A program made the position numbers and the translations under genes. DNA of 64,000 bases. Origin: a virus. Below the pieces are notes generated by a model. That model was not told the DNA's origin. It ran no database searches and was given only the letters and a program-made list of their open reading frames with translations. How positions within the stretch are numbered: position 1 is the first letter of the stretch; every line of letters begins with the position of its first letter. Shown piece by piece: positions 1-64,000 of this stretch. The stretch is from UHGV virus genome UHGV-0382128. One strand, given 5' to 3'.

Positions 1-982
1 TGTAGGCACCGTCGACCTGCTCTGTTACCGCCGTATAGTTTTTCACAATGGTGTCACCTACGACATCGGTACCGCCGTAAGTTTCACCTCTGGATAACTT
101 ATAGCTCAGTACACAAGGTAGCGTGTTACCTGAGTTAGAAGCGATATAGAACGTGTCGTGTGAACCTGCGTTACGCAATCCGTTGAATTTCACACGAGCC
201 TGGTCGATAGGTAGACGTTTTGTGCCGTCGCTGTAAACAACATCACACCAAAGCGGTATAGACTCGATTGGCATGTTGATCGGCAGCGTCAGTGTGGTGC
301 CGTCATTGTCTACCAAGAACGGTGATACCAACTTAATACCCAACACCGTACGAGCTGGTGTTTCTTGCGGCATTACCAGGTTCGTTTTGATAATGTGCGC
401 GTGACCAATTTGTACCACGTTGCCGACGTCGGAGTAAACAGCGAACATACATTCTTCGCCGTTCTCGACCACAGCTAAGCAAGCACCAGGTAACGTTTGT
501 TTAACGACACGCTCTGCACCTTCGACAGAAATCGTCTGGACCGGTAAGTAAGTGTATTTCAATTTACCGTCTTTGTAGTAGCCGGAGAGTATTTCCGCAC
601 TGTCGTCGACTTTACTGCCTCGGAAAATGCGCACCCCGTCCACATCCGGTCCTTCAAAGGTGAGTGCGTTATCTAACACCATTGTTGCCGGGAGCTTCGT
701 AGAATCCACGTAGACGCGATATTTATCGCTACGCAGTGGGTAGTGTCCGTTCAGACGACCGTCTTGATTAGCCACTCCTACACCGCCCCACGGTTCGGTT
801 TCCCACGACGGTTTGGCGTAGTTAACGCTTATGACGATATCGAAACCGGAGGTGATATCGTTAACGATCAGATCTTTCGGGTTCGGTACGTATCCGGTTG
901 GGCGTTCCGGCGCATAGAGTTCTTCAGGACGCCATACACGGAACCCGCGATCCTTATTAATAATGTCGGTTGTTAAGGCCAT
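1..982 (-). CDS. Partial CDS (ATG at 982..980, runs off the left edge; C-terminus outside window); hypothetical virion structural protein
   Basis: Hand translation of minus strand from 982 gives MALTTDIINKDRGFRVWRPEELYAPERPTGYVPNPKDLIVNDITSGFD... with no stop over the ~260 nt checked; not in the ORF track because no in-window stop. Starts 2 nt after the stop of the 985..3501 gene. Confidence 0.5.
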   Translation of the reverse strand, partial: MALTTDIINKDRGFRVWRPEELYAPERPTGYVPNPKDLIVNDITSGFDIVISVNYAKPSWETEPWGGVGVANQDGRLNGHYPLRSDKYRVYVDSTKLPATMVLDNALTFEGPDVDGVRIFRGSKVDDSAEILSGYYKDGKLKYTYLPVQTISVEGAERVVKQTLPGACLAVVENGEECMFAVYSDVGNVVQIGHAHIIKTNLVMPQETPARTVLGIKLVSPFLVDNDGTTLTLPINMPIESIPLWCDVVYSDGTKRLPIDQARVKFNGLRNAGSHDTFYIASNSGNTLPCVLSYKLSRGETYGGTDVVGDTIVKNYTAVTEQVDGAY

Positions 983-984
983 GA

Positions 985-3501
985 TTAACCCTTGATTTTC
1001 AGATACTGGTTCAGCTGAACTTCACCATTCAGATACCGCTCGTTAACGCGATCCAAAAACGCGAACCCGAGTTCGTTAACTTCCACGGTTTGGTATTTCA
1101 CATGCGGATGGAGCTTGACAAACGCTTTATCGTAACCGATGTACGCGGGGTCGAACGGAAGCAGGTCTTTATACCGCTCCATAATCTCATCCAACTGTGT
1201 TGTTGAAATACGATAATCTGGATCGTCTTCCACGAGGGTGAGAACACCCTGTAAGTAGTCCCACAGGATTTTATTCAACGTAGGTGAATAAAGGTGATAC
1301 AAGTGCGGCAAAGGCACCGGGTTCTGTGGAGGCGGTGTCGGGAACCAGTTAGTCATGTAATTTTCTACACGACTATCCAGATCACGAGCTACGTCCCTGA
1401 GCGCATACGTGTTCCCCGTTACCAGCGTACGCAACGGTATTGTAGGGTCATCGACAGAATAGGGATAACCGTCATCAACAATATTGACACCCACAGTGTT
1501 GTCTTCGCGGAACACTACCTCATCGCGTAATAGCAGGGAACCGCCAGCAACGACACGAATAACTTTGTCGTCACGACAATCAAATTGGTTGTTATTTGAT
1601 AACAGCCCACTCGAGACGAATCCGTGTTTCGGAATACGAAGTTCGCCGGTGACCCCACGACAACGCACCGCGATGTGGTTCTCATCGGAATCACTCATCC
1701 ACGCTTTACAGACCACAACGATTTCTGGCCAAATGACGTGATAATCGATACCGTGTACCAGAGGGTGTCCGTTTAACCACACTTCAACAGTTTCCATCGG
1801 AATCCACAGCGTGCGTTGATTACCTTCTTGGTTTCGGGCCAGAATAGGAATACGAATCTCCCCTTCTCTGACTGCTACATCGATTTCGAAATACAGATGG
1901 CGATCGTCGTAAATCACCGTAGGGTGACGACGAGTACGGTCCACAGTCCAGGTAATGCTATTACCTTCACGGGTGTAATCCGTCCCTTCTACTGCCTTCA
2001 GATATTCGTCTCGTGGAATGTCATCGATAACCTTACGTAACCACAAGTTAACGTTTTGGCCTTCCTGAATCTCGAAATCGGCGGCGTTATCAACGATAGT
2101 TACTGTCTCGGCTTTATCGCCTTCAATCGCCTCGATAATTCTGGTGTTGGGGTTGCGTGCTTGGTATACGTCGTAACCACGGTTTTGATGTGCCTCTAAC
2201 AGCAAACCATCGCCATCATACTCGTACACAGTCGAGTTGGTTGCCAATAACGCAGGTAAGGTAGCGCGGTACCCTCCTTCCGTTAACGTAAGACGCTGAG
2301 GGGTATCGGCGGCATAACGGCTTACGGCGTTGTAACCGTAGGCATCAGTACACAAATCGCGCGTAATATTCTCAAGCTTAGCTGCTGCCAATCGGTTAAA
2401 AGCAGCTTGTTCCAGATTAGCAGCCTGCCACTCTGTTACGTTCGCATTCGCACCAATCATCGCGTCGATTATCAGGTCATCTGATAATCGGTATAAATCG
2501 TGGATGTGTGATGAGTTAAACAACGGTGTAATATCCAGATAATCGTCGCGGATAATCAGCCTGATGATCAGATCGTCCAGGTCGGTGATTGAGCCACTAA
2601 AAACGTTGCGATATTTTGCAATACGTTCAGTCGGGATTGATAAATCGTTCCATGTTAGCTGACGCAGTGCCTGGTGGCGGTGCCGATGGTAATAACGTCC
2701 CCGGCCTTTCCAGTAAAGCTGGATTTCCGCATCGTTGTTAAAAATCCAGATGCCATCTTTTTTCGGAATATGGAGCAAGTATTTTCGTTTACTATCCAGT
2801 TTGGACATAAACGTTTGTAAGTCGCCGCAGCGAAACTCTACAACACGACGAACGCGACCATCGACGCGGATGTCGATATCGTCCCACGTTTTAATATCCG
2901 CAGGCTTTGGAGAATCAACCAGTTCTCCGTTTAACCAGAACTCAACGTACCCTTTGTTTTGTTGTTTCAGGTAATTAAACCGATCGATGACCTTTTGGAC
3001 CTGTTCACGATTCGGCGGTGAATAAAACTCGACGGTCGTCGGGTTGATGTACGGTGCGTTTTCACCCCCGTTGTAACCAGGATAAATTCGCAGGTAACAA
3101 GGGTCGTTGTCCAACCAGGCATACCGATCGGATTGCGGAATAGCCATGTAAACCATTCCCGCACTGTTACGGTAGAAATAAACGTATTCGGAAGGAATTG
3201 TCGTTCCGTTTTCGTTATAGACCTGAATCCAGGTGCTAAAACCGTTTACGCAAGTGGACAGTTTCTTCCAACGGTTTAGGGGGATAGCAAGATTCCCCCA
3301 GTTTACGTGAAGTTTATCCACCGCGTAGGCGTGCCACCACGAATTCTCTTTCGGTAAAGCGACCGGAATCCGACCGTGTTTGAAAAAGCCGATCGCCCCG
3401 GTCTTGGGTGAAAGACGGAAGGGTGCGATGTTGAGCACCCCGTCAAGATATGGACGCTGCCACGCTTTTTGGATGGCGTGGGCGACCAGCCAGTTCTCCA
3501 T
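985..3501 (-). CDS. Hypothetical large protein (838 aa), probably virion structural (tail/baseplate-like)
   Basis: Long uninterrupted ORF in a minus-strand block divergent from the sheath/tube-like operon; no recognisable catalytic motif. Confidence 0.55.
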   Translation of the reverse strand: MENWLVAHAIQKAWQRPYLDGVLNIAPFRLSPKTGAIGFFKHGRIPVALPKENSWWHAYAVDKLHVNWGNLAIPLNRWKKLSTCVNGFSTWIQVYNENGTTIPSEYVYFYRNSAGMVYMAIPQSDRYAWLDNDPCYLRIYPGYNGGENAPYINPTTVEFYSPPNREQVQKVIDRFNYLKQQNKGYVEFWLNGELVDSPKPADIKTWDDIDIRVDGRVRRVVEFRCGDLQTFMSKLDSKRKYLLHIPKKDGIWIFNNDAEIQLYWKGRGRYYHRHRHQALRQLTWNDLSIPTERIAKYRNVFSGSITDLDDLIIRLIIRDDYLDITPLFNSSHIHDLYRLSDDLIIDAMIGANANVTEWQAANLEQAAFNRLAAAKLENITRDLCTDAYGYNAVSRYAADTPQRLTLTEGGYRATLPALLATNSTVYEYDGDGLLLEAHQNRGYDVYQARNPNTRIIEAIEGDKAETVTIVDNAADFEIQEGQNVNLWLRKVIDDIPRDEYLKAVEGTDYTREGNSITWTVDRTRRHPTVIYDDRHLYFEIDVAVREGEIRIPILARNQEGNQRTLWIPMETVEVWLNGHPLVHGIDYHVIWPEIVVVCKAWMSDSDENHIAVRCRGVTGELRIPKHGFVSSGLLSNNNQFDCRDDKVIRVVAGGSLLLRDEVVFREDNTVGVNIVDDGYPYSVDDPTIPLRTLVTGNTYALRDVARDLDSRVENYMTNWFPTPPPQNPVPLPHLYHLYSPTLNKILWDYLQGVLTLVEDDPDYRISTTQLDEIMERYKDLLPFDPAYIGYDKAFVKLHPHVKYQTVEVNELGFAFLDRVNERYLNGEVQLNQYLKIKG

Positions 3502-3511
3502 AGTGGACCTC

Positions 3512-4420
3512 TTACTGGTTGTTTATCGGTTTGGTGTTTTGGTTAAGTAATGTGTCGTATGCCATGATAAAAGCGTCTTTACGTTTTGCCACGTCACATT
3601 TCTTAATTAGCCCACCTAAACGGGAGCGGTTAAATATCACGTTCTCTAAGCATGTGCGGGTAATAACAAAGAGAGACGGTGGATATTCGATGGCGCTGGT
3701 AACAAGTTGACGATCGTAGCTAATAAAGCTACCCAGGCTCGTTGCCAGCATACCTTGCAAACTTACTACGCTGAGATCTTTTAAGCGTGCGGTAATGTCT
3801 GCAGCTTTTACCATCTCGACAAATTCACCGATATTGCGTGGGAACAGGAACTCTGTGTTTCCGGTAACAGTTTCAAAAATCTGTGGTCCGAGGCGAAGTT
3901 CACGTTCTAACTGTTGCTGCATTCTTAACATTTTAACTTCATCTTCGAAGTTGTTGTAGAACTGTCCTACGGAGAACAGGGCAGCGAGTGCCTTGACTTG
4001 ACCACTTTGATATGGAGCAAGTGCGTAGGTGTGTTCAATTGCATCGCTAATCCACCTGCTGAAGATCTCATGGTGATAAGACATACGTGACATTAATGCA
4101 CCGAGCTTATCATTGTTCCGTTTCCACACTAATTCCCAACGTGCTTCGTCGAGACGTAATTGGTGCTCAATGGGGTTACGGATTTTCAGTACGCCGTTTT
4201 TATCGAGCGTAGTGAAAGTTCGTGCGTCAACGTACACGTCATCACCGATGACGATCGGTAACGGGAACGGTTTTACATCGGCGGTTTCGATAACGTAATG
4301 TACTTCGTCAGACTGTGCAACGGTCTGATTGACTTTACGCGCCAGTTCCAAATCCGCGTGTAAGCGGGTAAGGTCTATGGTATTAAACGGAGTACCGTTG
4401 TAAGCGTTTTTGAGTGCCAT
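3512..4420 (-). CDS. Hypothetical protein (302 aa)
   Basis: ORF with ATG start, 62-bp divergent spacer to the 4483 gene; function unknown. Confidence 0.55.
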   Translation of the reverse strand: MALKNAYNGTPFNTIDLTRLHADLELARKVNQTVAQSDEVHYVIETADVKPFPLPIVIGDDVYVDARTFTTLDKNGVLKIRNPIEHQLRLDEARWELVWKRNNDKLGALMSRMSYHHEIFSRWISDAIEHTYALAPYQSGQVKALAALFSVGQFYNNFEDEVKMLRMQQQLERELRLGPQIFETVTGNTEFLFPRNIGEFVEMVKAADITARLKDLSVVSLQGMLATSLGSFISYDRQLVTSAIEYPPSLFVITRTCLENVIFNRSRLGGLIKKCDVAKRKDAFIMAYDTLLNQNTKPINNQ

Positions 4421-4482
4421 GAGTATGATACCTTAGTATGACCCTTTTTCAAGGTCTTAAAGACTGAATATGGAGACGTTCC

Positions 4483-6540
4483 ATGAGTTTTATTCCACGA
4501 AACGGCGCGCCATTGAATAACAAGCAAGGGTGGCAGGATAACTCTGTCCCTGAGCTTGTCCGGACCCCCACGGGTGATCCGATTCATAAGCCGCTGATCT
4601 TCACCTTTGCATCACGCGGGGTAGACGACGAGGCGTTCCCGTTATCCGGGGATAATGCATTGTCTCTGCTTGGTCGTGATTTGTTCGACCTGCGTGGCGA
4701 TTACGCGACGTTCAACACACCCTTCCAGGCGATGTTTAATGGCAATGGTAACGAGTGTATGTATCAGCGTCTGGTGCCGGACGATGCGAAAGTCGCAGCT
4801 GTCCGTCTGGTGGCTGACGTCCTCGAAACCAAAGTTCCTTCATACGAGCGTGTGAACGGCATTATCCAGTATGAAACTAACGGTAAGCCGAAGAAGAAAG
4901 AAGACGTTGATGGCTTGAAAGTGGTTTTCCGTCTGCAAGTTGTCGAAGATGTAAGCACCCTGAAAAAAGGTGTGGTTACTGAAGGGACAATGACCGACGA
5001 AACCACGAGCGCGAAATCAAAGCTCTATCCGATCTTCGACATTAAAGGCCCGTACGCGGGTGCTGATGTCAACGGTTTCGGTTTTAAACTGGTTCCGCTG
5101 AACGAAAAATCCAGCCCATCTATCGCGTCTGCTTATCAGACCAACGTAGGTGGACGTATGTACGCACTGCAATGGTTTGAAACCTTAGCAGGGGTTACAT
5201 CGCCGGTAATTTGGAAGACCCTTAAAGGTCTTAGCAGCATCAATGTTAGCTTCAAGCCCGATGCATACTATCAGCCGATGGCTACTCAACTGGACTTCGA
5301 AGTCGTTGTTCCAGATGCCTATCGTCAGACGATGCCAGACATCGGTGGTCTGCCGGACTACGGTCCTTTCGAAGAGTTCTACATTTACCGTGAAAACCTG
5401 GAAACTGTTCTGAAACTGGCACAGTCTAAAATTCAGAATGCGAAACCAGCGATCACCGATCCGTATATGGTCGATATCTTCGGCGGCCTGGATTTAACCG
5501 GTCAAATGTACGATGGTCTGCAAGTTAGCCCATCTGATGAAGTGGGTAAAGTTGTCTTTTCTGCTTCTAACATTCACTATCTGCAGGGCGGTAGTGACGG
5601 GACGATGGGTAATGATGCTTACGACAAACTCGTGCGTCGTGAGATGAGTCAGTTCCCGGACGGCGGTAAAGTCCGTTACGATAACGAACTGAAATATTCG
5701 TTAGGCTGCTTCTGGGACTCCGGTTTTAGCATGGATACCAAGAAAGTGCTGACCAATTTCATTGGTCGTTCTCGTAACACGTTCTTGACACTCTGTACTC
5801 ACGTTTATAACGAAGGTCGTAATGACTTACAAACCGAAGAGAACGTGAAGACAGCGCTGATCGAAATGATTACGTCCGTGCCTGAATCGTCCTATTACGG
5901 TACCCCAGCGTGCCGTGGGATGATTACTGGCCAGTCTGCGTTCATCCGTAACTCGAGCTACAAGAAACCGGTTCCGATGTGTTATAGCATTGCGAACTTC
6001 TTCTCGAAGTATCTCGGTTCCGGTGAAGGACGTGCAAAACCGGCGTATCGTTTCAGCCGTGGTGAAGAGACGATCATCGAAGATCTGTACGATCTGAGTA
6101 TGCCGTGGAAAGGTAACGAGATTTACGCGTCCGACTGGGATGTGTCCCTGGTTACCGCACGTTCCCGCGACTACTATCGTTTGTTCATCCCAGCTATCCA
6201 GTCCATCTATAGCGAAGAACGTTCAGTGCTGAACAATGCACTGTTTAACTTTATCCTGACTTACGTTTATCGTGTCAGCGATCAGGTTTGGGCAGATATG
6301 TCCGGTGAAAGCCGTATGACGGACGACGAACGCGCGAAAATGATTGAAAACAAAATCACCGAGCGTTTGGAAGGTCGCCTGGATAATATTGCCGACATTA
6401 CCCCGAGTGCGTATATGACAGCGGACGATAAAGCCAACGGCTACTCTATCACGCTGGACATTAAAGCTGAAGGCGGTGTACTGTTGTCGCAGTTCAACAC
6501 GACGATCAAAGTTTATCGTCGCAACAGTACGGAGGTCTAA
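4483..6540 (+). CDS. Highly expressed structural protein (685 aa); candidate tail sheath
   Basis: Strong bias to E. coli high-expression codons (ctg, cgt, ggt, ccg, aaa, gaa), SD ggagacg upstream, followed 3 nt later by a ~290-aa ORF and a strong terminator. Size and sheath-then-tube order fit a contractile tail; identity not verifiable by eye. Confidence 0.4.
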   Translation: MSFIPRNGAPLNNKQGWQDNSVPELVRTPTGDPIHKPLIFTFASRGVDDEAFPLSGDNALSLLGRDLFDLRGDYATFNTPFQAMFNGNGNECMYQRLVPDDAKVAAVRLVADVLETKVPSYERVNGIIQYETNGKPKKKEDVDGLKVVFRLQVVEDVSTLKKGVVTEGTMTDETTSAKSKLYPIFDIKGPYAGADVNGFGFKLVPLNEKSSPSIASAYQTNVGGRMYALQWFETLAGVTSPVIWKTLKGLSSINVSFKPDAYYQPMATQLDFEVVVPDAYRQTMPDIGGLPDYGPFEEFYIYRENLETVLKLAQSKIQNAKPAITDPYMVDIFGGLDLTGQMYDGLQVSPSDEVGKVVFSASNIHYLQGGSDGTMGNDAYDKLVRREMSQFPDGGKVRYDNELKYSLGCFWDSGFSMDTKKVLTNFIGRSRNTFLTLCTHVYNEGRNDLQTEENVKTALIEMITSVPESSYYGTPACRGMITGQSAFIRNSSYKKPVPMCYSIANFFSKYLGSGEGRAKPAYRFSRGEETIIEDLYDLSMPWKGNEIYASDWDVSLVTARSRDYYRLFIPAIQSIYSEERSVLNNALFNFILTYVYRVSDQVWADMSGESRMTDDERAKMIENKITERLEGRLDNIADITPSAYMTADDKANGYSITLDIKAEGGVLLSQFNTTIKVYRRNSTEV

Positions 6541-6543
6541 TAG

Positions 6544-7419
6544 ATGTCTATCAAAGAACGCATGATTTTACCTGACCAGGGCCTCCACGTCGATGGTGGC
6601 CAGTACGATATGGTTAACCCCTTCTCGTCTGGTCAAAACGGTCCGGTCGGTCAGGTTGGTAAGTTCGTTACCAACGCCCACCGTCTGCGTCGTAACGTAA
6701 TCGCACGTGTGATGGAATTCCCTCGTTGGGTTGATTACATGCCGAACCCACAACTGTGGCGTCAGGCAATCAAATCGTTCATCGAGGTTCACACCACGAT
6801 TACCGGTTTGGACAAATCCCTGAGTGCTGAGTACGTACAGACCCAGCAGGGACGTAACAACCGCGTTCAGTACGAAGCTGGACTGGTAACGGAAGCACTG
6901 TCTTCTGTTACACACACTACCCCGGATAAACTGGGTAAAGTGTATCAGAACATGCTCTGGGCGTGGCTGGTTTACGGTGTTTGTGATCCGCACACAGGCC
7001 ACCCTGGTCTGGCGGCAATCAACCCGAACGTGCCGGATCACCTGCCGGATATGTACAGCATGACCGTACTGTATTTCGAACCGGATGCGTATCAGCGTAA
7101 ACCGCAGAACGCTTGGTGGCTGACGAACATGGCTCCTGAATCTAACGGTCAGGATATCGGTGAACGTGACCCGAACACCGGTCCTCAGACCAACGAACTG
7201 TCCATCACCTTCACCTCCCAGCAATGGACAGGTTGGGGTCCGATGCAGGCAGCTCAGAAAGAACTGGAGCGCATGAAGCTTTACGGTCTGCGTCCTTACG
7301 AACGCAAACTGTGGCTTACTCCGTCTCAACAGACCAACGGTATCAACCCAGACGTCGATGCTACGGCTGGCGGTTATCGTTCTGTGTCCGACGAGCAGAT
7401 GGCAAATCAGCTTCGTTAA
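6544..7419 (+). CDS. Highly expressed structural protein (291 aa); candidate tail tube
   Basis: Same codon bias as the upstream gene, 3-nt spacing, terminated by the hairpin at 7436..7462. Confidence 0.35.
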   Translation: MSIKERMILPDQGLHVDGGQYDMVNPFSSGQNGPVGQVGKFVTNAHRLRRNVIARVMEFPRWVDYMPNPQLWRQAIKSFIEVHTTITGLDKSLSAEYVQTQQGRNNRVQYEAGLVTEALSSVTHTTPDKLGKVYQNMLWAWLVYGVCDPHTGHPGLAAINPNVPDHLPDMYSMTVLYFEPDAYQRKPQNAWWLTNMAPESNGQDIGERDPNTGPQTNELSITFTSQQWTGWGPMQAAQKELERMKLYGLRPYERKLWLTPSQQTNGINPDVDATAGGYRSVSDEQMANQLR

Positions 7420-7476
7420 GCAAAAAAAATAAGTTTACCTACCTCCGTCAAGGAGGTAGGTAGCTTTTATTTTTCT
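7420..7476. terminator. Bidirectional rho-independent terminator
   Basis: A-run 7422-7429, stem tacctacctcc / ggaggtaggta with loop gtcaa (7436-7462), T-run gcttttatttttc; lies between convergent genes. Confidence 0.8.
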
Positions 7477-8024
7477 TCTTGCGCCAGATGTTTACGGGCA
7501 GAAGAACGAATAATTAAGTTTTTCATCTGCATTAACAGCAGGAACGTAGAGAGTAAATCGAACGTGGTGGGTGGTGTGTTGGTGGTGTCGCTAGGATAAG
7601 CAACACGCCACAGTGTTAGTTCTGTGTCGCCATTTCCTTTTTCGTTACGTATAATTTCGTTGTTGTGCAAGCTAACCAATTCAGATTCTAACGCTTCTAA
7701 TACATCTTCACCGAACTCAATCCGTAAGAGTTGTTTGAAACGGATAACGTAACCGGCGACGACATTACCGACAGAACTGCTACGTATTTCGGTTAAGAAA
7801 CGCTGGTAGCCGTTGATAGTGTGTGGGATCGTTTCAGCAGGCCAGCCCGCGATGTGTGGAAACGCATCACCTAAAGTGGCTTGCATAGACAACGTAAAGA
7901 TTTCACCGATCTGGTTAAGATGACTAATGACTTCTGTACGGTTCATGACGTTAGGAAGCGGTACGGGCCGTTCTGTATTCGGCTTTTCTTGAGCCATGGG
8001 ATAACCATCGAATAAGTTTTGCAT
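7467..8024 (-). CDS. Hypothetical protein (~185 aa; start revised to the second Met)
   Basis: Track ORF 7467..8063; the first ATG lies inside the upstream terminator hairpin, while the ATG at 8024..8022 is preceded by SD aggaga (MQNLFDGYPMAQEK...). Confidence 0.5.
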   Translation of the reverse strand: MQNLFDGYPMAQEKPNTERPVPLPNVMNRTEVISHLNQIGEIFTLSMQATLGDAFPHIAGWPAETIPHTINGYQRFLTEIRSSSVGNVVAGYVIRFKQLLRIEFGEDVLEALESELVSLHNNEIIRNEKGNGDTELTLWRVAYPSDTTNTPPTTFDLLSTFLLLMQMKNLIIRSSARKHLAQEEK

Positions 8025-8043
8025 TGTTTTATCTCCTGAAATC

Positions 8044-8088
8044 AAAAAAAATAAGGCGGTCATAAGACCGCCCTAGATTTTATTTTCT
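8044..8088. terminator. Rho-independent terminator (hairpin ggcggtc/gaccgcc flanked by A-run and T-run)
   Basis: A8 run 8044-8051, 7-bp GC stem 8055-8072, then ctagattttattttc. Confidence 0.65.
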
Positions 8089-8190
8089 CCGCCGGTGGCT
8101 CAGGTAAACCAGACCATCAATCGGTCTAGGTGGCCCTGGCTTCCGAGAAAGAGGTTGTTGCCATTTCGTAGGATTGATTTTCTCTTCAGG

Positions 8191-8216
8191 AACAAAAGCC
8201 CGATATAGTCGGGCTC
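8191..8216 (-). terminator. Probable minus-strand terminator hairpin
   Basis: Stem agcccga / tcgggct with A-rich 5' flank on plus (T-run on minus), immediately after the stop of the 8234..8716 gene. Confidence 0.45.
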
Positions 8217-8233
8217 CTGAAATAATACCGATC

Positions 8234-8716
8234 TTATTCGTCTTCTTCGTCATCGCCCGCCATCATCGCATCGGCAAACACTTTGCGCATTTTCCCTTCC
8301 AGCTCTTTTGACTTAGGTACACCGTAACCAAAGCCGATAGAAGCTGCCCATTCAGACGCCCCTACTGTTTCCCCAGTTGGACGTGAGAACACCGTAGAGA
8401 ACGACGCGTTACCAATATTCGTGGTAAGGTCCAGTGCGACCAGTTCGTCGTCTGCTTTCGCTTTCTCAACGATAAGTTCTGACGCAACCTTACCGTAGAC
8501 TTCCAGGAAGTTTGCATCGTGTTGGCGAACCGCATCCGCATCCTGTAGCGTCAGACGATAATCGGTGTCGTTCACTTTGATGACCGGAAGTGATTCTTCG
8601 TAGATTTTGATTAACGGGTCTGCGTTAAGTACCGCGCTTTCGTCCAGAGTCATTGCCGGAGTTTCCAGCGCATCGATCATTGCAGCCAGTTCTTTAGTAG
8701 ACATTACTTGTGCCAT
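8234..8716 (-). CDS. Hypothetical protein with acidic C-terminal tail (160 aa)
   Basis: ORF ending ...MMAGDDEEDE; function unknown. Confidence 0.55.
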   Translation of the reverse strand: MAQVMSTKELAAMIDALETPAMTLDESAVLNADPLIKIYEESLPVIKVNDTDYRLTLQDADAVRQHDANFLEVYGKVASELIVEKAKADDELVALDLTTNIGNASFSTVFSRPTGETVGASEWAASIGFGYGVPKSKELEGKMRKVFADAMMAGDDEEDE

Positions 8717-8735
8717 TTGATTTATTCCTTAAGGT

Positions 8736-9407
8736 TTACTGTTGTTGAAGACGGCTTTCTAAGCCAGTGATGATTTCGTCGGTGAAATACGCTAAGTCGA
8801 GCATTTCAACGTACTCTTGGCGTTCCAAGATTTCTTTCGCAAACAATGCGTTATACCAATCAGGAACACGAGATTTACCATTACGACCGAACTTATTTTG
8901 CACGTGACTGATTGCATGGAATTTTGAATCAGTAACAGATTTTCCATGGTCTCGTGCGTATAAGTAAGAGCGGTGCATGTAATTTTTAACTTCCTCGACG
9001 GTAGGGATGCCGCGATCGGCGGCAGCGACAATTTCAGAAACAATGGAATTATAACCACCTTTGTGGGAACTCCGATGTTCTAATACTGCATACGCTACCT
9101 CGGTCACATCGTCGGAACTAAGTTTAAAACGCCGCTTGAGTATAGGTGCAGAATCAAGCACGTAATTGAATGCCTTGATGTGGTGTGAAGCACGGTCAGC
9201 AGGTGTGGAGAAAATATCGTGCGCAGCCACGGCAACCAGAACATTCTTTAGGTGTTGCGTTTCATTCAACAGGTAAGCGATACGAACAGCGTTCGACTTC
9301 ACAGAAAGAATGTGGTCTAGTCGATGCGCGCTATCGGTATAGCGATAGAAATCGCGGAAGTGGCTAAGTACACGTTCCCAGAATTTATTAATTTCAGTAG
9401 CTTCCAT
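8736..9407 (-). CDS. Putative HD-domain phosphohydrolase (223 aa)
   Basis: His/Asp metal-binding pattern ...LVAVAAHDIFS...SHH...AVLEHR... typical of the HD superfamily; assignment by motif only. Confidence 0.45.
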   Translation of the reverse strand: MEATEINKFWERVLSHFRDFYRYTDSAHRLDHILSVKSNAVRIAYLLNETQHLKNVLVAVAAHDIFSTPADRASHHIKAFNYVLDSAPILKRRFKLSSDDVTEVAYAVLEHRSSHKGGYNSIVSEIVAAADRGIPTVEEVKNYMHRSYLYARDHGKSVTDSKFHAISHVQNKFGRNGKSRVPDWYNALFAKEILERQEYVEMLDLAYFTDEIITGLESRLQQQ

Positions 9408-9428
9408 TGATAATACCTTACAAGTCGA

Positions 9429-9818
9429 TTAAGAGAATGTGAACTGACAGCGTGCCAACAGAATACGATGGTTTTTCCAATCGTCAGGTTCTTGGATAAT
9501 GTTTCGATAAAGGATATGGTCAGCGCTTACTACCCTTGCAAGCTCTTGCACCATATCTGGGAGCGTAGGTGCTTTTAGCCGATGCGCTTCACGCCACTTA
9601 GGAGACGCCATACGGGACAGAAACGCATCTTTAGGTACGATGGTATTGCTTTCCTCTTTTAACGTCTCTAAATGCGCCTCAACGCGTTTTACGTGGAGCT
9701 CAAGTGCTTGTGGGTCTGTTACGAAAGTATAGAATCTGTCATCGCGACGTAAGCTACACAGAATCCATAAGGTAAAGGGGTCACGACAGGCATTGATAAG
9801 TTCTTTTGACCATTCCAT
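9429..9818 (-). CDS. Hypothetical protein (129 aa)
   Basis: ORF tightly packed with neighbours (2-nt spacing to the next gene). Confidence 0.5.
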   Translation of the reverse strand: MEWSKELINACRDPFTLWILCSLRRDDRFYTFVTDPQALELHVKRVEAHLETLKEESNTIVPKDAFLSRMASPKWREAHRLKAPTLPDMVQELARVVSADHILYRNIIQEPDDWKNHRILLARCQFTFS

Positions 9819-9819
9819 C

Positions 9820-10209
9820 TTAGCTACCTACGCTAGAGAGCATCCAATTGCTTTTGATAGCATTAATCTGTTTAACTGATTCCCGAATGCCTTCAAACAT
9901 TTTGATGCGGTCTGGCGTAGTAAGACATTGTTTAAGGTCTTTATCGAGAGAGAACAACATTGCCAGTTTTGCAAGCGAAACACTCAAGATATCAGACAAT
10001 TCGTTGTTTCTACGCCACTCTGGGTTACGGACGATAGTCACTAGAGGACCGATATCTTCATAAGGACATTCTTTGTTCAGTAGTTTGTCACGTTGCTCGC
10101 ACAGATAAGTTTCATCTGTAATTAATCGTTCCAGGTCATCTTGACGCGTGATAGCACGAGTAGAAATCATTAATACAACAAACGGGTCTTTAAATAATTC
10201 GTTTTTCAT
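9820..10209 (-). CDS. Hypothetical protein (129 aa)
   Basis: ORF with SD aaaggag before the ATG. Confidence 0.5.
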   Translation of the reverse strand: MKNELFKDPFVVLMISTRAITRQDDLERLITDETYLCEQRDKLLNKECPYEDIGPLVTIVRNPEWRRNNELSDILSVSLAKLAMLFSLDKDLKQCLTTPDRIKMFEGIRESVKQINAIKSNWMLSSVGS

Positions 10210-10299
10210 TTTTAATACTCCTTTAGGTTAAACAGTCGAATAGCGTGTAATTCTACAACGCTCACCTAAGTAAAATATATCTAAGATAATTTTCAATAG

Positions 10300-10345
10300 G
10301 GTTAAAATATAAGTGGGCTAGTCTATTCGATGAATAGACTAGCCG
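10300..10345 (-). terminator. Long hairpin (12-13-bp stem) followed by an AT-rich tract; probable terminator
   Basis: ggctagtctattc-gat-gaatagactagcc at 10317-10344, directly after the stop of the 10353..10904 gene; adjacent AT-rich 10270-10315. Confidence 0.5.
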
Positions 10346-10352
10346 AAAGGTT

Positions 10353-10904
10353 TTACTGCACGCACAAAATCTGACCTGAGTATTCGAAGGGATTTTCTGC
10401 GAATGTTCTGAGCTGCCGACAAACCGCTTCGACGTCAGGTTCATCCGTCCGCGTATAAATCGCGGTCCCGTTCTTTAACACCCACTCACGGCAATTCCGG
10501 CCATAGTCGTCCACTAACAATCTCCCTTTATCAGCGTAAGTCGCTTTTTCCGCAGAGTTTGTAGTTACGATAACTTTGTGACCAGGCACACCAAAGTGTT
10601 TCTCGAAGAATAATTTTTTACACTCAACAACACGGTCGTGATCGAAATGGTCTTCCGAACCCGACGTTAATATCGCCCAACATTCCCCCAGACTTTCTAC
10701 CGTTTCGAGGATTTTTGCGGCCTCGGGTATAGGGTCCAGTTTATAGAAAAGATCCGGGTCTTTTAAATACATTTCCCGGACTAGTGCACGGCGGTGCAAT
10801 TCCGGCATTCCATGAAATTCTTGTATGGACATTCCTTGAAAGTGGTGAGTCAGCACGTATTTGCGCCAACTTGCGAATACGCCGTCACTATCTAAATTGA
10901 ACAT
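10353..10904 (-). CDS. Putative HAD-superfamily 5'(3')-deoxyribonucleotidase-like hydrolase (183 aa)
   Basis: N-terminal MFNLDSDGVF (HAD motif I DxDG), later LTSGS and LLVDDYG (motif IV-like). Confidence 0.5.
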   Translation of the reverse strand: MFNLDSDGVFASWRKYVLTHHFQGMSIQEFHGMPELHRRALVREMYLKDPDLFYKLDPIPEAAKILETVESLGECWAILTSGSEDHFDHDRVVECKKLFFEKHFGVPGHKVIVTTNSAEKATYADKGRLLVDDYGRNCREWVLKNGTAIYTRTDEPDVEAVCRQLRTFAENPFEYSGQILCVQ

Positions 10905-10971
10905 TTTTGATTATCCTTTTTTGTAGAAATTCCTCCGACACAATAACGGTAGAAATCGTAAAAATAAAAAA

Positions 10972-11271
10972 TTAGGACTGCTTAATCGAAAGAATGAACC
11001 GAAACGGTTCAGTTAACAAGAGGTAAGTACGTGTAAAATCGATTTCGGTACCGGCTTGACGTACATCGCAATAAAATTTCGCGATATCTTGTTGTGAAAT
11101 ACCTGCGACAATGTTGTTGACTTTACGTTTGGTGTCAAAACGTTCAGCGAGTATCGAAGAAAGCACTTCCTTTCCAGCGCGTTCTTGAACGGCATAGATT
11201 GTTAGTGCTTTCAATTCCTCAGTCGTTAAAGTTTGCAAAGTCGGAGGTATGGCAATGTTAACCACTTTCAT
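10972..11271 (-). CDS. Hypothetical protein (99 aa)
   Basis: ORF only. Confidence 0.45.
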   Translation of the reverse strand: MKVVNIAIPPTLQTLTTEELKALTIYAVQERAGKEVLSSILAERFDTKRKVNNIVAGISQQDIAKFYCDVRQAGTEIDFTRTYLLLTEPFRFILSIKQS

Positions 11272-11320
11272 GCTTCCCTCACAATCGACAAATTCGGGTT
11301 GCAGACCATGAACTGGGCGA

Positions 11321-11959
11321 TTATGGAGTTACAGTGTATTCGTTTAACGCAGCGTCAAAAATACCCCGAGAGATTTCTTTTGCATCAGAAATCGTAATCT
11401 GAGGTTCCCGTTCACTACACGTTACAGTAAGTTCGTAGAATGAACCACTTTTTAATAGTTGGTTAGCATTCAAACGAACGTCTTGGTTAAGCGCTACTGC
11501 TAACGTGTGAGTGTATCCGTTATTTGCCAGTCGAACTAAACGCAGTTCACCAATCATACTAGGTTTAATTTCCCAGTTTGATAAGCGGTGAGGAACAATC
11601 CACACTTCATTAGCGCGGTAGGGTTCAGCCGACAGTTCTATCGAGGGTTGGACAACATCACGTTCGTCGAACCCATACAGATAAAAACGTGGCACAGCGG
11701 TTGCGGTTTCCGCAGGTGTAAAGTAACGACGGACACCACGCAGGCAACGTTCTAAATCGACAGAGCAGCAAATACGGGGTACCGTTTTGTCTTCGTCTCT
11801 GTAAACGCTATAAGGAATCCGAGGCGTGAAAACCGAAATCTTTCGATCGCTGATATGTAACGGGGCGCTATCTAACTTTTTCAAAGAAACTTTCTTTGCG
11901 GTGCGTGGCAGTTGTTGCTCTAACCACTTCACCAACGAAGGTTCAATAGTATCAGCCAT
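11321..11959 (-). CDS. Hypothetical protein (212 aa)
   Basis: ORF with SD gagggaag; abuts the next gene. Confidence 0.5.
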   Translation of the reverse strand: MADTIEPSLVKWLEQQLPRTAKKVSLKKLDSAPLHISDRKISVFTPRIPYSVYRDEDKTVPRICCSVDLERCLRGVRRYFTPAETATAVPRFYLYGFDERDVVQPSIELSAEPYRANEVWIVPHRLSNWEIKPSMIGELRLVRLANNGYTHTLAVALNQDVRLNANQLLKSGSFYELTVTCSEREPQITISDAKEISRGIFDAALNEYTVTP

Positions 11960-12763
11960 TTACCACTTCCCGTTACCTAAACCCATAACACGCAGGTTAG
12001 TTTTCTTATTAGCGATGGCCAGGTACTCCTGCGCTAACGCACGAACTTCACCACGACGAGATTCTGTCGCGATGGTAGACGTGGTGTTAGGATTTCGCAG
12101 AATGTCCTCCAGTGCCTGGAGAGAAACACGACGGTCCAGCAGTACACGAGTGGATTCTTGAGCCACTTTACTACCGCGTTGAATTGCAGAGTATTTGTTA
12201 CAAATCTGCAACCCGTCTTCGATAACCCAGTCAAACGTTACCAGGCGATCTAAGCGACGTGTTTTCACACCACCTACATAGCCTTCACGTACGATTGCGC
12301 GCAGAGAGAAACACACATTCTGGTGTGGGTTTTCGAGCGCTTCTGCTAAGTACGGACCACGTTCACGGTTCGGCTTAACCCAGCCCCAGATTTCCATGAC
12401 CGGCAAGCCGTTACAGGTTTGGTCGGTTGGAATCACTTCAACTTCACGAATGTGCATACAGACGTTTTTCGTCTCAATCCATTCGTTGCGATCGATCCAT
12501 TGCGCTTCGGTCATGCCGGGTTCTGGCGCTGGGTGATCTTCTTCCCCGAACAGATTCCCTGCTTTCACTTTACGCATAAAAATGTTCGAGCGTTCGAATA
12601 CGTGTTTGGACTCGTTATAGGCGTAAAAAATCCCTTCCGAGTTAAAGATATTCAAAGCACCCAATAGTACGCGGTAATAACCATCCGCGTCTTTCTCCAG
12701 TGTGGCTGGAGCGTTAACACCGGCTAACGCTACACAGTTGTAACGCAGTGTTAAATTGTCCAT
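11960..12763 (-). CDS. Hypothetical protein (267 aa), possibly virion/morphogenesis
   Basis: ORF in the block upstream of the RNAP fragments; no motif recognised. Confidence 0.5.
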   Translation of the reverse strand: MDNLTLRYNCVALAGVNAPATLEKDADGYYRVLLGALNIFNSEGIFYAYNESKHVFERSNIFMRKVKAGNLFGEEDHPAPEPGMTEAQWIDRNEWIETKNVCMHIREVEVIPTDQTCNGLPVMEIWGWVKPNRERGPYLAEALENPHQNVCFSLRAIVREGYVGGVKTRRLDRLVTFDWVIEDGLQICNKYSAIQRGSKVAQESTRVLLDRRVSLQALEDILRNPNTTSTIATESRRGEVRALAQEYLAIANKKTNLRVMGLGNGKW

Positions 12764-12794
12764 TGTTTTCCCCGAGTAAAAGTAAAAGGTAGGA

Positions 12795-13529
12795 TTACCT
12801 CATAAACAAATCTTCGAGCGGTTCGGCACGCACCGGGTCAACCTGTAACGCAGAACGAATACCACGTTTAAGTTCTACGTCCGCAAGTTTCGCCAGTCTC
12901 GACGTTTTGTTAAGTGAACCACTGCGCAACGGAATAAACTGCACAGGGTTGTTAAGATCGCTATCTTTCTTCAGCGTATAACGGAAGAACGTTCTCGGAT
13001 CACCTACTTTACGCTGCGTGTGTGCTGCGTAAACGTCAGCGGTAATCTGATCGGCAAATACAGTAAAACCGTTCCATTTCTTGACTTTATCAGGTGCCAA
13101 GAGTTCAGCATCATCCGCCGCAGTAAACCAGAAAGGACGATTACCAAAGTCGTAAATATACGACGCAATGTTGTAAATAGGGTGAGACAACACCTGTAAA
13201 TTGCGGTTGGGGAAAACCACTGTACCGGGATCAAAACGAAATTCGTAATAAGGAACACCAAAGACGTCGATCTCTTCAAACGCCGTTGGGGTAATTTCCA
13301 TAAGCGTTGTAACGCTGGACACCCCATATGTTTTACGGTCGGTAGAAATCGCAAAGATACCTACTATTGTTACCGTAGAAGAAATAACCGCCAACTCTTT
13401 CGCCACAAACCCAACGGGGATGTAAATGTAACATCCCCCTTTGGTAGTGGTGACCGTGCCGTTATTTACCAAGTCCGCATGAACCTTAGTAGGGTCACGA
13501 CGGGCTGTTTCAATCGCACTCACGATCAC
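12795..13529 (-). CDS. Hypothetical protein (244 aa)
   Basis: ORF only. Confidence 0.5.
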   Translation of the reverse strand: MIVSAIETARRDPTKVHADLVNNGTVTTTKGGCYIYIPVGFVAKELAVISSTVTIVGIFAISTDRKTYGVSSVTTLMEITPTAFEEIDVFGVPYYEFRFDPGTVVFPNRNLQVLSHPIYNIASYIYDFGNRPFWFTAADDAELLAPDKVKKWNGFTVFADQITADVYAAHTQRKVGDPRTFFRYTLKKDSDLNNPVQFIPLRSGSLNKTSRLAKLADVELKRGIRSALQVDPVRAEPLEDLFMR

Positions 13530-13541
13530 CTCCTAAGCGCG

Positions 13542-15002
13542 TTAAAGTTTGTCGACAAATACTGAACCTGCGATCCAGTTCAGTACATAGTCAATCATCC
13601 AACTGGTTGCGGCTTCTGCCGGGTCGGTGTTCTCAATCATTGCTGTATGAATCGTACGCATCAGCGGATCAATTTCGTAGGCGCAGAATACGGAGTTACA
13701 TGCAGTCCGGATGATAAACAACGTAATGTCTTCGTCTGCGTTGACAAAGAAATCATCACAAATACCCATAACAACCTGCTTGACTTCTTCGCGAGTACGC
13801 GTCAGTTCGCCAACAGTCAGGTAGCCCTGGTCGAGTTGGTCGATTGCAATCGAGAACGCTGTTTTCAACGCCTGGCGGTTACGGCTTACCCAGTCGAGTT
13901 CGTTTCGTTTCTGAACGATAATCGCACGACGATTGTAAGCTTCAACGTAGGCTTTCTGGTTTTCCAGCAGAGATGCGACACGTGCGGAAACGTTATAGTC
14001 GCCTTCGTCCATCAGGTAAATGGCACCCAACAGGGCTTCAACGATGCCGCCTTTTTCCAGGTAGTCGTCCATCGTTTCCTGACAGATATAGACGTTTTTC
14101 TCGTTGGTATCGTAAGAGTAAACGATGTTACCTGTGGCGACACGGTTAGCCACCGCTTTTTCGAAACCGTATACCCAACCGATAGACGTGTAGTACGCAC
14201 GACCCATTTCCGCTTTCCATTTCAGGGCGTCAACACCTGAGTCAGGCCATGGACGTTCAATGAAGAACGAAGACAACAGCAGTACCAGAACACGTTCTTT
14301 TACCATCTCCGGTGCTTTATCTGCAACAGGTACGGTGTAGTTACCTGCCAGCAGCAGTTTTGCTGCATCGTACATGCTGAGATTCAGGTCGTTCAGTAAT
14401 TTACGCACCAGCTCATCGTACGCTTTCACACCTGTTTCCGGAATCTCGATGTCGGTCGGTACATCGAACTTGATCGGGTCGTAAGTCGTACCGTTACCCA
14501 CCGGGTTGGCGATTTCTTGAATCAGCGCCTGGACAACTGGGGAATCCACACACGGATCGATACCTACTGGAATCAGGTTCCAGTCTTCAACCAATGGTTT
14601 GACATCCTCAATCGTGTTATTCTGGATAACCAACTGCACAAACGGTTGAACAACGTTACGGGCAAAGTCTAGCATCCCGTTACAACGCTGAATGGCCATG
14701 TTCTTCAGTTCGAATAGCGTGGTTTCGTGATCGTCAACACGCAGTGCTTCAACTTCAACAGCGCCGTCACGAATAATCGAAGCTTCTGCCGTACCGTCTA
14801 CAGGACGTTTAAGCTGCGTAATCGCAGGCAGTTCCTGGAAGAACTGTTCGTCGGTGATTGTGGTATCGAAAACGCGCGTAGGGTCGACCGCACGGTTGAG
14901 TAAATCAACCGGAGAGTCAACGTCTGTGCCAAGCTGAACATTATGCTGTTTGCACAGTTTCATGGCGTTAGTAACCGCATTCAGCGAGTATAAACTGATC
15001 AT
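13542..15002 (-). CDS. Hypothetical protein (486 aa)
   Basis: ORF; 4-nt overlap with the upstream 97-aa gene suggests coupling. Confidence 0.55.
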   Translation of the reverse strand: MISLYSLNAVTNAMKLCKQHNVQLGTDVDSPVDLLNRAVDPTRVFDTTITDEQFFQELPAITQLKRPVDGTAEASIIRDGAVEVEALRVDDHETTLFELKNMAIQRCNGMLDFARNVVQPFVQLVIQNNTIEDVKPLVEDWNLIPVGIDPCVDSPVVQALIQEIANPVGNGTTYDPIKFDVPTDIEIPETGVKAYDELVRKLLNDLNLSMYDAAKLLLAGNYTVPVADKAPEMVKERVLVLLLSSFFIERPWPDSGVDALKWKAEMGRAYYTSIGWVYGFEKAVANRVATGNIVYSYDTNEKNVYICQETMDDYLEKGGIVEALLGAIYLMDEGDYNVSARVASLLENQKAYVEAYNRRAIIVQKRNELDWVSRNRQALKTAFSIAIDQLDQGYLTVGELTRTREEVKQVVMGICDDFFVNADEDITLFIIRTACNSVFCAYEIDPLMRTIHTAMIENTDPAEAATSWMIDYVLNWIAGSVFVDKL

Positions 15003-15292
15003 TGTTTAACCTCTTTATTCGTGCTGATGTTCGCCTGAAGCATCGCGTACAAACGCGCGCCCACCAGATCTGCGATATCACGTTTCAGCAGTTTCTGATC
15101 ACCGATACGGTCAGACATTCCTGAGTTACCGCGAATCAGTCCATGTACAATCTCCGTTGCTAATTCAACGGTATTACCTAAAGACACGTAGTTGGTACGT
15201 TGAATGGGACTGTATCCCTCCACGTTTTGCTGGGTAATATTTTTCCCAGTCGGAATACCGTGCCGCTGTTTGATTTTATCTAGAATAGACAT
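14999..15292 (-). CDS. Hypothetical protein (97 aa)
   Basis: ORF only. Confidence 0.45.
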   Translation of the reverse strand: MSILDKIKQRHGIPTGKNITQQNVEGYSPIQRTNYVSLGNTVELATEIVHGLIRGNSGMSDRIGDQKLLKRDIADLVGARLYAMLQANISTNKEVKQ

Positions 15293-15339
15293 TCTCTTCT
15301 CCGGAGTTTATCAGGGTGGGAGCGACCCACCCCTCGAGA

Positions 15340-18300
15340 TTATTTAAGTGTCGCGGGTAAATCAGGCACAGCTTCCCCATCGAGTATACGCCCGATGAGA
15401 ATCCCGGCTTGTTCACCTACAGCATTCGCGGTACCGATACGTTGGATTGAACCTACGATACGCGCATCGACAGAATCACGACCGAACAACACGTCCAGGT
15501 CATCACCATCCTCTGTTTTGTTGTCGCCGTACATGACTTCTTGTACGGTGGTTTTTAGCTGGTTAGCAATAACCATCTTATCCGCAGCGGCCATCTCAAC
15601 GTCGTGTGTAATAAAGAATCGAACACAAAGTGAGTTAAAGGCTAATGGTACACCTTCGACACGGTAGTCGCCGTTTACACTGCCTGAAACCGGATCACCT
15701 CGCCCGACTGCCAAAGCGGCTTTACGACGAATTCTGTCGTATTTACGCACCAGTTCAGCAAGGCTTGGTGTCATGTCTTCGGTTTCACCGTGATACACCA
15801 CTTCGATCTTATCCACGATACCACGTACCCCTGCACGAGGTGCGTACGAACTTAAACTTTGCAACGTTGCGGCTGCTTCCTGACTAAAGGCACTCATATC
15901 GCCTGTCAAGTCGTCAGTAAACGTGCATAGGATTGTATCGACGTCTACGTGGTCGCCCTCATTCACGATTTCCAAAAGCATCTGGTTGCTGTTAATCGTC
16001 ACTTCTTTCAGCTTTGTTACCTGCCCCACCATTTTCTTCGCGAACCGTTCAGAAATTGCGTTGGAGTCTTCGATAACTTCTTCAGCTTCTAATAAAGCAA
16101 CGGTAGCCAGCACCCCGTTTTTCCAGGAAACCTGAGTAGGATCGTAAATATCAGGTTCAAAGTGTTGCTCGTTGTACGTAATCACTGCTCCGGCCGGGAG
16201 CTTGTCACCGGCTTTCCAGCGTGTTACCAAGGTGTGCGGATAGAAGGTACCTTCGTGGGGGCCGAACCAGCGCCCTAGAGGAAAAGCTTCTTTACTTCCA
16301 TCTTCGTACGTAATTTCAATGTGGTCTTTCGACAGACCAGTAATCTTACCTGCTTTATCAATAACGCGTGCATGTTTCACCGAAGTACGGTGTGCGACGA
16401 ATTTCTCCTGTTCAGTACGATACGGGGTTGTGGTTGCCCCAATACAACTGGTGGCAGAACCTAACTGAATCCCAACGAAGTTTTGACGCTTTGCGTCGTC
16501 CATTAACGTATCTGGTACTAACCCGTCAATAAACGAAAGGGTGTCGCTTGGTTTCGGGGTTTTCTCTTCACGTTTAAATGTAGTACCGTCAACGGTGTCA
16601 AAACGTGGGTTATTGGTGACGAAAGCAGTAATACCTACGTCGCCGTTATCTACGGTGTTACCCGAGACTATCCCGATATCGCTGGGTTGGAACTCACGTG
16701 TGTGGTAGACCATCGTTTTACGATTACGACCACCTGTACCCCCCATCGTAATAACGTCTTTTTCTTTAATTGACTGGATAGGGTTAGCACCTGGTGCCAA
16801 AAGTACCGACGGGTCGGAGTTAATTGCACCCCAAACCATGTCTTGCGTCAGTTCGAACTTACGGTTACTGCCCGGTGCGTTATTGTAGTTACGCATCGCT
16901 CTGACCATCGCGGTATAGATGTGGTAGGCAATCCTCTGATTTCCTAAGAACATCATTTCATCGCCGTTAATCTCTGGTAAAGAGTGGTCAGTTTGTAACA
17001 GTTCGTTAGAACGTTCCAACAAGCCAATAAAGGTTTCCGGTTCACCCATTTTCCTGAGGATACGTGCGTGCATGTCGTCAACAAACGCGGACCGCATCTG
17101 TTTCAGCTCATTGATGTACCGTGGTGTTAGGCCATCTGCATCACGTAATAAGTTCAGGTAAATGTCTTCGCGGTCTGCTTCTGATTCAGTATAAGCAACC
17201 AGGTGTTTGAGATAGCGATCCAAACCATGCAGAATCATCTTCTGCTGATCGTTATCGCATGTAACTAAAAGTTTACAGTCTTGTAGTCGAATAATACTGT
17301 CGTAGGCATTCTTATCAACACGCTGCCCTGCGGGAACCAACTCGTACTGGATACCGAAATGTTTCAACATTCCCTGGAGTCCAAGGTAGAACGAGAAGAT
17401 AAAACCAAGCGACAAAGATTTACCCATCAAAGACAGCTCGGTCATTTCGCGAGGCACTTTCTGGTTATTAAAGCCCAGTACCTCTGCGATAGTTCCCACC
17501 GGCTCAACTTTGTTTCCGTTCACACCGTAAAGCATGGATTTGTCATCCATTGCCAGTATTGTTTCACTGCGCGGACGTTTCGCCACTGGCAAAAGTTTGG
17601 CAGCATCGGCGTCTCTGAGTTGTTCGTCGTTAAAGAAGTTAACGGCTTCTTTGTAGTCGAAGTTCCACATATAGCCATTCGCATTAAAGCTGGCAATACG
17701 ACGTGCAATCTCCGTATACTGACGAGGCAGATGTTGCGTAGGATCGAACACATTTGCTAAACGTGCATCGGTGACTTCGGTGTTTGTCGGGTCAACAGCG
17801 CGTGTGATAATCGCGTTGGTTAACCAACGACCGTAGTCGTTTGCGACCTTATCACTACGACGGACAAAGTTTTTACCGTATGCGGTAGTCAGTGCGACAG
17901 TATCCGGCGCAACCTTACGAATCGGTAAGTCCACACGTTGCCGACGCATGGTGTATTCGACACCATTAGCTACCCAAGTACCGTCCTCGGTCAAGCCTGG
18001 GATAGAGAAGCGAACGGTTGTTGGCTCACCACCGACTGGTTGAACACGTAAAGTGTGGTGCTCGATAGTCCCTGTAACAGAAACTTCTTTTTCCACCGTG
18101 TGATTGTGAATCGCCAGACCCAAACGTTGTGAGCTGGCGACCGCCGCCAGCACGTCCTTGGTCATCATGGTCTGGTTGTACTGTTTCATCATCTGGTCAG
18201 TGACGTTCTCGGCCCACCCTTCGTCGGTAACAAGTCGCTGAACCTTTTTCGGCTCGGCTTTAACGACGACATCTTTCTCGTGAACAGTAAGTGCTTCCCC

Positions 18301-19506
18301 GTAGGTTTCTTTCGGGTTATACGGGTTAGGCAGCTGAACGAAACGTTTAGACGATTCTGACAGGAACTGATATGCTTTAGAACTTAAGCGGCCCGCTTCA
18401 GCTAAGCGTTGTGCTTCTTGTTTAATAATTTCGTCATGCGGAATGACTTTCTCGACAACAATTGTCGTCGGTTTGACGTCTTCCTTCGGTTCTTCAATAA
18501 CAACGTCTTCTTTTTCATCGAAGGTGTTATCGGATTCGACCACAGCGTCATTAACAACGTCGTCATCATCGACAACATCAACGGTTTCTTCTTCGACGTC
18601 TTTAAGGAAAACACGTTCGTCGCCTTCAGGCGTTAGGAATTCCGCTTCGTACGCATTAGACGGCGCTTGTGTCATTACACGCACTAGCGTACGGTAGAAC
18701 ATCCTGGCCATTTGATCGTCACTTAAACGACCGCCGGAGGACTTACGCATTTTCTCTACAACACCCATGTTCATGGACGTAAAGCCCGTGTTGTGGGTGA
18801 AGATAAAGTTCATTCGTGACAGCTGAGTTAAATCCATTCCCGCGAATAAGGAATCGGATTGTTTTCCATAAGCCCAAGCAAACAACTCCAATAACCACAG
18901 CAAGTTGAAGTCCTGGAACTTCTCAATCTTGCTTTTAACACGGTCGTTATAGGTTGTTTGAAACTTCTGGAACGAGGGTAATGTCGAACCCAGTTCAATA
19001 ACGAAATAGTTCTGACGCATGTATTCTTGCGTGTCGTATTTGAACTGGTTAATCATCAACAGTTGGATGTTACGCAATCTATCGTACCAGGCTAACTGGG
19101 TATCAGGATAGTAGTAGTGCGATAGCATCGGCGTGTAGTTCTCGATCAGGAGAACTTTTAAGTCTTTGCGAACCAGTTCGTCTGAGGTAAGACGACGCAT
19201 CGGGCGGTTTGCACGGTGGTAGGCAAAGATAGCACGTTCTTGCCCCTGAACAGGTTTGTTGCGCGGATGTCCGCTAATACCGTCTTCCGGTAATTTAAAG
19301 TGGTGACGAACCTGTGCAGGTTTTTCTAACGGTTGAATAATCTCGAGTGTTGCAGGCGGCGCTAACACCACCTGGTCGAGATCAATGACATGGAGTACAG
19401 AACCTCGCGGTATCTGTAGCTTCTCGAGCGGGATAATCCTCGGATTACCAAACTCGTCGGTTTTACGCACCGAGAAGCGTTGGTTAAACTGTTTAATGAG
19501 CAGCAT
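15340..19506 (-). CDS. Multisubunit RNA polymerase beta-like subunit, N-terminal fragment (1388 aa)
   Basis: Near residues ~940-1045: GGTGGRNRKTMVYHTREFQPSDIGIVSGNTVDNGDVGI and TTPYR, resembling the bacterial beta region [36 protein letters not shown]...ETPYR. Protein ends before the beta C-terminal GDKxxxRHGNKG region, and lies 10 nt downstream of the beta-prime-like gene. Confidence 0.55.
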   Translation of the reverse strand: MLLIKQFNQRFSVRKTDEFGNPRIIPLEKLQIPRGSVLHVIDLDQVVLAPPATLEIIQPLEKPAQVRHHFKLPEDGISGHPRNKPVQGQERAIFAYHRANRPMRRLTSDELVRKDLKVLLIENYTPMLSHYYYPDTQLAWYDRLRNIQLLMINQFKYDTQEYMRQNYFVIELGSTLPSFQKFQTTYNDRVKSKIEKFQDFNLLWLLELFAWAYGKQSDSLFAGMDLTQLSRMNFIFTHNTGFTSMNMGVVEKMRKSSGGRLSDDQMARMFYRTLVRVMTQAPSNAYEAEFLTPEGDERVFLKDVEEETVDVVDDDDVVNDAVVESDNTFDEKEDVVIEEPKEDVKPTTIVVEKVIPHDEIIKQEAQRLAEAGRLSSKAYQFLSESSKRFVQLPNPYNPKETYGEALTVHEKDVVVKAEPKKVQRLVTDEGWAENVTDQMMKQYNQTMMTKDVLAAVASSQRLGLAIHNHTVEKEVSVTGTIEHHTLRVQPVGGEPTTVRFSIPGLTEDGTWVANGVEYTMRRQRVDLPIRKVAPDTVALTTAYGKNFVRRSDKVANDYGRWLTNAIITRAVDPTNTEVTDARLANVFDPTQHLPRQYTEIARRIASFNANGYMWNFDYKEAVNFFNDEQLRDADAAKLLPVAKRPRSETILAMDDKSMLYGVNGNKVEPVGTIAEVLGFNNQKVPREMTELSLMGKSLSLGFIFSFYLGLQGMLKHFGIQYELVPAGQRVDKNAYDSIIRLQDCKLLVTCDNDQQKMILHGLDRYLKHLVAYTESEADREDIYLNLLRDADGLTPRYINELKQMRSAFVDDMHARILRKMGEPETFIGLLERSNELLQTDHSLPEINGDEMMFLGNQRIAYHIYTAMVRAMRNYNNAPGSNRKFELTQDMVWGAINSDPSVLLAPGANPIQSIKEKDVITMGGTGGRNRKTMVYHTREFQPSDIGIVSGNTVDNGDVGITAFVTNNPRFDTVDGTTFKREEKTPKPSDTLSFIDGLVPDTLMDDAKRQNFVGIQLGSATSCIGATTTPYRTEQEKFVAHRTSVKHARVIDKAGKITGLSKDHIEITYEDGSKEAFPLGRWFGPHEGTFYPHTLVTRWKAGDKLPAGAVITYNEQHFEPDIYDPTQVSWKNGVLATVALLEAEEVIEDSNAISERFAKKMVGQVTKLKEVTINSNQMLLEIVNEGDHVDVDTILCTFTDDLTGDMSAFSQEAAATLQSLSSYAPRAGVRGIVDKIEVVYHGETEDMTPSLAELVRKYDRIRRKAALAVGRGDPVSGSVNGDYRVEGVPLAFNSLCVRFFITHDVEMAAADKMVIANQLKTTVQEVMYGDNKTEDGDDLDVLFGRDSVDARIVGSIQRIGTANAVGEQAGILIGRILDGEAVPDLPATLK

Positions 19507-19515
19507 TGCTTAGCC

Positions 19516-21135
19516 TTATGGGTTCTTTAATAACGCTTGCGTTGCACGTTTAATCACGTTGTTGATAGGATTGATTTTAAAGTTCCCATCAGAATCGAAC
19601 CAGTAGTTTTTCGAGTGTATCCAGTTCCGGTTTTCCTCGAGCGCTTCCTGGGACATAGGCGCGTTAAACGACCCGGTATCGCCATCGTAGTCACCCCCTA
19701 ACCCACCTAGGCGTGAAGGGTGTGGTGCCATAGACTCAACGAAGGTAGGAACCGACCGGTCAGGGTAGCTGATAGCCCCTCGGGGTTTTTCAGTTTCCCA
19801 GTCATCTTCCAGTTCTTTTAAATATAAAGATGACGTGGTGGTCTCCAATCTTATGGTCGATGAATACGTCGAGCCTCGGCCTGTAACGGGATAACGTGTA
19901 ACGAAACCGAAATAATCGTTCCAAAGTTCGTAGCCCGACAAATAAAGCAATTCGACGAGTGTCATACCGTGAACGAATTTTCGGTCAAACGTTTTAGGAA
20001 GTTCTTCAATATCGTAGAACACCTTAAAATGTTTGGTGTCTTGGTAAACCAACGCAACGTAGTGGGTGTCGTCCAACATAATCGGTTGATGGCGAAGCTC
20101 GCGAGCTTCCATTCGGTTGATTAAGGATTCAATCCCATCGTCGGTGGTAAAGGTGTCGTATACACGACCACCTACTTCCAAGAATTCACGTTTAAGGGTT
20201 TTGGTGTTTACGCCGTAAAGGTTGCCATCGCCAGCACGGATGTTACCGAGGTAACGTTCGCGTATCTGGTACTGCGCAACGGGGAGTAATGCTTTTAAAC
20301 CCTGGTATAAACCAATTTTGGTGTCGGTGGGACGAATAGCGTCTTCACGACCCATGCATTTAGACCCCGTCGAGAACGAGGACAGTACGTTACGTGTCCC
20401 GTTCATTAACTTACGAGACGTCACTTTACGACGTTGGAAACCCCCTTTACCGTCCTGGATGTTAAAGAAATACATCCAGATATCATTGAAGGTTTGTTGA
20501 AGTTTCCAGCGTACGGGGTTAGTTAACTCGACACGGGTTGCCCGGTCAGGGATCGCCCTGGCGAGAGATACCAACCGACGATACATCCCGCCGATTTCTT
20601 CTTCTTGCTCTCTACCATCTTGTCGAATTACTAAATCGCGTAAACCCGCGGGTAACACGAGAACGTATCGACTAAGACTAACGGGACGGAATTTCAAAAA
20701 GAAATCCACGGTTTCGTCACGTTGTAGAGACTCGTTACGCTTAGGTTTTAAATCGTTATAGTGACTGAGGAAGAAGTTAAAACCGGTATCTGCGCCTGGG
20801 TCTCCCGGCAAGGCCGGTTCGAAATCTTTTTCTTTTTCGCTCCAGGTTGCGTAGCGTTTTCCAGAACAAATTTCTTCGTAGAGTTGTTTGAGTTGGAATA
20901 ACGCCAAACACACTGTCGGCGAAATGATATCGAGCTTAATATCGATATAAGAGAATGTAGAGTCTCGCGCTTCACTACCCGTGAGTCCAAAAATCTCTGT
21001 AGAGTAAAGACCTTCGGGGTGAAAGTTTTTTGTTAACCCCTGGAAAGTATCCGTGGTCGTGACGGGTCGTAATCGCGACACAAGAGACTTGTTTACATTG
21101 AGCAGATAAAAGTCAACCCAATTAAGTTTATTCAC
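19516..21135 (-). CDS. Multisubunit RNA polymerase beta-prime-like subunit, N-terminal fragment (539 aa)
   Basis: GKGGFQRRKVTSRKLMNGTRNV resembles beta-prime [22 protein letters not shown]; C-terminal GGDYDGDTGS matches the NADFDGD Mg-binding motif; ORF ends ~50 aa after it. Confidence 0.65.
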   Translation of the reverse strand: MNKLNWVDFYLLNVNKSLVSRLRPVTTTDTFQGLTKNFHPEGLYSTEIFGLTGSEARDSTFSYIDIKLDIISPTVCLALFQLKQLYEEICSGKRYATWSEKEKDFEPALPGDPGADTGFNFFLSHYNDLKPKRNESLQRDETVDFFLKFRPVSLSRYVLVLPAGLRDLVIRQDGREQEEEIGGMYRRLVSLARAIPDRATRVELTNPVRWKLQQTFNDIWMYFFNIQDGKGGFQRRKVTSRKLMNGTRNVLSSFSTGSKCMGREDAIRPTDTKIGLYQGLKALLPVAQYQIRERYLGNIRAGDGNLYGVNTKTLKREFLEVGGRVYDTFTTDDGIESLINRMEARELRHQPIMLDDTHYVALVYQDTKHFKVFYDIEELPKTFDRKFVHGMTLVELLYLSGYELWNDYFGFVTRYPVTGRGSTYSSTIRLETTTSSLYLKELEDDWETEKPRGAISYPDRSVPTFVESMAPHPSRLGGLGGDYDGDTGSFNAPMSQEALEENRNWIHSKNYWFDSDGNFKINPINNVIKRATQALLKNP

Positions 21136-21164
21136 GCTAAATCTCCTGATACGGATTAAACGTT

Positions 21165-24100
21165 ATGGCTAAAAAAGGTAAAGATGATTTCGATGAAATC
21201 GATCTTGATAACATGGACGACTGGGACGATTTTGATGAGCCCCCTCGTCAACAAGACCAATCGCGTAACCCGGTCATGGACACATTTCGTGCTGCCCGTA
21301 AGTCGGCGTTGTCGACTATCTGGCCCGAAAACAAACGTGATCAGGTTATTTTAAAAGGGATGCCCAAACCTGCGGCAGAAGCCTACGAAGGCTATCAAAA
21401 CGTTAAAGCTGCAGGTCAAGACATTCTGGCCCATACGAAAGACGAGATTGAAAAGACGTCTCGCGTCGTTAAGATGCAAGCGAGACAGTTAGGCCCAACA
21501 CTGAAACGGTATTTACCAGAATCCGTAACACGGAAAATCGACAAGTGGGCACGTAACGATCAAATCGACTATGGGAATTACGATCCTAAACAAGCGTTGA
21601 TGGATCGTGAGCTGGACAGCGTGTTCTCAGGTGCACCGCAAACGGCGGACCAGCAACGCGAAACGCAAGAAGGGATGGTTGAAGACCGCTTGCGTGACAC
21701 GATTAAGGACATGAAGTCCGACGCACTGTTCCAGACAGTAATCGGTATTGCAAAAGACGTCAACTTAACGACTAGCTTAAGTCGTGGCGTGTTGTTGAAT
21801 GTTCAGCGTAAGCAGTTAGAGCTACAATATCGGACATTGTTTGCTTTGCAGGATATTGCGAAACTCAAACAAGATGAGTTTGCACGCAATACACCGGCAT
21901 TAGAAGCTATCGTTAAGAACACAGCACTGCCAGACTACGCGAAGGAAGAGTTTTCTGAAGTTCGTTGGGCTAATGTAAAACGTAAAGCTGCGGAGTGGAT
22001 GAACCCCTTACGCTACGCAGACAATTTCGTTGATCAAATTCGTGAAAATGCGAAGAAGAAAATATCGAACATCTTTAGTGACGGCCGTGGAATTCTAGAA
22101 CAAGTTCTAGGGATGGCTCAGGAAGATGACTTTGGCATGTCGGACAGCTCATCGTTGTCCCCTGACCGTCGTAACACAAACTCGCGTAATAAAGCGGCAG
22201 GTTTTGCAGGTGGTTGGTTAGCAAAACGGTTCTTACAACCCCAGATCGAGCGTCTCCAAAACTGGACTCGTGGCGAGTTAGAGAAAAATCCAGAAGTAAT
22301 GAAGCGGTTGGAAAAGCTGAATTACATCGTTAGTAATAAATCGTCACTTTCTAACTCAGCTATTGCGGGGGAGTCGAGCGGATGGTTAGCCGACTTTTTC
22401 CGCCTGTTGAACGACGTGGGATTGGTTAACCCGCTACGTCGCGAAACGTTAGCATTAGACGATCGCTCTGCGGAATCTCTTTCTGCGGCGGCGAAATTCG
22501 ATCGTAAAGCTTACCTCAGCATCACCGAAGTTATTCCGACATTACTGTCCGAGATTAACAAATCTATTCGTCGGGGATATGGTGAACACCACGATCAGGT
22601 TTATGACCTGACCACGCGCGGTATGGTGGATCGTAAAGTTATTGGTAATCGTGTTCGTAAAGCGGTCGCTAATGACGATCAGCGTAAACGTTTACAGACT
22701 TACATCAACGACACTGTTGACTTTATCGATAAAGATAAAACGCTCGATAATAAAACACGTCAAGCATTAGCGGACTACATCGAATCTCGTGCCTCAGAAG
22801 GGAAAGCGTTCGACGTAGGGTCTTTATTGAAAGACCCGATGCACATGTATCGGTACATGAACGCAAACGCTGTGGAAGCGATTCAGGGTGTTTTAGAAGC
22901 CCGTTCTGCGGAACTGGTTGGTGGGCACCATGAACTGAGCAACGCGATTTCAAACAAAATCGCCGCTATCCAGTCAACGATTCGCGCACGTCAGGACACT
23001 GTTGATGCTGCGTCTGTGATTTACGGCGAGAATGCACTTCGTGATTCCGGTATTTTTAAATACGATGCGAAGAATGACATTTTCGAGGTCGATAAGGACA
23101 TTAACGATCCCTATACGTTATTTAATGACCTGTCGATGGGTAAGACCCGCTCTGGACGTTCGTTAACCCGTGAGCAAGAGATTCAGCGTAAGTTGCAAAA
23201 CGGTTCTGCGTTGGGTGATTACTTGCGTCGGATGGGTGCAGGCGCGGAGACGAGCTTTGAAGACAAAGAACTGTCCAATGTACGTGGCGGTGGAAAAGGA
23301 GGTCGTGGTCGCGGTTTAAGCGCACGCCAACTCGCTGCGGTACTTTATGGAGAGAAATCCACTAACTTTGTTGAACTATTAAGCAGTCGTCCAGACACGA
23401 ACGCCGGGTTGGAGCATCAATTCGACCGTTTGATTGATGCTGTACGTAAACAGCCCGAATCTAGCACAGTGCAAGATATCCTCAAACACGTTAAGAACAT
23501 GGATGAGGAAGGTATTCTCCTAGCCAGTTTAGGCGGTAGTCGTGATGACGGTGACGAATCTGAAAGTTCGAGTGACTCGGGTCGTAAACGTCGTCGTAAA
23601 CGCAAACGTATTGTGCTAGGCGAGACAGGATTGTTACGCCGTTGGGCTGGGGTGCTTTGGGATACCGGTTCAGGTGTAGGGCGGTTTGGTAAGAATCTGT
23701 TCCTACGTGGGAAAGATCGTCTGCAGGCTTTAGGTGGTTTTATCCGTGGGAAATTCTCAGGCGGATCCTCCGAAGGACCCGGTGTATTTAGCCGACTGAA
23801 AGGGCTAGTAACAGGTACTCTATCGACAGGTTGGAATTCTGCTGTAGCTTTCGGTAAAGGCGTTTTAGGCGTTCGTGATATTTACGATGAGCGTGGCAAC
23901 GTCGTATTACAAGGAAGTCGTTTAGAAGCTGGGGAATATTACCAGGCTGACCCGAAAACTGAGAAGCTGATTCAACTTAAAACCCTCGACGATATTAAAC
24001 TGGGACGTGATATTGTCGATGAAGCGGGTAATTTAATCTTAGCTGCTGCTGATTTGGCTGCCGCAGGTAAACTGCGCTTCTACAAAGGTGGTAAAGTTCA

Positions 24101-27100
24101 AGCGCTTTTCCAGTACATTTCTGGGAAAGCAGGAACGGCGGTAAACAAAGCTGTGACTTTACCGAAGAAACTTCTGGGCTTCATTTCACCTAAAGCGGCT
24201 TCGTTGTTCGAGAAAGCACGTGAGTGGTTAAATGAGGTTCCAGAGGGCGCAGAGAAAACCCGTTTACAAAGTATGATTTCCCGTGTAACGGGAATGCCAG
24301 CACGTTTGTGGAACAATGCAAAACGCGGGTTTGAGAAGCTCAAAGAGTTGGCTTCTGATAACCCTCTGACACGTTGGTGGCAGAACCGTAAGGAAGGTGG
24401 TTCTGGTGGTGGGTTTAGTGTGTTCTCATGGTCGAACGGCCGTAAAACTAACCACATCTTAATCCGTATCTACAAACTCCTTAACCGGAGATTGCCAGGT
24501 GAACCAGAAGATGATACCTGGACAGAACAGATGGAACGGAATACGGGAGCCAGCTCAGTTAAAGGATTATTCCAACGTGCTAAAGACATACGTGATGGGT
24601 TCCGTGAACATTTTCAGGGGTTCCGGGATTGGCGTGGTCGGATGCGTGACAGAATGTCCCGTTATCGCAGTGCGGTAGGTGGTCGTCTTTCTCGTTGGGG
24701 CGGTGCCGCACGTGGTTGGTTTGATCGTTTCCGTGGCCATGCAAGCGATATGGTCGATACTTTCCGAGACCCACGTTACGATATCGGCACACGTTATCGA
24801 ATGGAGAGTCGTTTAGCAGGACGCGATGACGATGTTGCTGAGTTTTATCGTCAGCACATCTACGCAAGAGGCAAGGTGTCTAAAACACGTATCATCGATG
24901 CGGCAAAAGAAGACTTAGACACCGTAACGGATAGCGCTGGACGTGTGATTAATAAAGGGAAACAGAAAGCCCGTAGCGTTGGGTCAGCTTTACTGGAACG
25001 CCTGAACCGAATGGTTAATCTTCAGGAAATGTCATGGTTTAACACCATGCGTGATTCTGCGGAAAAAGCAGGTGCTTCGGAAGGTTTGTTAAGAACTATG
25101 TTCAGTAAGTTCGGCCAACGCAATAAGCCGCCTGCCAGTGATGAAAAACGCGATTACTTCCAGTTCTTCCGACGCCGTCGGCGTTCTAAGGAAGAGGAAA
25201 AGGCTAAGAAAGAGGCTGGGAAGAAAGGTGGTAAACGTGGGGTAATGGATTTCCTTAAAGGATTGCCGTTGGTAGGACCAATCGTGAGTATTTTAGGCAC
25301 AGTGGGTTCAATCTTAGGTAAACTTGCAAAATGGGGAATCTTCAAGCCGGTTGGATTTGCAGGCAAAGCGTTGTGGAACGTTGGTAAGTTTGCCGTGACC
25401 CGTTTGGCTGTCCCTGCGGTTAGTGCTGTCGCGACAGCTGCATCTGCAGTGGTAACTGCGGTTGGCTGGCCGATTATCGGTTTGGTAGCCGCTGGCGCAG
25501 GGTTAACGTGGTTTTATTATAAAACTAAAGATCGTGTAAATGCCCAGTATCTGGATAACATGCGATTGGCACAGTACGGTTTTAGAGACCACGATGAATG
25601 GTCTTCCGACGACGGTGCAAAAGCACGTTATTTAGAAGACAACTTGAAACCGTATATCTCTTATACAGAGAACGGTCAAGCGCAGCTGCGTGGTTTGTCC
25701 GGTGACGATGTGAAGAAACTGGCCGAAGGGTTTGGTACTAACGTAGAAGACAAAGGCGAAATGCTGGCGTTTAGTGCGTTTATGCTACAACGTTTTGTGC
25801 CTATTTACTTACGTTGGATTACGGCACTGAAATCGATGGATAATGATATCGCGTTAGCTGACGTCGGTAATCCAGCAAAAGTGTCGAAAGCAGACATGTT
25901 GAACATCTTTAACAAAATGAAGATGTCGAAAGACGCACCTGCATTCCGTGCATTAGAAGACCCCCGCAAGGTTAATCAAGGTTGGTTCTCTAAAGCGTGG
26001 GATTTCGTAACGTTTACCCCGGCCGAGTTTTTGTCAGGTGAAGAAGTCGTTGAAGCACAAGAACGCGTGCTTCGTTCGATTAACATGCGTCGTGATGAAA
26101 AACGTAAGGATGTAAATGCTACGGGCAGCGTGGCCGAAGGACACAAAGTTGCTTCTGTGGCGGAATCGTCCCAAGCGTTGGCTCAAGCGGATGCGGAACG
26201 CAACAAAGAGGTTGCAAAGGTTGAAGGTTGGGAAGACGGCACCGAACAAGTTCAGGTTCAAGTTGACTGGAGAAGCTTACCTAAAGAAACCGATCTCCGT
26301 GATTTGGAATCTGTAAGGTTGAAAGCTTATGGTGCTGTGAGCATTACTCAAACAACCCGTAACCTCTATACGCTCCTAGAACGTCAAGTGTTGCAAGACA
26401 CTGATGTGAAAAGTTGTACGTATAAAGGAGACTGGAAACGTGCGATTGCAGTGATTGCACCTGACGCTATTGGTGGACCAAAAGAAGATCGGTACAAGAA
26501 CTGGTTCTACAACCGCTTCTTACCTGTCTTCATGACGTACGTGGTTGGGGTGAAACGTTATGTCCCTGCTGCCGATCCGATGGACCTACGCGTTACAGGC
26601 GGGTTCTTGTATGAAATCGCACTGATGATGCGTGGTGCGTACAACCTGAAAGGGGGTATTCGCCAATCGGTGTGGGAGGTACCGTTTAACCCGTTAGGGG
26701 GTGATGCTAACACTGACGCTGGTTCAGTTGCGACGGAGTTAGAGAATCTGAAAGAACTGTCTAAGGAAGCTGATTTGGCAGTACGTAAAACGCTGCGTGC
26801 TACGCCTTCTGCTGGTTTCCGTGTGAACTGGCAGCGAAAAGATCGTGCGACTCAGATGTTCTTGACCGATGACGAGAAGGACCAACCACCTCGGCAACAG
26901 ATGAATACTTCCTCCTCTTATCGCGATCTGCTTCAACCGGCAGCGAATGACGGTGGGAATTACGGCACGCCAAACGATTTGGCTGGTGCTTATGGTCAGA
27001 TGGGGGCTAAGAATTACGCCGCGTTTAGTACCGGTAACTTCGGTGTGAAGCTTGGCGAGATGCAAGACGGTGATTATAAAACGTTAGCGGCTAAGTATCC

Positions 27101-28289
27101 AATTTCAACGTTGGGTGACGGATTGAAGCCTAACCTGAATGCGGTCGCAGCACTGATTATAGACGTAGCGAAGATGATGGGTGTTCCTCCAGCGTTAGCG
27201 CTGGGAATGGCACAAGCAGAATCAGGACTTAGATACGGCATCAAAGCTAAAGGAAGTTCTGCAGCTGGCTTGTTCCAGTTCATCAACGGTACCTGGAGTG
27301 AGCAGATGAAAGCTTACGCTAGACGTTACGGTATCCCGCAAACCGACCAGTATGACCCGTGGGCGAATGCCCTGCTTGGTGTCCGCCATATTCGTGACAA
27401 TATCGAGAAAGCCAGAAAGGATTTAGGTGGCATCGATCCTCCCGGTGCAGCAGTTTACCTCTACCACTTCTTAGGACAAGGTGGCGGTAAGAAATTCCTG
27501 CAAGAATGGAAGCGTGATCCGAACGGTCCGTCATCGCGTGGTGCATCGGCCGATCAAATCGCGGCAAACAGCACAATTTTCTACAAGAATGGAAAATTGC
27601 GTAGTTTGGATGAAGTGCTCAGCATCATGGGTGGTAAGATTGGTGCAGTAGGAACAAACGCAATTGCGGGCAATCAGGCATCGGTGAAAGACTTGACGAC
27701 TGGCGTAACGCCAATGCCGTCATCCCCAGCCATCGCTGCGGGCGCTGCTAACGATCCGTCCATCACAGGCCCGGCAGATAACCTGCCAGCTGCGAACGAG
27801 GCGAATCGTGACACAGCCTTAGCAGATAAAGGTGCAATGGGGGCCGATGACATTAAAGCTGCGACGGGCGGTGGTCCGGCGGTGCCGAGCCCCGGCGGCG
27901 ACGTTACACCGAGTGATGCGTCAGTTGTTGTAGATACGGTGGGTCAAAATGCTCGTGCTGACGGCCTGGCCGAAGAGGATGTTGCTAAAGTAAAAGAAGG
28001 TGCTAGACAGCAGATGGAGAAATCAGTCCGCCCTGCACCAACAGTAACTTCCGATGCACAGACTGGTTCTACAGTGAACAGCGGTGATCCGATCAGTGTA
28101 CAACAGCTGGCGGTTGCAAAAGAGTCTGCGGGCTACCTGAAAGAGATTGTAACAATTCTTCGTCAGCGGCCACAGGCTATGCAAAACGGACCGGCTAACC
28201 CTGCGTCAACCGCTCCGGGTTCGGCGTCACGTAACGTGTCAATAACCCAACCCACGCCACAACTCGACGTTAGTCGTAAATCGGCGTAA
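21165..28289 (+). CDS. Giant virion-associated protein (2374 aa) with C-terminal lytic transglycosylase (SLT) domain
   Basis: SLT signature GMAQAESGLRYG...SSAAGLFQFINGTW at about nt 27180-27300; polybasic GRKRRRKRKR; long hydrophobic segment (about 25250-25520); acidic N-terminus. Confidence 0.8.
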   Translation: MAKKGKDDFDEIDLDNMDDWDDFDEPPRQQDQSRNPVMDTFRAARKSALSTIWPENKRDQVILKGMPKPAAEAYEGYQNVKAAGQDILAHTKDEIEKTSRVVKMQARQLGPTLKRYLPESVTRKIDKWARNDQIDYGNYDPKQALMDRELDSVFSGAPQTADQQRETQEGMVEDRLRDTIKDMKSDALFQTVIGIAKDVNLTTSLSRGVLLNVQRKQLELQYRTLFALQDIAKLKQDEFARNTPALEAIVKNTALPDYAKEEFSEVRWANVKRKAAEWMNPLRYADNFVDQIRENAKKKISNIFSDGRGILEQVLGMAQEDDFGMSDSSSLSPDRRNTNSRNKAAGFAGGWLAKRFLQPQIERLQNWTRGELEKNPEVMKRLEKLNYIVSNKSSLSNSAIAGESSGWLADFFRLLNDVGLVNPLRRETLALDDRSAESLSAAAKFDRKAYLSITEVIPTLLSEINKSIRRGYGEHHDQVYDLTTRGMVDRKVIGNRVRKAVANDDQRKRLQTYINDTVDFIDKDKTLDNKTRQALADYIESRASEGKAFDVGSLLKDPMHMYRYMNANAVEAIQGVLEARSAELVGGHHELSNAISNKIAAIQSTIRARQDTVDAASVIYGENALRDSGIFKYDAKNDIFEVDKDINDPYTLFNDLSMGKTRSGRSLTREQEIQRKLQNGSALGDYLRRMGAGAETSFEDKELSNVRGGGKGGRGRGLSARQLAAVLYGEKSTNFVELLSSRPDTNAGLEHQFDRLIDAVRKQPESSTVQDILKHVKNMDEEGILLASLGGSRDDGDESESSSDSGRKRRRKRKRIVLGETGLLRRWAGVLWDTGSGVGRFGKNLFLRGKDRLQALGGFIRGKFSGGSSEGPGVFSRLKGLVTGTLSTGWNSAVAFGKGVLGVRDIYDERGNVVLQGSRLEAGEYYQADPKTEKLIQLKTLDDIKLGRDIVDEAGNLILAAADLAAAGKLRFYKGGKVQALFQYISGKAGTAVNKAVTLPKKLLGFISPKAASLFEKAREWLNEVPEGAEKTRLQSMISRVTGMPARLWNNAKRGFEKLKELASDNPLTRWWQNRKEGGSGGGFSVFSWSNGRKTNHILIRIYKLLNRRLPGEPEDDTWTEQMERNTGASSVKGLFQRAKDIRDGFREHFQGFRDWRGRMRDRMSRYRSAVGGRLSRWGGAARGWFDRFRGHASDMVDTFRDPRYDIGTRYRMESRLAGRDDDVAEFYRQHIYARGKVSKTRIIDAAKEDLDTVTDSAGRVINKGKQKARSVGSALLERLNRMVNLQEMSWFNTMRDSAEKAGASEGLLRTMFSKFGQRNKPPASDEKRDYFQFFRRRRRSKEEEKAKKEAGKKGGKRGVMDFLKGLPLVGPIVSILGTVGSILGKLAKWGIFKPVGFAGKALWNVGKFAVTRLAVPAVSAVATAASAVVTAVGWPIIGLVAAGAGLTWFYYKTKDRVNAQYLDNMRLAQYGFRDHDEWSSDDGAKARYLEDNLKPYISYTENGQAQLRGLSGDDVKKLAEGFGTNVEDKGEMLAFSAFMLQRFVPIYLRWITALKSMDNDIALADVGNPAKVSKADMLNIFNKMKMSKDAPAFRALEDPRKVNQGWFSKAWDFVTFTPAEFLSGEEVVEAQERVLRSINMRRDEKRKDVNATGSVAEGHKVASVAESSQALAQADAERNKEVAKVEGWEDGTEQVQVQVDWRSLPKETDLRDLESVRLKAYGAVSITQTTRNLYTLLERQVLQDTDVKSCTYKGDWKRAIAVIAPDAIGGPKEDRYKNWFYNRFLPVFMTYVVGVKRYVPAADPMDLRVTGGFLYEIALMMRGAYNLKGGIRQSVWEVPFNPLGGDANTDAGSVATELENLKELSKEADLAVRKTLRATPSAGFRVNWQRKDRATQMFLTDDEKDQPPRQQMNTSSSYRDLLQPAANDGGNYGTPNDLAGAYGQMGAKNYAAFSTGNFGVKLGEMQDGDYKTLAAKYPISTLGDGLKPNLNAVAALIIDVAKMMGVPPALALGMAQAESGLRYGIKAKGSSAAGLFQFINGTWSEQMKAYARRYGIPQTDQYDPWANALLGVRHIRDNIEKARKDLGGIDPPGAAVYLYHFLGQGGGKKFLQEWKRDPNGPSSRGASADQIAANSTIFYKNGKLRSLDEVLSIMGGKIGAVGTNAIAGNQASVKDLTTGVTPMPSSPAIAAGAANDPSITGPADNLPAANEANRDTALADKGAMGADDIKAATGGGPAVPSPGGDVTPSDASVVVDTVGQNARADGLAEEDVAKVKEGARQQMEKSVRPAPTVTSDAQTGSTVNSGDPISVQQLAVAKESAGYLKEIVTILRQRPQAMQNGPANPASTAPGSASRNVSITQPTPQLDVSRKSA

Positions 28290-28335
28290 TAACAACAGGG
28301 GGTAGTTTCCTACCCCCGTTTTTTAGAGGTAAAAC

Positions 28336-30507
28336 GTGGACGCTAGATCAGCTAACGACTCAAGCTGGGTCAGAAATCTATTTAAGGGAGAGTTGGAAGG
28401 CCGAGATGAACGTTTTCTGGCCTTGCGACGCTACTCTAACGGTATGATGTCTTTTGAAGATACGACCATGGGCGGTAGTAAAGCGATTAATAGCCCTCCG
28501 CAGTTTACCTGGTTTGCAGACCCCCCATCAACTGGGGCATTTGCACGACCCGGTAATCGTGAGGCGGAGAAAAAGGCGTTGGCTAACGGTATGCCAACCG
28601 CTTCTTATCGCTTAGGGACGTATTATTACGAAAGTATTAACCAAAATTCGTTTTACGTACATTGCCGTTTCGGCAAGCCTAAATATCTGGGCATGGCCGC
28701 GTTCTTTGCGAATATGTACGATTCCAACTTAGCATATTTAGCGCGTACGGGTGACTATCCGGGAATGATCCGTACGATAGCAAGTTATATCGGCGCAGCA
28801 GCGATATGGGCAACTGTGGGTACTGTCGCTTTTGCGGTAATTTTAATTACTCCTCGCATTCTCGCGGCAGCGTTGAATAAGCAAACGTCGCGTTATTATT
28901 ACGTTAAACCGACGATGCATCTGTATTTGCGTGCTGTACAGAACATCTTGAATACGCAACTTGTTTATCGTCGTTTGGTTCCTACGGGTATCTTAGGTAC
29001 CTTCCAGGTCAGTCAAGACGGAGATGGAAAAGGGAACAAAAAAGCACGCGATGAAGCTTTTGAAGCGTTACCGGAGGTTTGGAAAAAGGGCGGTGAATTC
29101 GATGTCTTTAAGATGATCAACCGTTATCAAACTTTGGCGAACTATCAGAATCAACGTTTAAAAGAGCTTCGTAAGCAGTCCTCAAGTGACGACGAACTCG
29201 CCGAGCGGATACGAAATTTCTATTTGGATAGCACGTATGGTGCAGCTTCGTATTCTGACGATGTGAGAAATTACGAAGTTTCTTTGCAAGACATGGAACG
29301 GTTAGCCGCTTCCGAGCGCGGTGGTTATGCGGCGAAAGACGCGTCGGGTAAAGATATTAACAGCGTTGATGAACTGGAGAAAGGGGTTCTCGATGCGTTT
29401 AGTTCCGGGTTACAAACTGGGGGAACGGCAAGCGACCTAGAGGCGCAGGCGGCAGAAATCCAAAACAAAATGAATGAGGATTTGGAAAATGCCGATGCGA
29501 GTAACCTCACCGAGGGACAACAGAATACGATACAGTCCTGGGCGGATAAAGGTAAAGAATCAACCATGGAGACGTTCTTCGGCGACTTTGTTAAAGTGGT
29601 TGGCGAACAGATTGAAGGGATTAAAGCACAGGCTCTGTCCGAAATCTACAACGGTTCTCAGTGGGTGACCTGGAGAATCGATGGGAAGGACACCGTCTCT
29701 CGTTCGTTCTCTAACTCCACAAAAGAGCCGGAGATTTCTAGTACAGTTAACTCAATGACGGCGAAAGCTCGTCAACTTGAAGTAAACTTGTCTGGCGGGC
29801 AAACCGGCTTCAACGCGGTCGATTCATTAATTACAGGCTTTAAGTCCGTAATGCGTGGGTTAGCAGATACGCTGCATTTAACGGGGATTATGTCGTTATA
29901 TAACTCATCCGTCATCGACTTCCCAGAGGTGTGGGACAGTTCAGATGCCTCGGGTGACGATATTAACTTGACAATACCTTTACGTGCGTGGTCGGGAAGT
30001 GACCTGGATATCTTCCAGGAGATTCTAGTGCCGCTGTCCTTTTGGATCGCCGCAGTATGTCCAATTGCGACGGGTAAACAATCATTCACACATCCGTTTT
30101 ATTTGGAATGTTACTCACAAGGCCGATTCTCGTTCCGTAATGCTATCGTGACTTCTTTGTCTTTACAATTCGGTGTTGGTGGTTTAGGTTGGCGGCCAGG
30201 CGATTCTGTTCCATTGTCTTGTGATATCAATGTTACCATCCGCGATTTGTCCCGTGTGATGTATATGCCCATCGTTACAGACACTGGTGTTTGGGACGAC
30301 GATAATAAATTCAGTGAGTTTATGGCGTGTTTGGGTGCAGCGACGTTGTACGAGCGTACGAACGGTATAGAGCGTGCCAAGATCCAGGGAAGCATTTGGG
30401 CGCAGAACTGGGCATCTGCATGGTCACAAGGCAGCTTTATCAACTCTGCGTTTGATGTGCTTCCAGCACGCCAGATCGCGAACATCTTCTTGCCGCAAGC
30501 ACGTTAA
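28336..30507 (+). CDS. Hypothetical protein (723 aa) with one hydrophobic segment; probably virion-associated
   Basis: ORF directly downstream of the giant gene; hydrophobic stretch IGAAAIWATVGTVAFAVILITP. Confidence 0.5.
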   Translation: MDARSANDSSWVRNLFKGELEGRDERFLALRRYSNGMMSFEDTTMGGSKAINSPPQFTWFADPPSTGAFARPGNREAEKKALANGMPTASYRLGTYYYESINQNSFYVHCRFGKPKYLGMAAFFANMYDSNLAYLARTGDYPGMIRTIASYIGAAAIWATVGTVAFAVILITPRILAAALNKQTSRYYYVKPTMHLYLRAVQNILNTQLVYRRLVPTGILGTFQVSQDGDGKGNKKARDEAFEALPEVWKKGGEFDVFKMINRYQTLANYQNQRLKELRKQSSSDDELAERIRNFYLDSTYGAASYSDDVRNYEVSLQDMERLAASERGGYAAKDASGKDINSVDELEKGVLDAFSSGLQTGGTASDLEAQAAEIQNKMNEDLENADASNLTEGQQNTIQSWADKGKESTMETFFGDFVKVVGEQIEGIKAQALSEIYNGSQWVTWRIDGKDTVSRSFSNSTKEPEISSTVNSMTAKARQLEVNLSGGQTGFNAVDSLITGFKSVMRGLADTLHLTGIMSLYNSSVIDFPEVWDSSDASGDDINLTIPLRAWSGSDLDIFQEILVPLSFWIAAVCPIATGKQSFTHPFYLECYSQGRFSFRNAIVTSLSLQFGVGGLGWRPGDSVPLSCDINVTIRDLSRVMYMPIVTDTGVWDDDNKFSEFMACLGAATLYERTNGIERAKIQGSIWAQNWASAWSQGSFINSAFDVLPARQIANIFLPQAR

Positions 30508-30523
30508 TGTTTGAGAGGAAATA

Positions 30524-31087
30524 ATGGCTAATACGCTATTAGGTAAATCAGGAAAACAGCTGGTTTATGAGTTATTAGTAAAAAAGAATCCAGGTTTGGT
30601 AGAGAAAGGTATTACAATCGATAAGTTGAATTTTGGCACACCGGCACTTATCCCTGCGGTAGAAACACCAGAAACTCAATTTACGCGATTAAATACCCAA
30701 CTTAGCGTCCAGGGAATTATTGAACAGAAAACGTTTGGTAAAATTGACGTTATTTATCGTCGATTGGATTTAGAGCACCTCTTAGGTGACTTTGTAGTTT
30801 CTGTTGCGGGTATCAATGCGGCTACGGTATCTGAGGTACTACAGCTTTTTCGCACTAAGTACAATTTGCAGATTACCGACGATGAAGTTGAGAACCCAAC
30901 AGCTGCACCAGACAGCAAAGATAAAACCATCATTATCATGAATGGGAGATCTTTGGCGTGGACGGGGCGGTTGGAGGTGTACTTGACAGAGCTACCGTCC
31001 GACGGTAAGGATATTTCGAAGTTGATTAAAGTCACCGAACTTGACGGTTTAACGTATATCTCTTCTGGGATTGTTCCTGGCGCTTAA
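30524..31087 (+). CDS. Hypothetical protein (187 aa)
   Basis: ORF followed immediately by a strong terminator. Confidence 0.5.
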   Translation: MANTLLGKSGKQLVYELLVKKNPGLVEKGITIDKLNFGTPALIPAVETPETQFTRLNTQLSVQGIIEQKTFGKIDVIYRRLDLEHLLGDFVVSVAGINAATVSEVLQLFRTKYNLQITDDEVENPTAAPDSKDKTIIIMNGRSLAWTGRLEVYLTELPSDGKDISKLIKVTELDGLTYISSGIVPGA

Positions 31088-31152
31088 AAAAAGAAAAAAA
31101 ATAAGAAAGTTAACCTACCTCCGAAGGGAGGTAGGTGCTTTTATTTATTTCG
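31088..31152. terminator. Bidirectional rho-independent terminator
   Basis: A-run, stem cctacctcc / ggaggtagg with loop gaag (31114-31135), then tgcttttatttatttc; between convergent genes. Confidence 0.8.
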
Positions 31153-32002
31153 CCAAGTCTGCTTCTTTTACAAAGATGCCGTCGGCGTTCAGGTAACCTT
31201 TACGGTCTTTGATTTCATGCCAGGCTAAAGAGAAGCAATGGCGAATATCCAATTTATAATACAAGGCGATACGAGCAAGATGGGCTAAACCCAGGCTAAC
31301 GAAATCGAAACCATGATCTTTACCTTCCATAAAGGTTGTGGCAAAACTTTCAATAGCGTGAAGGTATTGTTGATGTGGGTATCCAGCGTTGTTTAAATTT
31401 TCTTCAACTTCAGCTACATCTTCCACGTCTAAGCGTAGACCAGACTCGATGCAGTCTTCTGCCACTGTAAGGTAACCAGAATTTGCATCCCCTAATTCGA
31501 TGATGTTTACCAGAACCACCAACGCGTCGCCGATACCATCCATGATCATTTCAGGTTTGTTTTTACTGATGCCCGCCGCAATTTCACCTAACTCTTCAAA
31601 GAACTTCGTGATTTGGGTTTCCAGTTTGCCGTTATCGAGAATCCCACGTTCTTTAGACCAACCTTTAACGAGTTTTACACATTTTGCGATCGTGCAAACT
31701 AGAACAGATTCTGTATGCATTACCGTACCGTTATAAACGGCATCGGTAAGCTTAATAGGCGCTACAATCGTTTCAATATCCAGTTCTTGATTACCGGTGT
31801 GGCGTTTACCTTCTACACGAATACGGTTGGTACCAGGGTTTACACCAATTGTGTAAATAGCATCGAACTGTACTGCATTCTCATTCAGAGCGCGCAGTTG
31901 CGCGTTAACTTCTTCCAGGTGTTGACCAGGATTAACCACGATGTTGTAAATAGTGTTGATGTCAAAACGTTCGCCCATTTTAAACTCCATTAGATTAAAC
32001 AA
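31145..32002 (-). CDS. Putative MazG-like nucleotide pyrophosphohydrolase domain protein (285 aa)
   Basis: ITKFFEELGEIAAGISKNKPEMIMDGIGDALVVLVNIIELGD resembles the MazG/HisE-type EExxE...D helix pair; N-terminal part unknown. Confidence 0.4.
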   Translation of the reverse strand: MFNLMEFKMGERFDINTIYNIVVNPGQHLEEVNAQLRALNENAVQFDAIYTIGVNPGTNRIRVEGKRHTGNQELDIETIVAPIKLTDAVYNGTVMHTESVLVCTIAKCVKLVKGWSKERGILDNGKLETQITKFFEELGEIAAGISKNKPEMIMDGIGDALVVLVNIIELGDANSGYLTVAEDCIESGLRLDVEDVAEVEENLNNAGYPHQQYLHAIESFATTFMEGKDHGFDFVSLGLAHLARIALYYKLDIRHCFSLAWHEIKDRKGYLNADGIFVKEADLAK

Positions 32003-32040
32003 AAAAGAATAAGGATTAGGGGTGCTACATAAGCACCCCG
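31997..32040 (-). terminator. Probable minus-strand terminator
   Basis: Hairpin ggggtgct-acat-aagcacccc (32019-32039) with A-rich plus-strand 5' flank; follows a small ORF. Confidence 0.5.
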
Positions 32041-32047
32041 TGAACTG

Positions 32048-32191
32048 TTAAATTTTGCAAGCCCCGCCTGAGCAGTTATCGTCTTCCGTAGTTGGGTCAG
32101 CACCCTTCTCTACGGTTTCTTCTGGGTCTAAGCCAGGGATTGCAAATTCGTCAGTTTCTTTAACGGTTTCTACTTTAACTTCTTCAGTCAT
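32048..32191 (-). CDS. Small acidic ORF (~47 aa), not in the supplied ORF track
   Basis: Hand translation MTEEVKVETVKETDEFAIPGLDPEETVEKGADPTTEDDNCSGGACKI; ends just before a terminator. Coordinates approximate (+/-2 nt). Confidence 0.3.
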   Translation of the reverse strand: MTEEVKVETVKETDEFAIPGLDPEETVEKGADPTTEDDNCSGGACKI

Positions 32192-32233
32192 TTTAGTTCC
32201 CAAATTTCTTACAAAGGTGTTAGCAGTTTTGAT

Positions 32234-32416
32234 TTAACGATGGCGAATGTGAGACAGAAGCAGGCCCATCCGTAGTGGAACTGACGCTGTCATTGCCTTT
32301 TTATACTGCACAGTGCGTACTTTCGATTTACCAGGTCCCTTACGTACGCGGTTGTAGCCAATAAAATATAGAGTACCTGTAAAGAATCTGAGGTTATGAA
32401 AATATGGCTTCTTCAT
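32234..32416 (-). CDS. Small basic protein (60 aa)
   Basis: ATG overlaps the stop of the upstream small ORF (ATGA), preceded by aagggggaa SD-like sequence; Lys/Arg-rich. Confidence 0.35.
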   Translation of the reverse strand: MKKPYFHNLRFFTGTLYFIGYNRVRKGPGKSKVRTVQYKKAMTASVPLRMGLLLSHIRHR

Positions 32417-32586
32417 TGTTCCCCCTTCTCGAATGGGTTAGATTCAAGGAACTTGGAATAAGAAAATTGAATTACTTGGAAACGTTTACGTCCTTTACGT
32501 GGCCCTTTGCACCAACGTGTAGTAACGGTACGGAATTTCTTCGGTTCGAAATACATTATCGTGAAACTAAGAACATCATCCAACAT
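32413..32586 (-). CDS. Small basic ORF (~57 aa), not in the supplied ORF track
   Basis: Hand translation MLDDVLSFTIMYFEPKKFRTVTTRWCKGPRKGRKRFQVIQFSYSKFLESNPFEKGEQ; SD aagga before the ATG. Coordinates approximate. Confidence 0.3.
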   Translation of the reverse strand: MLDDVLSFTIMYFEPKKFRTVTTRWCKGPRKGRKRFQVIQFSYSKFLESNPFEKGEQ

Positions 32587-32605
32587 AAATTTTCCTTATC
32601 GCCAA

Positions 32606-33052
32606 CTAACCCATTAAATGTATTACGACGTCTTTAGTTACTGAGTTTGCCAGTAAGCGAAAGAACTTCATGTAACGGAAAATGCTAAAGAAAACCCCAG
32701 CGTCGTCTACAATAACAAGGCTGTATTTTTCTTTTTCTGTACCCATCTGATAACCAATGATTTGCGTGATATTCTCCGGTAAGTCTTCGAGACCCAAACG
32801 GAATAGCACATCGTCCTCTAAGAACCCTTTTGGGTTAACGAATAATACCTTCCCTTTATGGTTCTTAGCTAACTCGACACCGAAGTCTGTAAGTCCTGTC
32901 TGCCTGCCTGTACCGTAGCGGATAGTACGAAATTCAGATAAGGCATTGGGACCATAACGATCGGTAAACGGATTATCTTTAGAATCCAGATCGGTTAAAC
33001 CTTTTGATAATTCTTCTACTACGATGTTATAGTTAACATGAGTTTTAGACAT
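32606..33052 (-). CDS. Hypothetical protein (148 aa)
   Basis: ORF only; sits beside thyA and the MazG-like gene, so a nucleotide-metabolism role is possible but unsupported. Confidence 0.45.
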   Translation of the reverse strand: MSKTHVNYNIVVEELSKGLTDLDSKDNPFTDRYGPNALSEFRTIRYGTGRQTGLTDFGVELAKNHKGKVLFVNPKGFLEDDVLFRLGLEDLPENITQIIGYQMGTEKEKYSLVIVDDAGVFFSIFRYMKFFRLLANSVTKDVVIHLMG

Positions 33053-33109
33053 TTCAATGTTCCTTTTAGTTTCGAGGTGGTTCAGATATAGATTGCATGT
33101 GAAACAACT

Positions 33110-33406
33110 TTACTTAAAATCACGTTTGGCCTTGCTAATGATTTGAGATATTCTGCTTGGCGTCACTCCGTGTATTTCGGCCAATTTCTTGTTACTTAGG
33201 CCACCCAATTTACCAACAAGAATATTCAATACACGTAAGTCTTTTAACGTTGCCGAAATCTTCTCTAAGATTTCGATATCAGCTTGATCAAACTTACCTT
33301 TAGTCTGTAATGCTATCCCAGCACGCTCAGTAACAGTTTTTAGCTCAGCTAATCGACTAATGCCGAAAGAAGTTAACTCCACGTACGATTTCTCATTAAT
33401 CATCAT
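33110..33406 (-). CDS. Small helix-turn-helix protein resembling sigma-70 region 4 (98 aa); candidate transcription factor
   Basis: C-terminal LSNKKLAEIHGVTPSRISQIISKAKRDF resembles the region-4 HTH consensus (cf. ...LEEVG..FGVTRERIRQIE.KAL). Confidence 0.4.
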   Translation of the reverse strand: MMINEKSYVELTSFGISRLAELKTVTERAGIALQTKGKFDQADIEILEKISATLKDLRVLNILVGKLGGLSNKKLAEIHGVTPSRISQIISKAKRDFK

Positions 33407-33413
33407 GTACCCC

Positions 33414-34448
33414 TTAGACAGCTATGGGAGCTTTAATTGTGTCGTGTGATTGATACCCAACCAATTCGAAGTCTTCGTATTTGTAATCGAAGATGGAATC
33501 AGGTTTACGTTTGATAACCAGTTTAGGTAGCGGGTAAGGTTCGCGAGTAAGTTGTAGTTTTGCCTGCTCCAGATGGTTAGAATACAGATGAACGTCTACA
33601 CCACTATAAACCAACTCGTCTGGAACCATGTTCAACTGCTGTGCAATCATGTGAGTTAACAACGCGTACGAAGCGACGTTAAATGGCGCGCCGAGTAGGT
33701 AATCGTTGCTCCGCATCATGTAAAAACATGAAAGCTTCCGACGTGGAATGTCCTCACGATCTAAAATTTCATGAAGTCGCTCTTCATCATCAATATCTTC
33801 GTGATTAATAAGCGGTGCGCTCGCAAATTTTTCCGGTTCGTTTACTTCGTACCAATCCAGTCGTTCAAGCAACGTCATTTCCGTTGTGTAGAATTGGAAA
33901 TAGTTGTGGCATGGGTTAAGTGCCATATCGTCCAGGTCACCTACATTCCAGGCACTAACAATAATACGACGGGAGTCAGGGTCTTCACGAAGTTGCTGGA
34001 TAACTTTACTGATCTGGTCATGTGCTTTTTCATAGACCAAATACGTCGTACCGTCTTCCTTCATATTCCCAATATACTTGTAACCCCGCTGCATTAGTTG
34101 TTGTGTACGTCTTACGTCATGACACTCCACAACTTTACAGTCGCGCCATTCACGCCATTGTTTACCATAAACTGGTCCTAAGTTCCCCTCTTCATCACTC
34201 CATTCGTTCCAAATTTTTACCCCGTTCTCTTGCAGGTACTTCACGTTAGTGTCACCATTTAAGAACCACAGCAGTTCATGAATGATACTTTTCAGGTGAA
34301 CCTTTTTCGTAGTAACTAATGGGAAACCTTCTTTTAGGTCGAAACGTAGTTGGCGACCAAATACAGAAAGTGTCCCTACGCCTGTACGGTCTTTCTTGAC
34401 AACACCGTTATCTAGAATGTCTTGCATTAACGCTAAATACTGTTTCAT
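33414..34448 (-). CDS. thyA: Thymidylate synthase (344 aa) with two insertions
   Basis: Near-identical blocks to E. coli ThyA (MKQYL.LMQ..L..G....[53 protein letters not shown]). Two in-frame insertions of roughly 33 and 46 aa. Confidence 0.9.
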
Positions 34449-34762
34449 TTGTTATTCTCCATACGTTTCGTTAAAATGTCTAAATTACGTTGCGCTTGCT
34501 CAGGACTAAAAATAATGTTTTCCTGGCTATACGTTACATGGAAATGTTTTTTGTTAACAATCTCAACCTTAAGGCCACGAACTTCGAATTGCCGTTTAGC
34601 CTCTTCAACCTTTTTTGGTGAGATTCTAAGAAGACCTGGAAATAGTTCGTCTGCAGGAACGTAGTATTTGATTTCCTTAGTTTCGGGAATTAATTCGATC
34701 CTATCTAAACTGACGCTTATGATTTCGTCAATCTTTTTCTTTATATTGTCGTTCACAGTCAT
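34445..34762 (-). CDS. Hypothetical protein (105 aa)
   Basis: ORF overlapping thyA by 4 nt. Confidence 0.45.
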
Positions 34763-35070
34763 CAGATTTTGTCCTTTTCGAGTTCAGTTAAAATTTCAAA
34801 CAGGTCTGCGTTGGACTGCAGTACGATTTCACTGCCTTCTGCTACAACAGTAATTAAAGGCTTCTTACCACGTAGCAAGAACTCCCAACGCATTGTTCTT
34901 ACGTGGCTGTCGAGTAACTGTTTTAATTTGTGGTTAACTTCAACTTCCAATTTGCCCAGTAACTGTGGTGTAATGCTTTCACCTGAGTTTTTGTTATAAA
35001 GTGTACGCACTAAAGAACGTAAAGAATAGCCAATGCACTGCGAAATTGCCCAACCCGAATAGTTTTCCAT
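34762..35070 (-). CDS. Hypothetical protein (102 aa)
   Basis: ORF only. Confidence 0.45.
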   Translation of the reverse strand: MENYSGWAISQCIGYSLRSLVRTLYNKNSGESITPQLLGKLEVEVNHKLKQLLDSHVRTMRWEFLLRGKKPLITVVAEGSEIVLQSNADLFEILTELEKDKI

Positions 35071-35071
35071 G

Positions 35072-35617
35072 TTAATCCTTCAAAATGTCTTTAAGTTTTA
35101 GTTTTGTATAGAACGGAGAACTACTTAGTTCTTCTGTCCAACTTATACGTCCGTTCTGTAGAACCCGGTCGAAGATTAGGCCGTTCATCTTTACAATTCT
35201 GGCCAATTGATAAAAGAGTGTCGCGAGATGTAGACGACGCTCCATTTGTGCGCGAGCGGTACAACTTCGTACCGCTTTGATAGCAAGTACCGCTTCTGGC
35301 ATCAACGTAACCGCGATTGACTCAGGATGTTCGTTTTTCCATTTCTTAATGGCTAGTAGTCGGTGTAGTGATTTTTCAAGGGGACGTAAATCCCCGTTAT
35401 TCATCACGTAAACTAGAGCAGCAATATCCCACAAGGCGTTACCCACCGCTTTAGCAACAAACAACCCGTCGTGTGATGTCGTGGATTCACAGACTTTGCC
35501 AATACTTCCATAAACACGTGCAGTCCATGCGTCTGTCTGTTCGCCGGGTTTTATACCCGCGTTATCCAGAAAGTGTTTAAACGCATTAACGTGATCAGTT
35601 AACTGTATTTGTTTCAT
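35072..35617 (-). CDS. Hypothetical protein (181 aa)
   Basis: ORF only. Confidence 0.45.
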   Translation of the reverse strand: MKQIQLTDHVNAFKHFLDNAGIKPGEQTDAWTARVYGSIGKVCESTTSHDGLFVAKAVGNALWDIAALVYVMNNGDLRPLEKSLHRLLAIKKWKNEHPESIAVTLMPEAVLAIKAVRSCTARAQMERRLHLATLFYQLARIVKMNGLIFDRVLQNGRISWTEELSSSPFYTKLKLKDILKD

Positions 35618-35631
35618 TTCCGATACCCGAT

Positions 35632-36147
35632 TTAGTCACGAGACTTTATTTTAAGGTACGCAACCGCAGCTCCCACGATTGCAATACCGGCGCCCCAACC
35701 TATCTTTTCTATTACACTCATATCGTCCCATCTTTTCTCTTCGTTACGTCGTTTGGCCTCGTCTGCCCGTTCTCTCCACATCGCTTCGCGTTCCAGACAG
35801 CTGGGATTTATTTCCTCTTCACAACGACGTTTCCGCTCTTCTTCCCTAACCAGTTCTTCTAAATAGAGCCTCGTTTCTTCCACAGCTTGTTCATAGACGT
35901 CTATGCGTTCGGGAAGAATTCTCCTGTGAGCGGCTTTGTTGCGAACGGAAGCAATCATGTGGAGTTTCCGTTCGTATTTTGGTTCGAGAAGATGAGCTAT
36001 GCTTTTGGTCTTCCCATGAAGCCCATGACCGGTACCGCCGAGTTTTTCCACAAGTTCTTCTACAGAAATTGCAAGATCGAGAATATATCCACGCATAATT
36101 GTTTCTCCGCTTAAACGCAGTCTTGGGAGACATAAGTCTGTTCCCAA
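35632..36147 (-). CDS. Small protein with HEPN-like Rx4H motif and C-terminal transmembrane helix (171 aa; may start at the internal Met near 36096)
   Basis: ...LHMIASVRNKAAHRRILPER... matches R-N-x-x-x-H; then a highly charged Glu/Arg/Lys-rich segment and hydrophobic IGWGAGIAIVGAAVAYL. Confidence 0.3.
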   Translation of the reverse strand: MGTDLCLPRLRLSGETIMRGYILDLAISVEELVEKLGGTGHGLHGKTKSIAHLLEPKYERKLHMIASVRNKAAHRRILPERIDVYEQAVEETRLYLEELVREEERKRRCEEEINPSCLEREAMWRERADEAKRRNEEKRWDDMSVIEKIGWGAGIAIVGAAVAYLKIKSRD

Positions 36148-36156
36148 CTGTAAAAA

Positions 36157-36525
36157 TCATTTCAACAAAACAAGATGAATTTGGTATTCGTCATCAGCAG
36201 GAGAAGAATAATCGCCAGCTTCAGGTAACGTTATATCTCCCAGTAGAGCGTGGAAGGGTAATCCACGAGCAGCCTCAACTATTCGTACAAGCGGAAAACC
36301 TGTTCTTTTAATCCAATTGTAATCAACAAACATAACACCACCAGGACTTCCCGAACCTTCCCACACACGAATTTCCACAGTCTTTCCCGAAAAGTTGGCA
36401 AGTACGGTGCGTAGTCCTAATCGCACATAACTGGGAAAGGGTACTTCAATAACTTGTTTTGGTAAAACAAATTCAGGGAATTTAAAACCGAAACCTTTGG
36501 GTGTACTAAAAAACTGAGCTTGCAT
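36157..36525 (-). CDS. Hypothetical protein (122 aa)
   Basis: ORF with SD aaggagaa, first gene after a terminator. Confidence 0.45.
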   Translation of the reverse strand: MQAQFFSTPKGFGFKFPEFVLPKQVIEVPFPSYVRLGLRTVLANFSGKTVEIRVWEGSGSPGGVMFVDYNWIKRTGFPLVRIVEAARGLPFHALLGDITLPEAGDYSSPADDEYQIHLVLLK

Positions 36526-36544
36526 GATAATTCTCCTTTAGGGT

Positions 36545-36585
36545 AAAAAATGAAAATACCCTACTCCTGTCTAGGAGTAGGGTAG
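36545..36585 (-). terminator. Rho-independent terminator (CCCTACTCC family)
   Basis: Stem accctactcc / ggagtagggt, loop tgtcta; T-run on minus strand, then SD and the next start. Confidence 0.7.
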
Positions 36586-36588
36586 GTA

Positions 36589-37248
36589 TTACATACGGGT
36601 AACTGAATCCCAGTAATCGCGAAGATATTCTTGATCTTCAGGATCTTTCGGTGTAGCCGGAATGTGGCCGTCAAACTCAAACGGAATTACAGACAGAACA
36701 TCCGCAATCTCGTAACGCTCGACTTCCAGTTCAACTTTCACCCAGTCACCGACGCTGGTACTACTACGCATCTCGGTGAGGAGATCGTTAAAGTCAGCCG
36801 AAACTTCAATTGCAGGGTGTCCGGTGGTGATAGTGAAAATATCAATATCCCAATGCTTAGCGCCTTTATCGGCTAATTCACCCGGTTCTAAGTGGATACG
36901 TTTCACCAGGTGAGCCAAATAACCGTCCTTGTAAAAAGAGAGTGCAGAACTAATACCGATATCCGAATTCTCTTCAACCTTTCCGTCCAGGAATTTACGC
37001 TTAAGCGTTAGCTGTGCTGTACCGTCTTCTTTAATACGGATACGACGACGCCCACCTTCTATCGGCATGAGAATGTCCATGAACATCTTAGTGGACTGTG
37101 CGTGTAGCCAATCCCATCCCGCTTGCGTGGGTTTTACCCAAACGCAATATTCCTTTTCCACTTCACGTTTAATGGATTCGCCTGCAACGCGAATAACTTC
37201 TTCTTCCTGCGCTTTTTCCAATTGCGCAAGGGTATCGAATAATCCCAT
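36589..37248 (-). CDS. Hypothetical protein (219 aa)
   Basis: ORF only. Confidence 0.5.
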   Translation of the reverse strand: MGLFDTLAQLEKAQEEEVIRVAGESIKREVEKEYCVWVKPTQAGWDWLHAQSTKMFMDILMPIEGGRRRIRIKEDGTAQLTLKRKFLDGKVEENSDIGISSALSFYKDGYLAHLVKRIHLEPGELADKGAKHWDIDIFTITTGHPAIEVSADFNDLLTEMRSSTSVGDWVKVELEVERYEIADVLSVIPFEFDGHIPATPKDPEDQEYLRDYWDSVTRM

Positions 37249-38090
37249 TAGATTAATCCCATACTTTCACTGACGCTCGTAATGTCGAACGTTGTGTCGT
37301 TAAAGTCGATGTTTTCTACAATAGAAACCACCAGATTAGGAAGCCATTCTGAATGGGGTGGTGTAATAACCCGGCCGTTCATAACGTAGTAATGCAAGAA
37401 CGGTAGTCCCATCGAATGGCAGTACGATAACACATTACCTAAGCAACTTCCGTCAAACTTCAAGAGTCGGAGCTTACGCAGTAATGCGTTTTGAAATGCA
37501 CCGCTTGCGTAATTGCTAAACTCGCCAGGTCGATAATCCGTGCCCCCGTAGATACTCGCCTTTAATCGCCGACCGCGTTGTATACATTCAGCCCCAGTCA
37601 GGGTTCGTAATAAACGAATGTCTGGATATTCAGTTTCCAAACGACCCAAAGCGTTTATTCCGTAGCCCTTGTAGAACAGATAGTCTACGATCCTTAAATA
37701 ATGATAGTAACCTTCCAACGTTAAAAACTGACCGTGAATTGTGTCGAATTTAGCACCGTTAGGTTGCGCGTAGAAGTTACTGATCATTTTCCCTACGGTA
37801 GTACGACCGTTAGAGTAAAGGTTAAGGTGGTTGATACCGTCGGTAAAAGGGAGTTTTTCGGGTAACGCACAAACGTAGCCTAAACGACGAAGGTATAGGA
37901 CATAAACAAAGCGCTCATCAGGAGTAAGCACAATGTTTGACGCGTTAACGTATGTATTAGGATTATTTCGGCCAGGTTGATAACCCAGCGTTAAAGCCAA
38001 TGCTTGATTGTCTTCGCTCTGACTTTTGATCTTCTTTAATACGGAACGCAGTAATTGTGGTTCGGTCATAACCGGCCTCTTAAATTGCAA
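37248..38090 (-). CDS. Hypothetical protein (280 aa)
   Basis: ORF only. Confidence 0.5.
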   Translation of the reverse strand: MQFKRPVMTEPQLLRSVLKKIKSQSEDNQALALTLGYQPGRNNPNTYVNASNIVLTPDERFVYVLYLRRLGYVCALPEKLPFTDGINHLNLYSNGRTTVGKMISNFYAQPNGAKFDTIHGQFLTLEGYYHYLRIVDYLFYKGYGINALGRLETEYPDIRLLRTLTGAECIQRGRRLKASIYGGTDYRPGEFSNYASGAFQNALLRKLRLLKFDGSCLGNVLSYCHSMGLPFLHYYVMNGRVITPPHSEWLPNLVVSIVENIDFNDTTFDITSVSESMGLI

Positions 38091-39381
38091 AATAGTCTTC
38101 CACGATTTTATCGGTAGACTGGTAACTTACACTGCCTGCAGCAATCACGTAATTACGTTTCTCAGTGGTCAGTAGTGCCTGAATCGCATTTACGCCCGCG
38201 TAGGTGTAAAGTTTAAGTTCAGTCATCTCCGGCGTGATGTTCTTCGCTTTGTCCCACTTTGCATCTAATCCTTTAAATAGTGTTAATAGGCGAGTACCAT
38301 ACGTTTTGAATCTGACACCAGGTTCAACCCGAAGGTTAGCCATGAGGTTTTGGATAACGGTGGCTGCGATCTGAGTCCCTTGTCCCGGTTGCAGTTTATC
38401 CAGATAGTATTCCGTTGAATCCAGATTACCTGTCGCTGCCGCCTGAATCATCAGCTCGCCGTACAGTACCTCTTTTGCTTGTGTGTCGGTAATCGCTTGA
38501 AGCATCGGCTCAATTTTAGCCGGTAAACCATAACTGTTCAGTTTGGTAGAGAGGCCATAAATCAGCGCCGAAGAGGTATTAATGTCTAACGCGGAGAAAC
38601 TGTTGCTGCCTTTAAAGCTATTAATCAGGTTATCGATGGCTAAGAAGTCATCTAAGTCTTTGTAGCTGTCGAAAGTATGTTGTACGTCATCAACGATCGA
38701 AGTGATTTGATAACGCATACTGTTGACTTCAGACATAAACCCGTTGACTTCTTGACTAACTTCCGAGGGGAGTTTAGCCAGTTGTCCAGCAATGTTCATC
38801 GTCCCTTCGAGACGTTTTTTCACCGAGTTAAAGTCAGTACCGATACCGGATAAAACGGAGTCGGTTAAGCTGCCGATGCTGTCCCACCCTTTACCTAACA
38901 GCTTCCCCATCCCACCTGGACTTAGGTAGTCTAGTGCTTTTAGGCCATCTTCATCCTTTTTCTTAAAGGGTTCAGAAACGTCACGCTTTTGTGGGTCGAG
39001 GACAGGAAGCGTTTCTTTGGTATTAGATGCAAAACCGGGAACCTTTTGTCCTGGCGACACCCCGGAGGCTGAACTCCCCGCAGTCTTAGTTCCCCCAACA
39101 CTGGCGGTATCGCTACCGCCAAAAAGGTTACCAATTTTGCTGGTCAGCTCGTTGCCGCCGCTAATGAGTTTGTTGAAAGTTTCACCAGCGCGGTCTGATA
39201 GTCGGCTGACGCTATCGACCGTGTTCTTAATACCACGCTCCGCATTTTCCACTGTTGTTTGTACGCGGTTTGTGGCGCTCTTTGCCGTATTAACGGAATT
39301 ATCGATTGCCGACTGACCTTTATTTATCTGACTGGTTATTTGGTCGATTTTCATTCTGGTCTCCAATTTGGTATTCGTCAA
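38080..39381 (-). CDS. Hypothetical protein (433 aa), Ser/Gly/Thr-rich with coiled-coil-like N-terminus; possibly virion internal protein
   Basis: Composition only; start may be the downstream Met (~39354). Confidence 0.45.
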   Translation of the reverse strand: MTNTKLETRMKIDQITSQINKGQSAIDNSVNTAKSATNRVQTTVENAERGIKNTVDSVSRLSDRAGETFNKLISGGNELTSKIGNLFGGSDTASVGGTKTAGSSASGVSPGQKVPGFASNTKETLPVLDPQKRDVSEPFKKKDEDGLKALDYLSPGGMGKLLGKGWDSIGSLTDSVLSGIGTDFNSVKKRLEGTMNIAGQLAKLPSEVSQEVNGFMSEVNSMRYQITSIVDDVQHTFDSYKDLDDFLAIDNLINSFKGSNSFSALDINTSSALIYGLSTKLNSYGLPAKIEPMLQAITDTQAKEVLYGELMIQAAATGNLDSTEYYLDKLQPGQGTQIAATVIQNLMANLRVEPGVRFKTYGTRLLTLFKGLDAKWDKAKNITPEMTELKLYTYAGVNAIQALLTTEKRNYVIAAGSVSYQSTDKIVEDYFAI

Positions 39382-40165
39382 GGTTTACCGTGACCTGAAC
39401 TTCGTAGATCTTATTGTCTTTCTGACGCCTTAAGGTCAAAAGGATTTCGAAACTACGAACATCAATTGCCTTGAGTACCCTCATAAACCATTTCCAGGAA
39501 AACTTCTTTTTTAACCTTAGATTGTGCTGCATATTGTGCCGCAAATCATTTCGTTTCGACGGCGTCTGCTCACAGTTAGCGGGATCGTTAACGAAGTTTG
39601 TGGAAAGACGGTACCACCAATCCGCATTCATTTTCATGTTTGCGAAGATAGTCCAAGTTAACCGAGATAACGGATGTACCATCATCTTTGCGGTCTCACC
39701 ACAGTTCTGGAAATAACGGTTCAGTTGCGCCGTTGCAGACTCCTTAGGTCGTTCGTCGTTATCTTCGAACAAATCCCGAGCGAGATCTTCACGCACGCGT
39801 GTGGTAACTTCAGATACGGTTTTTGTTTTGAAGTGTCCTCGGTAAGTGGTTACACAAATCCGCAGTGTTTCCACTCCGGTAATCACCAACCCTTCTGTAA
39901 AACCTCGCCAGGTAAGATCGACAGGTAGTGCAGGGATGTTACCTGAACTCAGCTTCGTGGAGATACGTTGTATTCGATCGTCCATCGTTGCTTTTGAACG
40001 TGTTTTAAATTCTGGAGACAGAATATGTTTGGCGACGGCGAGTTTGTAATCCGAAGGCTTCCATCCGATCAATTCTTTATAATTCCAATAAAGCGTTTGA
40101 AGTGGTCCGCCAGCACGTTCGTCTTCAGCGTCCACGACCACACTTACTTTTTTGCTATCCATCAC
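39320..40165 (-). CDS. Hypothetical protein (281 aa)
   Basis: ORF only. Confidence 0.45.
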   Translation of the reverse strand: MMDSKKVSVVVDAEDERAGGPLQTLYWNYKELIGWKPSDYKLAVAKHILSPEFKTRSKATMDDRIQRISTKLSSGNIPALPVDLTWRGFTEGLVITGVETLRICVTTYRGHFKTKTVSEVTTRVREDLARDLFEDNDERPKESATAQLNRYFQNCGETAKMMVHPLSRLTWTIFANMKMNADWWYRLSTNFVNDPANCEQTPSKRNDLRHNMQHNLRLKKKFSWKWFMRVLKAIDVRSFEILLTLRRQKDNKIYEVQVTVNLDEYQIGDQNENRPNNQSDK

Positions 40166-40195
40166 ATCACCTTGTTACAAGGGGTTACTGGTTTG

Positions 40196-40744
40196 TTAAA
40201 TAGGGCGTTCTAAAAGGTAGTGTTCGATCAGTGTTTCCAACTCCCGGAATAAATGCGCTGTTTGGTTTACCAACGCTTTGTCTTCGTCGGACTCCGGTTT
40301 AAGGAACGTCGATTCATAAGGTTGAATTAGCGCGAGTAATTTACCCAATTTATAAGCGGCAACCTCAGGACTGGACGTCCCAAAATAAGTGTCTAGCCAT
40401 CGGTATTCTGCCAAGTCGTTTCGTTTATTTAAAGCATCGGGCAATGGTAGCCATTCAATTGAACTCCTGTTAATTGCTCGTTGGTATTCGTTAATGAGAA
40501 ATGCTAAACGTTGATAAAGAATGTCAATGTTATTAACGCGCAATTCGAGGAAACCGCGAAGGCTGGGGCGAAAGGGTTCTTCATTTATGTTTAAAGGCAA
40601 TGTAAGCAATTGTAAGCCGGTAAAGACTCTGACATAGGGGTTGTGGGTGTTCTTATGGAACTCCTGCTTCAAAGACTCTCTGAGGGCTTTTAAACGGTTA
40701 TTCTCTAACCGTTGTTTAAAACGAGTTATTATTCCTGTTAACAT
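40196..40744 (-). CDS. Hypothetical protein (182 aa)
   Basis: ORF only. Confidence 0.45.
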   Translation of the reverse strand: MLTGIITRFKQRLENNRLKALRESLKQEFHKNTHNPYVRVFTGLQLLTLPLNINEEPFRPSLRGFLELRVNNIDILYQRLAFLINEYQRAINRSSIEWLPLPDALNKRNDLAEYRWLDTYFGTSSPEVAAYKLGKLLALIQPYESTFLKPESDEDKALVNQTAHLFRELETLIEHYLLERPI

Positions 40745-40815
40745 AATTCACTCCTAAAGAATGTCTCACGTAGATAATATCTGTCTGACTTCTTTTTGAA
40801 ATTGAGGTAGTAAGA

Positions 40816-41280
40816 ATGGCTGACGAAGAAGTGAAATATCAGGCGTTTGATGGAGATGTGGACGACGAAGAATCGCTTCTCCGCCAAACGCAACAAGCCC
40901 GTGTACGGATTGTGAACCTCATCTTAGACGATCCACAAGCACACAAAGACTTGAAAACGGTAGACCGTTTAGGGTCTTTGCTTAACGACGTTGATAAACA
41001 AATCATTTCCAAACGTCGTGTCGCCGCTGCACAGAAAAACAGCGAAGCTAACCAAGATTTGGCGAATGCACTTAATAGCATCCTCATGCAACGTGGTAAT
41101 ATCAAAATACGACGTCATGATGAGGAAATCGAAGAAACCCAGGGCTACCAGCCCCCCGTTCCTGCTATTCCGGATGTTGAGGTAACAGAAGGGGAGCTGG
41201 CACCAGTAGGTGAACAAATCGATGTTAAGTCCATTATGATGGCGGCGTTTGCACGTCCTGAACAGGACGAGCAAGACTAA
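40816..41280 (+). CDS. Hypothetical acidic protein (154 aa), lone plus-strand gene in a minus-strand block
   Basis: ORF with SD gaggtag; 3' end overlaps convergently with the 41234..41956 ORF. Confidence 0.45.
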   Translation: MADEEVKYQAFDGDVDDEESLLRQTQQARVRIVNLILDDPQAHKDLKTVDRLGSLLNDVDKQIISKRRVAAAQKNSEANQDLANALNSILMQRGNIKIRRHDEEIEETQGYQPPVPAIPDVEVTEGELAPVGEQIDVKSIMMAAFARPEQDEQD

Positions 41281-41956
41281 ATAAAGCAGCATCCCGTGGG
41301 TCGACACCGACCCACTCTGCCATAAACCGGATATGTTCCTTAAACGGGTTAACGCCGTCTTGTTTGATTTGTTCAACCAACACGCCGGTCAATTCTGGTG
41401 TGAGCATGGCAGGGTGTGTGATGGTAAAGCTTGGAATCGGTTTTTTCAAGTGCGAAGCGTTAAGCTTAATCCACTCGAACCAATCGTACATTATCCAGCA
41501 ATCCCACGCCAATGATAATCTCCCCGGTGTGAGGTCTTCTAACGACCAAGACACCAATTCGACTTGTACGTTATTGTAATACATCCGAAACAGATTCAAA
41601 AAGGCTTGAAGTTCTTCGCCTGTTAAATCCGTATAAGGCCATGTATTGATGGTCAGAGTAGGTTTTTCAATTGGCGAATGCATTTCGATTTCAAGCATCA
41701 TACACTCGAATTCGTTTTTCATCGTTGCCAATAATTCAGTAGGCTGCGCATTAATCAAAGCGCGCTTATCCCGCTTCCGCCACTCTTCATCCCATTTTTC
41801 AAACCCGAGTACACCCGCCCATGCTTCTGTATAGCGACGCCGATAAACATCGTAGTCTAGTAAGGCTAAGCTTTCAGGCTTAATGGCTTTTACCCAACCT
41901 AAACGCGTATCAAATAACGTATCAATATCGATTAAGAAACGTCGAGATAATCTCAT
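41234..41956 (-). CDS. Hypothetical protein (240 aa)
   Basis: ORF; 4-nt overlap with upstream gene. Confidence 0.45.
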   Translation of the reverse strand: MRLSRRFLIDIDTLFDTRLGWVKAIKPESLALLDYDVYRRRYTEAWAGVLGFEKWDEEWRKRDKRALINAQPTELLATMKNEFECMMLEIEMHSPIEKPTLTINTWPYTDLTGEELQAFLNLFRMYYNNVQVELVSWSLEDLTPGRLSLAWDCWIMYDWFEWIKLNASHLKKPIPSFTITHPAMLTPELTGVLVEQIKQDGVNPFKEHIRFMAEWVGVDPRDAALFSLARPVQDVQTPPS

Positions 41957-42621
41957 GACGGATGGCCTATGTTGTTACCGATATGCATCGCTTTCAGGTA
42001 CGCTGACCACGTACGCGTTGCTTTAGAACTCGTTCGCTCCGCTCCAGGCAAATCAATACGCCCTTTACCGGTTTGGCGCAGTGATTGATAGAAAGCACGT
42101 TGTAGTGCGTCGTTACCACCACGCGCCCACAAGAACTCTTTCAGTGTCCAGTCGTGACCATCGGAATACATGATGTATGCCTCTGGGAAGGACACCCCGG
42201 ATGCTTTGGAAGGCCCGACGACTTGACCGGAGAGCTTATCGCGGACTTTGTCGTTTTTCGCAACCGCCATTTTCTTTTCTTGCATCTGTGTCTGACGACG
42301 GACAGGCAAGCGTAAGACTAAGTGAGGGTAACGAGTACGATGATAAACACCCGTTTTTGGTTCTGTTAGCCACAGTCGTTGCTCCAGGTTTACCCCGAGA
42401 ATTTTACACACCTCGATATTGCGCAGGTGATCAATTTCGACTTTACTTCCCACCGGGTTGTAAATAGGCAAACCGTTACGAAGTCGGTTAAACTGTTCGT
42501 CGGTCATTCGTGCGAAGGCTTTCTTCGCGGCTTCAGCATTAATGCCAGAAGGGTCTACCAACTTTAAGATTTGTAAGGCGTAGGCTTCCGCCTTTTTACG
42601 CCGCGCTGGTTCGAGTTTCAT
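41953..42621 (-). CDS. Hypothetical protein (222 aa)
   Basis: ORF only. Confidence 0.45.
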   Translation of the reverse strand: MKLEPARRKKAEAYALQILKLVDPSGINAEAAKKAFARMTDEQFNRLRNGLPIYNPVGSKVEIDHLRNIEVCKILGVNLEQRLWLTEPKTGVYHRTRYPHLVLRLPVRRQTQMQEKKMAVAKNDKVRDKLSGQVVGPSKASGVSFPEAYIMYSDGHDWTLKEFLWARGGNDALQRAFYQSLRQTGKGRIDLPGAERTSSKATRTWSAYLKAMHIGNNIGHPS

Positions 42622-42895
42622 TGTCTACCGCCTTACGTAAATTGGATAACGTTTCTGCTTCAAGCAGGTCAATCCAGTAGCTGATAGCTTCCGTGTTTTC
42701 AGGAAGTTCGGAACGTACTGGTGCATACCCGTAACGTACTAATAGATTCGAGTAATACTCAGCGACCTTTAAACAAAAGGATTCCAGATCGGGAAACGGA
42801 AGAGTGAAGGCTTCACGAAATTCGGCCGCTGTTTCTAAATTAACACTTGCCAATCCTTCACTTAAGCGTTCCACAATCTCCGTTTGATAACGCAT
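42596..42895 (-). CDS. Hypothetical protein (99 aa)
   Basis: ORF with SD aaggag. Confidence 0.45.
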   Translation of the reverse strand: MRYQTEIVERLSEGLASVNLETAAEFREAFTLPFPDLESFCLKVAEYYSNLLVRYGYAPVRSELPENTEAISYWIDLLEAETLSNLRKAVDNETRTSAA

Positions 42896-42909
42896 GATGA
42901 CTCCTTAGG

Positions 42910-42952
42910 TCGGGTAGGGTTTACCCTACCCGATCCTATTTATTTCTTTTTC
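42910..42952. other. Perfect hairpin (cgggtagggt/accctacccg) overlapping the 3' end of the recombinase-like gene; T-run on the plus side only
   Basis: Stem 42910-42920 / 42923-42933, then tcctatttatttctttttcg on plus; on the coding (minus) side it is followed by an SD, not a T-run. Confidence 0.5.
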
Positions 42953-44436
42953 GTCAGGAACTTCGGTTCTAGTCCATCGACAGCCATACCCAGAATAGTA
43001 CGTGCAGTCAGTGTACGTTTACCACCTTTGGTTTCCTGGTCTTTAAACATCCAGTATTCTACCGTGTTATCCAGAATTTCATTCCAGTCCCACTTCTCGT
43101 CAATCAGTTTGTAAATCTCACCCATGCTGAGATGATACTTCATTTCAAGACGGTGGTAGTTGTTTTGCATATACGCGATTGCCGCCGTGATTTCTAAAGC
43201 GCGACGTAAGCGTGCGTTATCAGAAATCATATCACGGATTGTCGTACGTTGGAATTTCACACCAGGTAAAATGTCCAGTTCTTTGATAGAACCGCCACTA
43301 CCGCTTGACGTAAAACCAAAGTCTGACTTCTTCAGCGTGTCACTTAAATAGTGCCACAGGCTCAGGTGATATAACAGACCCATTTCCTGAGAGAAGATCA
43401 TCTGGAATTTCACACCGGTGTGACCACCCTTCGCACGATACTGAGTAAAGGTGATAATCTTCAAGTCGTTTACCGAAGCATTCATCGCTTTAGAACGTGA
43501 CGTCGGATAAAGTTCTTCGTTAACACCGGTCTGTGCGTTATAGCTCTGGTCTTTCTTCAACTCCCCTGATTTCGTCGCGACGATAAAAGAGTTTGTTAAA
43601 AAGCTAAGCTGACGGCGAGGAATACCTGCGAATTTTAAATCGTCGTTGGCATCGTCAAGAATTTTCGCATTTGCTTTTTGTGCCTGACGACCACCTGCCA
43701 TCGCTTTCCCAGAGTCATCGGCCATCTGTGCCACGAAACCCATATAGAAACCACCGCGTGCAAACGCAGACGGCCAGCGGCTCATCATGTTCGATTTTTG
43801 CAGTGCATCGTGGGCGTTCAGGATGTTCTGATCAGAATCACCGATATCTGTTTTTGCGTGTTTGTCTTCCAGCGAACTGGAATGCCACTCTGACAAAGAG
43901 TCGATAGAATAAAGCCAGGGGTCCAGGATTTCTTTTAACTTCCGACGAACCGGATCGGGGAACGGCGTTACACGGGTTTTACCAGACATATACTGCTTGA
44001 AGCGTTTTTCAACTTCGTCACGAATATAATCACTGTAATACTGTTCCCCAGGCATTACATCAGAACCGACCAGGTTATAACGACCTTCGTGGATGAGTTC
44101 CAATACGGACGTTCCGTCGTCGATACCGTTGGCGTTCATGGCAGAGATGTACCCAGTTTCTAAACGATCGAGGGCGGCGGACACTTCTGTATCGTACTTA
44201 GAACCCCACTCTGCTTTATAACGTTGCAGGATTTGGAAGATACAGAAATCTAACAAAGTGGATTTAAAGGTGTTACCGCGACCTGCGAAACCCATGATGT
44301 GGGCAAAACCACCGTTAAGGTAGTACAAACCATCTTCACCTTTTTCGTAGTTACCTAAGGCATGATCCATGATGGTGTAAACGTTAAAACGTGGACGAAT
44401 TACTTCACCGATAACTTGCTTAGTTGGGCCTGCCAT
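42940..44436 (-). CDS. Putative UvsX/RecA-like recombinase (498 aa)
   Basis: MGFAGRGNTFKSTLL resembles the T4 UvsX P-loop LAGPSKSFKSNFGL; preceding TIMDHALG resembles the RecA/UvsX N-terminal segment. Confidence 0.45.
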   Translation of the reverse strand: MAGPTKQVIGEVIRPRFNVYTIMDHALGNYEKGEDGLYYLNGGFAHIMGFAGRGNTFKSTLLDFCIFQILQRYKAEWGSKYDTEVSAALDRLETGYISAMNANGIDDGTSVLELIHEGRYNLVGSDVMPGEQYYSDYIRDEVEKRFKQYMSGKTRVTPFPDPVRRKLKEILDPWLYSIDSLSEWHSSSLEDKHAKTDIGDSDQNILNAHDALQKSNMMSRWPSAFARGGFYMGFVAQMADDSGKAMAGGRQAQKANAKILDDANDDLKFAGIPRRQLSFLTNSFIVATKSGELKKDQSYNAQTGVNEELYPTSRSKAMNASVNDLKIITFTQYRAKGGHTGVKFQMIFSQEMGLLYHLSLWHYLSDTLKKSDFGFTSSGSGGSIKELDILPGVKFQRTTIRDMISDNARLRRALEITAAIAYMQNNYHRLEMKYHLSMGEIYKLIDEKWDWNEILDNTVEYWMFKDQETKGGKRTLTARTILGMAVDGLEPKFLTKKK

Positions 44437-44451
44437 TTAGCGCTCCGATAA

Positions 44452-44751
44452 TTAACGATTCTTGGTCGGAAGAAGAAGACGGCGGTTGTGCCAGAATTCA
44501 AAGTAGGTCTCTACCCACTCAGTAACTTCTTCCGCATTTTCAGGATAAGGGTTTTCAATAGACTCGAAACGGCGTTTGTTACGCTCGTCAATTTCCAGTT
44601 CCATAACACGTTTACCGCTCGGGCACGACGTTACGCTCAAGACTTTTCCAACTTGAATAGGCTTACCGTTCTGACCTTTTTTAACAGGGCTCAGATAAAT
44701 TTCCGGTTCTAAACGCGGTGTGGTGTTTCGAGTCAGTAATTTGATTTTCAT
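44452..44751 (-). CDS. Hypothetical protein (99 aa)
   Basis: ORF only. Confidence 0.45.
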   Translation of the reverse strand: MKIKLLTRNTTPRLEPEIYLSPVKKGQNGKPIQVGKVLSVTSCPSGKRVMELEIDERNKRRFESIENPYPENAEEVTEWVETYFEFWHNRRLLLPTKNR

Positions 44752-44849
44752 CGAGCTTTACCTTTATGGAATTGTCTCGGTCATAAGGTTTGGGTGAACT
44801 GTAAAAAGACTTTACTATGTAACCCTGACTTATAATCCGAGGTTTTAGA

Positions 44850-45605
44850 ATGAATGTAAATCCACTTGCAGCGTTATCTAGCTTCGCCGCTAAAGCGTCT
44901 GCAATCTTACCGAAAGGCTTTAGTGGCCCTCAACAAGAGATTGCATTAACCACTTATGACGAGATGTCGGACGTTTCCAAGTGGATGCAACAAGAAAAAT
45001 TCCTTCACTTTGCGGGAATGTTGGTTATCGTTCCACCTGGGTTTAATACCTACGTGATGGATCATTTGAACCGCTTAGAATCCGTATGGAGTTCACTGCA
45101 AAACATTTATACGGGTATTCTGTTCCCGGTCGATAAACAACTTTCGGCCCTTACACATGATGTGGGTGTACTGTCATTACCGATTGGTTTCCGTTACAAA
45201 AATGTTAATATACCTTTACGTAACGTTAACCCGAAAGATCTGGTTAACTTGTTAGCGAAATCGTACACTAACAACGTTATTGACCAGCGACCAATCGAGA
45301 AGACGTATCACAGCGCGTCCGAAATTGATGTTGCGTTCAATCGTGCTAAGGCACTGAACGTTGAAATCACAAAACGTCTACGGACAAACATCGACAAGTC
45401 AATCGAGTCTATTCGCACTACGTCAGAAATCTTGTCAGAACAAAACATTCATCCGAATGTAGCAAAAGAACTGACGATGATGTTAGATTTTGCTTCCGAT
45501 TGGGTGGAGCTGTTTGGTTTGTTCATGAAACAGGTTAACGAATTAATCGAATGCCTGAACGTTACTGCCGAACGCTTAAAAGCGCTTAAGGCAAACAAAA
45601 AATAA
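44850..45605 (+). CDS. Hypothetical protein (251 aa), lone plus-strand gene
   Basis: ORF with SD gagg and a TATAAT-like hexamer ~15 nt upstream; ends at a bidirectional terminator. Confidence 0.5.
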   Translation: MNVNPLAALSSFAAKASAILPKGFSGPQQEIALTTYDEMSDVSKWMQQEKFLHFAGMLVIVPPGFNTYVMDHLNRLESVWSSLQNIYTGILFPVDKQLSALTHDVGVLSLPIGFRYKNVNIPLRNVNPKDLVNLLAKSYTNNVIDQRPIEKTYHSASEIDVAFNRAKALNVEITKRLRTNIDKSIESIRTTSEILSEQNIHPNVAKELTMMLDFASDWVELFGLFMKQVNELIECLNVTAERLKALKANKK

Positions 45606-45655
45606 AAAAGTAAAGCTACCCCTAGACCACACGGTCTAGGGGTAAACTATTTATT
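45606..45655. terminator. Bidirectional rho-independent terminator
   Basis: Stem cccctagacc / ggtctagggg (45619-45642) flanked by A-run and T-rich tract; between convergent genes. Confidence 0.75.
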
Positions 45656-46550
45656 TCCCACGATAAAATCCAGAGATGTAGCTTGGCGCTATCCATCGCC
45701 ATTCGCGCCAACGCATTTCTGACATTTTACCACACCATACACGCTTCCAATGAGCACGACGGATATGTGCTGCGCAATAAATCGCCAAACAAACCTCGTG
45801 TCCCTCCTTGCGTTGTTGTTCTATATCTTCCCATTGTACCGGACTTACGTCTAAAACGACCGCTTCACTACGTGGGCGAATCTCTGTATCAGGAACATAA
45901 CGAATGGTCCTCCCGCGAAATTCTTTCTTCTCACGTTCAGTTCGTTTAATTCGCGATGAAAGATATAGTCCGATATAGACGGCGTCGAGTAGTCGTTGAT
46001 TCTCCTTAACCGAAGTAAGGAGCGGCTTTAACTCCACGAAATCATCATTACTTTTATCGATCGTGTAAATCTCAAACTCCATGTATACCGACTCGTCATG
46101 TTCTTCGCATGACATCACAAAGAGAACTTCTTCACCTTCGTAAAGACGTCTTCCGATAAATAACGTGATTGGACATTCGTCGAGATTTACGGTAACCGAG
46201 AAAGTAAATGAAGGGATGGTTTCTATCCAGAAGTACGGGATATTTTTTAGTCTCTCAGTTTTTGCTAAGAGCGCCATCAGTTCTTCATCCGAGATGATTT
46301 CAACAGCAGCGTATTGCCATCCTAGTCCCAGGGACTGCTTAATCAGTCTGGGAATCTGTTCGGTAACGCCATATTCACGATAGGTCGGATCTTTAACTGG
46401 CATAAACGTTACGGGTATTTGTCGTTTATGCTCGTTAATGAACCGAATAAAACGGCACTGATCTAATCCGTGAATTGTTTGGTGTGCTTTTTCTATCTGT
46501 TCGCTCATGCGTCTTAGCGCTTTCCCGTAAAGTCTATTATTCGTTGTCAT
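45651..46550 (-). CDS. Paralog family A, member 1 (~299 aa; start revised to ATG at 46550)
   Basis: Track ORF 45651..46646 overlaps the upstream gene; the internal ATG (MTTNNRLYG...) is preceded by SD ggagca. C-terminal AAHIRRAHWKRVWCG...W.EWRWIAPSYISGF is shared with the neighbouring gene. Confidence 0.5.
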   Translation of the reverse strand: MTTNNRLYGKALRRMSEQIEKAHQTIHGLDQCRFIRFINEHKRQIPVTFMPVKDPTYREYGVTEQIPRLIKQSLGLGWQYAAVEIISDEELMALLAKTERLKNIPYFWIETIPSFTFSVTVNLDECPITLFIGRRLYEGEEVLFVMSCEEHDESVYMEFEIYTIDKSNDDFVELKPLLTSVKENQRLLDAVYIGLYLSSRIKRTEREKKEFRGRTIRYVPDTEIRPRSEAVVLDVSPVQWEDIEQQRKEGHEVCLAIYCAAHIRRAHWKRVWCGKMSEMRWREWRWIAPSYISGFYRGK

Positions 46551-46575
46551 TTTAATGCTCCTAAACACTTTTAGC

Positions 46576-47502
46576 TTAATTGTGGGGTACGTAGCCACGG
46601 ACAAATGTAGGTGGAATCCAACAAAGTTTTCTTTTTCTTTCCCCATCTCTTGGACCGACCCAATATCTGCGCCAGTGCGCGCGACGAATATGTGCGGCCT
46701 TGGCGTGTTTGATACCTTCCATGGTTTTCAAGTCGGTGTTAAATCCCTTTAGATATTTCACTTGTTCTGGTGTGATGTCTATTTTAACGTCACGTTCACG
46801 AGGTTTGATTTCGTGACTTATGCTACCATTCTTTTTGATTTCTTTGAACTTAATGTCATTGAAAGACCCTCTGAGATTGGGCGGGATTAGCGTACAGAGA
46901 AATATCAACGATATGGCGGTTTTGGCCAGTGATAACCATAACGTCTTCTCTTGTTCGGTCTGTACGCCAGTTGTATAATCGATTTCAACAAGCCCGTTTC
47001 CAACACTACATATCTCTAACGAGCAGGTGGCGATTGTGGTAACGCCTTCTGTTAACCCGTAATCAGTATTTGTAGCAATTATAATAAACCTTCTATTCCC
47101 ATTTTTTCGATAACCGAGAAAGAAAGTCTCATCTTCTTTACCTACATCGATTGCCACAGTCCAAGTAGGTATAAAGTCCAACCATTCTTCAGGGAATTTA
47201 CTGGGCATCTCAGTCTCGAAAACAAGTTCTCTAAGTGCTCGATCGGATATTAAGGAAGCACCACCGTATAGCCATCCGATCGCCAATGTTTGAGCGTGAA
47301 GGGAACGGGGATCTTTGAGACCTAACTCAGCATCGTAGGGTATAAAGGCATTAGTTAAATGCTTACGATTCTTTTTTATCCATTTCGAGACGGGATTTTC
47401 TTTTGTTTGGTTTTCTTCCATGACATTTTCTAGATGCTGACTCCCCATTTGTCTAAGGCAGTCTTTAATACCTTTTACTTTTTTACTTTTGTACAAATAC
47501 AT
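46576..47502 (-). CDS. Paralog family A, member 2 (308 aa)
   Basis: C-terminal AAHIRRAHWRRYWVG...LCWIPPTFVRGY and an internal block similar to the gene downstream; own SD aggaga after a terminator. Confidence 0.55.
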   Translation of the reverse strand: MYLYKSKKVKGIKDCLRQMGSQHLENVMEENQTKENPVSKWIKKNRKHLTNAFIPYDAELGLKDPRSLHAQTLAIGWLYGGASLISDRALRELVFETEMPSKFPEEWLDFIPTWTVAIDVGKEDETFFLGYRKNGNRRFIIIATNTDYGLTEGVTTIATCSLEICSVGNGLVEIDYTTGVQTEQEKTLWLSLAKTAISLIFLCTLIPPNLRGSFNDIKFKEIKKNGSISHEIKPRERDVKIDITPEQVKYLKGFNTDLKTMEGIKHAKAAHIRRAHWRRYWVGPRDGERKRKLCWIPPTFVRGYVPHN

Positions 47503-47520
47503 GGTATATTCTCCTAAAAT

Positions 47521-47560
47521 GGTTAAAAAAGATAGAGGGACGCTTTAGCGTCCCTCTAAG
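47521..47560 (-). terminator. Rho-independent terminator
   Basis: Stem agagggacgc / gcgtccctct, loop ttta, T-run on minus strand, then SD aggaga + ATG. Confidence 0.7.
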
Positions 47561-48046
47561 TCAATCATCTTCGGTAAGTTCAGGATGGTGGGTTTTTAAG
47601 TATCCCCATATCTGAATGGCGAGTGGCTCTTGATTTTCTAGAATCATCTGCTTTATTTTAGACTTCGACCCCCCATTCCAAATTTCCTTATAAAGTTTTC
47701 TCCATTCCTCACAAGCATAAAGAACGGTTGTTGTCGGATTTATAGGTAATGAACGATCGTTGTCTAAGAGTTTGACTGTACTATCTAGGATAATGTTAAG
47801 ACATGTTATTATATCTGCTTTTGACACGACAGACTTATCGGAGGGAAAGAAATTAGGCAGATGGCCCATTATAACGCTTTTATAGGTTATCGTAATAAAT
47901 TTACCCACGGCGGTTACCATCCATGGTTCAGCTTTTCTAGATACGTACAAATAAGATGGTAACTGTTTCTCTATTAAATCTATATGGTTTAAAAACAAGT
48001 GAGTAATAGCGCTATTACTCGGCTTAATGATGTTATTTATGTACAT
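47561..48046 (-). CDS. Paralog family B, member 1 (161 aa)
   Basis: Same length as the upstream gene and shared C-terminal block (...W.KLYKEIW...IQIWGYLKTHHPE vs ...WEKFYTRIW...LQLWEWLKANYP). Confidence 0.5.
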   Translation of the reverse strand: MYINNIIKPSNSAITHLFLNHIDLIEKQLPSYLYVSRKAEPWMVTAVGKFITITYKSVIMGHLPNFFPSDKSVVSKADIITCLNIILDSTVKLLDNDRSLPINPTTTVLYACEEWRKLYKEIWNGGSKSKIKQMILENQEPLAIQIWGYLKTHHPELTEDD

Positions 48047-48075
48047 AAAGTACTCTCTTATTTTCAGTCTATATT

Positions 48076-48561
48076 CTATAGTGACACGTAAATAGGATAA
48101 TTAGCTTTCAGCCACTCCCATAGCTGTAAGGAAAGTAGGTTTTCATTACGTTCGATGATTTCCATGATTTCGTCCAAGTTAGAATCTTCAACCCAAATCC
48201 GGGTATAAAATTTTTCCCATTCCGGTTCTGTATAAGGGACTAGAGGAGTAGGGAATCGCTCCATGTGGTACGCATCAGAAACTTTCTTTAAGAACTCGTC
48301 GCGACCATGGCGTAGGCGTTGCCGAACGTCTGTTTCTGTTATGCGCTTGCTTGATAGATCGGAGAAGTCAAATAGGCTAAATATGTATTGCGTTAGACAC
48401 CGAGAAGAAAAGTAGGACGCGGCATAAGCCGCCATCCAAGGAGTGTCTGCAACCAACGGAGTCAACTTTTCTTCAATTTCTTTTCTTACACGTGTTTCGT
48501 TATTGAGAAATTCATGTACGATATCGCAGTTACGAATATCGAAGATATGATTTAAGTTCAT
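48076..48561 (-). CDS. Paralog family B, member 2 (161 aa)
   Basis: See family B member 1. Confidence 0.5.
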   Translation of the reverse strand: MNLNHIFDIRNCDIVHEFLNNETRVRKEIEEKLTPLVADTPWMAAYAASYFSSRCLTQYIFSLFDFSDLSSKRITETDVRQRLRHGRDEFLKKVSDAYHMERFPTPLVPYTEPEWEKFYTRIWVEDSNLDEIMEIIERNENLLSLQLWEWLKANYPIYVSL

Positions 48562-48562
48562 T

Positions 48563-49087
48563 TTACTGTCCTAAAATTGGGGTGAGTCTGTCTGCGGTGT
48601 TTAACAATGCTTTTGTAATTTCGTGGTTGGTCTCTTTTAGGATGGCGCAGCAGAGAGTGGTATAAACCTCGATTGCTAAACCGATTTCTTGTTCAGTCAG
48701 ACACGGTTCGGTGCCGCCAATCCCGTAACGCTGCGCTGCATACTCAATTTCAAGTTTCAAACGTTTTCGTAGTGCCTCGTCATCAGTTAAACGCGCGCAC
48801 GCCCGATCGAAACGTCTATTGTAAGCCTCGATCTTGTGGACAATTTCGCGTCGCAGTTGGTCGACCTTTACGTTATCATCAAGAGTGATGGTGACGTTGT
48901 CAACTAAACAGTAATGCACCGCGTGTCGTAAGTTGTGTAATGTGGCGGCAGTAACGACCCGCTCCTGATGGTCGCTAAAGCCGTGGGCACCACAGAGCTT
49001 GCGTGCAACCGCGCCAGAGATTTTCTCCTCTAACGCTATCGGCGTGGCAATGGTTGTTTTCTTACGAAGCTGAATTAAAATATCCAC
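48563..49087 (-). CDS. Hypothetical protein (174 aa)
   Basis: ORF abutting neighbours (operon-like spacing). Confidence 0.45.
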   Translation of the reverse strand: MDILIQLRKKTTIATPIALEEKISGAVARKLCGAHGFSDHQERVVTAATLHNLRHAVHYCLVDNVTITLDDNVKVDQLRREIVHKIEAYNRRFDRACARLTDDEALRKRLKLEIEYAAQRYGIGGTEPCLTEQEIGLAIEVYTTLCCAILKETNHEITKALLNTADRLTPILGQ

Positions 49088-49089
49088 GG

Positions 49090-49632
49090 TTATACTCCTT
49101 TAGGTTGTCCGTATTTTGACGATAGGTAGATGAGTTCAGCATGGCAGATTTTCTCAACTAACCCGAGTGTCTCAAGGAAAATATCCCGGATACGGGACAT
49201 CGTTTCGTTGGTAAGAATATCGCTCCAACATGTTGTGTCTATTATATCCGTCGTTGAAGATTGGCGCTGCAATATTGCGACATACACTTCGTCGAGGCTA
49301 TCTGGTGCATTATTCTGTAAGTAATGGGCGGCATGTAGAAAGGCTTTCTCAAGAATCAGCTGAATATCCGTATCGGGATCAGTTACCCGTACTAAATGCG
49401 GGTATGTCATAGCCGAACTGATTTTTATCACTAACTGCTCAACGAGGTTATTCACCATCGCTTCTGAATCCAGGATAGTAATATCAGCTCCATCGTGTTC
49501 TTCAGAAATCTTATTCTCATGCACTGCTATCGCATCGTGTAATTCAAACGCAACGCGACTTCGCATCTCACTTAACACTTTGTTTAATTTGTCCCGTGAC
49601 TCGCTGAGTGAGAAATCGATAAGTATTTTCAT
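49090..49632 (-). CDS. Hypothetical protein (180 aa)
   Basis: ORF; 1-nt overlap with the upstream gene. Confidence 0.45.
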   Translation of the reverse strand: MKILIDFSLSESRDKLNKVLSEMRSRVAFELHDAIAVHENKISEEHDGADITILDSEAMVNNLVEQLVIKISSAMTYPHLVRVTDPDTDIQLILEKAFLHAAHYLQNNAPDSLDEVYVAILQRQSSTTDIIDTTCWSDILTNETMSRIRDIFLETLGLVEKICHAELIYLSSKYGQPKGV

Positions 49633-50375
49633 TATACGTACTCCTGATAAATTGGCCGACCCCGATCTTCTCGAATCTGGCAGTATGTTACAACAATACC
49701 GTTAGGGATTTGTGCGCCGCTGTCTTCAAGGTAAATAACGCCCGTAGCTTCACAGAGATAAAACGACCACAATCGTGAGATACCAAGCCGTGCGTTCTCG
49801 TAGTGACTGAATGGCCAGAAACCACAGTGAATCTCATCATAGTCTCCCCGTTCTATCCCGTAAGCAATCATTTCTTTTTCCCACAACGTACATTCAGCGT
49901 CGTAAGTCGAAAACCAGAAACCAACGAGATTCTTTGTCCGCTTAACGTTCATTAAGTCGTTATAAATGGGAAAGAGTGCTTTATTGAAATTTTCTAACAT
50001 CTCTGGAGAGAATAGAAAATTCATGTAGTATTCTAGCCATTGATAAACGGCTTCCCAGACATCTTCAGAAGAGAAATGTTCGAATACGGCGTCATCGCAA
50101 TCGTAGTTATCGAAGATCCCTGAGAGATCTATTTCGACGACGCCGCGAAGGTCAAAGTTTCTGTTGGTATTGACAGCGTCAATAACCTCAGCGATGAGAC
50201 GAGTAAAGACGATTGTGCAGGCGGTTTGTGCGGTATAAAAGAATTCTCCTTGTACGGTTGACCACTTCGGGTCCTTCAAATGTTCATTGAAGTATTGTGG
50301 CCAAATTTTATAAAAGATTCCCTCGAACAACGAGGGATTGATACGTTGTAATTGAGGGACATAAACTTTTAGCAT
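49632..50375 (-). CDS. Hypothetical protein (247 aa)
   Basis: ORF only. Confidence 0.45.
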   Translation of the reverse strand: MLKVYVPQLQRINPSLFEGIFYKIWPQYFNEHLKDPKWSTVQGEFFYTAQTACTIVFTRLIAEVIDAVNTNRNFDLRGVVEIDLSGIFDNYDCDDAVFEHFSSEDVWEAVYQWLEYYMNFLFSPEMLENFNKALFPIYNDLMNVKRTKNLVGFWFSTYDAECTLWEKEMIAYGIERGDYDEIHCGFWPFSHYENARLGISRLWSFYLCEATGVIYLEDSGAQIPNGIVVTYCQIREDRGRPIYQEYV

Positions 50376-50411
50376 TCTAATAACTCCAATGGTGTTACAC
50401 CTGGATAATAT

Positions 50412-51080
50412 CTATCTAAGAATATTTTTAATGAAAAAAGGATCGGCTGTAAACTCCTTCACTTGTGAGTCATAACCCGAATGTATTTGATCGCTACTGA
50501 GCAAATACTGGTCTAGGTCGTGCGGAAGAATCCAAGAATCACCTTGCTTAAAAATACCATAATCTGCTGTTCCTGCGGAAAAAATGATTTCCTCTGGAAA
50601 CGAATAGACACGGCGTAAGGCAAGATCGGATGGCTTTAACACGATTAATCGAACGGGATGTTGACTGACTGCCTCTTTAATAAACTGTTCACGATTAAAC
50701 CAAATTATTTTTTCGGGGTAAGTTTCGAATTCAGCCCATGCCCGCGTGATAACTAATTTGGAAATCTTTCTCAATTCTTCAGAACGCTCTGCGTAGCCGA
50801 TGCACTCCTTGCGTACTTCATGATTTTCTATCGATGTTGTGAATTTTTGGAATAGGTGTTGTTGGAAAAAGCCGTTCTCCGGGATATCACAACCCGCGTT
50901 GTATAGTGCTATGATCTCCCACAACAACGAAAGAGAAAACACAAATGCTAACTTTTCCACAACTTCCCAATCTTCGGAGTAAGGGGCTTTAAAGCCCCAA
51001 TACTGCCGTGCGTTATACATAAAGTGAGTTTGTAAAAACCGAGGGGCTTTTGACAAGACCTCACTATAAACGATCAGCAT
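50412..51080 (-). CDS. Hypothetical protein (222 aa)
   Basis: ORF; 7-nt overlap with the RNase H gene. Confidence 0.45.
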   Translation of the reverse strand: MLIVYSEVLSKAPRFLQTHFMYNARQYWGFKAPYSEDWEVVEKLAFVFSLSLLWEIIALYNAGCDIPENGFFQQHLFQKFTTSIENHEVRKECIGYAERSEELRKISKLVITRAWAEFETYPEKIIWFNREQFIKEAVSQHPVRLIVLKPSDLALRRVYSFPEEIIFSAGTADYGIFKQGDSWILPHDLDQYLLSSDQIHSGYDSQVKEFTADPFFIKNILR

Positions 51081-52594
51081 TCAAGCTCCTTATCCGTCAA
51101 TATTCGTTTGTTTGAATAATAGCCGCACCACAAACCATGATATTTTTCCCCGATATAAACCAACGCGTATTCGATATACTGCCGTTCTGGACGACGTACA
51201 GCCACGTAAAACCGCCCTTCCGGTTCTTTGATACGGTTGATTTCCGTACGCGTCGGTATGTCGATACCTCGAGTAAGGATAGCTTTAACCTTGTTTTTAC
51301 TACCAGGGATCTTGATGGTTACGTCAAAACCTTTATCTACGTTACGATAAATGTCTTTCTTCGGCTTACCTTTCTCATCGTAAAGTACGTCAGTAATGTC
51401 ATTCAACACTACTGAGTTTTTCCCTTCCATGGCATCGCGTAACCAACCTGCAAGCTCATCACGAATCGCAATACAACGATAAGATAATAGCGCAGGACGA
51501 AGAATTCGTGTAATCGAAAGATCTTCAAACATCCACAGGTTTTTGTCTTCACTAAAATGCATCCGATCGATAGGAATGCCGTTAGCAGCGGCTTCTGCGA
51601 ACTTCTTGCGCTTTACGAATAAGTTAAAAACAACGGCGATTGGATCAAATTGACGTAAACGGGGCACCCCTTCCCACGCTTTCGCAGAATGGGTATTTAC
51701 CAACTCGTATACGTTATCCCACGGTTCTTTGGTAAACATTACGCAGAATTGTGCATCTGGAATGTACTTACCAACGAAGACGATATCATCCTTCTGTTTT
51801 GCGTGGTTTCCACCGAACATGTAATAAAGTTTATTACCGTTAACTGTAACAGTGGGGTGAGGCTCGTTCACCATCGGGTAACAGAACTTCGTAACACAGA
51901 TATCGGGAAAAGTGGACAAATTGACACCCTCACCAACAACTTCCGGTTGCTGTTCTTCCTCAGGCAGTTCGTCTTTTGACCAATACGGTGTATAGTCTAA
52001 CCCCTCCCCTCGGGCAGAGATAATTGAGCCTTTCCGCGCTAACTCGTCTGCGCGTTCGTTTCCATAACGTCCAGAGTGGCCTTTAATTTTAAGGACACGA
52101 ACACCTTTCCCTTCTTTCTTTAAGCGCTGTTTAACCACCCACATCCGTTGGATTAATTCCAGATTCGCAATAGGTGTACCGTCCGCACGACGCCAACCAC
52201 GTGCTGCCCAACCATCAATCCAGTCGTTATACGTGTTGACAACGTAAGATGCGTCGATATAGATAACGTAGTTTTTGGCAACGAAGGGGGCGTGTTCGAA
52301 GACGGTCAGGAAAGCCACGAGTTCTGCAACGTCGGAGTGTGACATTTTTGGTACAGGAACAACTCCGTCAATAAACTCCACGGTTTCTGGTAAAGGCGGA
52401 AGTTTTTCATCTTTGTTTATCTGGCGGTATCCTGACGTCGTAATCCCCTCGGGAATAGTGGGATGGCGGTAAACCCGACCATCCTCAATCGCTTCACGAT
52501 TAAATAAGTATCCATGAATCCCCGCCCCTGTACCGAGCGGGGAGGTCAAATGGCTACCGTCCGTGTAAATTACTGCAACATCAACGTTCTTCAT
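51074..52594 (-). CDS. RNase H (RNase HI-like) domain fused to a ~310-aa C-terminal domain of unknown function (506 aa)
   Basis: N-terminus carries the full RNase HI pattern: IYTDGS, AELVAF, IYIDASYVVN...W..GW, IKGHSGRYGNERADELARKG (cf. E. coli RnhA FTDGS...E...STDSQYV...VKGHAGHPENERCDELAR). Confidence 0.8.
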   Translation of the reverse strand: MKNVDVAVIYTDGSHLTSPLGTGAGIHGYLFNREAIEDGRVYRHPTIPEGITTSGYRQINKDEKLPPLPETVEFIDGVVPVPKMSHSDVAELVAFLTVFEHAPFVAKNYVIYIDASYVVNTYNDWIDGWAARGWRRADGTPIANLELIQRMWVVKQRLKKEGKGVRVLKIKGHSGRYGNERADELARKGSIISARGEGLDYTPYWSKDELPEEEQQPEVVGEGVNLSTFPDICVTKFCYPMVNEPHPTVTVNGNKLYYMFGGNHAKQKDDIVFVGKYIPDAQFCVMFTKEPWDNVYELVNTHSAKAWEGVPRLRQFDPIAVVFNLFVKRKKFAEAAANGIPIDRMHFSEDKNLWMFEDLSITRILRPALLSYRCIAIRDELAGWLRDAMEGKNSVVLNDITDVLYDEKGKPKKDIYRNVDKGFDVTIKIPGSKNKVKAILTRGIDIPTRTEINRIKEPEGRFYVAVRRPERQYIEYALVYIGEKYHGLWCGYYSNKRILTDKELEC

Positions 52595-52596
52595 TC

Positions 52597-53331
52597 TTAA
52601 TCCCTGGTTAATTGATCACGAATCTGCGGCGCAACATACTCGCCAGTTTTCAGTTCTTCGTGACAGGCTTTGGCGCGTTCAAACCCGTATTGGTGTGTGA
52701 CCAAAGCGAGGTGGTAAATACGTGCCGTGGTGTAGGCTTCTTTTGCTGCATCCCACATTGCGTGGTGCTCAAAAGCGGGCTTACCGCGTGTCCAATAAAC
52801 TTGCTCTACCGTTAAGTCGGGTTCGAAACCAAACGCAAAGGCTAAACGTTCTGCGGTGCGATCGCTATCCAGCGCACTAAATTTACGGAACTTCCCGGGC
52901 GGAATATCGCATTGTGCGAAAGCGTTCATGAAAATCGGCGCATCGAAGTCGGGACCGCGCATGGTAATAACAAACTCATGTTTTGCGGTGATCTCCCCGA
53001 GCCATTTTTGCATCGCCCACAGAGCATCAGGCAATGCTGTTGTTCCACCCCATGCTTCCGCATAGGCTTCACGAGACGGCGCGTATTCAGGTTCGCCTTT
53101 ACCTTCCCACCATCCCACCGTTTGTGGGTCTTCGTGGAAAATAGCTTTTGCTTTAGGGTCATTAGGATCGATACGGATGTATGAGGAACCAACCATTTTC
53201 AAGGTAGGGACGTCAAACGCCACTAAACCTGCACTCAACAGATAAGCGTCGGGACGTAACGATTTGGTTTCTGCATCGGCACCAATAACCAACGTCGGTG
53301 TGTACGGGGTGATAATTTTTGGGTAGGTCAT
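52597..53331 (-). CDS. Putative DEDDh-type 3'-5' exonuclease (244 aa)
   Basis: LVIGADAETKSL (Exo I-like DxE) and C-terminal EHHAMWDA (H-x4-D, Exo III-like); spacing and middle motif not verified. Confidence 0.4.
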   Translation of the reverse strand: MTYPKIITPYTPTLVIGADAETKSLRPDAYLLSAGLVAFDVPTLKMVGSSYIRIDPNDPKAKAIFHEDPQTVGWWEGKGEPEYAPSREAYAEAWGGTTALPDALWAMQKWLGEITAKHEFVITMRGPDFDAPIFMNAFAQCDIPPGKFRKFSALDSDRTAERLAFAFGFEPDLTVEQVYWTRGKPAFEHHAMWDAAKEAYTTARIYHLALVTHQYGFERAKACHEELKTGEYVAPQIRDQLTRD

Positions 53332-53371
53332 GTTGAATTCTCCTGTTAGTCTACATTAAAATAGTCGTAAA

Positions 53372-53418
53372 CGTTAAAAAGAAAGGCCCTCCTGTACCTC
53401 GAAGGGTACAGGAGGGAG
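53372..53418 (-). terminator. Rho-independent terminator
   Basis: Stem ccctcctgtaccc / gggtacaggaggg, loop tcgaa, T-run on minus, then SD aggaga + ATG. Confidence 0.7.
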
Positions 53419-53420
53419 TG

Positions 53421-53879
53421 TCAGTACAAACACGATGTCAAGTATTGGTTATACGAATCGAGCAGTGCCTGACGGTCGGAACGGTAATTCCACAACAAAT
53501 TATTGAGTTTACGCGATAAATCACGGCTAATCTCCTGGGCCGTTAAAGAGCTCTCATCAAGAAACATGCGCTCAGGTACAACGTGTAATTTCGGTAACTC
53601 ATAGCGTTCACAAAGTGGAGCCAACATTGGTGGACTCCAGCCACGTTTAGCGGCTTGCTGGTTTAAATTTCGTGTGTAGACATAAACGTAATAAGCATAG
53701 GTGTTGACATCTGCAACATACTCACGCATTGCATTCTTGTCAATTTTCCAATTCACCATTATTGGCGGTTCAGGAGGAAGTTCCAGTGGTCTATAAGCTG
53801 GACGTTTAACTTCGTCACCGTAGCTATTACTCACCAACCCCACGAACACTACCATGATGAATAATAGCATTTTCATCAA
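53421..53879 (-). CDS. Secreted/periplasmic protein with N-terminal signal peptide (152 aa)
   Basis: MMKMLLFIMVVFVGLVSNSYG|DEV: hydrophobic core and small residues at -3/-1; no lipobox Cys. Confidence 0.5.
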   Translation of the reverse strand: MMKMLLFIMVVFVGLVSNSYGDEVKRPAYRPLELPPEPPIMVNWKIDKNAMREYVADVNTYAYYVYVYTRNLNQQAAKRGWSPPMLAPLCERYELPKLHVVPERMFLDESSLTAQEISRDLSRKLNNLLWNYRSDRQALLDSYNQYLTSCLY

Positions 53880-54383
53880 TCACTCCTTAGAAGACGATAG
53901 CGTCTTTATGATCTCCTGTCGAAAACTGTTCGCGTTTAAATTACCAACAGGTCTCGCCGAAGCCTCTTTACGTTGTTCTGGTGTTGAAGCCGGATTAACA
54001 GGAGTTTCTGGTTTTGCCGAGGACAGATCCTTCGTCGTACCGCTCGCTTTCGATGAATTAAACGTGCTTTCATATGGCGGTTTCTGGCCGAGGCAAACGA
54101 AGAGTCTGTCGTATAACTTATCATTATCTTCTTTTAGTTTATCTCGATCTTGTTTCATCTCTTGGTAAGACTGTGACATATAAGTGTCATGAGACTGCAC
54201 TGCAACGAGCGCGTGAAACTGTTGTACATAGGCGTAGGAGACGAAGCCAGAATACGACAACAAGATCGTGATGATTAAAGTCATTATCTTGCTTGCTCTT
54301 GATACGTTTTCTCCTTCTCCTGGTTTAAATGCTTCCATTAACATCTGAAGGAAGAACGGAAGCACTTTAAAAAATGAACCCAT
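53880..54383 (-). CDS. Membrane protein with one N-terminal TM helix and charged periplasmic/coiled-coil-like domain (167 aa); i-spanin-like
   Basis: TM segment IMTLIITILLSYSGFVSYAYV, then KQDRDKLKEDNDKLYDRL; abuts the signal-peptide gene. Confidence 0.4.
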   Translation of the reverse strand: MGSFFKVLPFFLQMLMEAFKPGEGENVSRASKIMTLIITILLSYSGFVSYAYVQQFHALVAVQSHDTYMSQSYQEMKQDRDKLKEDNDKLYDRLFVCLGQKPPYESTFNSSKASGTTKDLSSAKPETPVNPASTPEQRKEASARPVGNLNANSFRQEIIKTLSSSKE

Positions 54384-54408
54384 TGCTCACCTCGGAGTAT
54401 TTTTAATT

Positions 54409-55782
54409 ATGTTAGACTTACAAGGTTTTATTCAGATACCGGCACTGTTTGACAATCAGGACGGCGTCACCGCTCCGGTGGGCGAGCTGTCGGATTTGAC
54501 ACTCTCGTACGCGAAGAGTAAACAGACGTTTACCAAAACCAATTTGCAAGTTCAATTGGTGACTTTTACGTCTAAACGAGAAAAACAGACGGTTGTTGTA
54601 CCAGCCGAATTTTCTGATCATATTCTAACCGTTTCTCAATGGATATACCAGCAAGCCATCTTGGGGAATCTGAGAAATGACGAACTTGAATTCCAGCGCC
54701 TGTTACTAGGACAATTCCAATCAACCATTTCTGGCGTTCAGTCCGGTGCGATGATTCAGACGAACAGTAATTGGTTCCCACGCTGGGTGAGCTGGAAATA
54801 TGAAGCAACAGCAGATCAAGTACAAGATGACACTGATGTAGATAATCAGATCATTGTTTGGTTCTCGGATGAAGACTTCGATCAAGATTACACAGGGTTC
54901 GAAATCGAAGTGCAGATGCCGATTTCACCAATCGACACATTTTTGTCGACCAAGTCAGTCGTTGAAAAGGCGATGGAAGGGTTTAACCTTACCGAACACC
55001 ATAAGAAAATCAATGAGTTAATGGCAGGATTTCCTTACACCGCTATCCAAACCAACTACTATACTTGGCACGATAAAGAAAACTACGAGTCCACCCTAGT
55101 TGTCCCAATGTCGGTTATTATTTACGGCCGCGCGGGAAAAAACCCAACGAAAATAAAGCAAGCATTGCGAGAACATATTCTTGCCAATTCTAGCTTTACT
55201 GTCCCCGTCGGGGTAAAGGTATTTCCTGAAATTTTCACTACCACGAAATTTACAATTGTTCCTGGATGGAAAATTCGTGGAATACCTAATGAGGAAGACG
55301 TAGCGGCGCTTTATTCCCCTATCCTTCCATATGATTTCTGGGTCAAAGCTATCAGTCGGTTTGGAGAATGGGCAGACCTGACGGTAGCGGAAAGAAATAC
55401 TAAAACGATCAGTAAGCCTACGACAGATGTAACTGACTTACCAACCGTTTATAAATCATTAAACTGTGTTGTAATCAGTGGGCCGGAAAATGATACGCGG
55501 AAAGCGACCTTACACGAAACTATCCCGGATTATGCGTTAATTGCGACGACTAACCCTGATATTGCGCGTATGTCGAAAACAACGACCGAATGGTTGGCGT
55601 TATTCTTCCAGGCACTTATTGCTGCGGAAGAATACCACCCGTATCAAACCAGCTTAGATGTTGTAAAACTGGTCGATGAGGCTGACCCTGATAACTACTT
55701 CTGGGTGTTTGAATACGACAACGTAGAATATCGTATCCTGTCTCGGAAAGCGAAATGGTACACCGAGTTAGACGAGGAGTAA
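54409..55782 (+). CDS. Hypothetical protein (457 aa)
   Basis: ORF; only 25 bp from the divergent 54383 start. Confidence 0.5.
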   Translation: MLDLQGFIQIPALFDNQDGVTAPVGELSDLTLSYAKSKQTFTKTNLQVQLVTFTSKREKQTVVVPAEFSDHILTVSQWIYQQAILGNLRNDELEFQRLLLGQFQSTISGVQSGAMIQTNSNWFPRWVSWKYEATADQVQDDTDVDNQIIVWFSDEDFDQDYTGFEIEVQMPISPIDTFLSTKSVVEKAMEGFNLTEHHKKINELMAGFPYTAIQTNYYTWHDKENYESTLVVPMSVIIYGRAGKNPTKIKQALREHILANSSFTVPVGVKVFPEIFTTTKFTIVPGWKIRGIPNEEDVAALYSPILPYDFWVKAISRFGEWADLTVAERNTKTISKPTTDVTDLPTVYKSLNCVVISGPENDTRKATLHETIPDYALIATTNPDIARMSKTTTEWLALFFQALIAAEEYHPYQTSLDVVKLVDEADPDNYFWVFEYDNVEYRILSRKAKWYTELDEE

Positions 55783-55785
55783 TGA

Positions 55786-56409
55786 ATGGCTACGCGTTTA
55801 CCACTCCAGGTACCAGTCAACACCACGGGACTGTTTAAAGTAAAAACACCATTTACTTTGGCCGAGACCGTCATTTATACGGTAGAAGCGTCACGTACCT
55901 TCCCAGATTTAGTACGTCAGAATATTGACGTTTATAACTCGTATTACCAGCCAGTAGGGCTAGGACGTGAAGAATATTTAGCAGATGCGAATGTTAGCGC
56001 GTCGATTCTGACATTTAAATCTCGTGATGGTCAAGTTGTATACATACCTGACACCTACCTGGAATCATACCCAGGTTTATCCGGGATCACGTATCAACGA
56101 AATGTGTTAGTGGTAGATTTGGCACTGGTACCGGATTACGTGAAAGTGTCGTCTATAACAAAAGACGTTTCAGATATTCTCACGCATACACTAGGGATTG
56201 AGCCGAAAGTTGAAATTACAACGCTCGAGTATGAGGGGAAGGTAACGGAGGAACAACACTTGCAGATGGAAGCGGCACGAAAAAATAAAATTCGTGAATC
56301 TATTCCATTAGGTGAGAAAGTTGCTGCGTTGACAGAAGAGAACAAAAAATTAAAAGAGTTAAACAACCAAATGTTAGAGATTCTTAAAGCTAACGGGTTA
56401 GTTAACTAA
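55786..56409 (+). CDS. Hypothetical protein (207 aa) with C-terminal coiled-coil-like segment
   Basis: ORF 3 nt after the upstream gene; ends at a terminator. Confidence 0.5.
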   Translation: MATRLPLQVPVNTTGLFKVKTPFTLAETVIYTVEASRTFPDLVRQNIDVYNSYYQPVGLGREEYLADANVSASILTFKSRDGQVVYIPDTYLESYPGLSGITYQRNVLVVDLALVPDYVKVSSITKDVSDILTHTLGIEPKVEITTLEYEGKVTEEQHLQMEAARKNKIRESIPLGEKVAALTEENKKLKELNNQMLEILKANGLVN

Positions 56410-56455
56410 AAAAGATTACCCTACTCCTTCGGGAGTAGGGTAGCTTTTATTTTAA
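56410..56455. terminator. Bidirectional rho-independent terminator (CCCTACTCC family)
   Basis: Stem taccctactcc / ggagtagggta, loop ttcg, then gcttttatttt; between convergent genes. Confidence 0.8.
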
Positions 56456-57000
56456 ATGTCAACTTCTAGTTTACGGTAATCGATGACACCTTGAGCAATC
56501 ATAGCAGCAACATCGTTCCAAGTACGAAAAATGAAGTAAACTGTGTCTCCGTTTAAAAAGATGTTAGATTCTTTATCCGGGAAATCGTCTTCACTGAGGT
56601 AGTAGTAGGGTTTGTCGAATGGGAAGTCGCGCTCATCAGAGGAACCAAGTACCGCATAACGATTGCCACAATCAAACAGAATCTTCCAACCAGACATTTC
56701 ACTATTAGCGTCAATACGATCGACGATTTCAACGGTAATAGGAGAATGATCAAGAAAACTGATTGTAATATCTCCGTTATAACGCTTGAATCGCCAAATA
56801 TCTGTAGGTACGATTTCAGATGCCGCTATAAGGGAATAAAGTTGTGTTGATGTGATCTTTTTGTAAACGTTAGTTCCATCTCCAAAATGGTTATATAAGA
56901 AATTAGCCAGGAAATTTATATCCTTTAAACGTGTGCGGAAAACAGAACCACGACGAATACCGTAAGCCAGATGAGTTAAATATTCAGATGATGGAAACAT
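56452..57000 (-). CDS. Paralog family C, member 1 (182 aa)
   Basis: N-terminus MFPSSEYLTHLAYGIRRGSVF...FLANFLYNHFGDGT resembles that of the upstream gene (MTFPSEVIYTLANIFRRSHNF...VTADFLFNYLIGTD). Confidence 0.5.
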   Translation of the reverse strand: MFPSSEYLTHLAYGIRRGSVFRTRLKDINFLANFLYNHFGDGTNVYKKITSTQLYSLIAASEIVPTDIWRFKRYNGDITISFLDHSPITVEIVDRIDANSEMSGWKILFDCGNRYAVLGSSDERDFPFDKPYYYLSEDDFPDKESNIFLNGDTVYFIFRTWNDVAAMIAQGVIDYRKLEVDI

Positions 57001-57015
57001 TTTAATACTCCTAAG

Positions 57016-57054
57016 ATGGAAAAAGAATTAACCCTACTCCCGGAGGAGTAGGGG
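57016..57054 (-). terminator. Rho-independent terminator (CCCTACTCC family)
   Basis: Stem ccctactcc / ggagtaggg, loop cgga, T-run on minus, then SD aggag. Confidence 0.7.
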
Positions 57055-57061
57055 ACTTAAA

Positions 57062-58006
57062 TTATTTTTTGGTTTGGCCCAGCTTTTCAAGAACCAGTTC
57101 ACGAATGTACTTTTGAGTACGTTTCTTCGGCGGTAAAGCCATAAGGGTGTCAACGATTTCCTGGCCGCTGATAACCTTGCTGACGAGTTGCTGAACTTGG
57201 AAGAGTTCTGCTTCTTCGTCGCTAATTTCGTTAGCTTGGTCTTTCTGACACAACGCTTCTACCAGATCAGCTACGGATATTTCATTTTCGTCACCGGGGA
57301 AATCCAGGTTTAACGATTCGAAAACATCACGTTTAACGAGTACAGATTTCAGATCATCGTAGTTTTCACAAACGGCGACTTCTGTACCAGGTACCGTCGG
57401 TTCATTGTACTCAGCAAACAAATCTTCCATTACTTTCTGATCGTGCTCTACTTTCAAAGCGTGGAAGGTGTTGGAAGCCTTGGTTAAGACGTAACCAATT
57501 TGCTGCCAGCTACTCAGAATGAAGCAAAGCGTTTTTCCAGTTAGACCGATATTGCCCTGACGTGCGTCAAAAAAGATTTCTTCGGTGCGAGAAATCTGAC
57601 CCAGTTCGAAAAAGGTTTCTTTTTTGGCCGCGACGACTTCATACCGATTCTTACCCTGTTCTACAACAATTAACCAGTTACCAAGAATTTCGTGTTGGTA
57701 GTTTGATAGGGAGAGAGACTCGTTACCCACGAGTGGTTTAATGTCAATGGACGCCCGGCGCATACCCATTGAGAAGTTGAACTTAACCCCATTGTTATAC
57801 GCTGAGGCGTACTCGATCGGGATAATTTCTGAGACACGTTCAATATCCATAATTGTTTCCTGCGTAACACATGCAGGATCGGTACCAATTAGGTAATTAA
57901 ACAGAAAGTCGGCTGTAACGTCTGCCGATTTCCGAAAGATTGGGAAATTATGGCTGCGGCGGAAAATATTAGCCAGTGTATAGATTACTTCAGATGGAAA
58001 AGTCAT
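57062..58006 (-). CDS. Paralog family C, member 2 (314 aa) with acidic C-terminal extension
   Basis: See family C member 1; extra ~130 aa C-terminal region. Confidence 0.5.
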   Translation of the reverse strand: MTFPSEVIYTLANIFRRSHNFPIFRKSADVTADFLFNYLIGTDPACVTQETIMDIERVSEIIPIEYASAYNNGVKFNFSMGMRRASIDIKPLVGNESLSLSNYQHEILGNWLIVVEQGKNRYEVVAAKKETFFELGQISRTEEIFFDARQGNIGLTGKTLCFILSSWQQIGYVLTKASNTFHALKVEHDQKVMEDLFAEYNEPTVPGTEVAVCENYDDLKSVLVKRDVFESLNLDFPGDENEISVADLVEALCQKDQANEISDEEAELFQVQQLVSKVISGQEIVDTLMALPPKKRTQKYIRELVLEKLGQTKK

Positions 58007-58059
58007 TTTAATAGTCCTCTTTTAGGTTTGTTCAAATCAACTAAGGGTTATGTAAAAAG

Positions 58060-58539
58060 TTAAAATAAAGGCAAGTTACGCCATTGTCCTACCGAGTAAA
58101 AAGCTTTTGGATGTTTACGGATATACGCTTTCGCTTCTTCTGGCAACCAACGGTCACCTACCAGTTTTTGTTGTGCAACAATTACTGCCATCAACAAATA
58201 CGGGTTTTTCGCACCGGGAAACTTTGCATTGGTTTCTAGCGCAATATCCAACATTGACGACCAGCCCAGTAATTTATGTTGCGCCGGTAAACGTTCTTCA
58301 ATATACATCAGCCACTTCATGATTTGTTTAGGCTTATACGGACAGGTATAATTCGCCCAACAGACCATGACGAACTTAATAGCCTTCGCAATCACCCATA
58401 CAGGGACAGTCACGAAAAGGCAGAAAATAGCCAACTGCGAGGCGGGCGCTTCGACAAAAGTAACCGCTACAAGAACCATACACAGTTCAAGTACCACAAA
58501 CCAAAAACGTGTCGGATAACGCCAAATGAATTTTATCAT
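58060..58539 (-). CDS. Membrane protein with two or three N-terminal TM helices (159 aa); holin-like candidate
   Basis: Hydrophobic FWFVVLELCMVLVAVTFV and LAIFCLFVTVPVWVIAKAIKFVMV; two genes upstream of the endolysin-like SLT gene. Confidence 0.4.
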   Translation of the reverse strand: MIKFIWRYPTRFWFVVLELCMVLVAVTFVEAPASQLAIFCLFVTVPVWVIAKAIKFVMVCWANYTCPYKPKQIMKWLMYIEERLPAQHKLLGWSSMLDIALETNAKFPGAKNPYLLMAVIVAQQKLVGDRWLPEEAKAYIRKHPKAFYSVGQWRNLPLF

Positions 58540-58547
58540 AACTCTGC

Positions 58548-58590
58548 TCCTTTAGGGAATGAAAATAAAAGTACCCCTTACTCCGTATAG
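58548..58590 (-). terminator. Rho-independent terminator
   Basis: Stem accccttac / gtaaggggt (~11 bp), T-run on minus, then SD aaggag. Confidence 0.7.
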
Positions 58591-58605
58591 GGTAAGGGGT
58601 AGAGG

Positions 58606-59115
58606 TTAGAAGAACGGCTGGTTTGGAATGACAGCGTACTCTAAAATGAACATGTGTTCTGGGGCGTCTTCTTTACGCCAGACTTTGTGTGTCGACACAA
58701 GTTTTTCCAGAATCGTTAAGAAACTGCGCTGGCAGTATGTGTTTTCACCAAGCAGTAGATTTTGAAGTTCTACAGTAGCGTCCATATACGCCTGTTTAAA
58801 GACTAAATTACGGTTATACTGCCCGGTAAAATTCCAAAGCAAGACTTTCCCTTCTTCGGTTTCTTTTACCGTTGGTCGTAAACCACAAATCCACAGTAAG
58901 GCAAGGTTGACGTTCCAGTCAAACTCTAAACCTTCTTCTTCGTCATCACCGAATGCTGTGGGTAAAGCATCGTAAAATTCGTGTTTCTCTGCGAATTCTT
59001 CATCCGACTTAATCTCGTCTTCGATACTGCTTCGGACGATACTGTAAACGTCTTTCGCGGTCAATTGTGCGGCTTTTGTAATGCCTTTATACCAATCGGT
59101 TACTACGATGCTCAA
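58606..59115 (-). CDS. Hypothetical protein (169 aa)
   Basis: ORF overlapping the SLT gene by 4 nt. Confidence 0.45.
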   Translation of the reverse strand: MSIVVTDWYKGITKAAQLTAKDVYSIVRSSIEDEIKSDEEFAEKHEFYDALPTAFGDDEEEGLEFDWNVNLALLWICGLRPTVKETEEGKVLLWNFTGQYNRNLVFKQAYMDATVELQNLLLGENTYCQRSFLTILEKLVSTHKVWRKEDAPEHMFILEYAVIPNQPFF

Positions 59116-59837
59116 AGGGTAACTCCTCTATTGATTGGAAAACTCGTGTTTATCGTATCCCAAATTCTACTAACTTCCGCCAGTTGAATCTGACGTGGTG
59201 TTTTCTTCGCAAACGCAAGCTGACGTGGGGCCGAGCCCACAACAACAGGCACATCGATTTTCGCGCTATAGAACGCGGCGTCTTTCATAAAGCCTGCCAT
59301 TTCTCGTTGTGCTGCTCGAGATTTGCTTTTGATTCGCGTGTGAGCGCCACTTTCACCCCAGTGGTAAGCTAACGCAATTTCAGCCATGGTGGGCTTGCGT
59401 TTGAGTCGTTTGGTTAACCCCCTCTCAAGATGTTTAACATACGCGGCAGCCAGCAAAACAGCATTACGCGGATTATATAAATCGGCGTTCTGACTAAGAC
59501 CTAATTCTTTTCCATAAAGCCTTAGCAGATTACGCTTGGTACTTGGAAGCATCTGTACCAGGCTGTGTGCTCGTGAGCTTTTGTTGTAAGCCTTGGGATC
59601 AAAACGTGATTCGCGATAAATCAGCGTAATCATCAGCTTAGGATCAACGCCTTGCTTTCGTGAGATTTCCACAATTAACGGGCTGACTTTTTCGAACCGA
59701 TGTTGGATTTGTGCAAACTCACGCTGATGCTTAGAATGTGGCGTTGACGTTGACGCCTGTGCGTTAAACGCGAAAAGTGTTACCAGTAAAAGAAAGAAGA
59801 TACGAAACATTTTGTTTCTCCAGTTGGATTTATACAT
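59112..59837 (-). CDS. Signal-peptide-bearing lytic transglycosylase (SLT domain), endolysin candidate (241 aa)
   Basis: N-terminal MFRIFFLLLVTLFAFNAQAS; SLT core LIYRESRFDPKAYNKSSRAHSLVQMLPST...LLAAAYVKHL (catalytic Glu-Ser and the SxxGxxQ block). Confidence 0.7.
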   Translation of the reverse strand: MYKSNWRNKMFRIFFLLLVTLFAFNAQASTSTPHSKHQREFAQIQHRFEKVSPLIVEISRKQGVDPKLMITLIYRESRFDPKAYNKSSRAHSLVQMLPSTKRNLLRLYGKELGLSQNADLYNPRNAVLLAAAYVKHLERGLTKRLKRKPTMAEIALAYHWGESGAHTRIKSKSRAAQREMAGFMKDAAFYSAKIDVPVVVGSAPRQLAFAKKTPRQIQLAEVSRIWDTINTSFPINRGVTL

Positions 59838-59910
59838 TTCCGTATTCCGTAAGACGAAATGACGGCGCGGACAGCTAATACTCCTTTGTTGTGTGCCCTA
59901 ATGATAATAT

Positions 59911-60471
59911 CTATTTAAAAGAGTTTGGAATTAATGACTCTGCTTCTTGGTACAACTTATCAGGTAAGTATAACGTGTAGCACTGCCTCCTCGGTTCAAG
60001 TTTTTTGTAAAGCCACAAAAAGATTTCTTGTCTTTCCCAGGAATCTAACCACCCATTTGCCATTCCCAGTGGAGGGATAGCAACGCTGGTATTCAGATCC
60101 TCAGCACAGTCTGCTAGTGCGCTAATGCCCGCAGTAACATAAGAAACCTGTGACTTTAAACGCCAATGGGTTTTCGTGGGGAGCAAGATACACTTTTCAT
60201 CAGAGTAAACGTAAACGCTTCCAATCTTAATTTCGTCTTCACGACACCGCTTACGATAATCCTGATAAAGGTTGGGGTAGCGTTCACGGCACGCCAGTGC
60301 AATACCGCGACCCATCGCTCCTACGCAGTTAATGGTAACGACTTTATAGTCTTCGGGTGCATTAAAAAGATCGTTACCAATTTCAGATTCTTTACGTACC
60401 GTTAACATAACGAAACGTCCGGAGTTGGTGTGTAGTATTAAAACGTGTACCGCCGATTGATAGCTCGACAA
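59911..60471 (-). CDS. Putative macro-domain (ADP-ribose binding/processing) protein (186 aa)
   Basis: VVTINCVGAMGRGIALACRERYP (glycine-rich loop as in macro domains) and later VAIPPLGMANGWL; by eye only. Confidence 0.45.
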   Translation of the reverse strand: MSSYQSAVHVLILHTNSGRFVMLTVRKESEIGNDLFNAPEDYKVVTINCVGAMGRGIALACRERYPNLYQDYRKRCREDEIKIGSVYVYSDEKCILLPTKTHWRLKSQVSYVTAGISALADCAEDLNTSVAIPPLGMANGWLDSWERQEIFLWLYKKLEPRRQCYTLYLPDKLYQEAESLIPNSFK

Positions 60472-60495
60472 GTATAGCGATATATGTTTTACCCA

Positions 60496-60864
60496 TTATC
60501 GATTTTTCGTAATCCATTGCTTGACCGCCGCTTCTAAACCTTCGTGTTGTAAGCCCAGGCGTTGCATAGTCAGTGCCAGGTTGAGCGTGTGTACAACCTG
60601 TTCACGGAACTGATGATCGTTCATACGGTCCCAGACCTTCTCTACTGAAATGTTGTGTTTCCAGAGCAAATAAGCTTCGCGACACGATGCGCGACGAACC
60701 AAGCTGGGTTTAACAAAAGGCAACTCGATTTCAGGCAAGTAACCTAAAAGCTTAACTAGCGGCGTTACTTGCGTCTTACCGAAGTCACCGCACTGATAAC
60801 AAATTTGCAGAATATCAATTTCATTCAACGGTATACCGTAAATTGATGGGTTCTCTGTGAACAT
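60496..60864 (-). CDS. Hypothetical protein (122 aa)
   Basis: ORF only. Confidence 0.45.
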   Translation of the reverse strand: MFTENPSIYGIPLNEIDILQICYQCGDFGKTQVTPLVKLLGYLPEIELPFVKPSLVRRASCREAYLLWKHNISVEKVWDRMNDHQFREQVVHTLNLALTMQRLGLQHEGLEAAVKQWITKNR

Positions 60865-61132
60865 TCATATTCTCCTCAGGCTCGAAATGTGATTCGGGTG
60901 GCAATGTCCCTAAAGCCCCTTGGATACAAGCCGTCAGCGTAGGTTTGCCAAAACAGACCTTACCTATTGTCCCCACATTGGGATGTTGTAAGAACGCTTT
61001 TGCACGTTCGTATTCCTTCCAACAAATACTCGTATCCAAACCACCCACTCCGTACGATTTTAACATAATTAGCTCTCCTGACGTAAATTTCTCACACTCA
61101 TAGTGAGGTACGTCAGGAGAGCTTGATTGTTT

Positions 61133-61582
61133 TTAGAATGTTTTGCTAAAATCGACCCACTCACGATCGTGCGAGTAAACCGCCTGATAGCCGCGTCGGA
61201 TGAAATACTCTTTTGCTTCTTTACATTTCGCATACATGCCAGTAACAATCTCACCGAAAACTTCATCAGCTGCAATTGCTTTGAAAATCTCTTTCATTAC
61301 ACCCCGTTGACGATAGTCTGGGAGCACGTATACCGAACGTATCTTAAGTGAACCGTTACGATTCCGATAACTACAGTATCCTACCGCGACATCATCCTGA
61401 TACACCAGAACTATGCAGTTACCTTCGATCAGCTGTCGCGCATTTAACTTCGGCACCGACGTTTTGATTTTCAGTAACGTGGCCTGGTGGTCTAAGTAAC
61501 GGTAGTGTAGTTTGAGTAAATCGGCAGCTTGTCGCTCACCGACTTTAGAAGATGCGTTCAACAAATAAATTTCCATTTGCAA
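61133..61582 (-). CDS. GNAT-family N-acetyltransferase (149 aa)
   Basis: Motif A-like IRSVYVLPDYRQRGVMKEIFKAI. Confidence 0.55.
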   Translation of the reverse strand: MQMEIYLLNASSKVGERQAADLLKLHYRYLDHQATLLKIKTSVPKLNARQLIEGNCIVLVYQDDVAVGYCSYRNRNGSLKIRSVYVLPDYRQRGVMKEIFKAIAADEVFGEIVTGMYAKCKEAKEYFIRRGYQAVYSHDREWVDFSKTF

Positions 61583-61608
61583 ACCTTAGAGACGCAAAAA
61601 AAGTAAAA

Positions 61609-61737
61609 TTAAAACCAACGCGCGATGACGAATGCCGCAGCGGCTAATATGGCCGTGGTGATTATTAATCCACCCCATGAAAGTTCCGCATCGTATAATG
61701 CGGATATCGCTACATTCGTAGTGTTTATCGAGGTCAT
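61609..61737 (-). CDS. Small hydrophobic peptide (~41 aa), not in the ORF track
   Basis: Hand translation MTSINTTNVAISALYDAELSWGGLIITTAILAAAAFVIARWF with SD aggagc; coordinates approximate. Confidence 0.3.
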   Translation of the reverse strand: MTSINTTNVAISALYDAELSWGGLIITTAILAAAAFVIARWF

Positions 61738-61794
61738 TTTCTGCTCCTAGTAATACCCTCACGCCGGAGGGTATCTTCTGGATTATTTGGGTGG

Positions 61795-61893
61795 TTAATC
61801 TTCGAACGCCCAACGGTGTCGTTTAATCAGCCAGTTTAAACCTTTACCAATTAACCACAACGAGCCAAGTGTTAACAGAACCCCTACAACCAT
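61795..61893 (-). CDS. Small hydrophobic peptide (~32 aa), not in the ORF track
   Basis: Hand translation MVVGVLLTLGSLWLIGKGLNWLIKRHRWAFED with SD aggagaggg; coordinates approximate. Confidence 0.3.
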   Translation of the reverse strand: MVVGVLLTLGSLWLIGKGLNWLIKRHRWAFED

Positions 61894-61903
61894 ATTCCCT
61901 CTC

Positions 61904-62083
61904 CTAATTCCGCCATTCGCATTCGCGTTGACGCCAAATTGAACCCCACGATAGTTTAATCAGATAAGATGAAACTACCCATAAAATCATCACCACACAA
62001 AACATGACATAAAGAACCGCTAGAATGGACATGAAGCCAAACCCTGCCGCATCCACAATACGACGGAACCAATCAGTTTGCAT
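61904..62083 (-). CDS. Small membrane protein (~59 aa)
   Basis: Track ORF 61904..62089 begins at a TTG; ATG at 62083 (MQTDWFRRIVD...) has SD aggag. TM FGFMSILAVLYVMFCVVMILWVV. Confidence 0.35.
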   Translation of the reverse strand: MQTDWFRRIVDAAGFGFMSILAVLYVMFCVVMILWVVSSYLIKLSWGSIWRQRECEWRN

Positions 62084-64000
62084 AAACAATTTTTACTCCT
62101 TCGTTATACACCGCAGGCAATGTCACTCCTTCCGGTTCGATGACACAGTACGATGCTTCATTAAGTTTAGAATGGACCTCAGCTTCGTGGGAAACTACCA
62201 AGAGTTGTGAAAATTCTCCCGAGTTTGCTAACGTTTTAATAAAGCCGACCAGGTTATTACGGTGTTCCTCGTCCATGCCTTCCGAAGGCTCATCCAAAAG
62301 CAACGGAAACTGATGCAACTTCAGCGCTTTGTACGCAGTCAGTCTGAACATCAGATTAAATATAGCACGCTGTGCCTTAGACCCTTTACGCACGTCAGGA
62401 ACAGGCTCAGGGTGCGTTTTTAGCTGGACAGGAAAAGTATAATCCAAATCGCCGTCAGTGAGATCACAGGGCATAACACGCATGGGGTACGTCCAGACCT
62501 GTTCGATATAACGCGTCATTAACTCTGTGATTCTAACGATAGCGTTGTAAAAATACTTTCTAAGTACACCCTTTTCTGGCGAGAAGGCTTGAATCATCAG
62601 TTTGTTATTGAACTGCTGGGCTTGTAAGTCAGCAAGTTCACGTTCCAAACTGTTGAGTTGGTTCAATTCATTTTCCATCTGACGATAACGCTCGCGTGCG
62701 GTTGTAAAAGCATCCAGCTTCCCTTCCCGCACTCGTAAGAGTTCCTCGACGACCGTATTTGTCAACGTAACCTTAACATCACTCTCTAACCGTTCGAATA
62801 ACGCACTGAAATCATCTACAGCACGTTTAACATTCACTAGATAGGTAAGTGTCGTGTTAGCCAGTTCGTGCTCTCTACGACGCATTGAGAGCATCTCTGT
62901 GGCTTTACCTAATCGCGACTGTTGGAAGGCGATTTTCTGTTGTAAAGCACCATCGACGTTACCAACGGCCGCTACGGCATCCTGCCATTCTTTTTCCGCT
63001 TTCACTAACCGTTGTCGGGTTTCATGGTACTCAATAGCAGAGTACAATTCACCGTCAAACGCTGCACATAGACTCCCGAACTGCTCGCGAGATTCTGTGA
63101 AAACGTTACGTTCTTGCAAACGCTTAAAGAACATGCTCAATATCGGGTCCTTTGAATACGTCAGCACAATCTCACGAACCTGCCGCATATAAGTTACATC
63201 AGATTCTAATTCAACACGATCGCGTAATAAGGTCTCTAGCTGTGTTTGAAGTTCCGTCCGTTGCTGCTGTTGACCACGAATCGATGACTCGAGTTCAGGT
63301 AAAGAACGCGTAACACCTGGCCGAAACTTAAACCGACACTGCGGACAATCCACTTCTGCCGTTTCTAAGTAGTGGTTACGTTCGTGATTTAAATTCTGTA
63401 AAACGTTCTCCACTCGCTGGAGTCTATCCCGTAATCCTGCGGTTTTTTGATCCATCACCAGAAGACGTTCTTCCAAAACATTGAGTTTCTCGGTTGAATG
63501 AATAGCGTCCAGTGTTGTTCCCAACCGTTGTCCCCAAACACGCGCATCGGTAGCCGCACGAAGTTGGTCTAAATTAACGTTATCGTTAAATAAACCTGGA
63601 AAGAGATGTTCGGTGTCCCACTTGGTAAGTAACTCACGTAAACGTGCCAGTGTGTTCTTGAGACCTTCGTGGTTCCGCATCAGGTAGTCTTGTCGTGTTG
63701 ACTCATCCATCAATAGCGATAAATCTTTATTCAACATCGATACCTCTGTTTCGGTAGAAACGACGGCTTCGCGGGCTGTCGCTTCATTTTGTCGGGCGGC
63801 CAGTATCTGTTCATCAGTAGGCAACCCACCACGATGTTGTAATATTGCGTCGATGGTTGGACCCAAACCGTTTAATAACGCTTGGATTGTTTCGATCGTG
63901 ACAGCACGATTTAATCCTGGCAACTGTTCGATTTCTCGGTTCAGTTCACGTAAATCCGATTCCAAACCTTTTAATCTCGTTGCTAATTGTTGTCGTTCTT
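62073..64000 (-). CDS. SbcC/Rad50-like recombination-repair ATPase, partial (N-terminus outside right edge)
   Basis: Long coiled-coil with zinc-hook-like CPQC (DCPQCRFKF), C-terminal FPLLLDEPSEGMD (Walker B/D-loop). Reading frame is open from 64000; the track start at 63965 is a TTG. Confidence 0.6.
   Translation of the reverse strand, partial: ERQQLATRLKGLESDLRELNREIEQLPGLNRAVTIETIQALLNGLGPTIDAILQHRGGLPTDEQILAARQNEATAREAVVSTETEVSMLNKDLSLLMDESTRQDYLMRNHEGLKNTLARLRELLTKWDTEHLFPGLFNDNVNLDQLRAATDARVWGQRLGTTLDAIHSTEKLNVLEERLLVMDQKTAGLRDRLQRVENVLQNLNHERNHYLETAEVDCPQCRFKFRPGVTRSLPELESSIRGQQQQRTELQTQLETLLRDRVELESDVTYMRQVREIVLTYSKDPILSMFFKRLQERNVFTESREQFGSLCAAFDGELYSAIEYHETRQRLVKAEKEWQDAVAAVGNVDGALQQKIAFQQSRLGKATEMLSMRRREHELANTTLTYLVNVKRAVDDFSALFERLESDVKVTLTNTVVEELLRVREGKLDAFTTARERYRQMENELNQLNSLERELADLQAQQFNNKLMIQAFSPEKGVLRKYFYNAIVRITELMTRYIEQVWTYPMRVMPCDLTDGDLDYTFPVQLKTHPEPVPDVRKGSKAQRAIFNLMFRLTAYKALKLHQFPLLLDEPSEGMDEEHRNNLVGFIKTLANSGEFSQLLVVSHEAEVHSKLNEASYCVIEPEGVTLPAVYNEGVKIVYAN

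Follow-up and report, generated by a model that had tools for sequence, protein, structure and literature searches.

The window analysed here is the whole 64-kb stretch of DNA taken from the virus genome UHGV-0382128. We focused on two adjacent genes in it, whose products are 539 and 1388 aa long (Table 1), and established by computation what their products are homologous to, where the domains begin and end, which catalytic residues are conserved, and how the genes compare in orthology and synteny. An original prediction, made from the sequence, had described them as truncated beta-prime-like and beta-like fragments of a split multisubunit RNA polymerase (RNAP); both open reading frames (ORFs) are present where it placed them, and so is every motif that it quoted. 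The 539-aa ORF starts with GTG at 21135, with an AGGAG Shine-Dalgarno 7 nt upstream, and the 1388-aa ORF starts with ATG at 19506, 9 nt past the stop codon of the 539-aa gene. Each gene possesses a separate start codon and RBS. Both are located in a conserved head-gene module, where the prohead protease and orthologues of gp243 and gp244 of Salmonella phage SPN3US adjoin them.

The 539-aa protein is matched by phrog_2986 (E 7e-234) and the 1388-aa protein by phrog_3148 (E 0). Pfam and NCBIfam scans gave zero matches for either protein, and single-sequence searches of the PDB returned nothing significant: with the 539-aa protein as query there was a marginal beta-prime match (E 0.4), and with the 1388-aa protein the matches were to laccases and spurious. 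Family profiles or structure are required to see the RNAP homology. The profile comparison with RpoB/RpoC that the original prediction had called for was run, and both proteins match, far better than chance would allow.

Table 1. Features of the gene pair and of other virion RNAP (vRNAP) genes in the window, named according to the reading favoured here (identities are amino-acid identities to SPN3US)
Feature	Position	Strand	Remarks
vRNAP beta-prime N-terminal subunit gene	19516-21135	(-)	539 aa; SPN3US gp240 orthologue, 86% identical
GKGGFQRRKV...GTRNV block, aa 228-250	20386-20454	(-)	equivalent of beta-prime GKxG...GxRxV block
DYDGD, aa 482-486	19678-19692	(-)	equivalent of Mg-binding NADFDGD loop, beta-prime double-psi beta-barrel
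vRNAP beta 'N' subunit gene	15340-19506	(-)	1388 aa; SPN3US gp241 orthologue, 77% identical
N-terminal alpha/beta domain, aa 1-287	18646-19506	(-)	without counterpart in cellular beta
Acidic linker, predicted disordered, aa 288-352	18451-18645	(-)	38% D+E
Beta-homologous body, aa 383-1388	15343-18360	(-)	collinear with E. coli RpoB 13-1146 (greedy hhalign)
Rif-cluster / fork-loop-2 region, aa 905-958	16633-16794	(-)	aligned with RpoB 516-571 (hhalign)
E1146-D1147	16066-16071	(-)	equivalents of beta E813/D814; VIEDS aligned with NFEDS; both invariant
K1310...K1318 in AADKMVIANQLKT	15553-15579	(-)	equivalent of beta GDK(1065)MAGRHGNK(1073); hhalign and HMMER
vRNAP beta C-terminal subunit gene	41953-42621	(-)	222 aa; SPN3US gp218 orthologue, 83% identical
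Reported vRNAP beta-prime C-terminal subunit gene	12795-13529	(-)	244 aa; SPN3US gp244 orthologue, 87% identical

The 539-aa protein as the N-terminal part of beta-prime

The motifs of the 539-aa protein lie at aa 229-238 (GKGGFQRRKV), 246-250 (GTRNV) and 480-486 (GGDYDGD), and the stop lies 53 residues beyond the last of them. In the HMMER family profile, DYDGD is aligned with beta-prime DFDGD, and residues 469-528 of the query correspond to 447-507 of E. coli beta-prime. Across 36 homologues, with identities of 38-85%, D482, D484, G485 and D486 never vary. The top path of greedy hhalign with the same profile put TTDDG in the place of NADFDGD, which is a misalignment, and the HMMER alignment was used instead. 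The block formed by GKGGFQRRKV and GTRNV was aligned with E. coli RpoC 333-356 by hhalign and with plastid and AR9 beta-prime by HMMER, and K230, R241, G246, T247, R248 and V250 in it are invariant in the homologue alignment. Together with VLPAGLRD at about position 160, it was aligned by hhalign with RpoC 217-356 (86% probability), so that the VLPPxLRP, clamp helices and GKxGRFRxxLxGKRVDxSGRSV blocks are collinear upstream of the catalytic loop.

Against the PDB, the family profile matched the beta-prime-N of the AR9 non-virion RNAP (nvRNAP; 7s00/7s01 chain d, E 2e-12), as well as plastid, cyanobacterial and bacterial beta-prime (E 1e-9 to 1e-5). The AF2 model of the protein has a pLDDT of 80, and its best 50 Foldseek matches in the PDB are all RNAP entries, mostly beta-prime/gamma chains (E 2e-15 to 2e-11, probability 1.00). 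The accompanying TM-scores are low, about 0.3, since a multidomain chain modelled on its own does not adopt the arrangement that it has in the complex. Family profile, hhalign and AF2/Foldseek thus agree on what had been predicted, a beta-prime-like fragment ending shortly past DxDGD. What the 539-aa protein represents is the first third of RNAP beta-prime, up to about residue 516 of the E. coli subunit.

Two features depart from the bacterial subunit. An insertion of about 130 residues separates the GKxG block from DxDGD, and the four-Cys zinc ribbon of bacterial beta-prime was not found: the protein has no CxC...CxxC pattern and only three Cys (76, 90 and 260), and RpoC ~60-92 falls in an alignment gap. 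The loss of the zinc ribbon is a departure from the bacterial enzyme that is compatible with membership of the RNAP superfamily. Homologues of the protein number more than 1000; among the 120 listed, from which lengths were taken, most are 534-547 aa long, with others outside this range (475-497, 692).

The 1388-aa protein as a beta fragment with an extra domain

In the 1388-aa protein, an alpha/beta domain at the N-terminus is joined by an acidic disordered linker to a beta-homologous region. Its family profile matched bacterial beta from T. thermophilus (HMMER, E 3.4e-14) in three collinear stretches, in which query residues 504-529, 981-1110 and 1295-1386 correspond to 117-142, 530-655 and 822-916. 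The hhalign comparison with E. coli RpoB (93% probability) paired residues 906-1385 with 516-1142 and was extendable to 383-1388 against 13-1146; for aa ~383-905, the beta lobe region, the placement comes from the greedy alignment and one short motif only.

GGTGGRNRK (922-930) and DIGIVSGNTVDNGDVGI (943-959) belong to the block that had been read as fork/Rif-region-like, and the alignment of aa 905-958 with RpoB 516-571 bears this out. In the same alignment DDAKRQNF is opposite RpoB HDDANRALMG, and P905, E915 and T920 occupy the Rif-contact positions D516, H526 and S531. These substitutions are consistent with the reported rifampicin independence. TTPYR (1026-1030), which the original prediction had counted in the block, is not the equivalent of ETPYR; hhalign aligned it with RpoB PLVGTGME. 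K1310 and K1318 are both invariant in the homologue alignment. The protein ends at about RpoB 1142-1146 of 1342, and homologues are 1384-1430 aa long. As had been supposed, it is without the beta C-terminus; however, the truncation is smaller than implied, because most catalytic-centre motifs are retained and only the last ~200 residues (H1237 region, GGQRFGEME, clamp contacts) are absent. The beta-homologous part of the 1388-aa protein thus amounts to about 85% of beta and has the ED pair, GDK...K and fork loop 2.

The N-terminal domain (aa 1-287) has a high-confidence predicted fold, and chimalliviruses have conserved it throughout. The domain has zero structural relatives in the PDB, which includes the AR9 nvRNAP structures and, presumably, that of the phiKZ nvRNAP; since no PDB entry matches it, nvRNAPs appear to be without this domain. 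In phiKZ-related Pseudomonas phages, the N-terminal domain of beta-N is detectable at about 22% identity. The linker that follows is the least conserved segment of the protein, with pLDDT below 50 at 288-327 and 341-352. SPN3US gp241 also has a long N-terminal extension (PMC5105663) and is reported to be unprocessed, and the beta subunit of 201phi2-1 has an N-terminal propeptide that is removed by cleavage at TFE-275 (PMC5694885). It is conceivable, albeit rather unlikely, that the domain is more than a capsid-targeting propeptide and is a new module enabling the vRNAP to work without sigma, alpha and omega. The domain could then be a platform on which the five fragments assemble, or an intrinsic element for promoter recognition or DNA loading.

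Relatives and other vRNAP pieces in the window

The gene order of SPN3US matches that of the window across gp216-gp258, the four orthologues in Table 1 have the same or nearly the same lengths, and phiEaH2 has the same layout. SPN3US and the present phage are different phages; at the nucleotide level, the present genome is about 74-76% identical to SPN3US-like and phiEaH2-like ones. The closest protein matches (93-96%) are from ~220-kb contigs in Salmonella enterica assemblies. The SPN3US vRNAP has five subunits, gp240 (beta-prime-N), gp241 (beta-N), gp218 (beta-C), gp42 (beta-prime-M) and gp244 (beta-prime-C), all of which are contained in the heads, as shown by virion mass spectrometry; knockout of gp241, gp218 or gp244 leads to loss of all five from the heads, and gp240 and gp241 are essential (PMC5105663, PMC5694885). 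The five-piece beta/beta-prime split is common to the vRNAPs of phiKZ (gp178, gp180, gp149, gp80, plus gp176) and 201phi2-1, as is the head-gene neighbourhood with a tape-measure/SLT protein and protease, at an overall identity of only about 20-30%. The nvRNAPs of jumbo phages (AR9, PDB 7S00/7S01; phiKZ) are likewise split in beta and beta-prime and have no alpha or omega, and AR9 beta-prime-N is the best match of the 539-aa protein in both sequence and structure. These enzymes are synthesised after infection, do not enter the virion and have an extra promoter-specificity subunit (phiKZ gp68, AR9 gp226).

With bacterial RpoB/RpoC the motifs are collinear (LRP, GKxGRFR, DFDGD, fork loop 2, ED, GDK...K), and in cyanobacteria and plastids beta-prime is naturally split too (gamma / RpoC1). 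The phage differs from the bacterial enzyme in splitting beta-prime past ~516 and beta past ~1146, in the missing zinc ribbon, the insertion and the extra beta N-terminal domain, and in the substituted Rif-contact residues. Alpha, omega or sigma partners are not known for such phage vRNAPs (PMC13282480).

The original prediction held that the missing halves of both subunits must be encoded elsewhere. Two of the three missing pieces, the beta-C orthologue and the reported beta-prime-C orthologue, lie in the window itself. The 222-aa protein is matched by phrog_3233 'RNA polymerase beta subunit' (E 6e-93). Its profile gave a weak match to RpoB 1131/1160-1310/1340 (hhalign 31% probability, E 5e-4), which begins directly past the end point of the 1388-aa protein, and a profile search of the PDB with its family gave zero matches. 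In SPN3US, gp218 is essential and virion-borne (PMC5694885). The 244-aa protein is matched by phrog_2926 'virion structural protein'. Its family has 427 representatives, and a 60-sequence profile of it showed no beta-prime signal against RpoC and the PDB. Its label as beta-prime-C accordingly rests on the literature, in which a weak HHpred match, combined with genetic and proteomic work on SPN3US, led to the assignment of gp244 (PMC5105663, PMC5694885).

A gp42-like beta-prime-M gene is absent among the ORFs examined in the window, which thus contains four of the five subunit genes; beta-prime-M is expected beyond the 64 kb, because it is ~200 genes away in SPN3US. An ORF of 433 aa (38080-39381), with a length close to that of gp42, was rejected as a candidate, being the gp223 orthologue.

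Virion RNAP and the rival readings

We conclude, with a probability of about 0.93, that the gene pair encodes beta-prime-N and beta-N of a split virion RNAP of the phiKZ/SPN3US-like type, which is injected to read early genes. The phiKZ-like jumbo-phage layout that had been proposed is supported by orthology to SPN3US and full synteny. The assignment to the virion set also stands, and it follows from orthology to gp240/gp241, which are virion proteins of SPN3US. The adjacency of a giant SLT protein, on which it had originally been based, is weak grounds; SPN3US gp239, the orthologue of that neighbour, is reported to be the tail tape-measure protein (PMC5694885). The phiKZ-type vRNAP is packaged, injected and performs early transcription (PMC8287921, PMC10612078, PMC5694885), and transcription of early genes by the injected enzyme is likewise described in PMC10612078 and PMC13282480. 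By analogy with this literature, virion packaging, injection and the early-gene role would apply to the present phage.

An nvRNAP made early and transcribing middle/late genes in the phage nucleus would also be split in this way, and the best PDB match of the 539-aa protein, AR9 beta-prime-N, is an nvRNAP subunit. Comparison with a vRNAP was not possible, because no vRNAP structure was found in the PDB copy searched. However, both in sequence (86% and 77% identity) and in synteny the two proteins correspond to gp240 and gp241, and purified virion heads were shown to contain these (PMC5105663, PMC5694885). Their genes lie in the head-gene module beside the prohead protease and the gp243/gp244 orthologues, and the 287-aa domain is unmatched in the PDB even though AR9 nvRNAP structures are present there. 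We regard an nvRNAP as extremely improbable. That the proteins are RNAP-derived but catalytically dead, serving in ejection or structure, we consider very improbable. The extreme divergence with zero Pfam/NCBIfam matches, the lost zinc ribbon and the altered positions of GDKxxGRHGNKG (ADKMVIANQLKT) point in that direction, but homologues down to 19-38% identity all retain the three catalytic Asp, the ED pair and both lysines, and such invariance in distant homologues indicates selection on the active site. Moreover, phiKZ-like phages do not depend on host RNAP for early transcription, for which the vRNAP is held responsible (PMC13282480, PMC10612078).

The genes are adjacent, co-oriented and 9 nt apart, as would be seen if one rpoC-/rpoB-like gene had been broken by frameshift, sequencing error or pseudogenisation. 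The chance of this is close to nil. The first ORF is homologous to beta-prime and the second to beta, so they cannot be halves of one gene; the lengths of homologues show that the gene boundaries are conserved, which already refutes an artefact; each ORF comes with a start codon and RBS of its own, and mass spectrometry of SPN3US shows separate polypeptides of the expected sizes (PMC5694885).

As part of a split vRNAP, the pair would have its active centre completed by three further polypeptides, beta-C (222 aa), the reported beta-prime-C (244 aa) and beta-prime-M, and the beta-C part lost from the 1388-aa protein would be supplied in trans by the 222-aa protein. The subunits would be ejected along with the DNA, and early genes would then be transcribed by the ejected enzyme, which would need neither host RNAP nor sigma, alpha or omega and would be insensitive to rifampicin.

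For annotation, four genes in the window can be named, as beta-prime-N, beta-N, beta-C and the reported beta-prime-C, and the beta-prime-N gene, which is commonly labelled "beta subunit" in GenBank, receives a corrected name. The virion-borne, injected split RNAP of phiKZ/SPN3US-like phages is already well described, and biologically the established picture is unchanged. What deserves following up is the extra domain at the N-terminus of beta-N, which is family-wide and has a fold without known relative.

Gene pair and its SPN3US orthologues

The ORF search agrees with the original prediction in placing two neighbouring ORFs on the minus strand, and every motif quoted there was located in their products: GKGGFQRRKV (229–238), GTRNV (246–250) and GGDYDGD (480–486) in the 539-aa protein, and GGTGGRNRK (922–930), DIGIVSGNTVDNGDVGI (943–959) and TTPYR (1026–1030) in the 1388-aa protein. 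An AGGAG Shine-Dalgarno sequence lies 7 nt upstream of the first start codon. The second ATG follows the stop codon of the first gene by 9 nt and the junction contains TAAGG, which makes co-expression or translational coupling plausible.

The DNA of the region is about 74–76% identical to Erwinia phage phiEaH2 and SPN3US-like Salmonella phages, and among the matches listed the closest proteins to both products (93–96%) are on ~220-kb contigs of Salmonella enterica assemblies. When the ORFs were compared with the annotated SPN3US genome by BLASTP, they showed one-to-one orthology, with the order kept across gp216–gp258.

Features of the region and their SPN3US orthologues
Feature	Coordinates	Strand	Start	Orthologue (identity)	Annotation
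539 aa	21135->19516	minus	GTG	gp240 (86%)	
1388 aa	19506->15340	minus	ATG	gp241 (77%)	
1388 aa, Rif-cluster alignment	16633-16794	minus			
1388 aa, residues 283–287	18646-18660	minus			
97 aa				gp242 (65%)	
486 aa	13542-15002	minus		gp243 (56%)	
244 aa	12795-13529	minus		gp244 (87%)	
267 aa	11960-12763	minus		gp245 (81%)	prohead protease, phrog_3014
2374 aa	21165-28289	plus		gp239 (59%)	phrog_3201
222 aa	41953-42621	minus		gp218 (83%)	
331 aa	45651-46646	minus			phrog_6160
308 aa	46576-47502	minus			phrog_6160
Five flanking genes	31145-32002, 33414-34448, 42940-44436, 51074-52594, 62073-63965	minus			nucleotide/DNA metabolism

The SPN3US virion RNA polymerase (vRNAP) comprises gp241 (beta-N), gp218 (beta-C), gp240 (beta-prime-N), gp42 (beta-prime-M) and gp244 (beta-prime-C); mass spectrometry detected each of them in virion heads, and amber mutants of gp241, gp218 or gp244 are non-viable, giving a particle that lacks all five subunits (PMC5105663, PMC5694885). 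Injection of the vRNAP and its transcription of early genes are described in reviews and phiKZ work (PMC10612078, PMC13282480) and in a Goslar preprint (10.64898/2026.04.21.720040). The two proteins are orthologues of the experimentally characterised gp240 and gp241, members of an already known system, and by this orthology their genes belong to the virion set. The original prediction had suggested the same assignment, but its ground, the adjacent giant SLT protein, is weak, since the orthologue gp239 is a reported tail tape-measure protein (PMC5694885). This 2374-aa neighbour has a C-terminal transglycosylase region (~1992–2259) and is annotated 'tail fibre' in GenBank relatives; its gene diverges from the beta-prime-N gene across a gap of only 29 bp.

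Beta-prime and beta fragments

Pfam and NCBIfam scans of the 539-aa protein gave no match, and a single-sequence PDB search gave a marginal plastid beta-prime match (E 0.4, three collinear stretches). More than 1000 homologues are present in the protein database, mostly of 534–547 aa among 120 listed. A profile built from 36 of them (38–85% identical) matched plastid/cyanobacterial beta-prime/gamma in the PDB at about 1e-9 to 1e-5 and bacterial beta-prime at about 1e-5; in the bacterial alignment DYDGD falls opposite NADFDGD, and query 469–528 pairs with E. coli beta-prime 447–507. D482, D484, G485 and D486 are invariant in this profile, and 53 residues separate GGDYDGD from the C-terminus. 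With hhalign, the profile matched E. coli RpoC at 86% probability across the VLPxxLR/clamp-helix/GKxGRFR region. The AlphaFold2 model (mean pLDDT 80) found only RNAP entries among the top 50 Foldseek matches listed in the PDB, mostly beta-prime/gamma chains, with AR9 the best (E 2e-15, probability 1.00). From these profile, hhalign and structure matches, the 539-aa protein is the counterpart of beta-prime residues ~1–516. The N-terminal zinc ribbon is absent (only three Cys; region gapped in the alignment), and a beta-rich, well-folded insertion of ~130 residues separates the GKxG block from the catalytic loop. PHROGs assigns the protein to phrog_2986, "RNA polymerase beta subunit". GenBank names for the gene in phiEaH2, SPN3US and other relatives vary: some records have 'RNA polymerase beta subunit', which is imprecise for a beta-prime N-terminal fragment, and others 'RNA polymerase III large subunit' or 'hypothetical protein'. 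For one gp241-type protein the name given is 'RNA polymerase alpha chain'.

The 1388-aa protein matches phrog_3148 with E 0, a family labelled "RNA polymerase beta subunit". Three collinear stretches of its 23-sequence profile matched T. thermophilus beta (1119 residues; E 3.4e-14; q504-529=117-142, q981-1110=530-655, q1295-1386=822-916), and with hhalign the profile matched E. coli RpoB at 93% probability (E 2.7e-7, q906-1385 vs 516-1142). Here GGTGGRNRKTMVYHTREFQPSDIGIVSGNTVDNGDVGI stands opposite the RpoB fork/Rif segment, confirming that block of the original prediction; DDAKRQNF is opposite HDDANRALMG, VIEDS opposite NFEDS (E813/D814), AADKMVIANQLKT opposite PGDKMAGRHGNKG (K1065/K1073), and TTPYR opposite PLVGTGME, not ETPYR. 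E1146, D1147, K1310 and K1318 are invariant in the profile. Between them, the two products bear conserved catalytic elements: the Mg loop of beta-prime and the fork loop 2, ED and K...K determinants of beta. Greedy alignment lengthened the collinear match to q383-1388 vs RpoB 13-1146, so the protein appears to hold about 85% of beta, without only the last ~200 residues, and does not end before the C-terminal catalytic region as had been claimed. In the Rif cluster, the E. coli rifampicin contacts D516/H526/S531 correspond to P905/E915/T920, consistent with intrinsic rifampicin insensitivity; rifampicin-independent transcription is reported for these phages (PMC13282480).

Remaining pieces and other explanations

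The missing halves had been expected elsewhere. Two of the three candidate pieces lie within the window, whereas the gp42-like beta-prime middle piece was not found in it. The 222-aa product belongs to phrog_3233 ("RNA polymerase beta subunit") and its profile matches RpoB weakly (31% probability, E 5e-4, 1131/1160-1310/1340), exactly at the point where the 1388-aa protein ends. The 244-aa product, of a large family (427 representatives), had no detectable similarity to beta-prime in profile tests against RpoC and the PDB; the genetics of SPN3US, together with a weak HHpred match in the literature, suggest that it is beta-prime-C. A 433-aa ORF of length close to gp42 was rejected as beta-prime-M, being the gp223 orthologue.

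That the gene pair belongs instead to the non-virion RNA polymerase is excluded by its orthology to gp240/gp241 and by its context: with the gp245 and gp243 orthologues nearby, the vRNAP genes lie inside a conserved head-assembly module (SPN3US gp243 is a head protein reportedly required for incorporation of abundant ejection proteins). Nor is the split an artefact, as each ORF matches a different subunit and hundreds of genomes keep the same boundaries. A catalytically dead relic is unlikely, the active-site residues being invariant even in distant homologues. The interpretation as beta-prime and beta fragments is supported with minor corrections.

N-terminal domain and proposed mechanism

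Cellular beta has nothing equivalent to residues 1–382 of the 1388-aa protein. Modelled with AlphaFold2, residues 1–460 (mean pLDDT 78) contain a confident alpha/beta domain at 1–287 (pLDDT ~90), followed by an acidic linker (288–352, 38% D+E) predicted to be disordered. The domain is 44–84% conserved within the clade, nearly as well as the catalytic body, and tblastn found it in 180 phage genomes (20–26% identity), nearly always within vRNAP beta genes, including Goslar, EL, OBP, RSL2, RAY and phiKZ-like Pseudomonas phages. Foldseek against the PDB gave a best E of only 0.14 and no convincing structural relative. A role in directing the complex to the head was proposed for this region by the SPN3US authors (PMC5105663). 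In 201phi2-1, cleavage at TFE-275, near our domain boundary, removes a propeptide from the beta subunit, whereas gp241 is reported unprocessed (PMC5694885). An A-x-E motif, AYE (285–287), falls exactly at the domain's end, close to the 201phi2-1 site, and resembles the S/A/G-x-E motif cut by prohead proteases.

In the flanks are genes for a MazG-like pyrophosphatase, a thymidylate synthase, a UvsX-like recombinase (gp216 orthologue), an RNase H-like ribonuclease and an SbcC-like protein. Two adjacent phrog_6160 ORFs, whose calls overlap by ~70 nt, look like tandem paralogues. In a consensus scan of 11000-22500, sigma-70-type promoter-like sites were depleted (4 vs 13.8 +/- 3.8 in shuffles), which would fit a genome not read by host RNAP; terminator-like hairpins were at chance level.

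The split points are conserved and the genes lie within a head-gene module. Going by published work on SPN3US and phiKZ, the five fragments would assemble ahead of prohead incorporation, be packed alongside the DNA and then be ejected into the cell, where the vRNAP would read early genes with no need of host RNAP, sigma, alpha or omega.

What the first reader, a model, noticed from the sequence alone, without database searches (positions are those of the whole stretch)
21136..21164. Very short divergent spacers imply embedded or non-sigma70 promoters
The beta-prime-like gene and the giant gene start 29 bp apart on opposite strands. Similarly 54384-54408 is 25 bp and 4421-4482 is 62 bp. These spacers hold the SDs but leave no room for two canonical -35/-10 promoters, so transcription must start inside neighbouring coding sequence or use compact phage-RNAP promoters. 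I could not find a convincing recurrent promoter motif by eye.
Basis: inference. Interest (0 to 1): 0.4.

Follow-up and report, generated by a model that had tools for sequence, protein, structure and literature searches.

The report
Jumbo-phage divergent genes with embedded promoters
Three pairs of back-to-back genes in this giant phage are separated by only 25-62 bases because the phage transcribes with its own RNA polymerases from tiny TATG-type start signals, and for the tightest pairs those signals appear to lie inside the neighbouring gene's coding sequence.

Summary
The spacers are 29, 25 and 62 bp. The two shortest hold only two back-to-back Shine-Dalgarno sequences. The same compression (23-32, 20-27 and 57-62 bp) recurs in 8-14 related genomes from at least 6 genera.

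The window comes from an SPN3US/Asesino-like, nucleus-forming jumbo phage with its own multisubunit RNA polymerases. Sigma-70-type promoters are therefore not expected, and sigma-70-like matches are under-represented (58 found, 94.5 expected).

- An AT-rich AGAyAGATATTATC element, which resembles the early-promoter type of jumbo phages.
- TATG, the phiKZ non-virion RNA polymerase start signal.

TATG is the most depleted tetranucleotide on the coding strand (166 observed, 252 expected). Longer divergent spacers carry conserved TATGs 30-43 nt upstream of the start codons. The 29- and 25-bp spacers carry none in a usable position.

Instead, antisense TATGs pointing at the junction are invariant in 8 of 16 cases in the six flanking genes. 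In 35 other genes the figure is 0 of 28 (Fisher P = 7e-5). They lie 165-1310 nt upstream of the gene they would serve.

This supports embedded, compact phage-polymerase promoters. It is a prediction: no 5' ends have been mapped. It is a new member of a known kind, of moderate interest.

The parts
21136..21164 (.). 29-bp divergent spacer (junction 1). It holds only two back-to-back SD elements: CTCC at 21143-21146, which is GGAG for the minus-strand gene, and GGA at 21153-21155 for the plus-strand gene.
   Evidence: The length is 23-32 bp in 14 genomes. Only the SD bases are conserved. The only plus-strand TATG (21164-21167) overlaps the start codon and is not conserved, and no usable one lies upstream of either SD.
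19516..21135 (-). Gene for the N-terminal beta-prime subunit of the virion RNA polymerase (homolog of SPN3US gp240 and phiKZ gp180), with a GTG start.
   Evidence: PMC5105663
21165..28289 (+). Giant 2374-aa tail or tape-measure-like protein with a C-terminal SLT lytic transglycosylase domain (homolog of SPN3US gp239 and phiKZ gp181).
   Evidence: PMC5105663
21432..21435 (-). Candidate embedded promoter core for the virion RNA polymerase operon. It is a minus-strand TATG (CATA on the plus strand) with its G at 21432, 297 nt upstream of the GTG at 21135, inside codon 90 of the giant gene.
   Evidence: It is invariant in 10 of 10 genomes and is one of only 15 invariant 4-mers in 3.2 kb. It sits at the top synonymous-constraint peak of the giant gene. 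In 6 of 10 genomes it is the only TATG in the 1.5 kb upstream.
19844..19860 (+). 17-nt nucleotide-invariant block, TCCAATCTTATGGTCGA, containing a plus-strand TATG at 19852-19855 with its G at 19855. It lies 1310 nt upstream of the giant gene's ATG, antisense to codons 426-431 of the beta-prime gene. It is a candidate embedded promoter for the giant gene or for an antisense RNA.
   Evidence: It is invariant in 10 of 10 genomes despite rare ATA and AGA codons. It is the strongest synonymous-constraint peak of the gene (ratio 1.73).
54384..54408 (.). 25-bp divergent spacer (junction 2), consisting of abutting SDs CCTC|GGAG at 54390-54397.
   Evidence: The spacer is 20-27 bp in 8 genomes.
53880..54383 (-). 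167-aa gene, the first gene of the long minus-strand block downstream of junction 2.
54409..55782 (+). 457-aa virion structural protein, homolog of the phiKZ gp157 head protein.
54071..54076 (.). Invariant CATATG. Its plus-strand TATG has its G at 54076, 333 nt upstream of the ATG at 54409. It also carries a minus-strand TATG.
   Evidence: It is kept in 8 of 8 genomes, in a gene with only 6 invariant 4-mers.
55328..55333 (.). CATATG. Its minus-strand TATG has its G at 55328, 945 nt upstream of the start at 54383. A second minus-strand TATG at 55000-55003 lies 617 nt upstream.
   Evidence: The site at 55328 is kept in 8 of 8 genomes and the one at 55000 in 5 of 8.
4421..4482 (.). 62-bp divergent spacer (junction 3). 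It holds CCTTAGTATGACC (TATG at 4437-4440, 43 nt upstream of the tail sheath gene's ATG), the palindrome GGTCTTAAAGAC, and TATGGAGAC (4469-4477) overlapping the SD.
   Evidence: CCTTAGTATGACC and TATGGAGA are kept in all 10 genomes.
3512..4420 (-). Gene for a phiKZ gp28-like vertex-binding protein. It contains an invariant antisense (plus-strand) TATG at 4011-4014, 469 nt upstream of the sheath gene's ATG.
   Evidence: The TATG is kept in 7 of 7 genomes, within the only invariant run of 11 nt or more in this gene.
4483..6540 (+). Tail sheath gene (phiKZ gp29-like). Its first 15 codons are the most synonymously constrained part of the gene. Minus-strand TATGs at 4585-4588 and 5264-5267 lie 165 and 844 nt upstream of the gp28-like gene.
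   Evidence: Both sites are kept in 5 of 7 genomes, and both are invariant in the 3-genome set.
44752..44849 (.). 98-bp divergent spacer, used for comparison. It holds two back-to-back conserved TATG elements: one on the plus strand with its G at 44819 and one on the minus strand with its G at 44782. The two G positions are 37 bp apart, and each lies about 30 nt upstream of its start codon.
40745..40815 (.). 71-bp divergent spacer, used for comparison. It holds a conserved near-palindromic AT-rich element, TAGATAATATCTGTCTGA, at about 40770-40787.

Best explanation
The window is part of an SPN3US/Asesino-like, nucleus-forming jumbo phage. Such phages transcribe their DNA with their own multisubunit RNA polymerases, not with host sigma-70 holoenzyme.

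In this clade the 25- and 29-bp divergent spacers have been compressed to the minimum needed for two ribosome-binding sites, and they carry no promoter. The promoters of these gene pairs are compact TATG-type initiators of the kind recognised by the phiKZ non-virion RNA polymerase (nvRNAP). In phiKZ only positions -3 to +1 are read base-specifically and upstream contacts are to the DNA backbone.

Here those initiators sit inside the coding sequence of the opposite gene, on its antisense strand, 165-1310 nt upstream of the gene they serve. The two transcription units of each pair would therefore start face to face and overlap by about 0.6-1.6 kb. At longer divergent spacers (62 and 98 bp) the same TATG elements sit inside the spacer, 30-43 nt upstream of the start codons.

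Shown here:
- the spacer geometry and its conservation across genera;
- the absence of sigma-70-like sites at these junctions;
- the specific depletion of TATG;
- the junction-specific conservation of antisense TATGs.

Inferred, not shown:
- that these TATGs are real transcription start sites;
- which polymerase uses them;
- that they yield the mRNAs of the neighbouring genes rather than separate antisense RNAs.
For: Lineage:
- The window is about 73% identical in DNA to Erwinia phage Asesino, and the beta-prime protein is 85% identical to that of SPN3US.
- Asesino is nucleus-forming (PMC11724907).
- The group encodes a virion (vRNAP) and a non-virion (nvRNAP) RNA polymerase (PMC7598289, PMC5105663).

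Spacers:
- They are conserved in length, and only the SD bases are conserved in sequence.

Sigma-70:
- 58 sigma-70-like matches were found against 94.5 expected from shuffles. None is placed to serve a junction gene.

TATG as a signal:
- It is the most depleted of 256 tetranucleotides on the sense strand of coding sequence, compared with within-gene synonymous shuffles (166 observed, 252 expected, z = -7.8).
- Its complement CATA has the lowest observed/expected ratio (0.64, z = -4.8).
- The related words TATA, TATC, TATT, AATG, CATG and GATG are not depleted.
- The depletion recurs in Asesino, SPN3US, Kwan, Phobos/Derbicus, Goslar and phiKZ fragments, with ratios of 0.45-0.72.

Conserved TATGs in longer spacers:
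- They lie about 30-43 nt upstream of the start codons in the 62- and 98-bp divergent spacers.
- In the 75-bp spacer between phiKZ gp180 and gp181, a TATG lies 30 nt upstream of gp181.

Junction-specific conservation:
- In codon alignments of 41 genes, antisense TATGs are invariant in 8 of 16 cases in the six genes flanking the three short junctions. The background invariance there is 8.7% (binomial P = 2e-5).
- In the other 35 genes, 0 of 28 antisense TATGs are invariant (Fisher P = 7e-5). Sense-strand TATGs are conserved at the background rate.

Deeper alignments:
- The site with G at 21432 is kept in 10 of 10 genomes, 19855 in 10 of 10, 4014 in 7 of 7, 54076 in 8 of 8 and 55328 in 8 of 8.
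- Several of these coincide with the top synonymous-constraint peak of their gene.
- In most genomes the conserved site is the only TATG in the 1.5 kb upstream of the giant gene or of the beta-prime gene.

Mechanistic precedent:
- In phiKZ, TATG from -3 to +1 is necessary for late transcription. [quoted passage not shown] Such a promoter can therefore overlap coding sequence at little cost.
Against: - No transcription start has been mapped for any phage of this clade. No such study turned up in the paper library searched.
- The implied 5' leaders are long (165-1310 nt). The 1310-nt leader for the giant gene is uncomfortable, and that site may instead drive an antisense RNA.
- TATG alone is not sufficient for phiKZ promoter activity (PMC4666361). 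The window still holds 262 TATGs on the two strands combined.
- The extended consensus I derived (TTTCnTATGG) is weak and rests on only 13 sites.
- phiKZ vRNAP genes are middle genes, and phiKZ middle promoters were not transcribed by purified nvRNAP in vitro (PMC7598289). A second, unrecognised promoter class close to the spacers therefore cannot be excluded.
- The first 15 codons of both junction 1 genes and of the sheath gene show raised synonymous constraint. This could mark promoter elements right at the junction.
- The TATG hypothesis was formed on junction 1 and then tested on the others, so the test is only partly independent.
- For the gp28-like gene, the two candidate sites are kept in only 5 of 7 genomes.
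Confidence: 0.55

Rival explanations
1. Transcription starts within, or within a few tens of bases of, the short spacers. It would use a promoter class not recognised here, for example a clade-specific middle promoter. Its elements would extend into the first roughly 15 codons of the opposite gene, giving leaders of about 15-60 nt.
For: - Synonymous constraint is raised in the first 15 codons of the beta-prime gene (ratio 1.17, 94th percentile) and of the giant gene (1.19, 98th percentile). A tandem control gene shows 1.07 (62nd percentile).
- The first 15 codons of the sheath gene are the most constrained of that gene (ratio 1.40). They include a rare CGA codon and the near-palindrome AACGGCGCGCCATT.
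- phiKZ middle promoters have a motif at about -24 and need no TATG (PMC4666361).
Against: - Nothing other than the SD bases is conserved in the 25- and 29-bp spacers.
- I found no motif shared between the 5' coding regions at junctions 1, 2 and 3.
- Constraint at the 5' end can also come from translation initiation.
- This reading does not explain why antisense TATGs are conserved only in the junction-flanking genes.
Confidence: 0.2
2. The conserved antisense TATGs are real start sites, but they produce regulatory antisense RNAs against the genes they lie in. These would be the beta-prime subunit of the virion polymerase, the giant protein, the gp157-like protein and the gp28-like protein. 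On this reading they do not produce the mRNAs of the neighbouring genes.
For: - The site with G at 19855 lies 1310 nt from the giant gene, inside a 17-nt invariant block that is far longer than a TATG core needs.
- Two of the sites are CATATG palindromes, which would fire in both directions.
Against: - Such sites are conserved only in the genes next to a divergent junction. None is conserved in 35 other genes, including many late structural genes (0 of 28).
- Any transcript from these sites would run into the neighbouring gene, unless a terminator intervenes. The scans found no strong hairpin terminator between these sites and the junctions.
Confidence: 0.13
3. There is no local promoter. The minus-strand genes at the junctions are expressed by read-through from promoters far upstream, crossing the plus-strand islands in antisense.
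For: - The genome is about 94% coding, with long same-strand blocks and few conserved intergenic elements.
- Many tandem genes have a terminator hairpin directly abutting the next SD.
Against: - This cannot apply to the plus-strand genes. The nearest upstream plus-strand unit before the giant gene ends 13.7 kb away, at a strong bidirectional terminator (7435-7463).
- For the minus-strand genes, read-through would have to pass strong bidirectional terminators (31113-31136 and 56416-56443) and then 2-10 kb of antisense sequence.
Confidence: 0.08
4. Host sigma-70 RNA polymerase transcribes these genes from weak or overlapping promoters.
For: There is one 10-of-12 sigma-70-like match on the minus strand in the 62-bp spacer (4452 to 4425).
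Against: - The -10 hexamer of that match ends 4 nt from the start codon, downstream of the SD.
- There is no such match at junction 1 or junction 2.
- Sigma-70-like matches are under-represented overall (58 found, 94.5 expected).
- phiKZ development is independent of host RNA polymerase, and the close relative Asesino encloses its DNA in a phage nucleus (PMC4666361, PMC11724907).
Confidence: 0.03

Closest known systems
phiKZ late promoters (5'-T(-3)ATG(+1)-3'), recognised by the non-virion RNA polymerase (Ceyssens 2014 as cited in PMC7598289; Yakunina 2015, PMC4666361; structure in PMC12809450)
   Same: - The same four-base core.
- The same phage family and the same divergent gene pair (phiKZ gp180/gp181).
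- Conserved TATGs 30-43 nt upstream of structural-gene start codons, matching the TATG 30 nt upstream of phiKZ gp181.
- TATG is under-represented in fragments of both genomes.
   Different: - In this clade the 25- and 29-bp spacers hold no usable TATG. The conserved, correctly oriented TATGs lie inside the opposite gene, 165-1310 nt away.
- No start-site mapping or in vitro transcription exists for this clade.
- The non-virion polymerase genes are not in this window.
AT-rich early promoters of RNA-polymerase-encoding jumbo phages, used by the virion polymerase (PMC7598289, PMC5312081, PMC11512511)
   Same: The window holds a conserved AT-rich element of 12-14 nt, AGAyAGATATTATC, upstream of several genes. 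It is invariant across four genera. This matches the published description of early promoter motifs: about 10 nt, AT-rich, centred near -10.
   Different: It is absent from the three short spacers in the finding, so it does not explain them. That it is an early promoter is inferred from resemblance only.
AR9 non-virion polymerase late promoters (template-strand 3'-UUGU-N6-AU/C-5')
   Same: It is another compact, non-sigma-70 promoter read by a jumbo-phage multisubunit polymerase.
   Different: The motif is different and depends on uracil in the DNA. I did not test for it here, and nothing found here suggests it applies.
Overlapping (face-to-face) divergent promoters and internal or antisense start sites in bacteria and phages
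   Same: The predicted starts lie inside the opposite gene, so the 5' regions of the two transcription units would be complementary. dRNA-seq work on phiKZ also classified internal and antisense starts (PMC8244752).
   Different: Here the arrangement is inferred from conservation, not mapped. It would apply systematically to the most compressed junctions of a whole clade.

Membership tests
phiKZ-type non-virion RNA polymerase promoter (TATG, -3 to +1) | A TATG on the non-template strand, positioned upstream of the gene it serves. | tested here: met
   This is met only outside the 25- and 29-bp spacers. Conserved, correctly oriented TATGs have their G at 21432 (-), 19855 (+), 54076 (+), 55328 (-), 4014 (+) and 4440 (+). 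No usable TATG lies inside 21136-21164 or 54384-54408.
phiKZ-type non-virion RNA polymerase promoter (TATG, -3 to +1) | Transcription starts at the G of TATG. | not testable with these tools
   This needs 5'-end mapping or in vitro run-off transcription. No data for this clade were found in the paper library.
phiKZ-type non-virion RNA polymerase promoter (TATG, -3 to +1) | The phage encodes the five-subunit non-virion polymerase, including homologs of GP123 and gp68. | not tested
   No non-virion polymerase gene was identified in the window. The window holds virion polymerase subunits at 19516..21135, 15340..19506 and 41953..42621. Possession of both polymerases is reported as a hallmark of the group (PMC5105663, PMC7598289).
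phiKZ-type non-virion RNA polymerase promoter (TATG, -3 to +1) | TATG behaves as a selected signal. This is supporting evidence, not a defining feature. | tested here: met
   TATG ranks 1 of 256 for depletion in coding sequence (z = -7.8). Antisense TATG has an observed/expected ratio of 0.64. Antisense copies are conserved only next to divergent junctions.
Sigma-70 promoter | -35 and -10 hexamers 16-18 bp apart, upstream of the SD of the gene served. | tested here: not met
   No match is placed upstream of the genes at junction 1 or 2. The single match in the 62-bp spacer ends 4 nt from the start codon. Overall, 58 matches were found against 94.5 expected.
Jumbo-phage early (virion polymerase) AT-rich promoter | A highly conserved AT-rich motif of about 10 nt, recurring upstream of genes. 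| tested here: not met
   The motif AGAyAGATATTATC occurs at 40773-40784, 50404-50415, 59903-59914 and, as a variant, 10270-10285. It does not occur in or next to the three spacers of the finding.

The most novel reading that the evidence does not exclude
In the SPN3US/Erskinevirus-like nucleus-forming phages, the most compressed divergent operon pairs are the virion-polymerase operon versus the giant tail protein, the gp157-like head protein versus its neighbour, and the sheath versus the gp28-like protein. These pairs would be driven by face-to-face TATG promoters buried 0.2-1.3 kb inside each other's coding sequences. Each pair would then necessarily produce kilobase-long complementary 5' regions. 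This built-in sense/antisense overlap, or the collision of polymerases, would be used to time or balance expression of virion components. Selection against stray TATG would also shape codon choice across the whole genome.
Probability: 0.3. Interest if true: 0.6.

Novelty: new member of a known kind. Interest (0 to 1): 0.4.

Why it matters
Middle and late promoters of RNA-polymerase-encoding jumbo phages are said to escape bioinformatic prediction (PMC7598289).

Two sequence-only signatures found here point at TATG-type promoters in a clade that has no transcriptome data:
- TATG is specifically depleted.
- Antisense TATGs are conserved only beside divergent junctions.

Together they yield a short list of exact start sites in SPN3US and Asesino that can be tested directly.

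If the predictions hold, they would explain how these very compact genomes can shrink divergent spacers to two ribosome-binding sites. They would also show that paired virion operons are transcribed as overlapping antisense units. This matters for annotating, engineering and regulating phages that are being considered for therapy and biocontrol.

If they fail, the finding reduces to an ordinary consequence of known non-sigma-70 transcription in this phage family.

Tried and rejected
- **Sigma-70 scan of the whole window.** Nothing relevant turned up, and matches are under-represented.
- **The 9-mer CTTAGTATG**, which is shared by the sheath spacer and the relatives' copies of the 98-bp spacer. 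It has 5 hits with up to 1 mismatch against about 11 expected, so it is not a general motif.
- **The 16-nt core of the invariant beta-prime block.** It does not recur in the window, so it is not a repeated motif.
- **Overall TATG frequency in intergenic DNA upstream of genes.** It is not enriched (46 observed, 57 expected). Only its position and its conservation carry information.
- **My first synonymous-conservation measure.** It was inflated by two-fold-degenerate D, K and F codons at the N-terminus of the giant gene, so I replaced it with a measure normalised by amino acid.
- **Homology of the invariant beta-prime block to phiKZ, RAY or Goslar.** The block is not conserved outside the SPN3US-like clade. 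The phiKZ antisense TATG at codon 396 was not shown to be homologous, since the aligned phiKZ segment has no CATA.
- **Published start-site tables for phiKZ and 201phi2-1.** The supplements are not held in the library, so the orthologous gp180/gp181 starts could not be read. Ceyssens 2014 is not held either.
- **Rfam and tRNA scans of the window.** Both returned nothing.
- **An eye-level search for a motif shared by the 5' coding regions at junctions 1 and 2.** Only weak GTTTAA-like similarity appeared, and I did not pursue it.
Full report
**What the window is**

The region around the finding is about 73% identical in DNA to Erwinia phage Asesino. The 539-aa product of 19516..21135 (-) is 85% identical to its counterparts in SPN3US, phiEaH2 and Asesino, and has homologs in 315 jumbo-phage records down to phiKZ and AR9. 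IMG/VR holds the same sequence in a 225-kb viral contig.

SPN3US genetics assigns the gene functions (PMC5105663):
- The 539-aa protein is gp240, the N-terminal beta-prime fragment of the virion RNA polymerase (vRNAP).
- The next gene downstream, 15340..19506 (1388 aa), is gp241, the N-terminal beta fragment.
- The divergent giant gene, 21165..28289 (2374 aa), is gp239, called the tape-measure protein. It has a C-terminal SLT domain and corresponds to phiKZ gp181.

Asesino is a nucleus-forming member of the Chimalliviridae (PMC11724907). In phiKZ of this family, transcription is independent of host RNA polymerase. It uses a virion enzyme for early genes and a non-virion enzyme (nvRNAP) for middle and late genes (PMC7598289, PMC4666361).

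**The observation**

All three spacers exist as described: 29 bp (21136-21164), 25 bp (54384-54408) and 62 bp (4421-4482).

The start codons are supported by homology. Similarity to relatives begins at residue 1, and the annotated starts coincide.

The two shortest spacers are essentially two Shine-Dalgarno elements placed back to back:
- Junction 1 has CTCC at 21143-21146 and GGA at 21153-21155.
- Junction 2 has CCTC|GGAG at 54390-54397.

In multi-genome alignments nothing else in these spacers is conserved.

The compression is a property of the clade:

| Junction | Spacer in this clade | Genomes |
|---|---|---|
| 1 | 23-32 bp | 14 |
| 2 | 20-27 bp | 8 |
| 3 | 57-62 bp | 10 |

The gene pair of junction 1 is divergent throughout the family, but less tightly packed elsewhere: 42 bp in RAY, 75 bp in phiKZ and 152 bp in Goslar.

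The window is about 94% coding. It consists of long minus-strand blocks interrupted by small plus-strand islands. Each island starts at a divergent junction and nearly all end at a strong bidirectional terminator.

The plus-strand gene at each junction therefore cannot be reached by read-through. Before the giant gene, the nearest upstream plus-strand unit ends 13.7 kb away.

**Sigma-70 is not the answer**

Four scans covering the window found 58 sigma-70-like matches against 94.5 expected from shuffles. None lies upstream of a gene at junction 1 or 2. The single match in the 62-bp spacer has its -10 hexamer 4 nt from the start codon, downstream of the SD.

**Recurrent motifs do exist**

The first is an AT-rich element, AGAyAGATATTATC.
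- It occurs upstream of several minus-strand genes: 40773-40784, 50404-50415, 59903-59914 and, as a variant, 10270-10285.
- It is invariant across four genera in otherwise unconserved intergenic DNA.
- It fits the published description of jumbo-phage early promoters (PMC7598289).
- It is not found at the three spacers of the finding.

The second is TATG. This is the core of phiKZ late promoters, in which the G is +1. All four bases are required in vitro (PMC4666361). [quoted passage not shown]

In this window TATG behaves as a selected signal:
- Against within-gene synonymous shuffles, it is the most depleted of all 256 tetranucleotides on the sense strand of coding sequence (166 observed, 252 expected, z = -7.8).
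- Its complement, which is antisense TATG, has the lowest observed/expected ratio (69 observed, 108 expected).
- The related words TATA, TATC, TATT, AATG, CATG and GATG are not depleted.
- Against a second-order Markov expectation, it is the most under-represented non-palindromic tetranucleotide here and in Asesino, SPN3US and Kwan (ratios 0.50-0.70). It is also low in fragments of Goslar, phiKZ and RAY.

**Where conserved TATGs lie**

In the longer divergent spacers, conserved TATGs sit 30-43 nt upstream of the start codons.
- In the 62-bp spacer, CCTTAGTATGACC (G at 4440) and TATGGAGAC are kept in all 10 genomes.
- In the 98-bp spacer, two back-to-back elements are conserved, with G at 44819 on the plus strand and G at 44782 on the minus strand. 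The two G positions are only 37 bp apart.
- In phiKZ, a TATG lies 30 nt upstream of gp181.

The 29- and 25-bp spacers have no usable TATG. Instead, 10-genome codon alignments show the following:
- In the first 400 codons of the giant gene, only one antisense TATG is kept in 4 or more genomes. It has its G at 21432, lies 297 nt upstream of the beta-prime GTG, and is present in all 10 genomes. It sits at the top synonymous-constraint peak of that gene.
- In the beta-prime gene, only one antisense TATG is conserved. It has its G at 19855, lies 1310 nt upstream of the giant gene's ATG, and is present in all 10 genomes. It lies inside a 17-nt invariant block, TCCAATCTTATGGTCGA, which is maintained despite rare ATA and AGA codons (synonymous-constraint ratio 1.73).

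In most genomes these conserved sites are the only TATG in the 1.5 kb upstream of each gene on its own strand.

**A test across the window**

I aligned 41 window genes with their orthologs in Asesino, SPN3US and Kwan.

| Gene set | Antisense TATGs | Invariant | Background invariance |
|---|---|---|---|
| Six genes flanking the three short junctions | 16 | 8 | 8.7% |
| Other 35 genes | 28 | 0 | 9.3% |

- For the flanking genes the binomial probability is P = 2e-5. The contrast between the two sets gives Fisher P = 7e-5.
- Sense-strand TATGs are conserved at the background rate.

Deeper sampling confirmed the junction 2 and junction 3 sites.
- CATATG at 54071-54076 carries a plus-strand G at 54076, 333 nt upstream of the ATG at 54409. 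It is invariant in 8 of 8 genomes, in a gene with only six invariant tetranucleotides.
- The minus-strand TATG with G at 55328 lies 945 nt upstream of the start at 54383 and is kept in 8 of 8.
- The plus-strand TATG with G at 4014, inside the gp28-like gene, is kept in 7 of 7. The two minus-strand sites in the sheath gene (G at 4585 and 5264) are kept in 5 of 7.

At most of these sites, keeping TATG requires two wobble positions to stay fixed.

**Interpretation**

The best reading is as follows.
- This clade uses phiKZ-like, four-base initiators.
- Where spacers have been compressed to two ribosome-binding sites, the promoters lie inside the opposite gene.
- The paired units then start face to face and would overlap by about 1.58 kb at junction 1, 1.25 kb at junction 2 and 0.57 kb at junction 3.

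A promoter whose only base-specific element is four bases long, with backbone-only upstream contacts, can be laid over coding sequence at little cost. This explains why the spacers could shrink.

**Caveats**
- No 5' ends have been mapped in this clade.
- The implied leaders are long, especially the 1310 nt for the giant gene. That site may instead drive an antisense RNA.
- TATG is necessary but not sufficient in phiKZ.
- phiKZ virion-polymerase genes are middle genes, and their promoter class is poorly defined.
- The first roughly 15 codons of the junction genes show raised synonymous constraint. This is the main support for the rival reading that unrecognised promoter elements sit right at the junction.
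- The extended consensus, TTTCnTATGG, is weak.

**Comparison and verdict**

The finding is an instance of known non-sigma-70 transcription in jumbo phages.

What is added here:
- a clade-wide signature of TATG avoidance;
- a junction-specific set of conserved embedded TATGs that gives exact, testable start-site predictions, with SPN3US coordinates.

I class it as a new member of a known kind, of moderate interest.

Noticed in passing
window 19844-19860 (minus-strand gene 19516..21135, codons 426-431): A 17-nt block, TCGACCATAAGATTGGA on the sense strand, is nucleotide-invariant in 10 genomes from at least 6 genera. It uses the rare codons ATA and AGA, and it is the strongest synonymous-constraint peak of the gene (ratio 1.73). 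It is much longer than a TATG core would need. It is not conserved in phiKZ, RAY or Goslar and does not recur elsewhere in the window. Its function is unknown: it could be a promoter, an antisense RNA start, a homing-endonuclease target or a translational pause site.
   Followed up: partly
window 40773-40784 (-), 50404-50415 (-), 59903-59914 (-), 10270-10285 (-): An AT-rich motif, AGAyAGATATTATC, is invariant across four genera upstream of orthologous genes. The copy in the 71-bp divergent spacer (40745-40815) is nearly palindromic and could serve both divergent genes. It resembles the early-promoter type of jumbo phages, which is used by the virion polymerase.
   Followed up: partly
whole window and loci L021-L027: GATC and CTAG are the two most under-represented tetranucleotides. 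Their observed/expected ratios are 0.63 and 0.64 here. CTAG falls to 0.09-0.18 in Asesino and in Phobos/Derbicus. This suggests avoidance of restriction or methylation sites.
   Followed up: no
window 4483-4530: The first 15 codons of the tail sheath gene are the most synonymously constrained part of that gene (ratio 1.40). They contain a rare CGA codon and the near-palindrome AACGGCGCGCCATT (4501-4514), which is a perfect 14-nt palindrome in SPN3US and phiEaH2. This could be a hairpin, an operator, or part of the promoter of the gp28-like gene.
   Followed up: partly
window 7435-7463, 31113-31136, 45616-45645, 56416-56443: Most plus-strand gene islands end at a strong bidirectional hairpin terminator shared with the converging minus-strand block.
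   Followed up: partly
window 36557-36584, 47533-47558, 53387-53416, 57032-57053, 42908-42935, 28298-28317: Many tandem genes are preceded by a GC-rich hairpin, in most cases with a T-run, that directly abuts the next gene's SD. This leaves no room for a separate promoter. It suggests leaky terminators or processing sites within long operons.
   Followed up: no
window 12801-12804 (-): A sense-strand TATG is conserved in the last codons of 12795..13529, 38 nt upstream of the start of the prohead-protease homolog 11960..12763. It is a candidate internal promoter. Nine other invariant sense-strand TATGs are listed.
   Followed up: no
L025 12955-13017 (SPN3US NC_027402.1 179954-180016): The RefSeq start of the SPN3US ortholog of 53880..54383 appears to be 36 nt too far downstream. 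Homology from residue 1 places the start so that the spacer is 27 bp, not the annotated 63 bp.
   Followed up: partly
window 32003-32605: About 600 bp between 31145..32002 and 32606..33052 has no ORF of 80 aa or more. Only overlapping ORFs of 60-77 aa are present. Its content was not examined.
   Followed up: no
L026 about 21158-21229 (SPN3US NC_027402.1 about 238157-238228): The 72-bp divergent spacer between SPN3US ACQ60_gp004 and ACQ60_gp003 holds a 12-bp palindrome, TATGATAACATA. It places a TATG on each strand, 37-39 nt upstream of each start codon. This is a very compact candidate for a bidirectional promoter.
   Followed up: no

What the first reader, a model, noticed from the sequence alone, without database searches (positions are those of the whole stretch)
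21165..28289. 2374-aa giant protein with C-terminal lytic transglycosylase domain, polybasic tract and hydrophobic core
One ORF of 7.1 kb, i.e. 11% of the window. It has an acidic N-terminus, a GRKRRRKRKR tract (about 23580-23615), a ~90-aa hydrophobic Gly/Ala/Val-rich region (about 25250-25520) and an SLT module (AQAESG...AGLFQF...TW, about 27100-27560). This architecture fits a virion-borne cell-wall-degrading ejection or tape-measure-like protein (cf. phiKZ gp181). The long low-complexity regions between the modules are unexplained.
Basis: partly seen in the sequence, partly recalled or inferred. Interest (0 to 1): 0.65.

Follow-up and report, generated by a model that had tools for sequence, protein, structure and literature searches.

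The report
Giant tail lysin of jumbo phage
This 2374-residue gene is a jumbo phage's version of the known phiKZ gp181 / SPN3US gp239 giant tail protein, which carries a cell-wall-cutting enzyme and a membrane-inserting segment; it is a real but ordinary member of a family whose exact role in infection is still unsettled.

Summary

The protein is a full-length, colinear orthologue of the giant tail protein of phiKZ-like (Chimalliviridae) jumbo phages. It shares about 59% identity over 100% of its length with the SPN3US/Asesino type (SPN3US gp239, called "tail tape measure protein" and detected in tails by mass spectrometry). It also matches phiKZ-type gp181, a tested structural peptidoglycan hydrolase, at about 21-25% identity. 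Synteny is the same: divergent from the two virion RNA-polymerase β genes, and followed by the gp182 baseplate "spacer ring" homologue.

The SLT domain is a gp144-type lytic transglycosylase with the catalytic Glu (E2019) conserved.

The regions between the modules are mostly not low-complexity. They comprise a conserved helical N-terminal region, a length-variable and strongly basic middle region, a near-universal hydrophobic cluster, and a conserved 410-aa domain with no detectable structural relative.

The "tape measure" label is unproven. No tape-measure profile matches, the protein is about twice as long as a ruler needs to be, and its length does not track the tube lengths of phiKZ and Goslar.

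Verdict: new member of a known kind, modest interest.

The parts
21165..28289 (+). Whole gene: 2374-aa (262 kDa, pI 9.4) giant tail protein, orthologue of phiKZ gp181 / SPN3US gp239
   Evidence: ORF; PHROG 3201 E=0; 59% identity over 100% of the length to the Asesino, Proteus phage 7 and SPN3US-like proteins; mass and pI
21165..21263 (+). Acidic N-terminal tip (aa 1-33): family-wide motif MAKK..DDFDLD..DWDDFDEPP..RNP
   Evidence: Alignment slice. Net charge is -2 to -15 (mean -8.6) in all 79 aligned members. AF2 pLDDT below 40, so probably disordered on its own
21264..23234 (+). Conserved N-terminal helical region (aa 34-690), the hallmark of the family; confidently folded core at aa ~340-690
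   Evidence: Length 650 +/- 6 aa across the family; conservation; AF2 pLDDT 80-90 for aa 340-690; no PDB fold match, best E = 1.6. In the exhaustive search, 598 cluster representatives reach E <= 1e-10, nearly always at residues 1 to ~600 of proteins of 2000-2700 aa
23565..25238 (+). Variable, strongly basic middle region (aa 801-1358; net charge +50, pI 10.6), mostly helical; the segment that carries nearly all of the family's length variation
   Evidence: The wider aa 650-to-TM segment spans 503-906 aa, CV 0.155, while other segments are nearly fixed. Net charge is +8 to +85 (mean +47) in every member. Secondary structure
23580..23609 (+). Polybasic tract GRKRRRKRKR (aa 806-815), preceded by an acidic Ser/Asp/Glu-rich stretch
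   Evidence: The long run occurs only in close relatives; the conserved core is RRRRI-x-GE-x-GL-x-RRWGG, and it is absent in the distant Vibrio-phage-type members
23871..24134 (+). Two tandem beta-hairpin repeats (RDIYDxxGNxxL...G.YY), aa ~903-990
   Evidence: Motif hits at aa 905 and 949; beta strands with pLDDT about 70 in AF2; G902, D905, G911, L915, G923 and Y925 are nearly invariant
24435..24494 (+). Conserved cationic amphipathic helix KTNHILIRIYKLLNRRL (aa ~1091-1110), the most conserved element of the middle region
   Evidence: L1099, I1102, L1106 and R1109 are invariant; hydrophobic moment 0.63
25239..25520 (+). Hydrophobic Gly/Ala/Val-rich cluster (aa 1359-1452): 2-3 transmembrane-like segments, preceded by the basic stretch FFRRRRRSKEEEKAKKEAGKKGGKRG. 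The last helix, VGWPIIGLVAAGAGLTWFYYK, is conserved family-wide
   Evidence: KD19 up to 1.88; alignment. 86% of 233 family sequences have a segment with KD19 >= 1.6 at relative position about 0.6. The feature is weak in phiKZ-type gp181, maximum 1.22
25527..26756 (+). Conserved post-TM domain (aa ~1455-1864), mostly helical and confidently predicted, with no detectable sequence-family or structural relative
27135..27659 (+). gp144-type lytic transglycosylase (SLT) domain, aa ~1991-2165. Catalytic Glu E2019 is at nt 27219-27221 in the AQAES motif; Y2098 and H2101 are conserved
27660..28286 (+). Ala/Pro/Gly/Ser-rich C-terminal tail (aa 2166-2374). It ends in a family-wide amphipathic helix (QQLAVAKESAGYLKEIVTILRQ, aa ~2310-2333, nt 28092-28163) and a terminal motif (ITQPTPQLDVSRKSA, nt ~28233-28286); candidate hub-docking end
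   Evidence: Alignment slice; predicted helices. The docking role is inferred from what is known of tape-measure C-termini in contractile tails
28336..30507 (+). Downstream partner gene: 723-aa homologue of phiKZ gp182, the hexameric 'spacer' ring between the tube initiator and the hub
   Evidence: BLASTP to the SL2 gp182 homologue E = 3e-35; PHROG 3181 E = 8e-249; role from the phiKZ atlas PMC13250141; Goslar gp203 occupies the same position

Best explanation
The gene encodes the giant internal tail protein of a phiKZ-like (Chimalliviridae-type) jumbo myophage. It is the orthologue of phiKZ gp181 and SPN3US gp239.

Proposed mechanism:
1. A few copies (probably 3 or 6) are built into the tail during assembly and lie inside the unusually wide tube. 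The conserved C-terminal helix and terminal motif dock at the hub and spacer ring (the spacer ring is encoded by the next gene), and the acidic N-terminus points toward the neck.
2. The long, helical, strongly basic middle region fills or lines the tube, and may help set or stabilise its length.
3. When the sheath contracts and the spike/hub complex is shed, the C-proximal part leaves first.
4. The gp144-type lytic transglycosylase domain (catalytic E2019) cuts glycan strands locally, so that the tube and its cargo can cross the cell wall.
5. The Gly/Ala-rich hydrophobic cluster (aa 1359-1452), flanked by basic residues, inserts into the cytoplasmic membrane to form or anchor the conduit through which DNA and ejected proteins enter.

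Shown here: orthology, synteny, the domain map, conservation of the catalytic residues, and conservation of the charge and hydrophobic pattern.
Taken from the literature on relatives: virion and tail location (SPN3US gp239) and muralytic activity (phiKZ gp181).
Inferred: position in the tube lumen, orientation, order of exit, membrane insertion, and any ruler function.
For: Orthology:
- PHROG 3201, E = 0.
- 59% identity over 100% of the length to the Asesino gp261 / SPN3US-type proteins.
- BLASTP to phiKZ-type gp181: E = 5e-35 and 4e-18.

Synteny is identical in Asesino, SL2 (Phikzvirus) and Goslar: divergent from the vRNAP beta genes, and followed by the gp182/gp203 tube-initiator ring gene.

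Location in relatives: SPN3US gp239 (259 kDa) is in virions and is lost or depleted in tailless particles.

Enzyme:
- Pfam SLT above the cut-off.
- gp144 match, E = 2e-19, with E115 aligned to E2019.
- gp181 muralytic activity is reported.
- Family members swap the lytic module (GH19, VanY, glucosaminidase) while keeping the scaffold, as expected when the requirement is simply 'a wall-cutting module'.

Membrane element: the hydrophobic cluster lies at about 60% of the chain length in 86% of 233 family members.

Tube residency is plausible:
- The protein is predominantly helical.
- The middle region is basic in every member.
- The phiKZ lumen of about 68 A would be only 16-32% filled by 3-6 copies.
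- The spike, spike tip, hub, spacer and tube-initiator positions in phiKZ and Goslar are all assigned to other proteins, and neither structure models this protein. That leaves a disordered or symmetry-mismatched interior location.
Against: - No tape-measure profile (Pfam, NCBIfam) and no tape-measure chain in the PDB matches.
- There is no adjacent chaperone gene pair; the upstream neighbours are RNA-polymerase genes on the other strand.
- At 1.5 A per residue, only about 1080-1200 residues are needed to span the phiKZ and Goslar tubes. The whole chain works out at only 0.73-0.80 A per residue.
- Goslar's tube is about 11% longer than phiKZ's, while the two proteins are essentially the same length, 2252 against 2237 aa.
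- The hydrophobic cluster is weak in phiKZ-type gp181, so membrane insertion may not be universal.
- The TM cluster is predicted with low confidence.
- No structure or experiment locates any family member inside the tube.
- Location and activity data come from relatives at 59% and about 21-25% identity, not from this phage.
Confidence: 0.6

Rival explanations
1. It is a true tape measure. The protein, or its variable middle region, acts as the molecular ruler that fixes tail length, and the lysin and membrane modules are add-ons.
For: It is the largest tail gene, predominantly helical, and next to a tube-initiator/hub ring gene. The SPN3US group calls gp239 the tape measure. Family length is tightly constrained (median 2327 aa, IQR 2242-2446). 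Nearly all length variation is confined to one segment. The pre-TM length of about 1220-1360 aa is of the order needed to span a tube of 1600-1800 A plus the end structures.
Against: No tape-measure profile matches. The protein is about twice the length required. Protein length does not track the phiKZ and Goslar tube lengths. No length-mutant experiment exists for any family member.
Confidence: 0.4
2. It is lumen cargo and an ejection protein, not a ruler. It would be a pre-loaded effector-like protein carried in the wide tube and delivered first, while tail length is set by something else.
For: There is excess length over what a ruler needs, and no scaling between phiKZ and Goslar. The wide 68 A lumen can hold folded domains. 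The protein has several confidently folded globular domains, unlike an extended coiled coil. The enzymatic modules are swappable.
Against: No other tape-measure candidate has been named in either the phiKZ or the Goslar structure. Size is strongly constrained across hundreds of clusters.
Confidence: 0.25
3. It is a tail fibre, as most GenBank records and PHROG 3201 label it.
For: Only the database labels.
Against: The prediction is predominantly alpha-helical with no fibre-like beta-rich or receptor-binding domain. It carries a peptidoglycan-cleaving domain and a transmembrane-like cluster. The tail fibres of phiKZ are assigned to the gp131-gp135 paralogues. The label appears to be inherited annotation.
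Confidence: 0.02
4. It forms the needle-like cell-puncturing device under the baseplate, which was the older view of gp181.
For: A review table lists gp181 as 'needle-like cell-puncturing device, putative trimer'.
Against: The 2026 phiKZ atlas assigns the spike to gp164, the tip to gp163.1 and the hub to gp101. Goslar assigns gp13 and gp48. This protein has no OB-fold or beta-helix spike module.
Confidence: 0.04
5. It is a head-packaged internal ejection protein, analogous to T7 gp16 (transglycosylase plus membrane-spanning channel).
Against: SPN3US gp239 is absent or depleted in tailless, DNA-filled heads. The gene is adjacent to a baseplate ring gene.
Confidence: 0.03

Closest known systems
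SPN3US gp239 and Erwinia phage Asesino gp261 (SPN3US-like and Erskinevirus jumbo phages)
   Same: Full-length colinear homologues, about 59% identity over 100% of the length, with the same size (2373-2381 aa), the same domain order and the same gene neighbourhood. gp239 is a mass-spectrometry-confirmed tail-associated virion protein.
   Different: About 41% sequence divergence. The window's lineage has a longer polybasic run (RKRRRKRKR against RRRR). The phage itself is not in GenBank's phage records and is known only from Logan read-archive assemblies, such as SRR5831601.
phiKZ gp181 (structural peptidoglycan hydrolase, 2237 aa)
   Same: Positional orthologue with the same synteny. Homologous N-terminal region, post-TM domain and SLT domain. 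Muralytic activity of the gp181 catalytic fragment is reported.
   Different: Only about 21-25% identity over the regions BLASTP aligns, which tblastn put at 55% of the query. It is 137 aa shorter, and its hydrophobic cluster is much weaker (KD19 maximum 1.22 against 1.88).
Goslar gp204 (2252 aa)
   Same: Same syntenic slot: after the vRNAP beta genes and before the tube-initiator ring gene gp203. It has a strong hydrophobic cluster at the same relative position, and a comparable acidic N-terminal stretch and C-terminal helix, judged by eye and not formally aligned.
   Different: It carries a GH19-like (COG3179) lysozyme domain in place of the SLT domain. I did not score its similarity to the query directly.
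phiKZ gp144 (endolysin, lytic transglycosylase; PDB 3BKH)
   Different: gp144 is a 260-aa endolysin with an N-terminal peptidoglycan-binding domain, and it also sits in the phiKZ neck as a wedge. Here the domain is embedded at aa 1991-2165 of a 2374-aa scaffold.
Phage T5 Pb2 (multifunctional tape measure), a functional analogue
   Same: From established knowledge: a long helical tail-internal protein with hydrophobic membrane-inserting segments and a C-proximal muralytic module, expelled at infection to open the envelope. This is the same logical architecture as here (Pb2 is listed as muralytic).
   Different: No detectable sequence or profile similarity. Pb2 is less than half the size, belongs to a non-contractile tail, and its enzyme is a peptidase-type module, not a transglycosylase.
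T7 gp16 (internal core protein with a transglycosylase domain), a functional analogue
   Same: A very large ejected protein that combines a lytic transglycosylase with membrane spanning to build the DNA conduit. It gives a weak structural hit on the SLT domain.
   Different: It is packaged in the head and has the SLT domain at the N-terminus. There is no homology outside the catalytic fold, and the relatives of the present protein are tail-associated.

Membership tests
phiKZ gp181 / SPN3US gp239 giant tail protein family (PHROG 3201) | Full-length colinear sequence homology to family members | tested here: met
   PHROG 3201 E = 0. 59% identity over 100% of the length to the Asesino, Proteus phage 7 and SPN3US-like proteins. 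E = 5e-35 and 4e-18 to phiKZ-type gp181
phiKZ gp181 / SPN3US gp239 giant tail protein family (PHROG 3201) | Conserved gene position: divergent from the two vRNAP beta genes, followed by the gp182-type baseplate ring gene | tested here: met
phiKZ gp181 / SPN3US gp239 giant tail protein family (PHROG 3201) | Size of about 2000-2700 aa with the N-terminal hallmark domain at residue 1 | tested here: met
   2374 aa. In the exhaustive search the N-domain lies at residues 1 to ~600 of proteins of 2000-2700 aa in nearly all of the top 150 hits. Median family length is 2327 aa
phiKZ gp181 / SPN3US gp239 giant tail protein family (PHROG 3201) | Physical presence in the virion tail | not testable with these tools
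   Known only for relatives: SPN3US gp239 by mass spectrometry of wild-type and tailless particles
Family-1 lytic transglycosylase (Pfam SLT PF01464), gp144 subgroup | Profile match above the curated threshold | tested here: met
   31 bits against a 21.3-bit cut-off; family profile to gp144 E = 4e-50
Family-1 lytic transglycosylase (Pfam SLT PF01464), gp144 subgroup | Catalytic Glu in the E-S motif, plus the conserved downstream GLFQF and Y-x-x-H-F-x-G motifs | tested here: met
   E2019-S2020 align to gp144 E115-S116, and Y2098 to Y197. E, S, Q, F, Y, H and G are nearly invariant in the family. That E115 is the catalytic residue is from my recollection of Fokine et al. 2008
Family-1 lytic transglycosylase (Pfam SLT PF01464), gp144 subgroup | Lysozyme-like alpha-helical catalytic fold | tested here: met
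Family-1 lytic transglycosylase (Pfam SLT PF01464), gp144 subgroup | Non-hydrolytic cleavage giving 1,6-anhydro-MurNAc products | not testable with these tools
   Needs enzyme assays with muropeptide analysis
Tail tape measure proteins | Membership in a recognised tape-measure sequence family (Pfam or TIGRFAM tape-measure models, or solved tape-measure chains) | tested here: not met
   Pfam reports only SLT; NCBIfam reports nothing; the profile search against the PDB finds only transglycosylases
Tail tape measure proteins | Long, predominantly alpha-helical tail protein encoded next to baseplate hub or tube-initiator genes | tested here: met
   Helical prediction; the downstream gene is the gp182 spacer-ring homologue
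Tail tape measure proteins | Upstream tail-assembly chaperone gene pair with a programmed frameshift | tested here: not met
   The upstream neighbours are the vRNAP beta genes on the opposite strand, 29 bp away. A chaperone elsewhere in the genome was not searched for
Tail tape measure proteins | Protein length proportional to tail length (about 1.5 A per residue) | tested here: inconclusive
   phiKZ gives 1622 A over 2237 aa, or 0.73 A/aa. Goslar gives 1801 A over 2252 aa, or 0.80 A/aa. The protein is about twice the needed length and does not scale between the two. That is only two calibrated points, and a sub-segment could still be the ruler
Tail tape measure proteins | Location in the tube lumen, with the C-terminus at the hub | not testable with these tools
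   Not modelled in the phiKZ or Goslar virion structures. A conserved C-terminal helix and motif exist
Tail fibre (the database label) | Elongated beta-rich or coiled trimeric fibre with a distal receptor-binding domain | tested here: not met
   The prediction is helical and globular with an enzymatic domain and a TM-like cluster, and no fibre or receptor-binding profile matches

The most novel reading that the evidence does not exclude
The giant protein is not primarily a ruler. It would be the phage's envelope-crossing and membrane-remodelling device. After the transglycosylase opens the wall, the near-universal Gly/Ala-rich hydrophobic cluster and the strongly basic region insert into the cytoplasmic membrane. 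There they form a conduit wide enough for the bolus of ejected proteins, and they seed or anchor the membrane-bound early-infection (EPI) vesicle that receives the genome in Chimalliviridae. The origin of that vesicle is explicitly described as unknown in the 2026 Goslar structure paper. My evidence does not exclude this: the protein is unaccounted for in both virion structures, it is the only known tail protein with a conserved TM-like cluster, and the full architecture was found only in phiKZ-like phages among the GenBank hits.
Probability: 0.12. Interest if true: 0.75.

Novelty: new member of a known kind. Interest (0 to 1): 0.3.

Why it matters
As a gene call this is routine: every phiKZ-like jumbo phage has this protein, and the window's copy adds a divergent lineage, about 59% identical to the nearest GenBank phage.

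The family itself is still a gap. It is the largest virion protein of these phages, it is mislabelled "tail fiber" in most records, and it is missing from both 2026 near-complete virion structures (phiKZ and Goslar). Its "tape measure" name rests on analogy only.

The segment map produced here gives concrete handles for experiments on how jumbo phages cross the envelope and deliver DNA and proteins into a membrane vesicle:
- fixed-length N-terminal region, post-TM domain, lysin and C-tail;
- one length-variable basic spacer;
- a near-universal hydrophobic cluster at about 60% of the chain;
- a conserved acidic tip and a conserved C-terminal docking-type motif;
- interchangeable lytic modules.

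Tried and rejected
2. **Fold of the N-terminal half.** There is no significant PDB neighbour (best E = 1.6).
3. **Tape-measure sequence membership.** Pfam, NCBIfam and a family profile against all PDB chains gave nothing beyond the transglycosylase. Weak apolipoprotein-like hits (E about 0.07) on the middle region are compositional and not significant.
4. **Internal repeats.** A self-BLAST found none. Only a short beta-hairpin motif recurs, twice in the query, and its copy number does not explain the family's length variation.
5. **Membrane-surface-binding helices.** The middle region is not clearly enriched in cationic amphipathic helices: only two windows pass the hydrophobic-moment test.
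6. **Simple ruler scaling.** Tested with the two tails that have calibrated tube lengths, phiKZ and Goslar; no scaling was seen.
7. **Near-identity DNA search.** Only fragments of 70-150 bp matched at 76-86%, so the phage is not in the GenBank phage set.
8. **Literature on the vesicle link.** I looked for gp181 in the EPI-vesicle proteomics preprint and the 2026 jumbo-phage review; it is not mentioned.
9. **RNA genes.** Rfam and tRNA scans of the window found nothing.
Full report
**1. The observation**

The window contains one uninterrupted ORF at 21165..28289 on the + strand, with an ATG start and 2374 codons. From the window's base composition, the chance of 2374 stop-free codons is about 1e-56. 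The predicted protein is 262 kDa with pI 9.4.

- The acidic N-terminus.
- GRKRRRKRKR at aa 806-815 (nt 23580-23609).
- A Gly/Ala/Val-rich hydrophobic cluster at aa 1359-1452 (nt 25239-25520).
- The SLT motifs AQAESG (nt 27210-27227), AGLFQF and INGTW.

A frameshift or assembly artefact is excluded. Relatives at 98%, 95%, 86% and 78% identity in read-archive assemblies, and GenBank homologues at about 59%, all align over 100% of the length and have nearly the same size. The exact protein is recorded on one 68-kb Logan contig from run SRR5831601.

**2. What it is**

Neighbouring genes place the window in a phiKZ-like jumbo myophage. They include split virion RNA-polymerase β subunits, a tail sheath, a head maturation protease, MazG and thymidylate synthase.

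The giant protein matches PHROG 3201, a 2408-position model labelled "tail fiber protein", with E = 0. tblastn against 50,697 phage records finds 262 records. Of these, 61 are covered over at least 80% of the query, led by Erwinia phage Asesino gp261, Proteus phage 7 and the SPN3US-like Salmonella phages, at about 59% identity over 100% coverage. The Erwinia Kwan/Huxley types follow at 46%, CR5/EarlPhillipIV at 38%, and the Pseudomonas phiKZ group at about 24% over 55% coverage.

Direct BLASTP to the 2237-aa gp181 homologue of Phikzvirus SL2 gives E = 5e-35 for the region from the post-TM domain through the SLT domain, and E = 4e-18 for the N-terminal region.

Gene order is the same in Asesino, SL2 and Goslar. 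The giant gene diverges from the two vRNAP β genes and is followed by a gene of about 660-720 aa. In the window that downstream gene (28336..30507) is a homologue of phiKZ gp182 (E = 3e-35). The 2026 phiKZ structural atlas shows gp182 to be the hexameric "spacer" ring between the tube initiator gp88 and the hub gp101 (PMC13250141). Goslar's equivalent is gp203, the second layer of the tube initiator.

**3. What is known about relatives**

SPN3US gp239 (259 kDa) is detected in purified virions. It is missing from the tailless particles of one mutant and depleted in another, and its authors call it the tail tape measure protein (PMC5105663, PMC10052503, PMC5694885).

phiKZ gp181 is described as a structural peptidoglycan hydrolase with high specific activity. 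It was formerly placed in a "needle-like cell-puncturing device" (review PMC5380687 citing Briers et al. 2008). That placement is now superseded. The phiKZ atlas assigns the spike to gp164, the tip to gp163.1 and the hub to gp101. The Goslar structure assigns gp13 and gp48.

Neither paper mentions gp181 or gp204, a tape measure, or a transglycosylase in the tail interior. So the location and structure of this family remain unresolved, even after two near-complete virion models.

**4. Anatomy**

I aligned 79 family members and measured conservation, segment lengths and charge. I also predicted the structure in two overlapping 1200-residue halves from 53-sequence alignments. The protein resolves into eight parts:

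(a) *aa 1-33, acidic tip.* The motif MAKK..DDFDLD..DWDDFDEPP..RNP is recognisable even in the Vibrio-phage-type members. Net charge is -2 to -15 in every member.

(b) *aa 34-690, conserved helical region.* Its length is almost invariant at 650 ± 6 aa. It has a confidently predicted core at aa 340-690 (pLDDT 80-90) and no significant structural neighbour in the PDB.

(c) *aa ~691-800, variable acidic stretch,* which runs into the polybasic tract.

(d) *aa 801-1358, basic middle region.* This is the least conserved part. The wider aa 650-to-TM segment that contains it carries nearly all of the family's length variation, 503-906 aa. Yet it is net positive in every member: +8 to +85, mean +47, and +50 with pI 10.6 here. 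It contains two β-hairpin repeats (RDIYDxxGNxxL) and one highly conserved amphipathic helix, KTNHILIRIYKLLNRRL.

(e) *aa 1359-1452, hydrophobic cluster.* It is preceded by FFRRRRRSKEEEKAKKEAGKKGGKRG. The last helix, VGWPIIGLVAAGAGLTWFYYK, is conserved family-wide.

(f) *aa ~1455-1864, post-TM domain.* It is conserved, confidently predicted (pLDDT 80-95) and mostly helical, with no structural relative.

(g) *A variable linker, then the SLT domain at aa ~1991-2165.*

(h) *The C-terminal tail.* It is Ala/Pro/Gly-rich and ends in a conserved amphipathic helix (QQLxVQ…L…I) and a conserved terminal motif (TQPxPxLNVSRK).

The polybasic run itself is a local expansion seen only in close relatives. The conserved core is RRRRI-x-GE-x-GL-x-RRWGG, and it is best read as an extreme of the family-wide basic character of the middle region.

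**5. The enzyme**

- Pfam SLT scores 31 bits against a 21.3-bit cut-off.
- The closest solved relative is phiKZ gp144. phmmer gives E = 2e-19 and the family profile gives E = 4e-50.
- Reading the alignment by hand, E2019-S2020 align with gp144 E115-S116, and Y2098 with Y197. That E115 is gp144's catalytic residue is from my recollection of Fokine et al. 2008.
- These positions are invariant or nearly invariant in the family.

Other family members replace or supplement this module with GH19 (Goslar gp204; P0040-45), VanY or glucosaminidase domains on the same scaffold. This implies that the conserved requirement is simply a wall-cleaving activity.

**6. Family size and constraints**

An exhaustive HMMER search with aa 1-700 against 1.84 billion cluster representatives found 598 proteins at E ≤ 1e-10 and 1210 at E ≤ 1e-3. 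In nearly all of the top 150, the module lies at residues 1 to ~550-650 of a protein of 2000-2700 aa.

Among the 233 collected family sequences the median length is 2327 aa (IQR 2242-2446). In 86% of them a segment with Kyte-Doolittle 19-residue mean ≥ 1.6 lies at relative position about 0.6. The phiKZ-type proteins are the exception, with only a weak Gly/Ala-rich stretch (maximum 1.22).

**7. Is it a tape measure?**

For:
- It is the largest tail-associated protein.
- It is predominantly helical.
- It is encoded next to a tube-initiator ring gene.
- Its size is constrained, with variation confined to one segment.

Against:
- No tape-measure profile or solved tape-measure chain matches.
- There is no adjacent chaperone gene pair.
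- The lengths do not fit a simple ruler. The phiKZ tube is 43 × 37.73 Å = 1622 Å and the Goslar tube is 46 × 39.16 Å = 1801 Å. At 1.5 Å per residue these need about 1080 and 1200 residues. The proteins are 2237 and 2252 aa, which works out at 0.73 and 0.80 Å per residue. The longer tube does not have a correspondingly longer protein.

The pre-TM part (about 1220-1360 aa) is of the right order to span the tube, but that is a loose fit based on two data points. I therefore treat the ruler function as unproven (probability about 0.4).

Residence inside the tube is physically easy. With the reported lumen of about 68 Å, three to six copies would fill only 16-32% of the lumen volume, against 47-93% for a 40 Å lumen.

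**8. Most likely mechanism**

Confidence is about 0.6 for the whole chain of steps and about 0.9 for the identity.
1. The protein is an internal tail protein. Its conserved C-terminal end docks at the hub and spacer ring, and its acidic N-terminus points toward the neck.
2. On contraction and loss of the spike/hub, the C-proximal modules exit first.
3. The transglycosylase opens the peptidoglycan.
4. The hydrophobic cluster and its basic flanks insert into the cytoplasmic membrane to form or anchor the conduit.

The closest functional analogues are T5 Pb2 (a tape measure with membrane-inserting segments and a muralytic module) and T7 gp16 (a transglycosylase plus membrane channel). Neither is a homologue.

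Orthology, synteny, the domain map, and the conservation of residues and physicochemical patterns are shown here. Tail location and activity come from relatives. Orientation, ejection order and membrane insertion are inferred.

**9. Novelty and interest**

It is not surprising to a specialist.

The residual interest lies in the family, not in this copy. It is mislabelled in databases, absent from both recent virion structures and mechanistically untested. It is also a plausible candidate for the unexplained step by which chimalliviruses deliver their genome into a membrane vesicle. That reading is speculative (about 0.12), and the weak hydrophobic region in phiKZ itself counts against it.

Noticed in passing
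window 30524-31087 (+): This 187-aa ORF carries Pfam DUF7941 (E = 7e-23). The 2026 Goslar preprint reports this chimallivirus-specific family as very abundant virion proteins (gp22 and gp23, hundreds to thousands of copies) and refers to 'DUF7941 fibers'. Here it lies directly downstream of the gp182-type ring gene.
   Followed up: partly
window 28336-30507 (+): This 723-aa ORF is a homologue of phiKZ gp182 and occupies the slot of Goslar gp203, the second ring of the tube initiator ('spacer') between tube and hub. PHROG 3181 still labels it 'unknown function'.
   Followed up: yes
window 15340-21135 (-) and 21136-21164: The two vRNAP beta-type genes (1388 aa and 539 aa) are contiguous, and no Rfam family is found anywhere in the window. 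Goslar, by contrast, has an annotated group I intron and an extra ORF between the corresponding genes. The divergent intergenic spacer to the giant gene is only 29 bp.
   Followed up: partly
window 45651-46646 (-) and 46576-47502 (-): Two adjacent ORFs (331 and 308 aa) both match PHROG 6160 (unknown function) and overlap by 71 nt as called from the first possible start codon. They look like tandem paralogues, and the true start of the downstream gene (45651-46646, - strand) is probably further in.
   Followed up: no
family-wide (P0040-P0045, P0089-P0118; L005 418-7176): Members of the giant-protein family exchange the lytic module: SLT, GH19 (PF00182; COG3179 in Goslar gp204), VanY (PF02557) or glucosaminidase (PF01832). 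Some carry an added PF13884 domain, and some are much larger, up to 4026 aa.
   Followed up: partly
L005 418-7176 (Goslar gp204): The annotated start of Goslar gp204 (VKLRFNIINAEG...) lies about 30 codons upstream of an in-frame Met. That Met precedes the acidic N-terminal motif (MVDKTRVEGDDNWDNWDEDF...), so the deposited start is probably too early.
   Followed up: no
literature, PDB 9xps / PMC13250141: phiKZ gp144, known as the endolysin, is also a structural component of the virion neck: six copies wedge between the whisker, terminator and sheath. These phages therefore carry two related transglycosylase domains in the particle.
   Followed up: no
window 1-64000: The phage is absent from GenBank phage records at the DNA level; only fragments of 70-150 bp match, at 76-86%. 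Proteins 98% identical recur in other Logan assemblies, and one cluster has 58 member sequences, so this is a repeatedly sampled but uncultured or undeposited lineage.
   Followed up: partly
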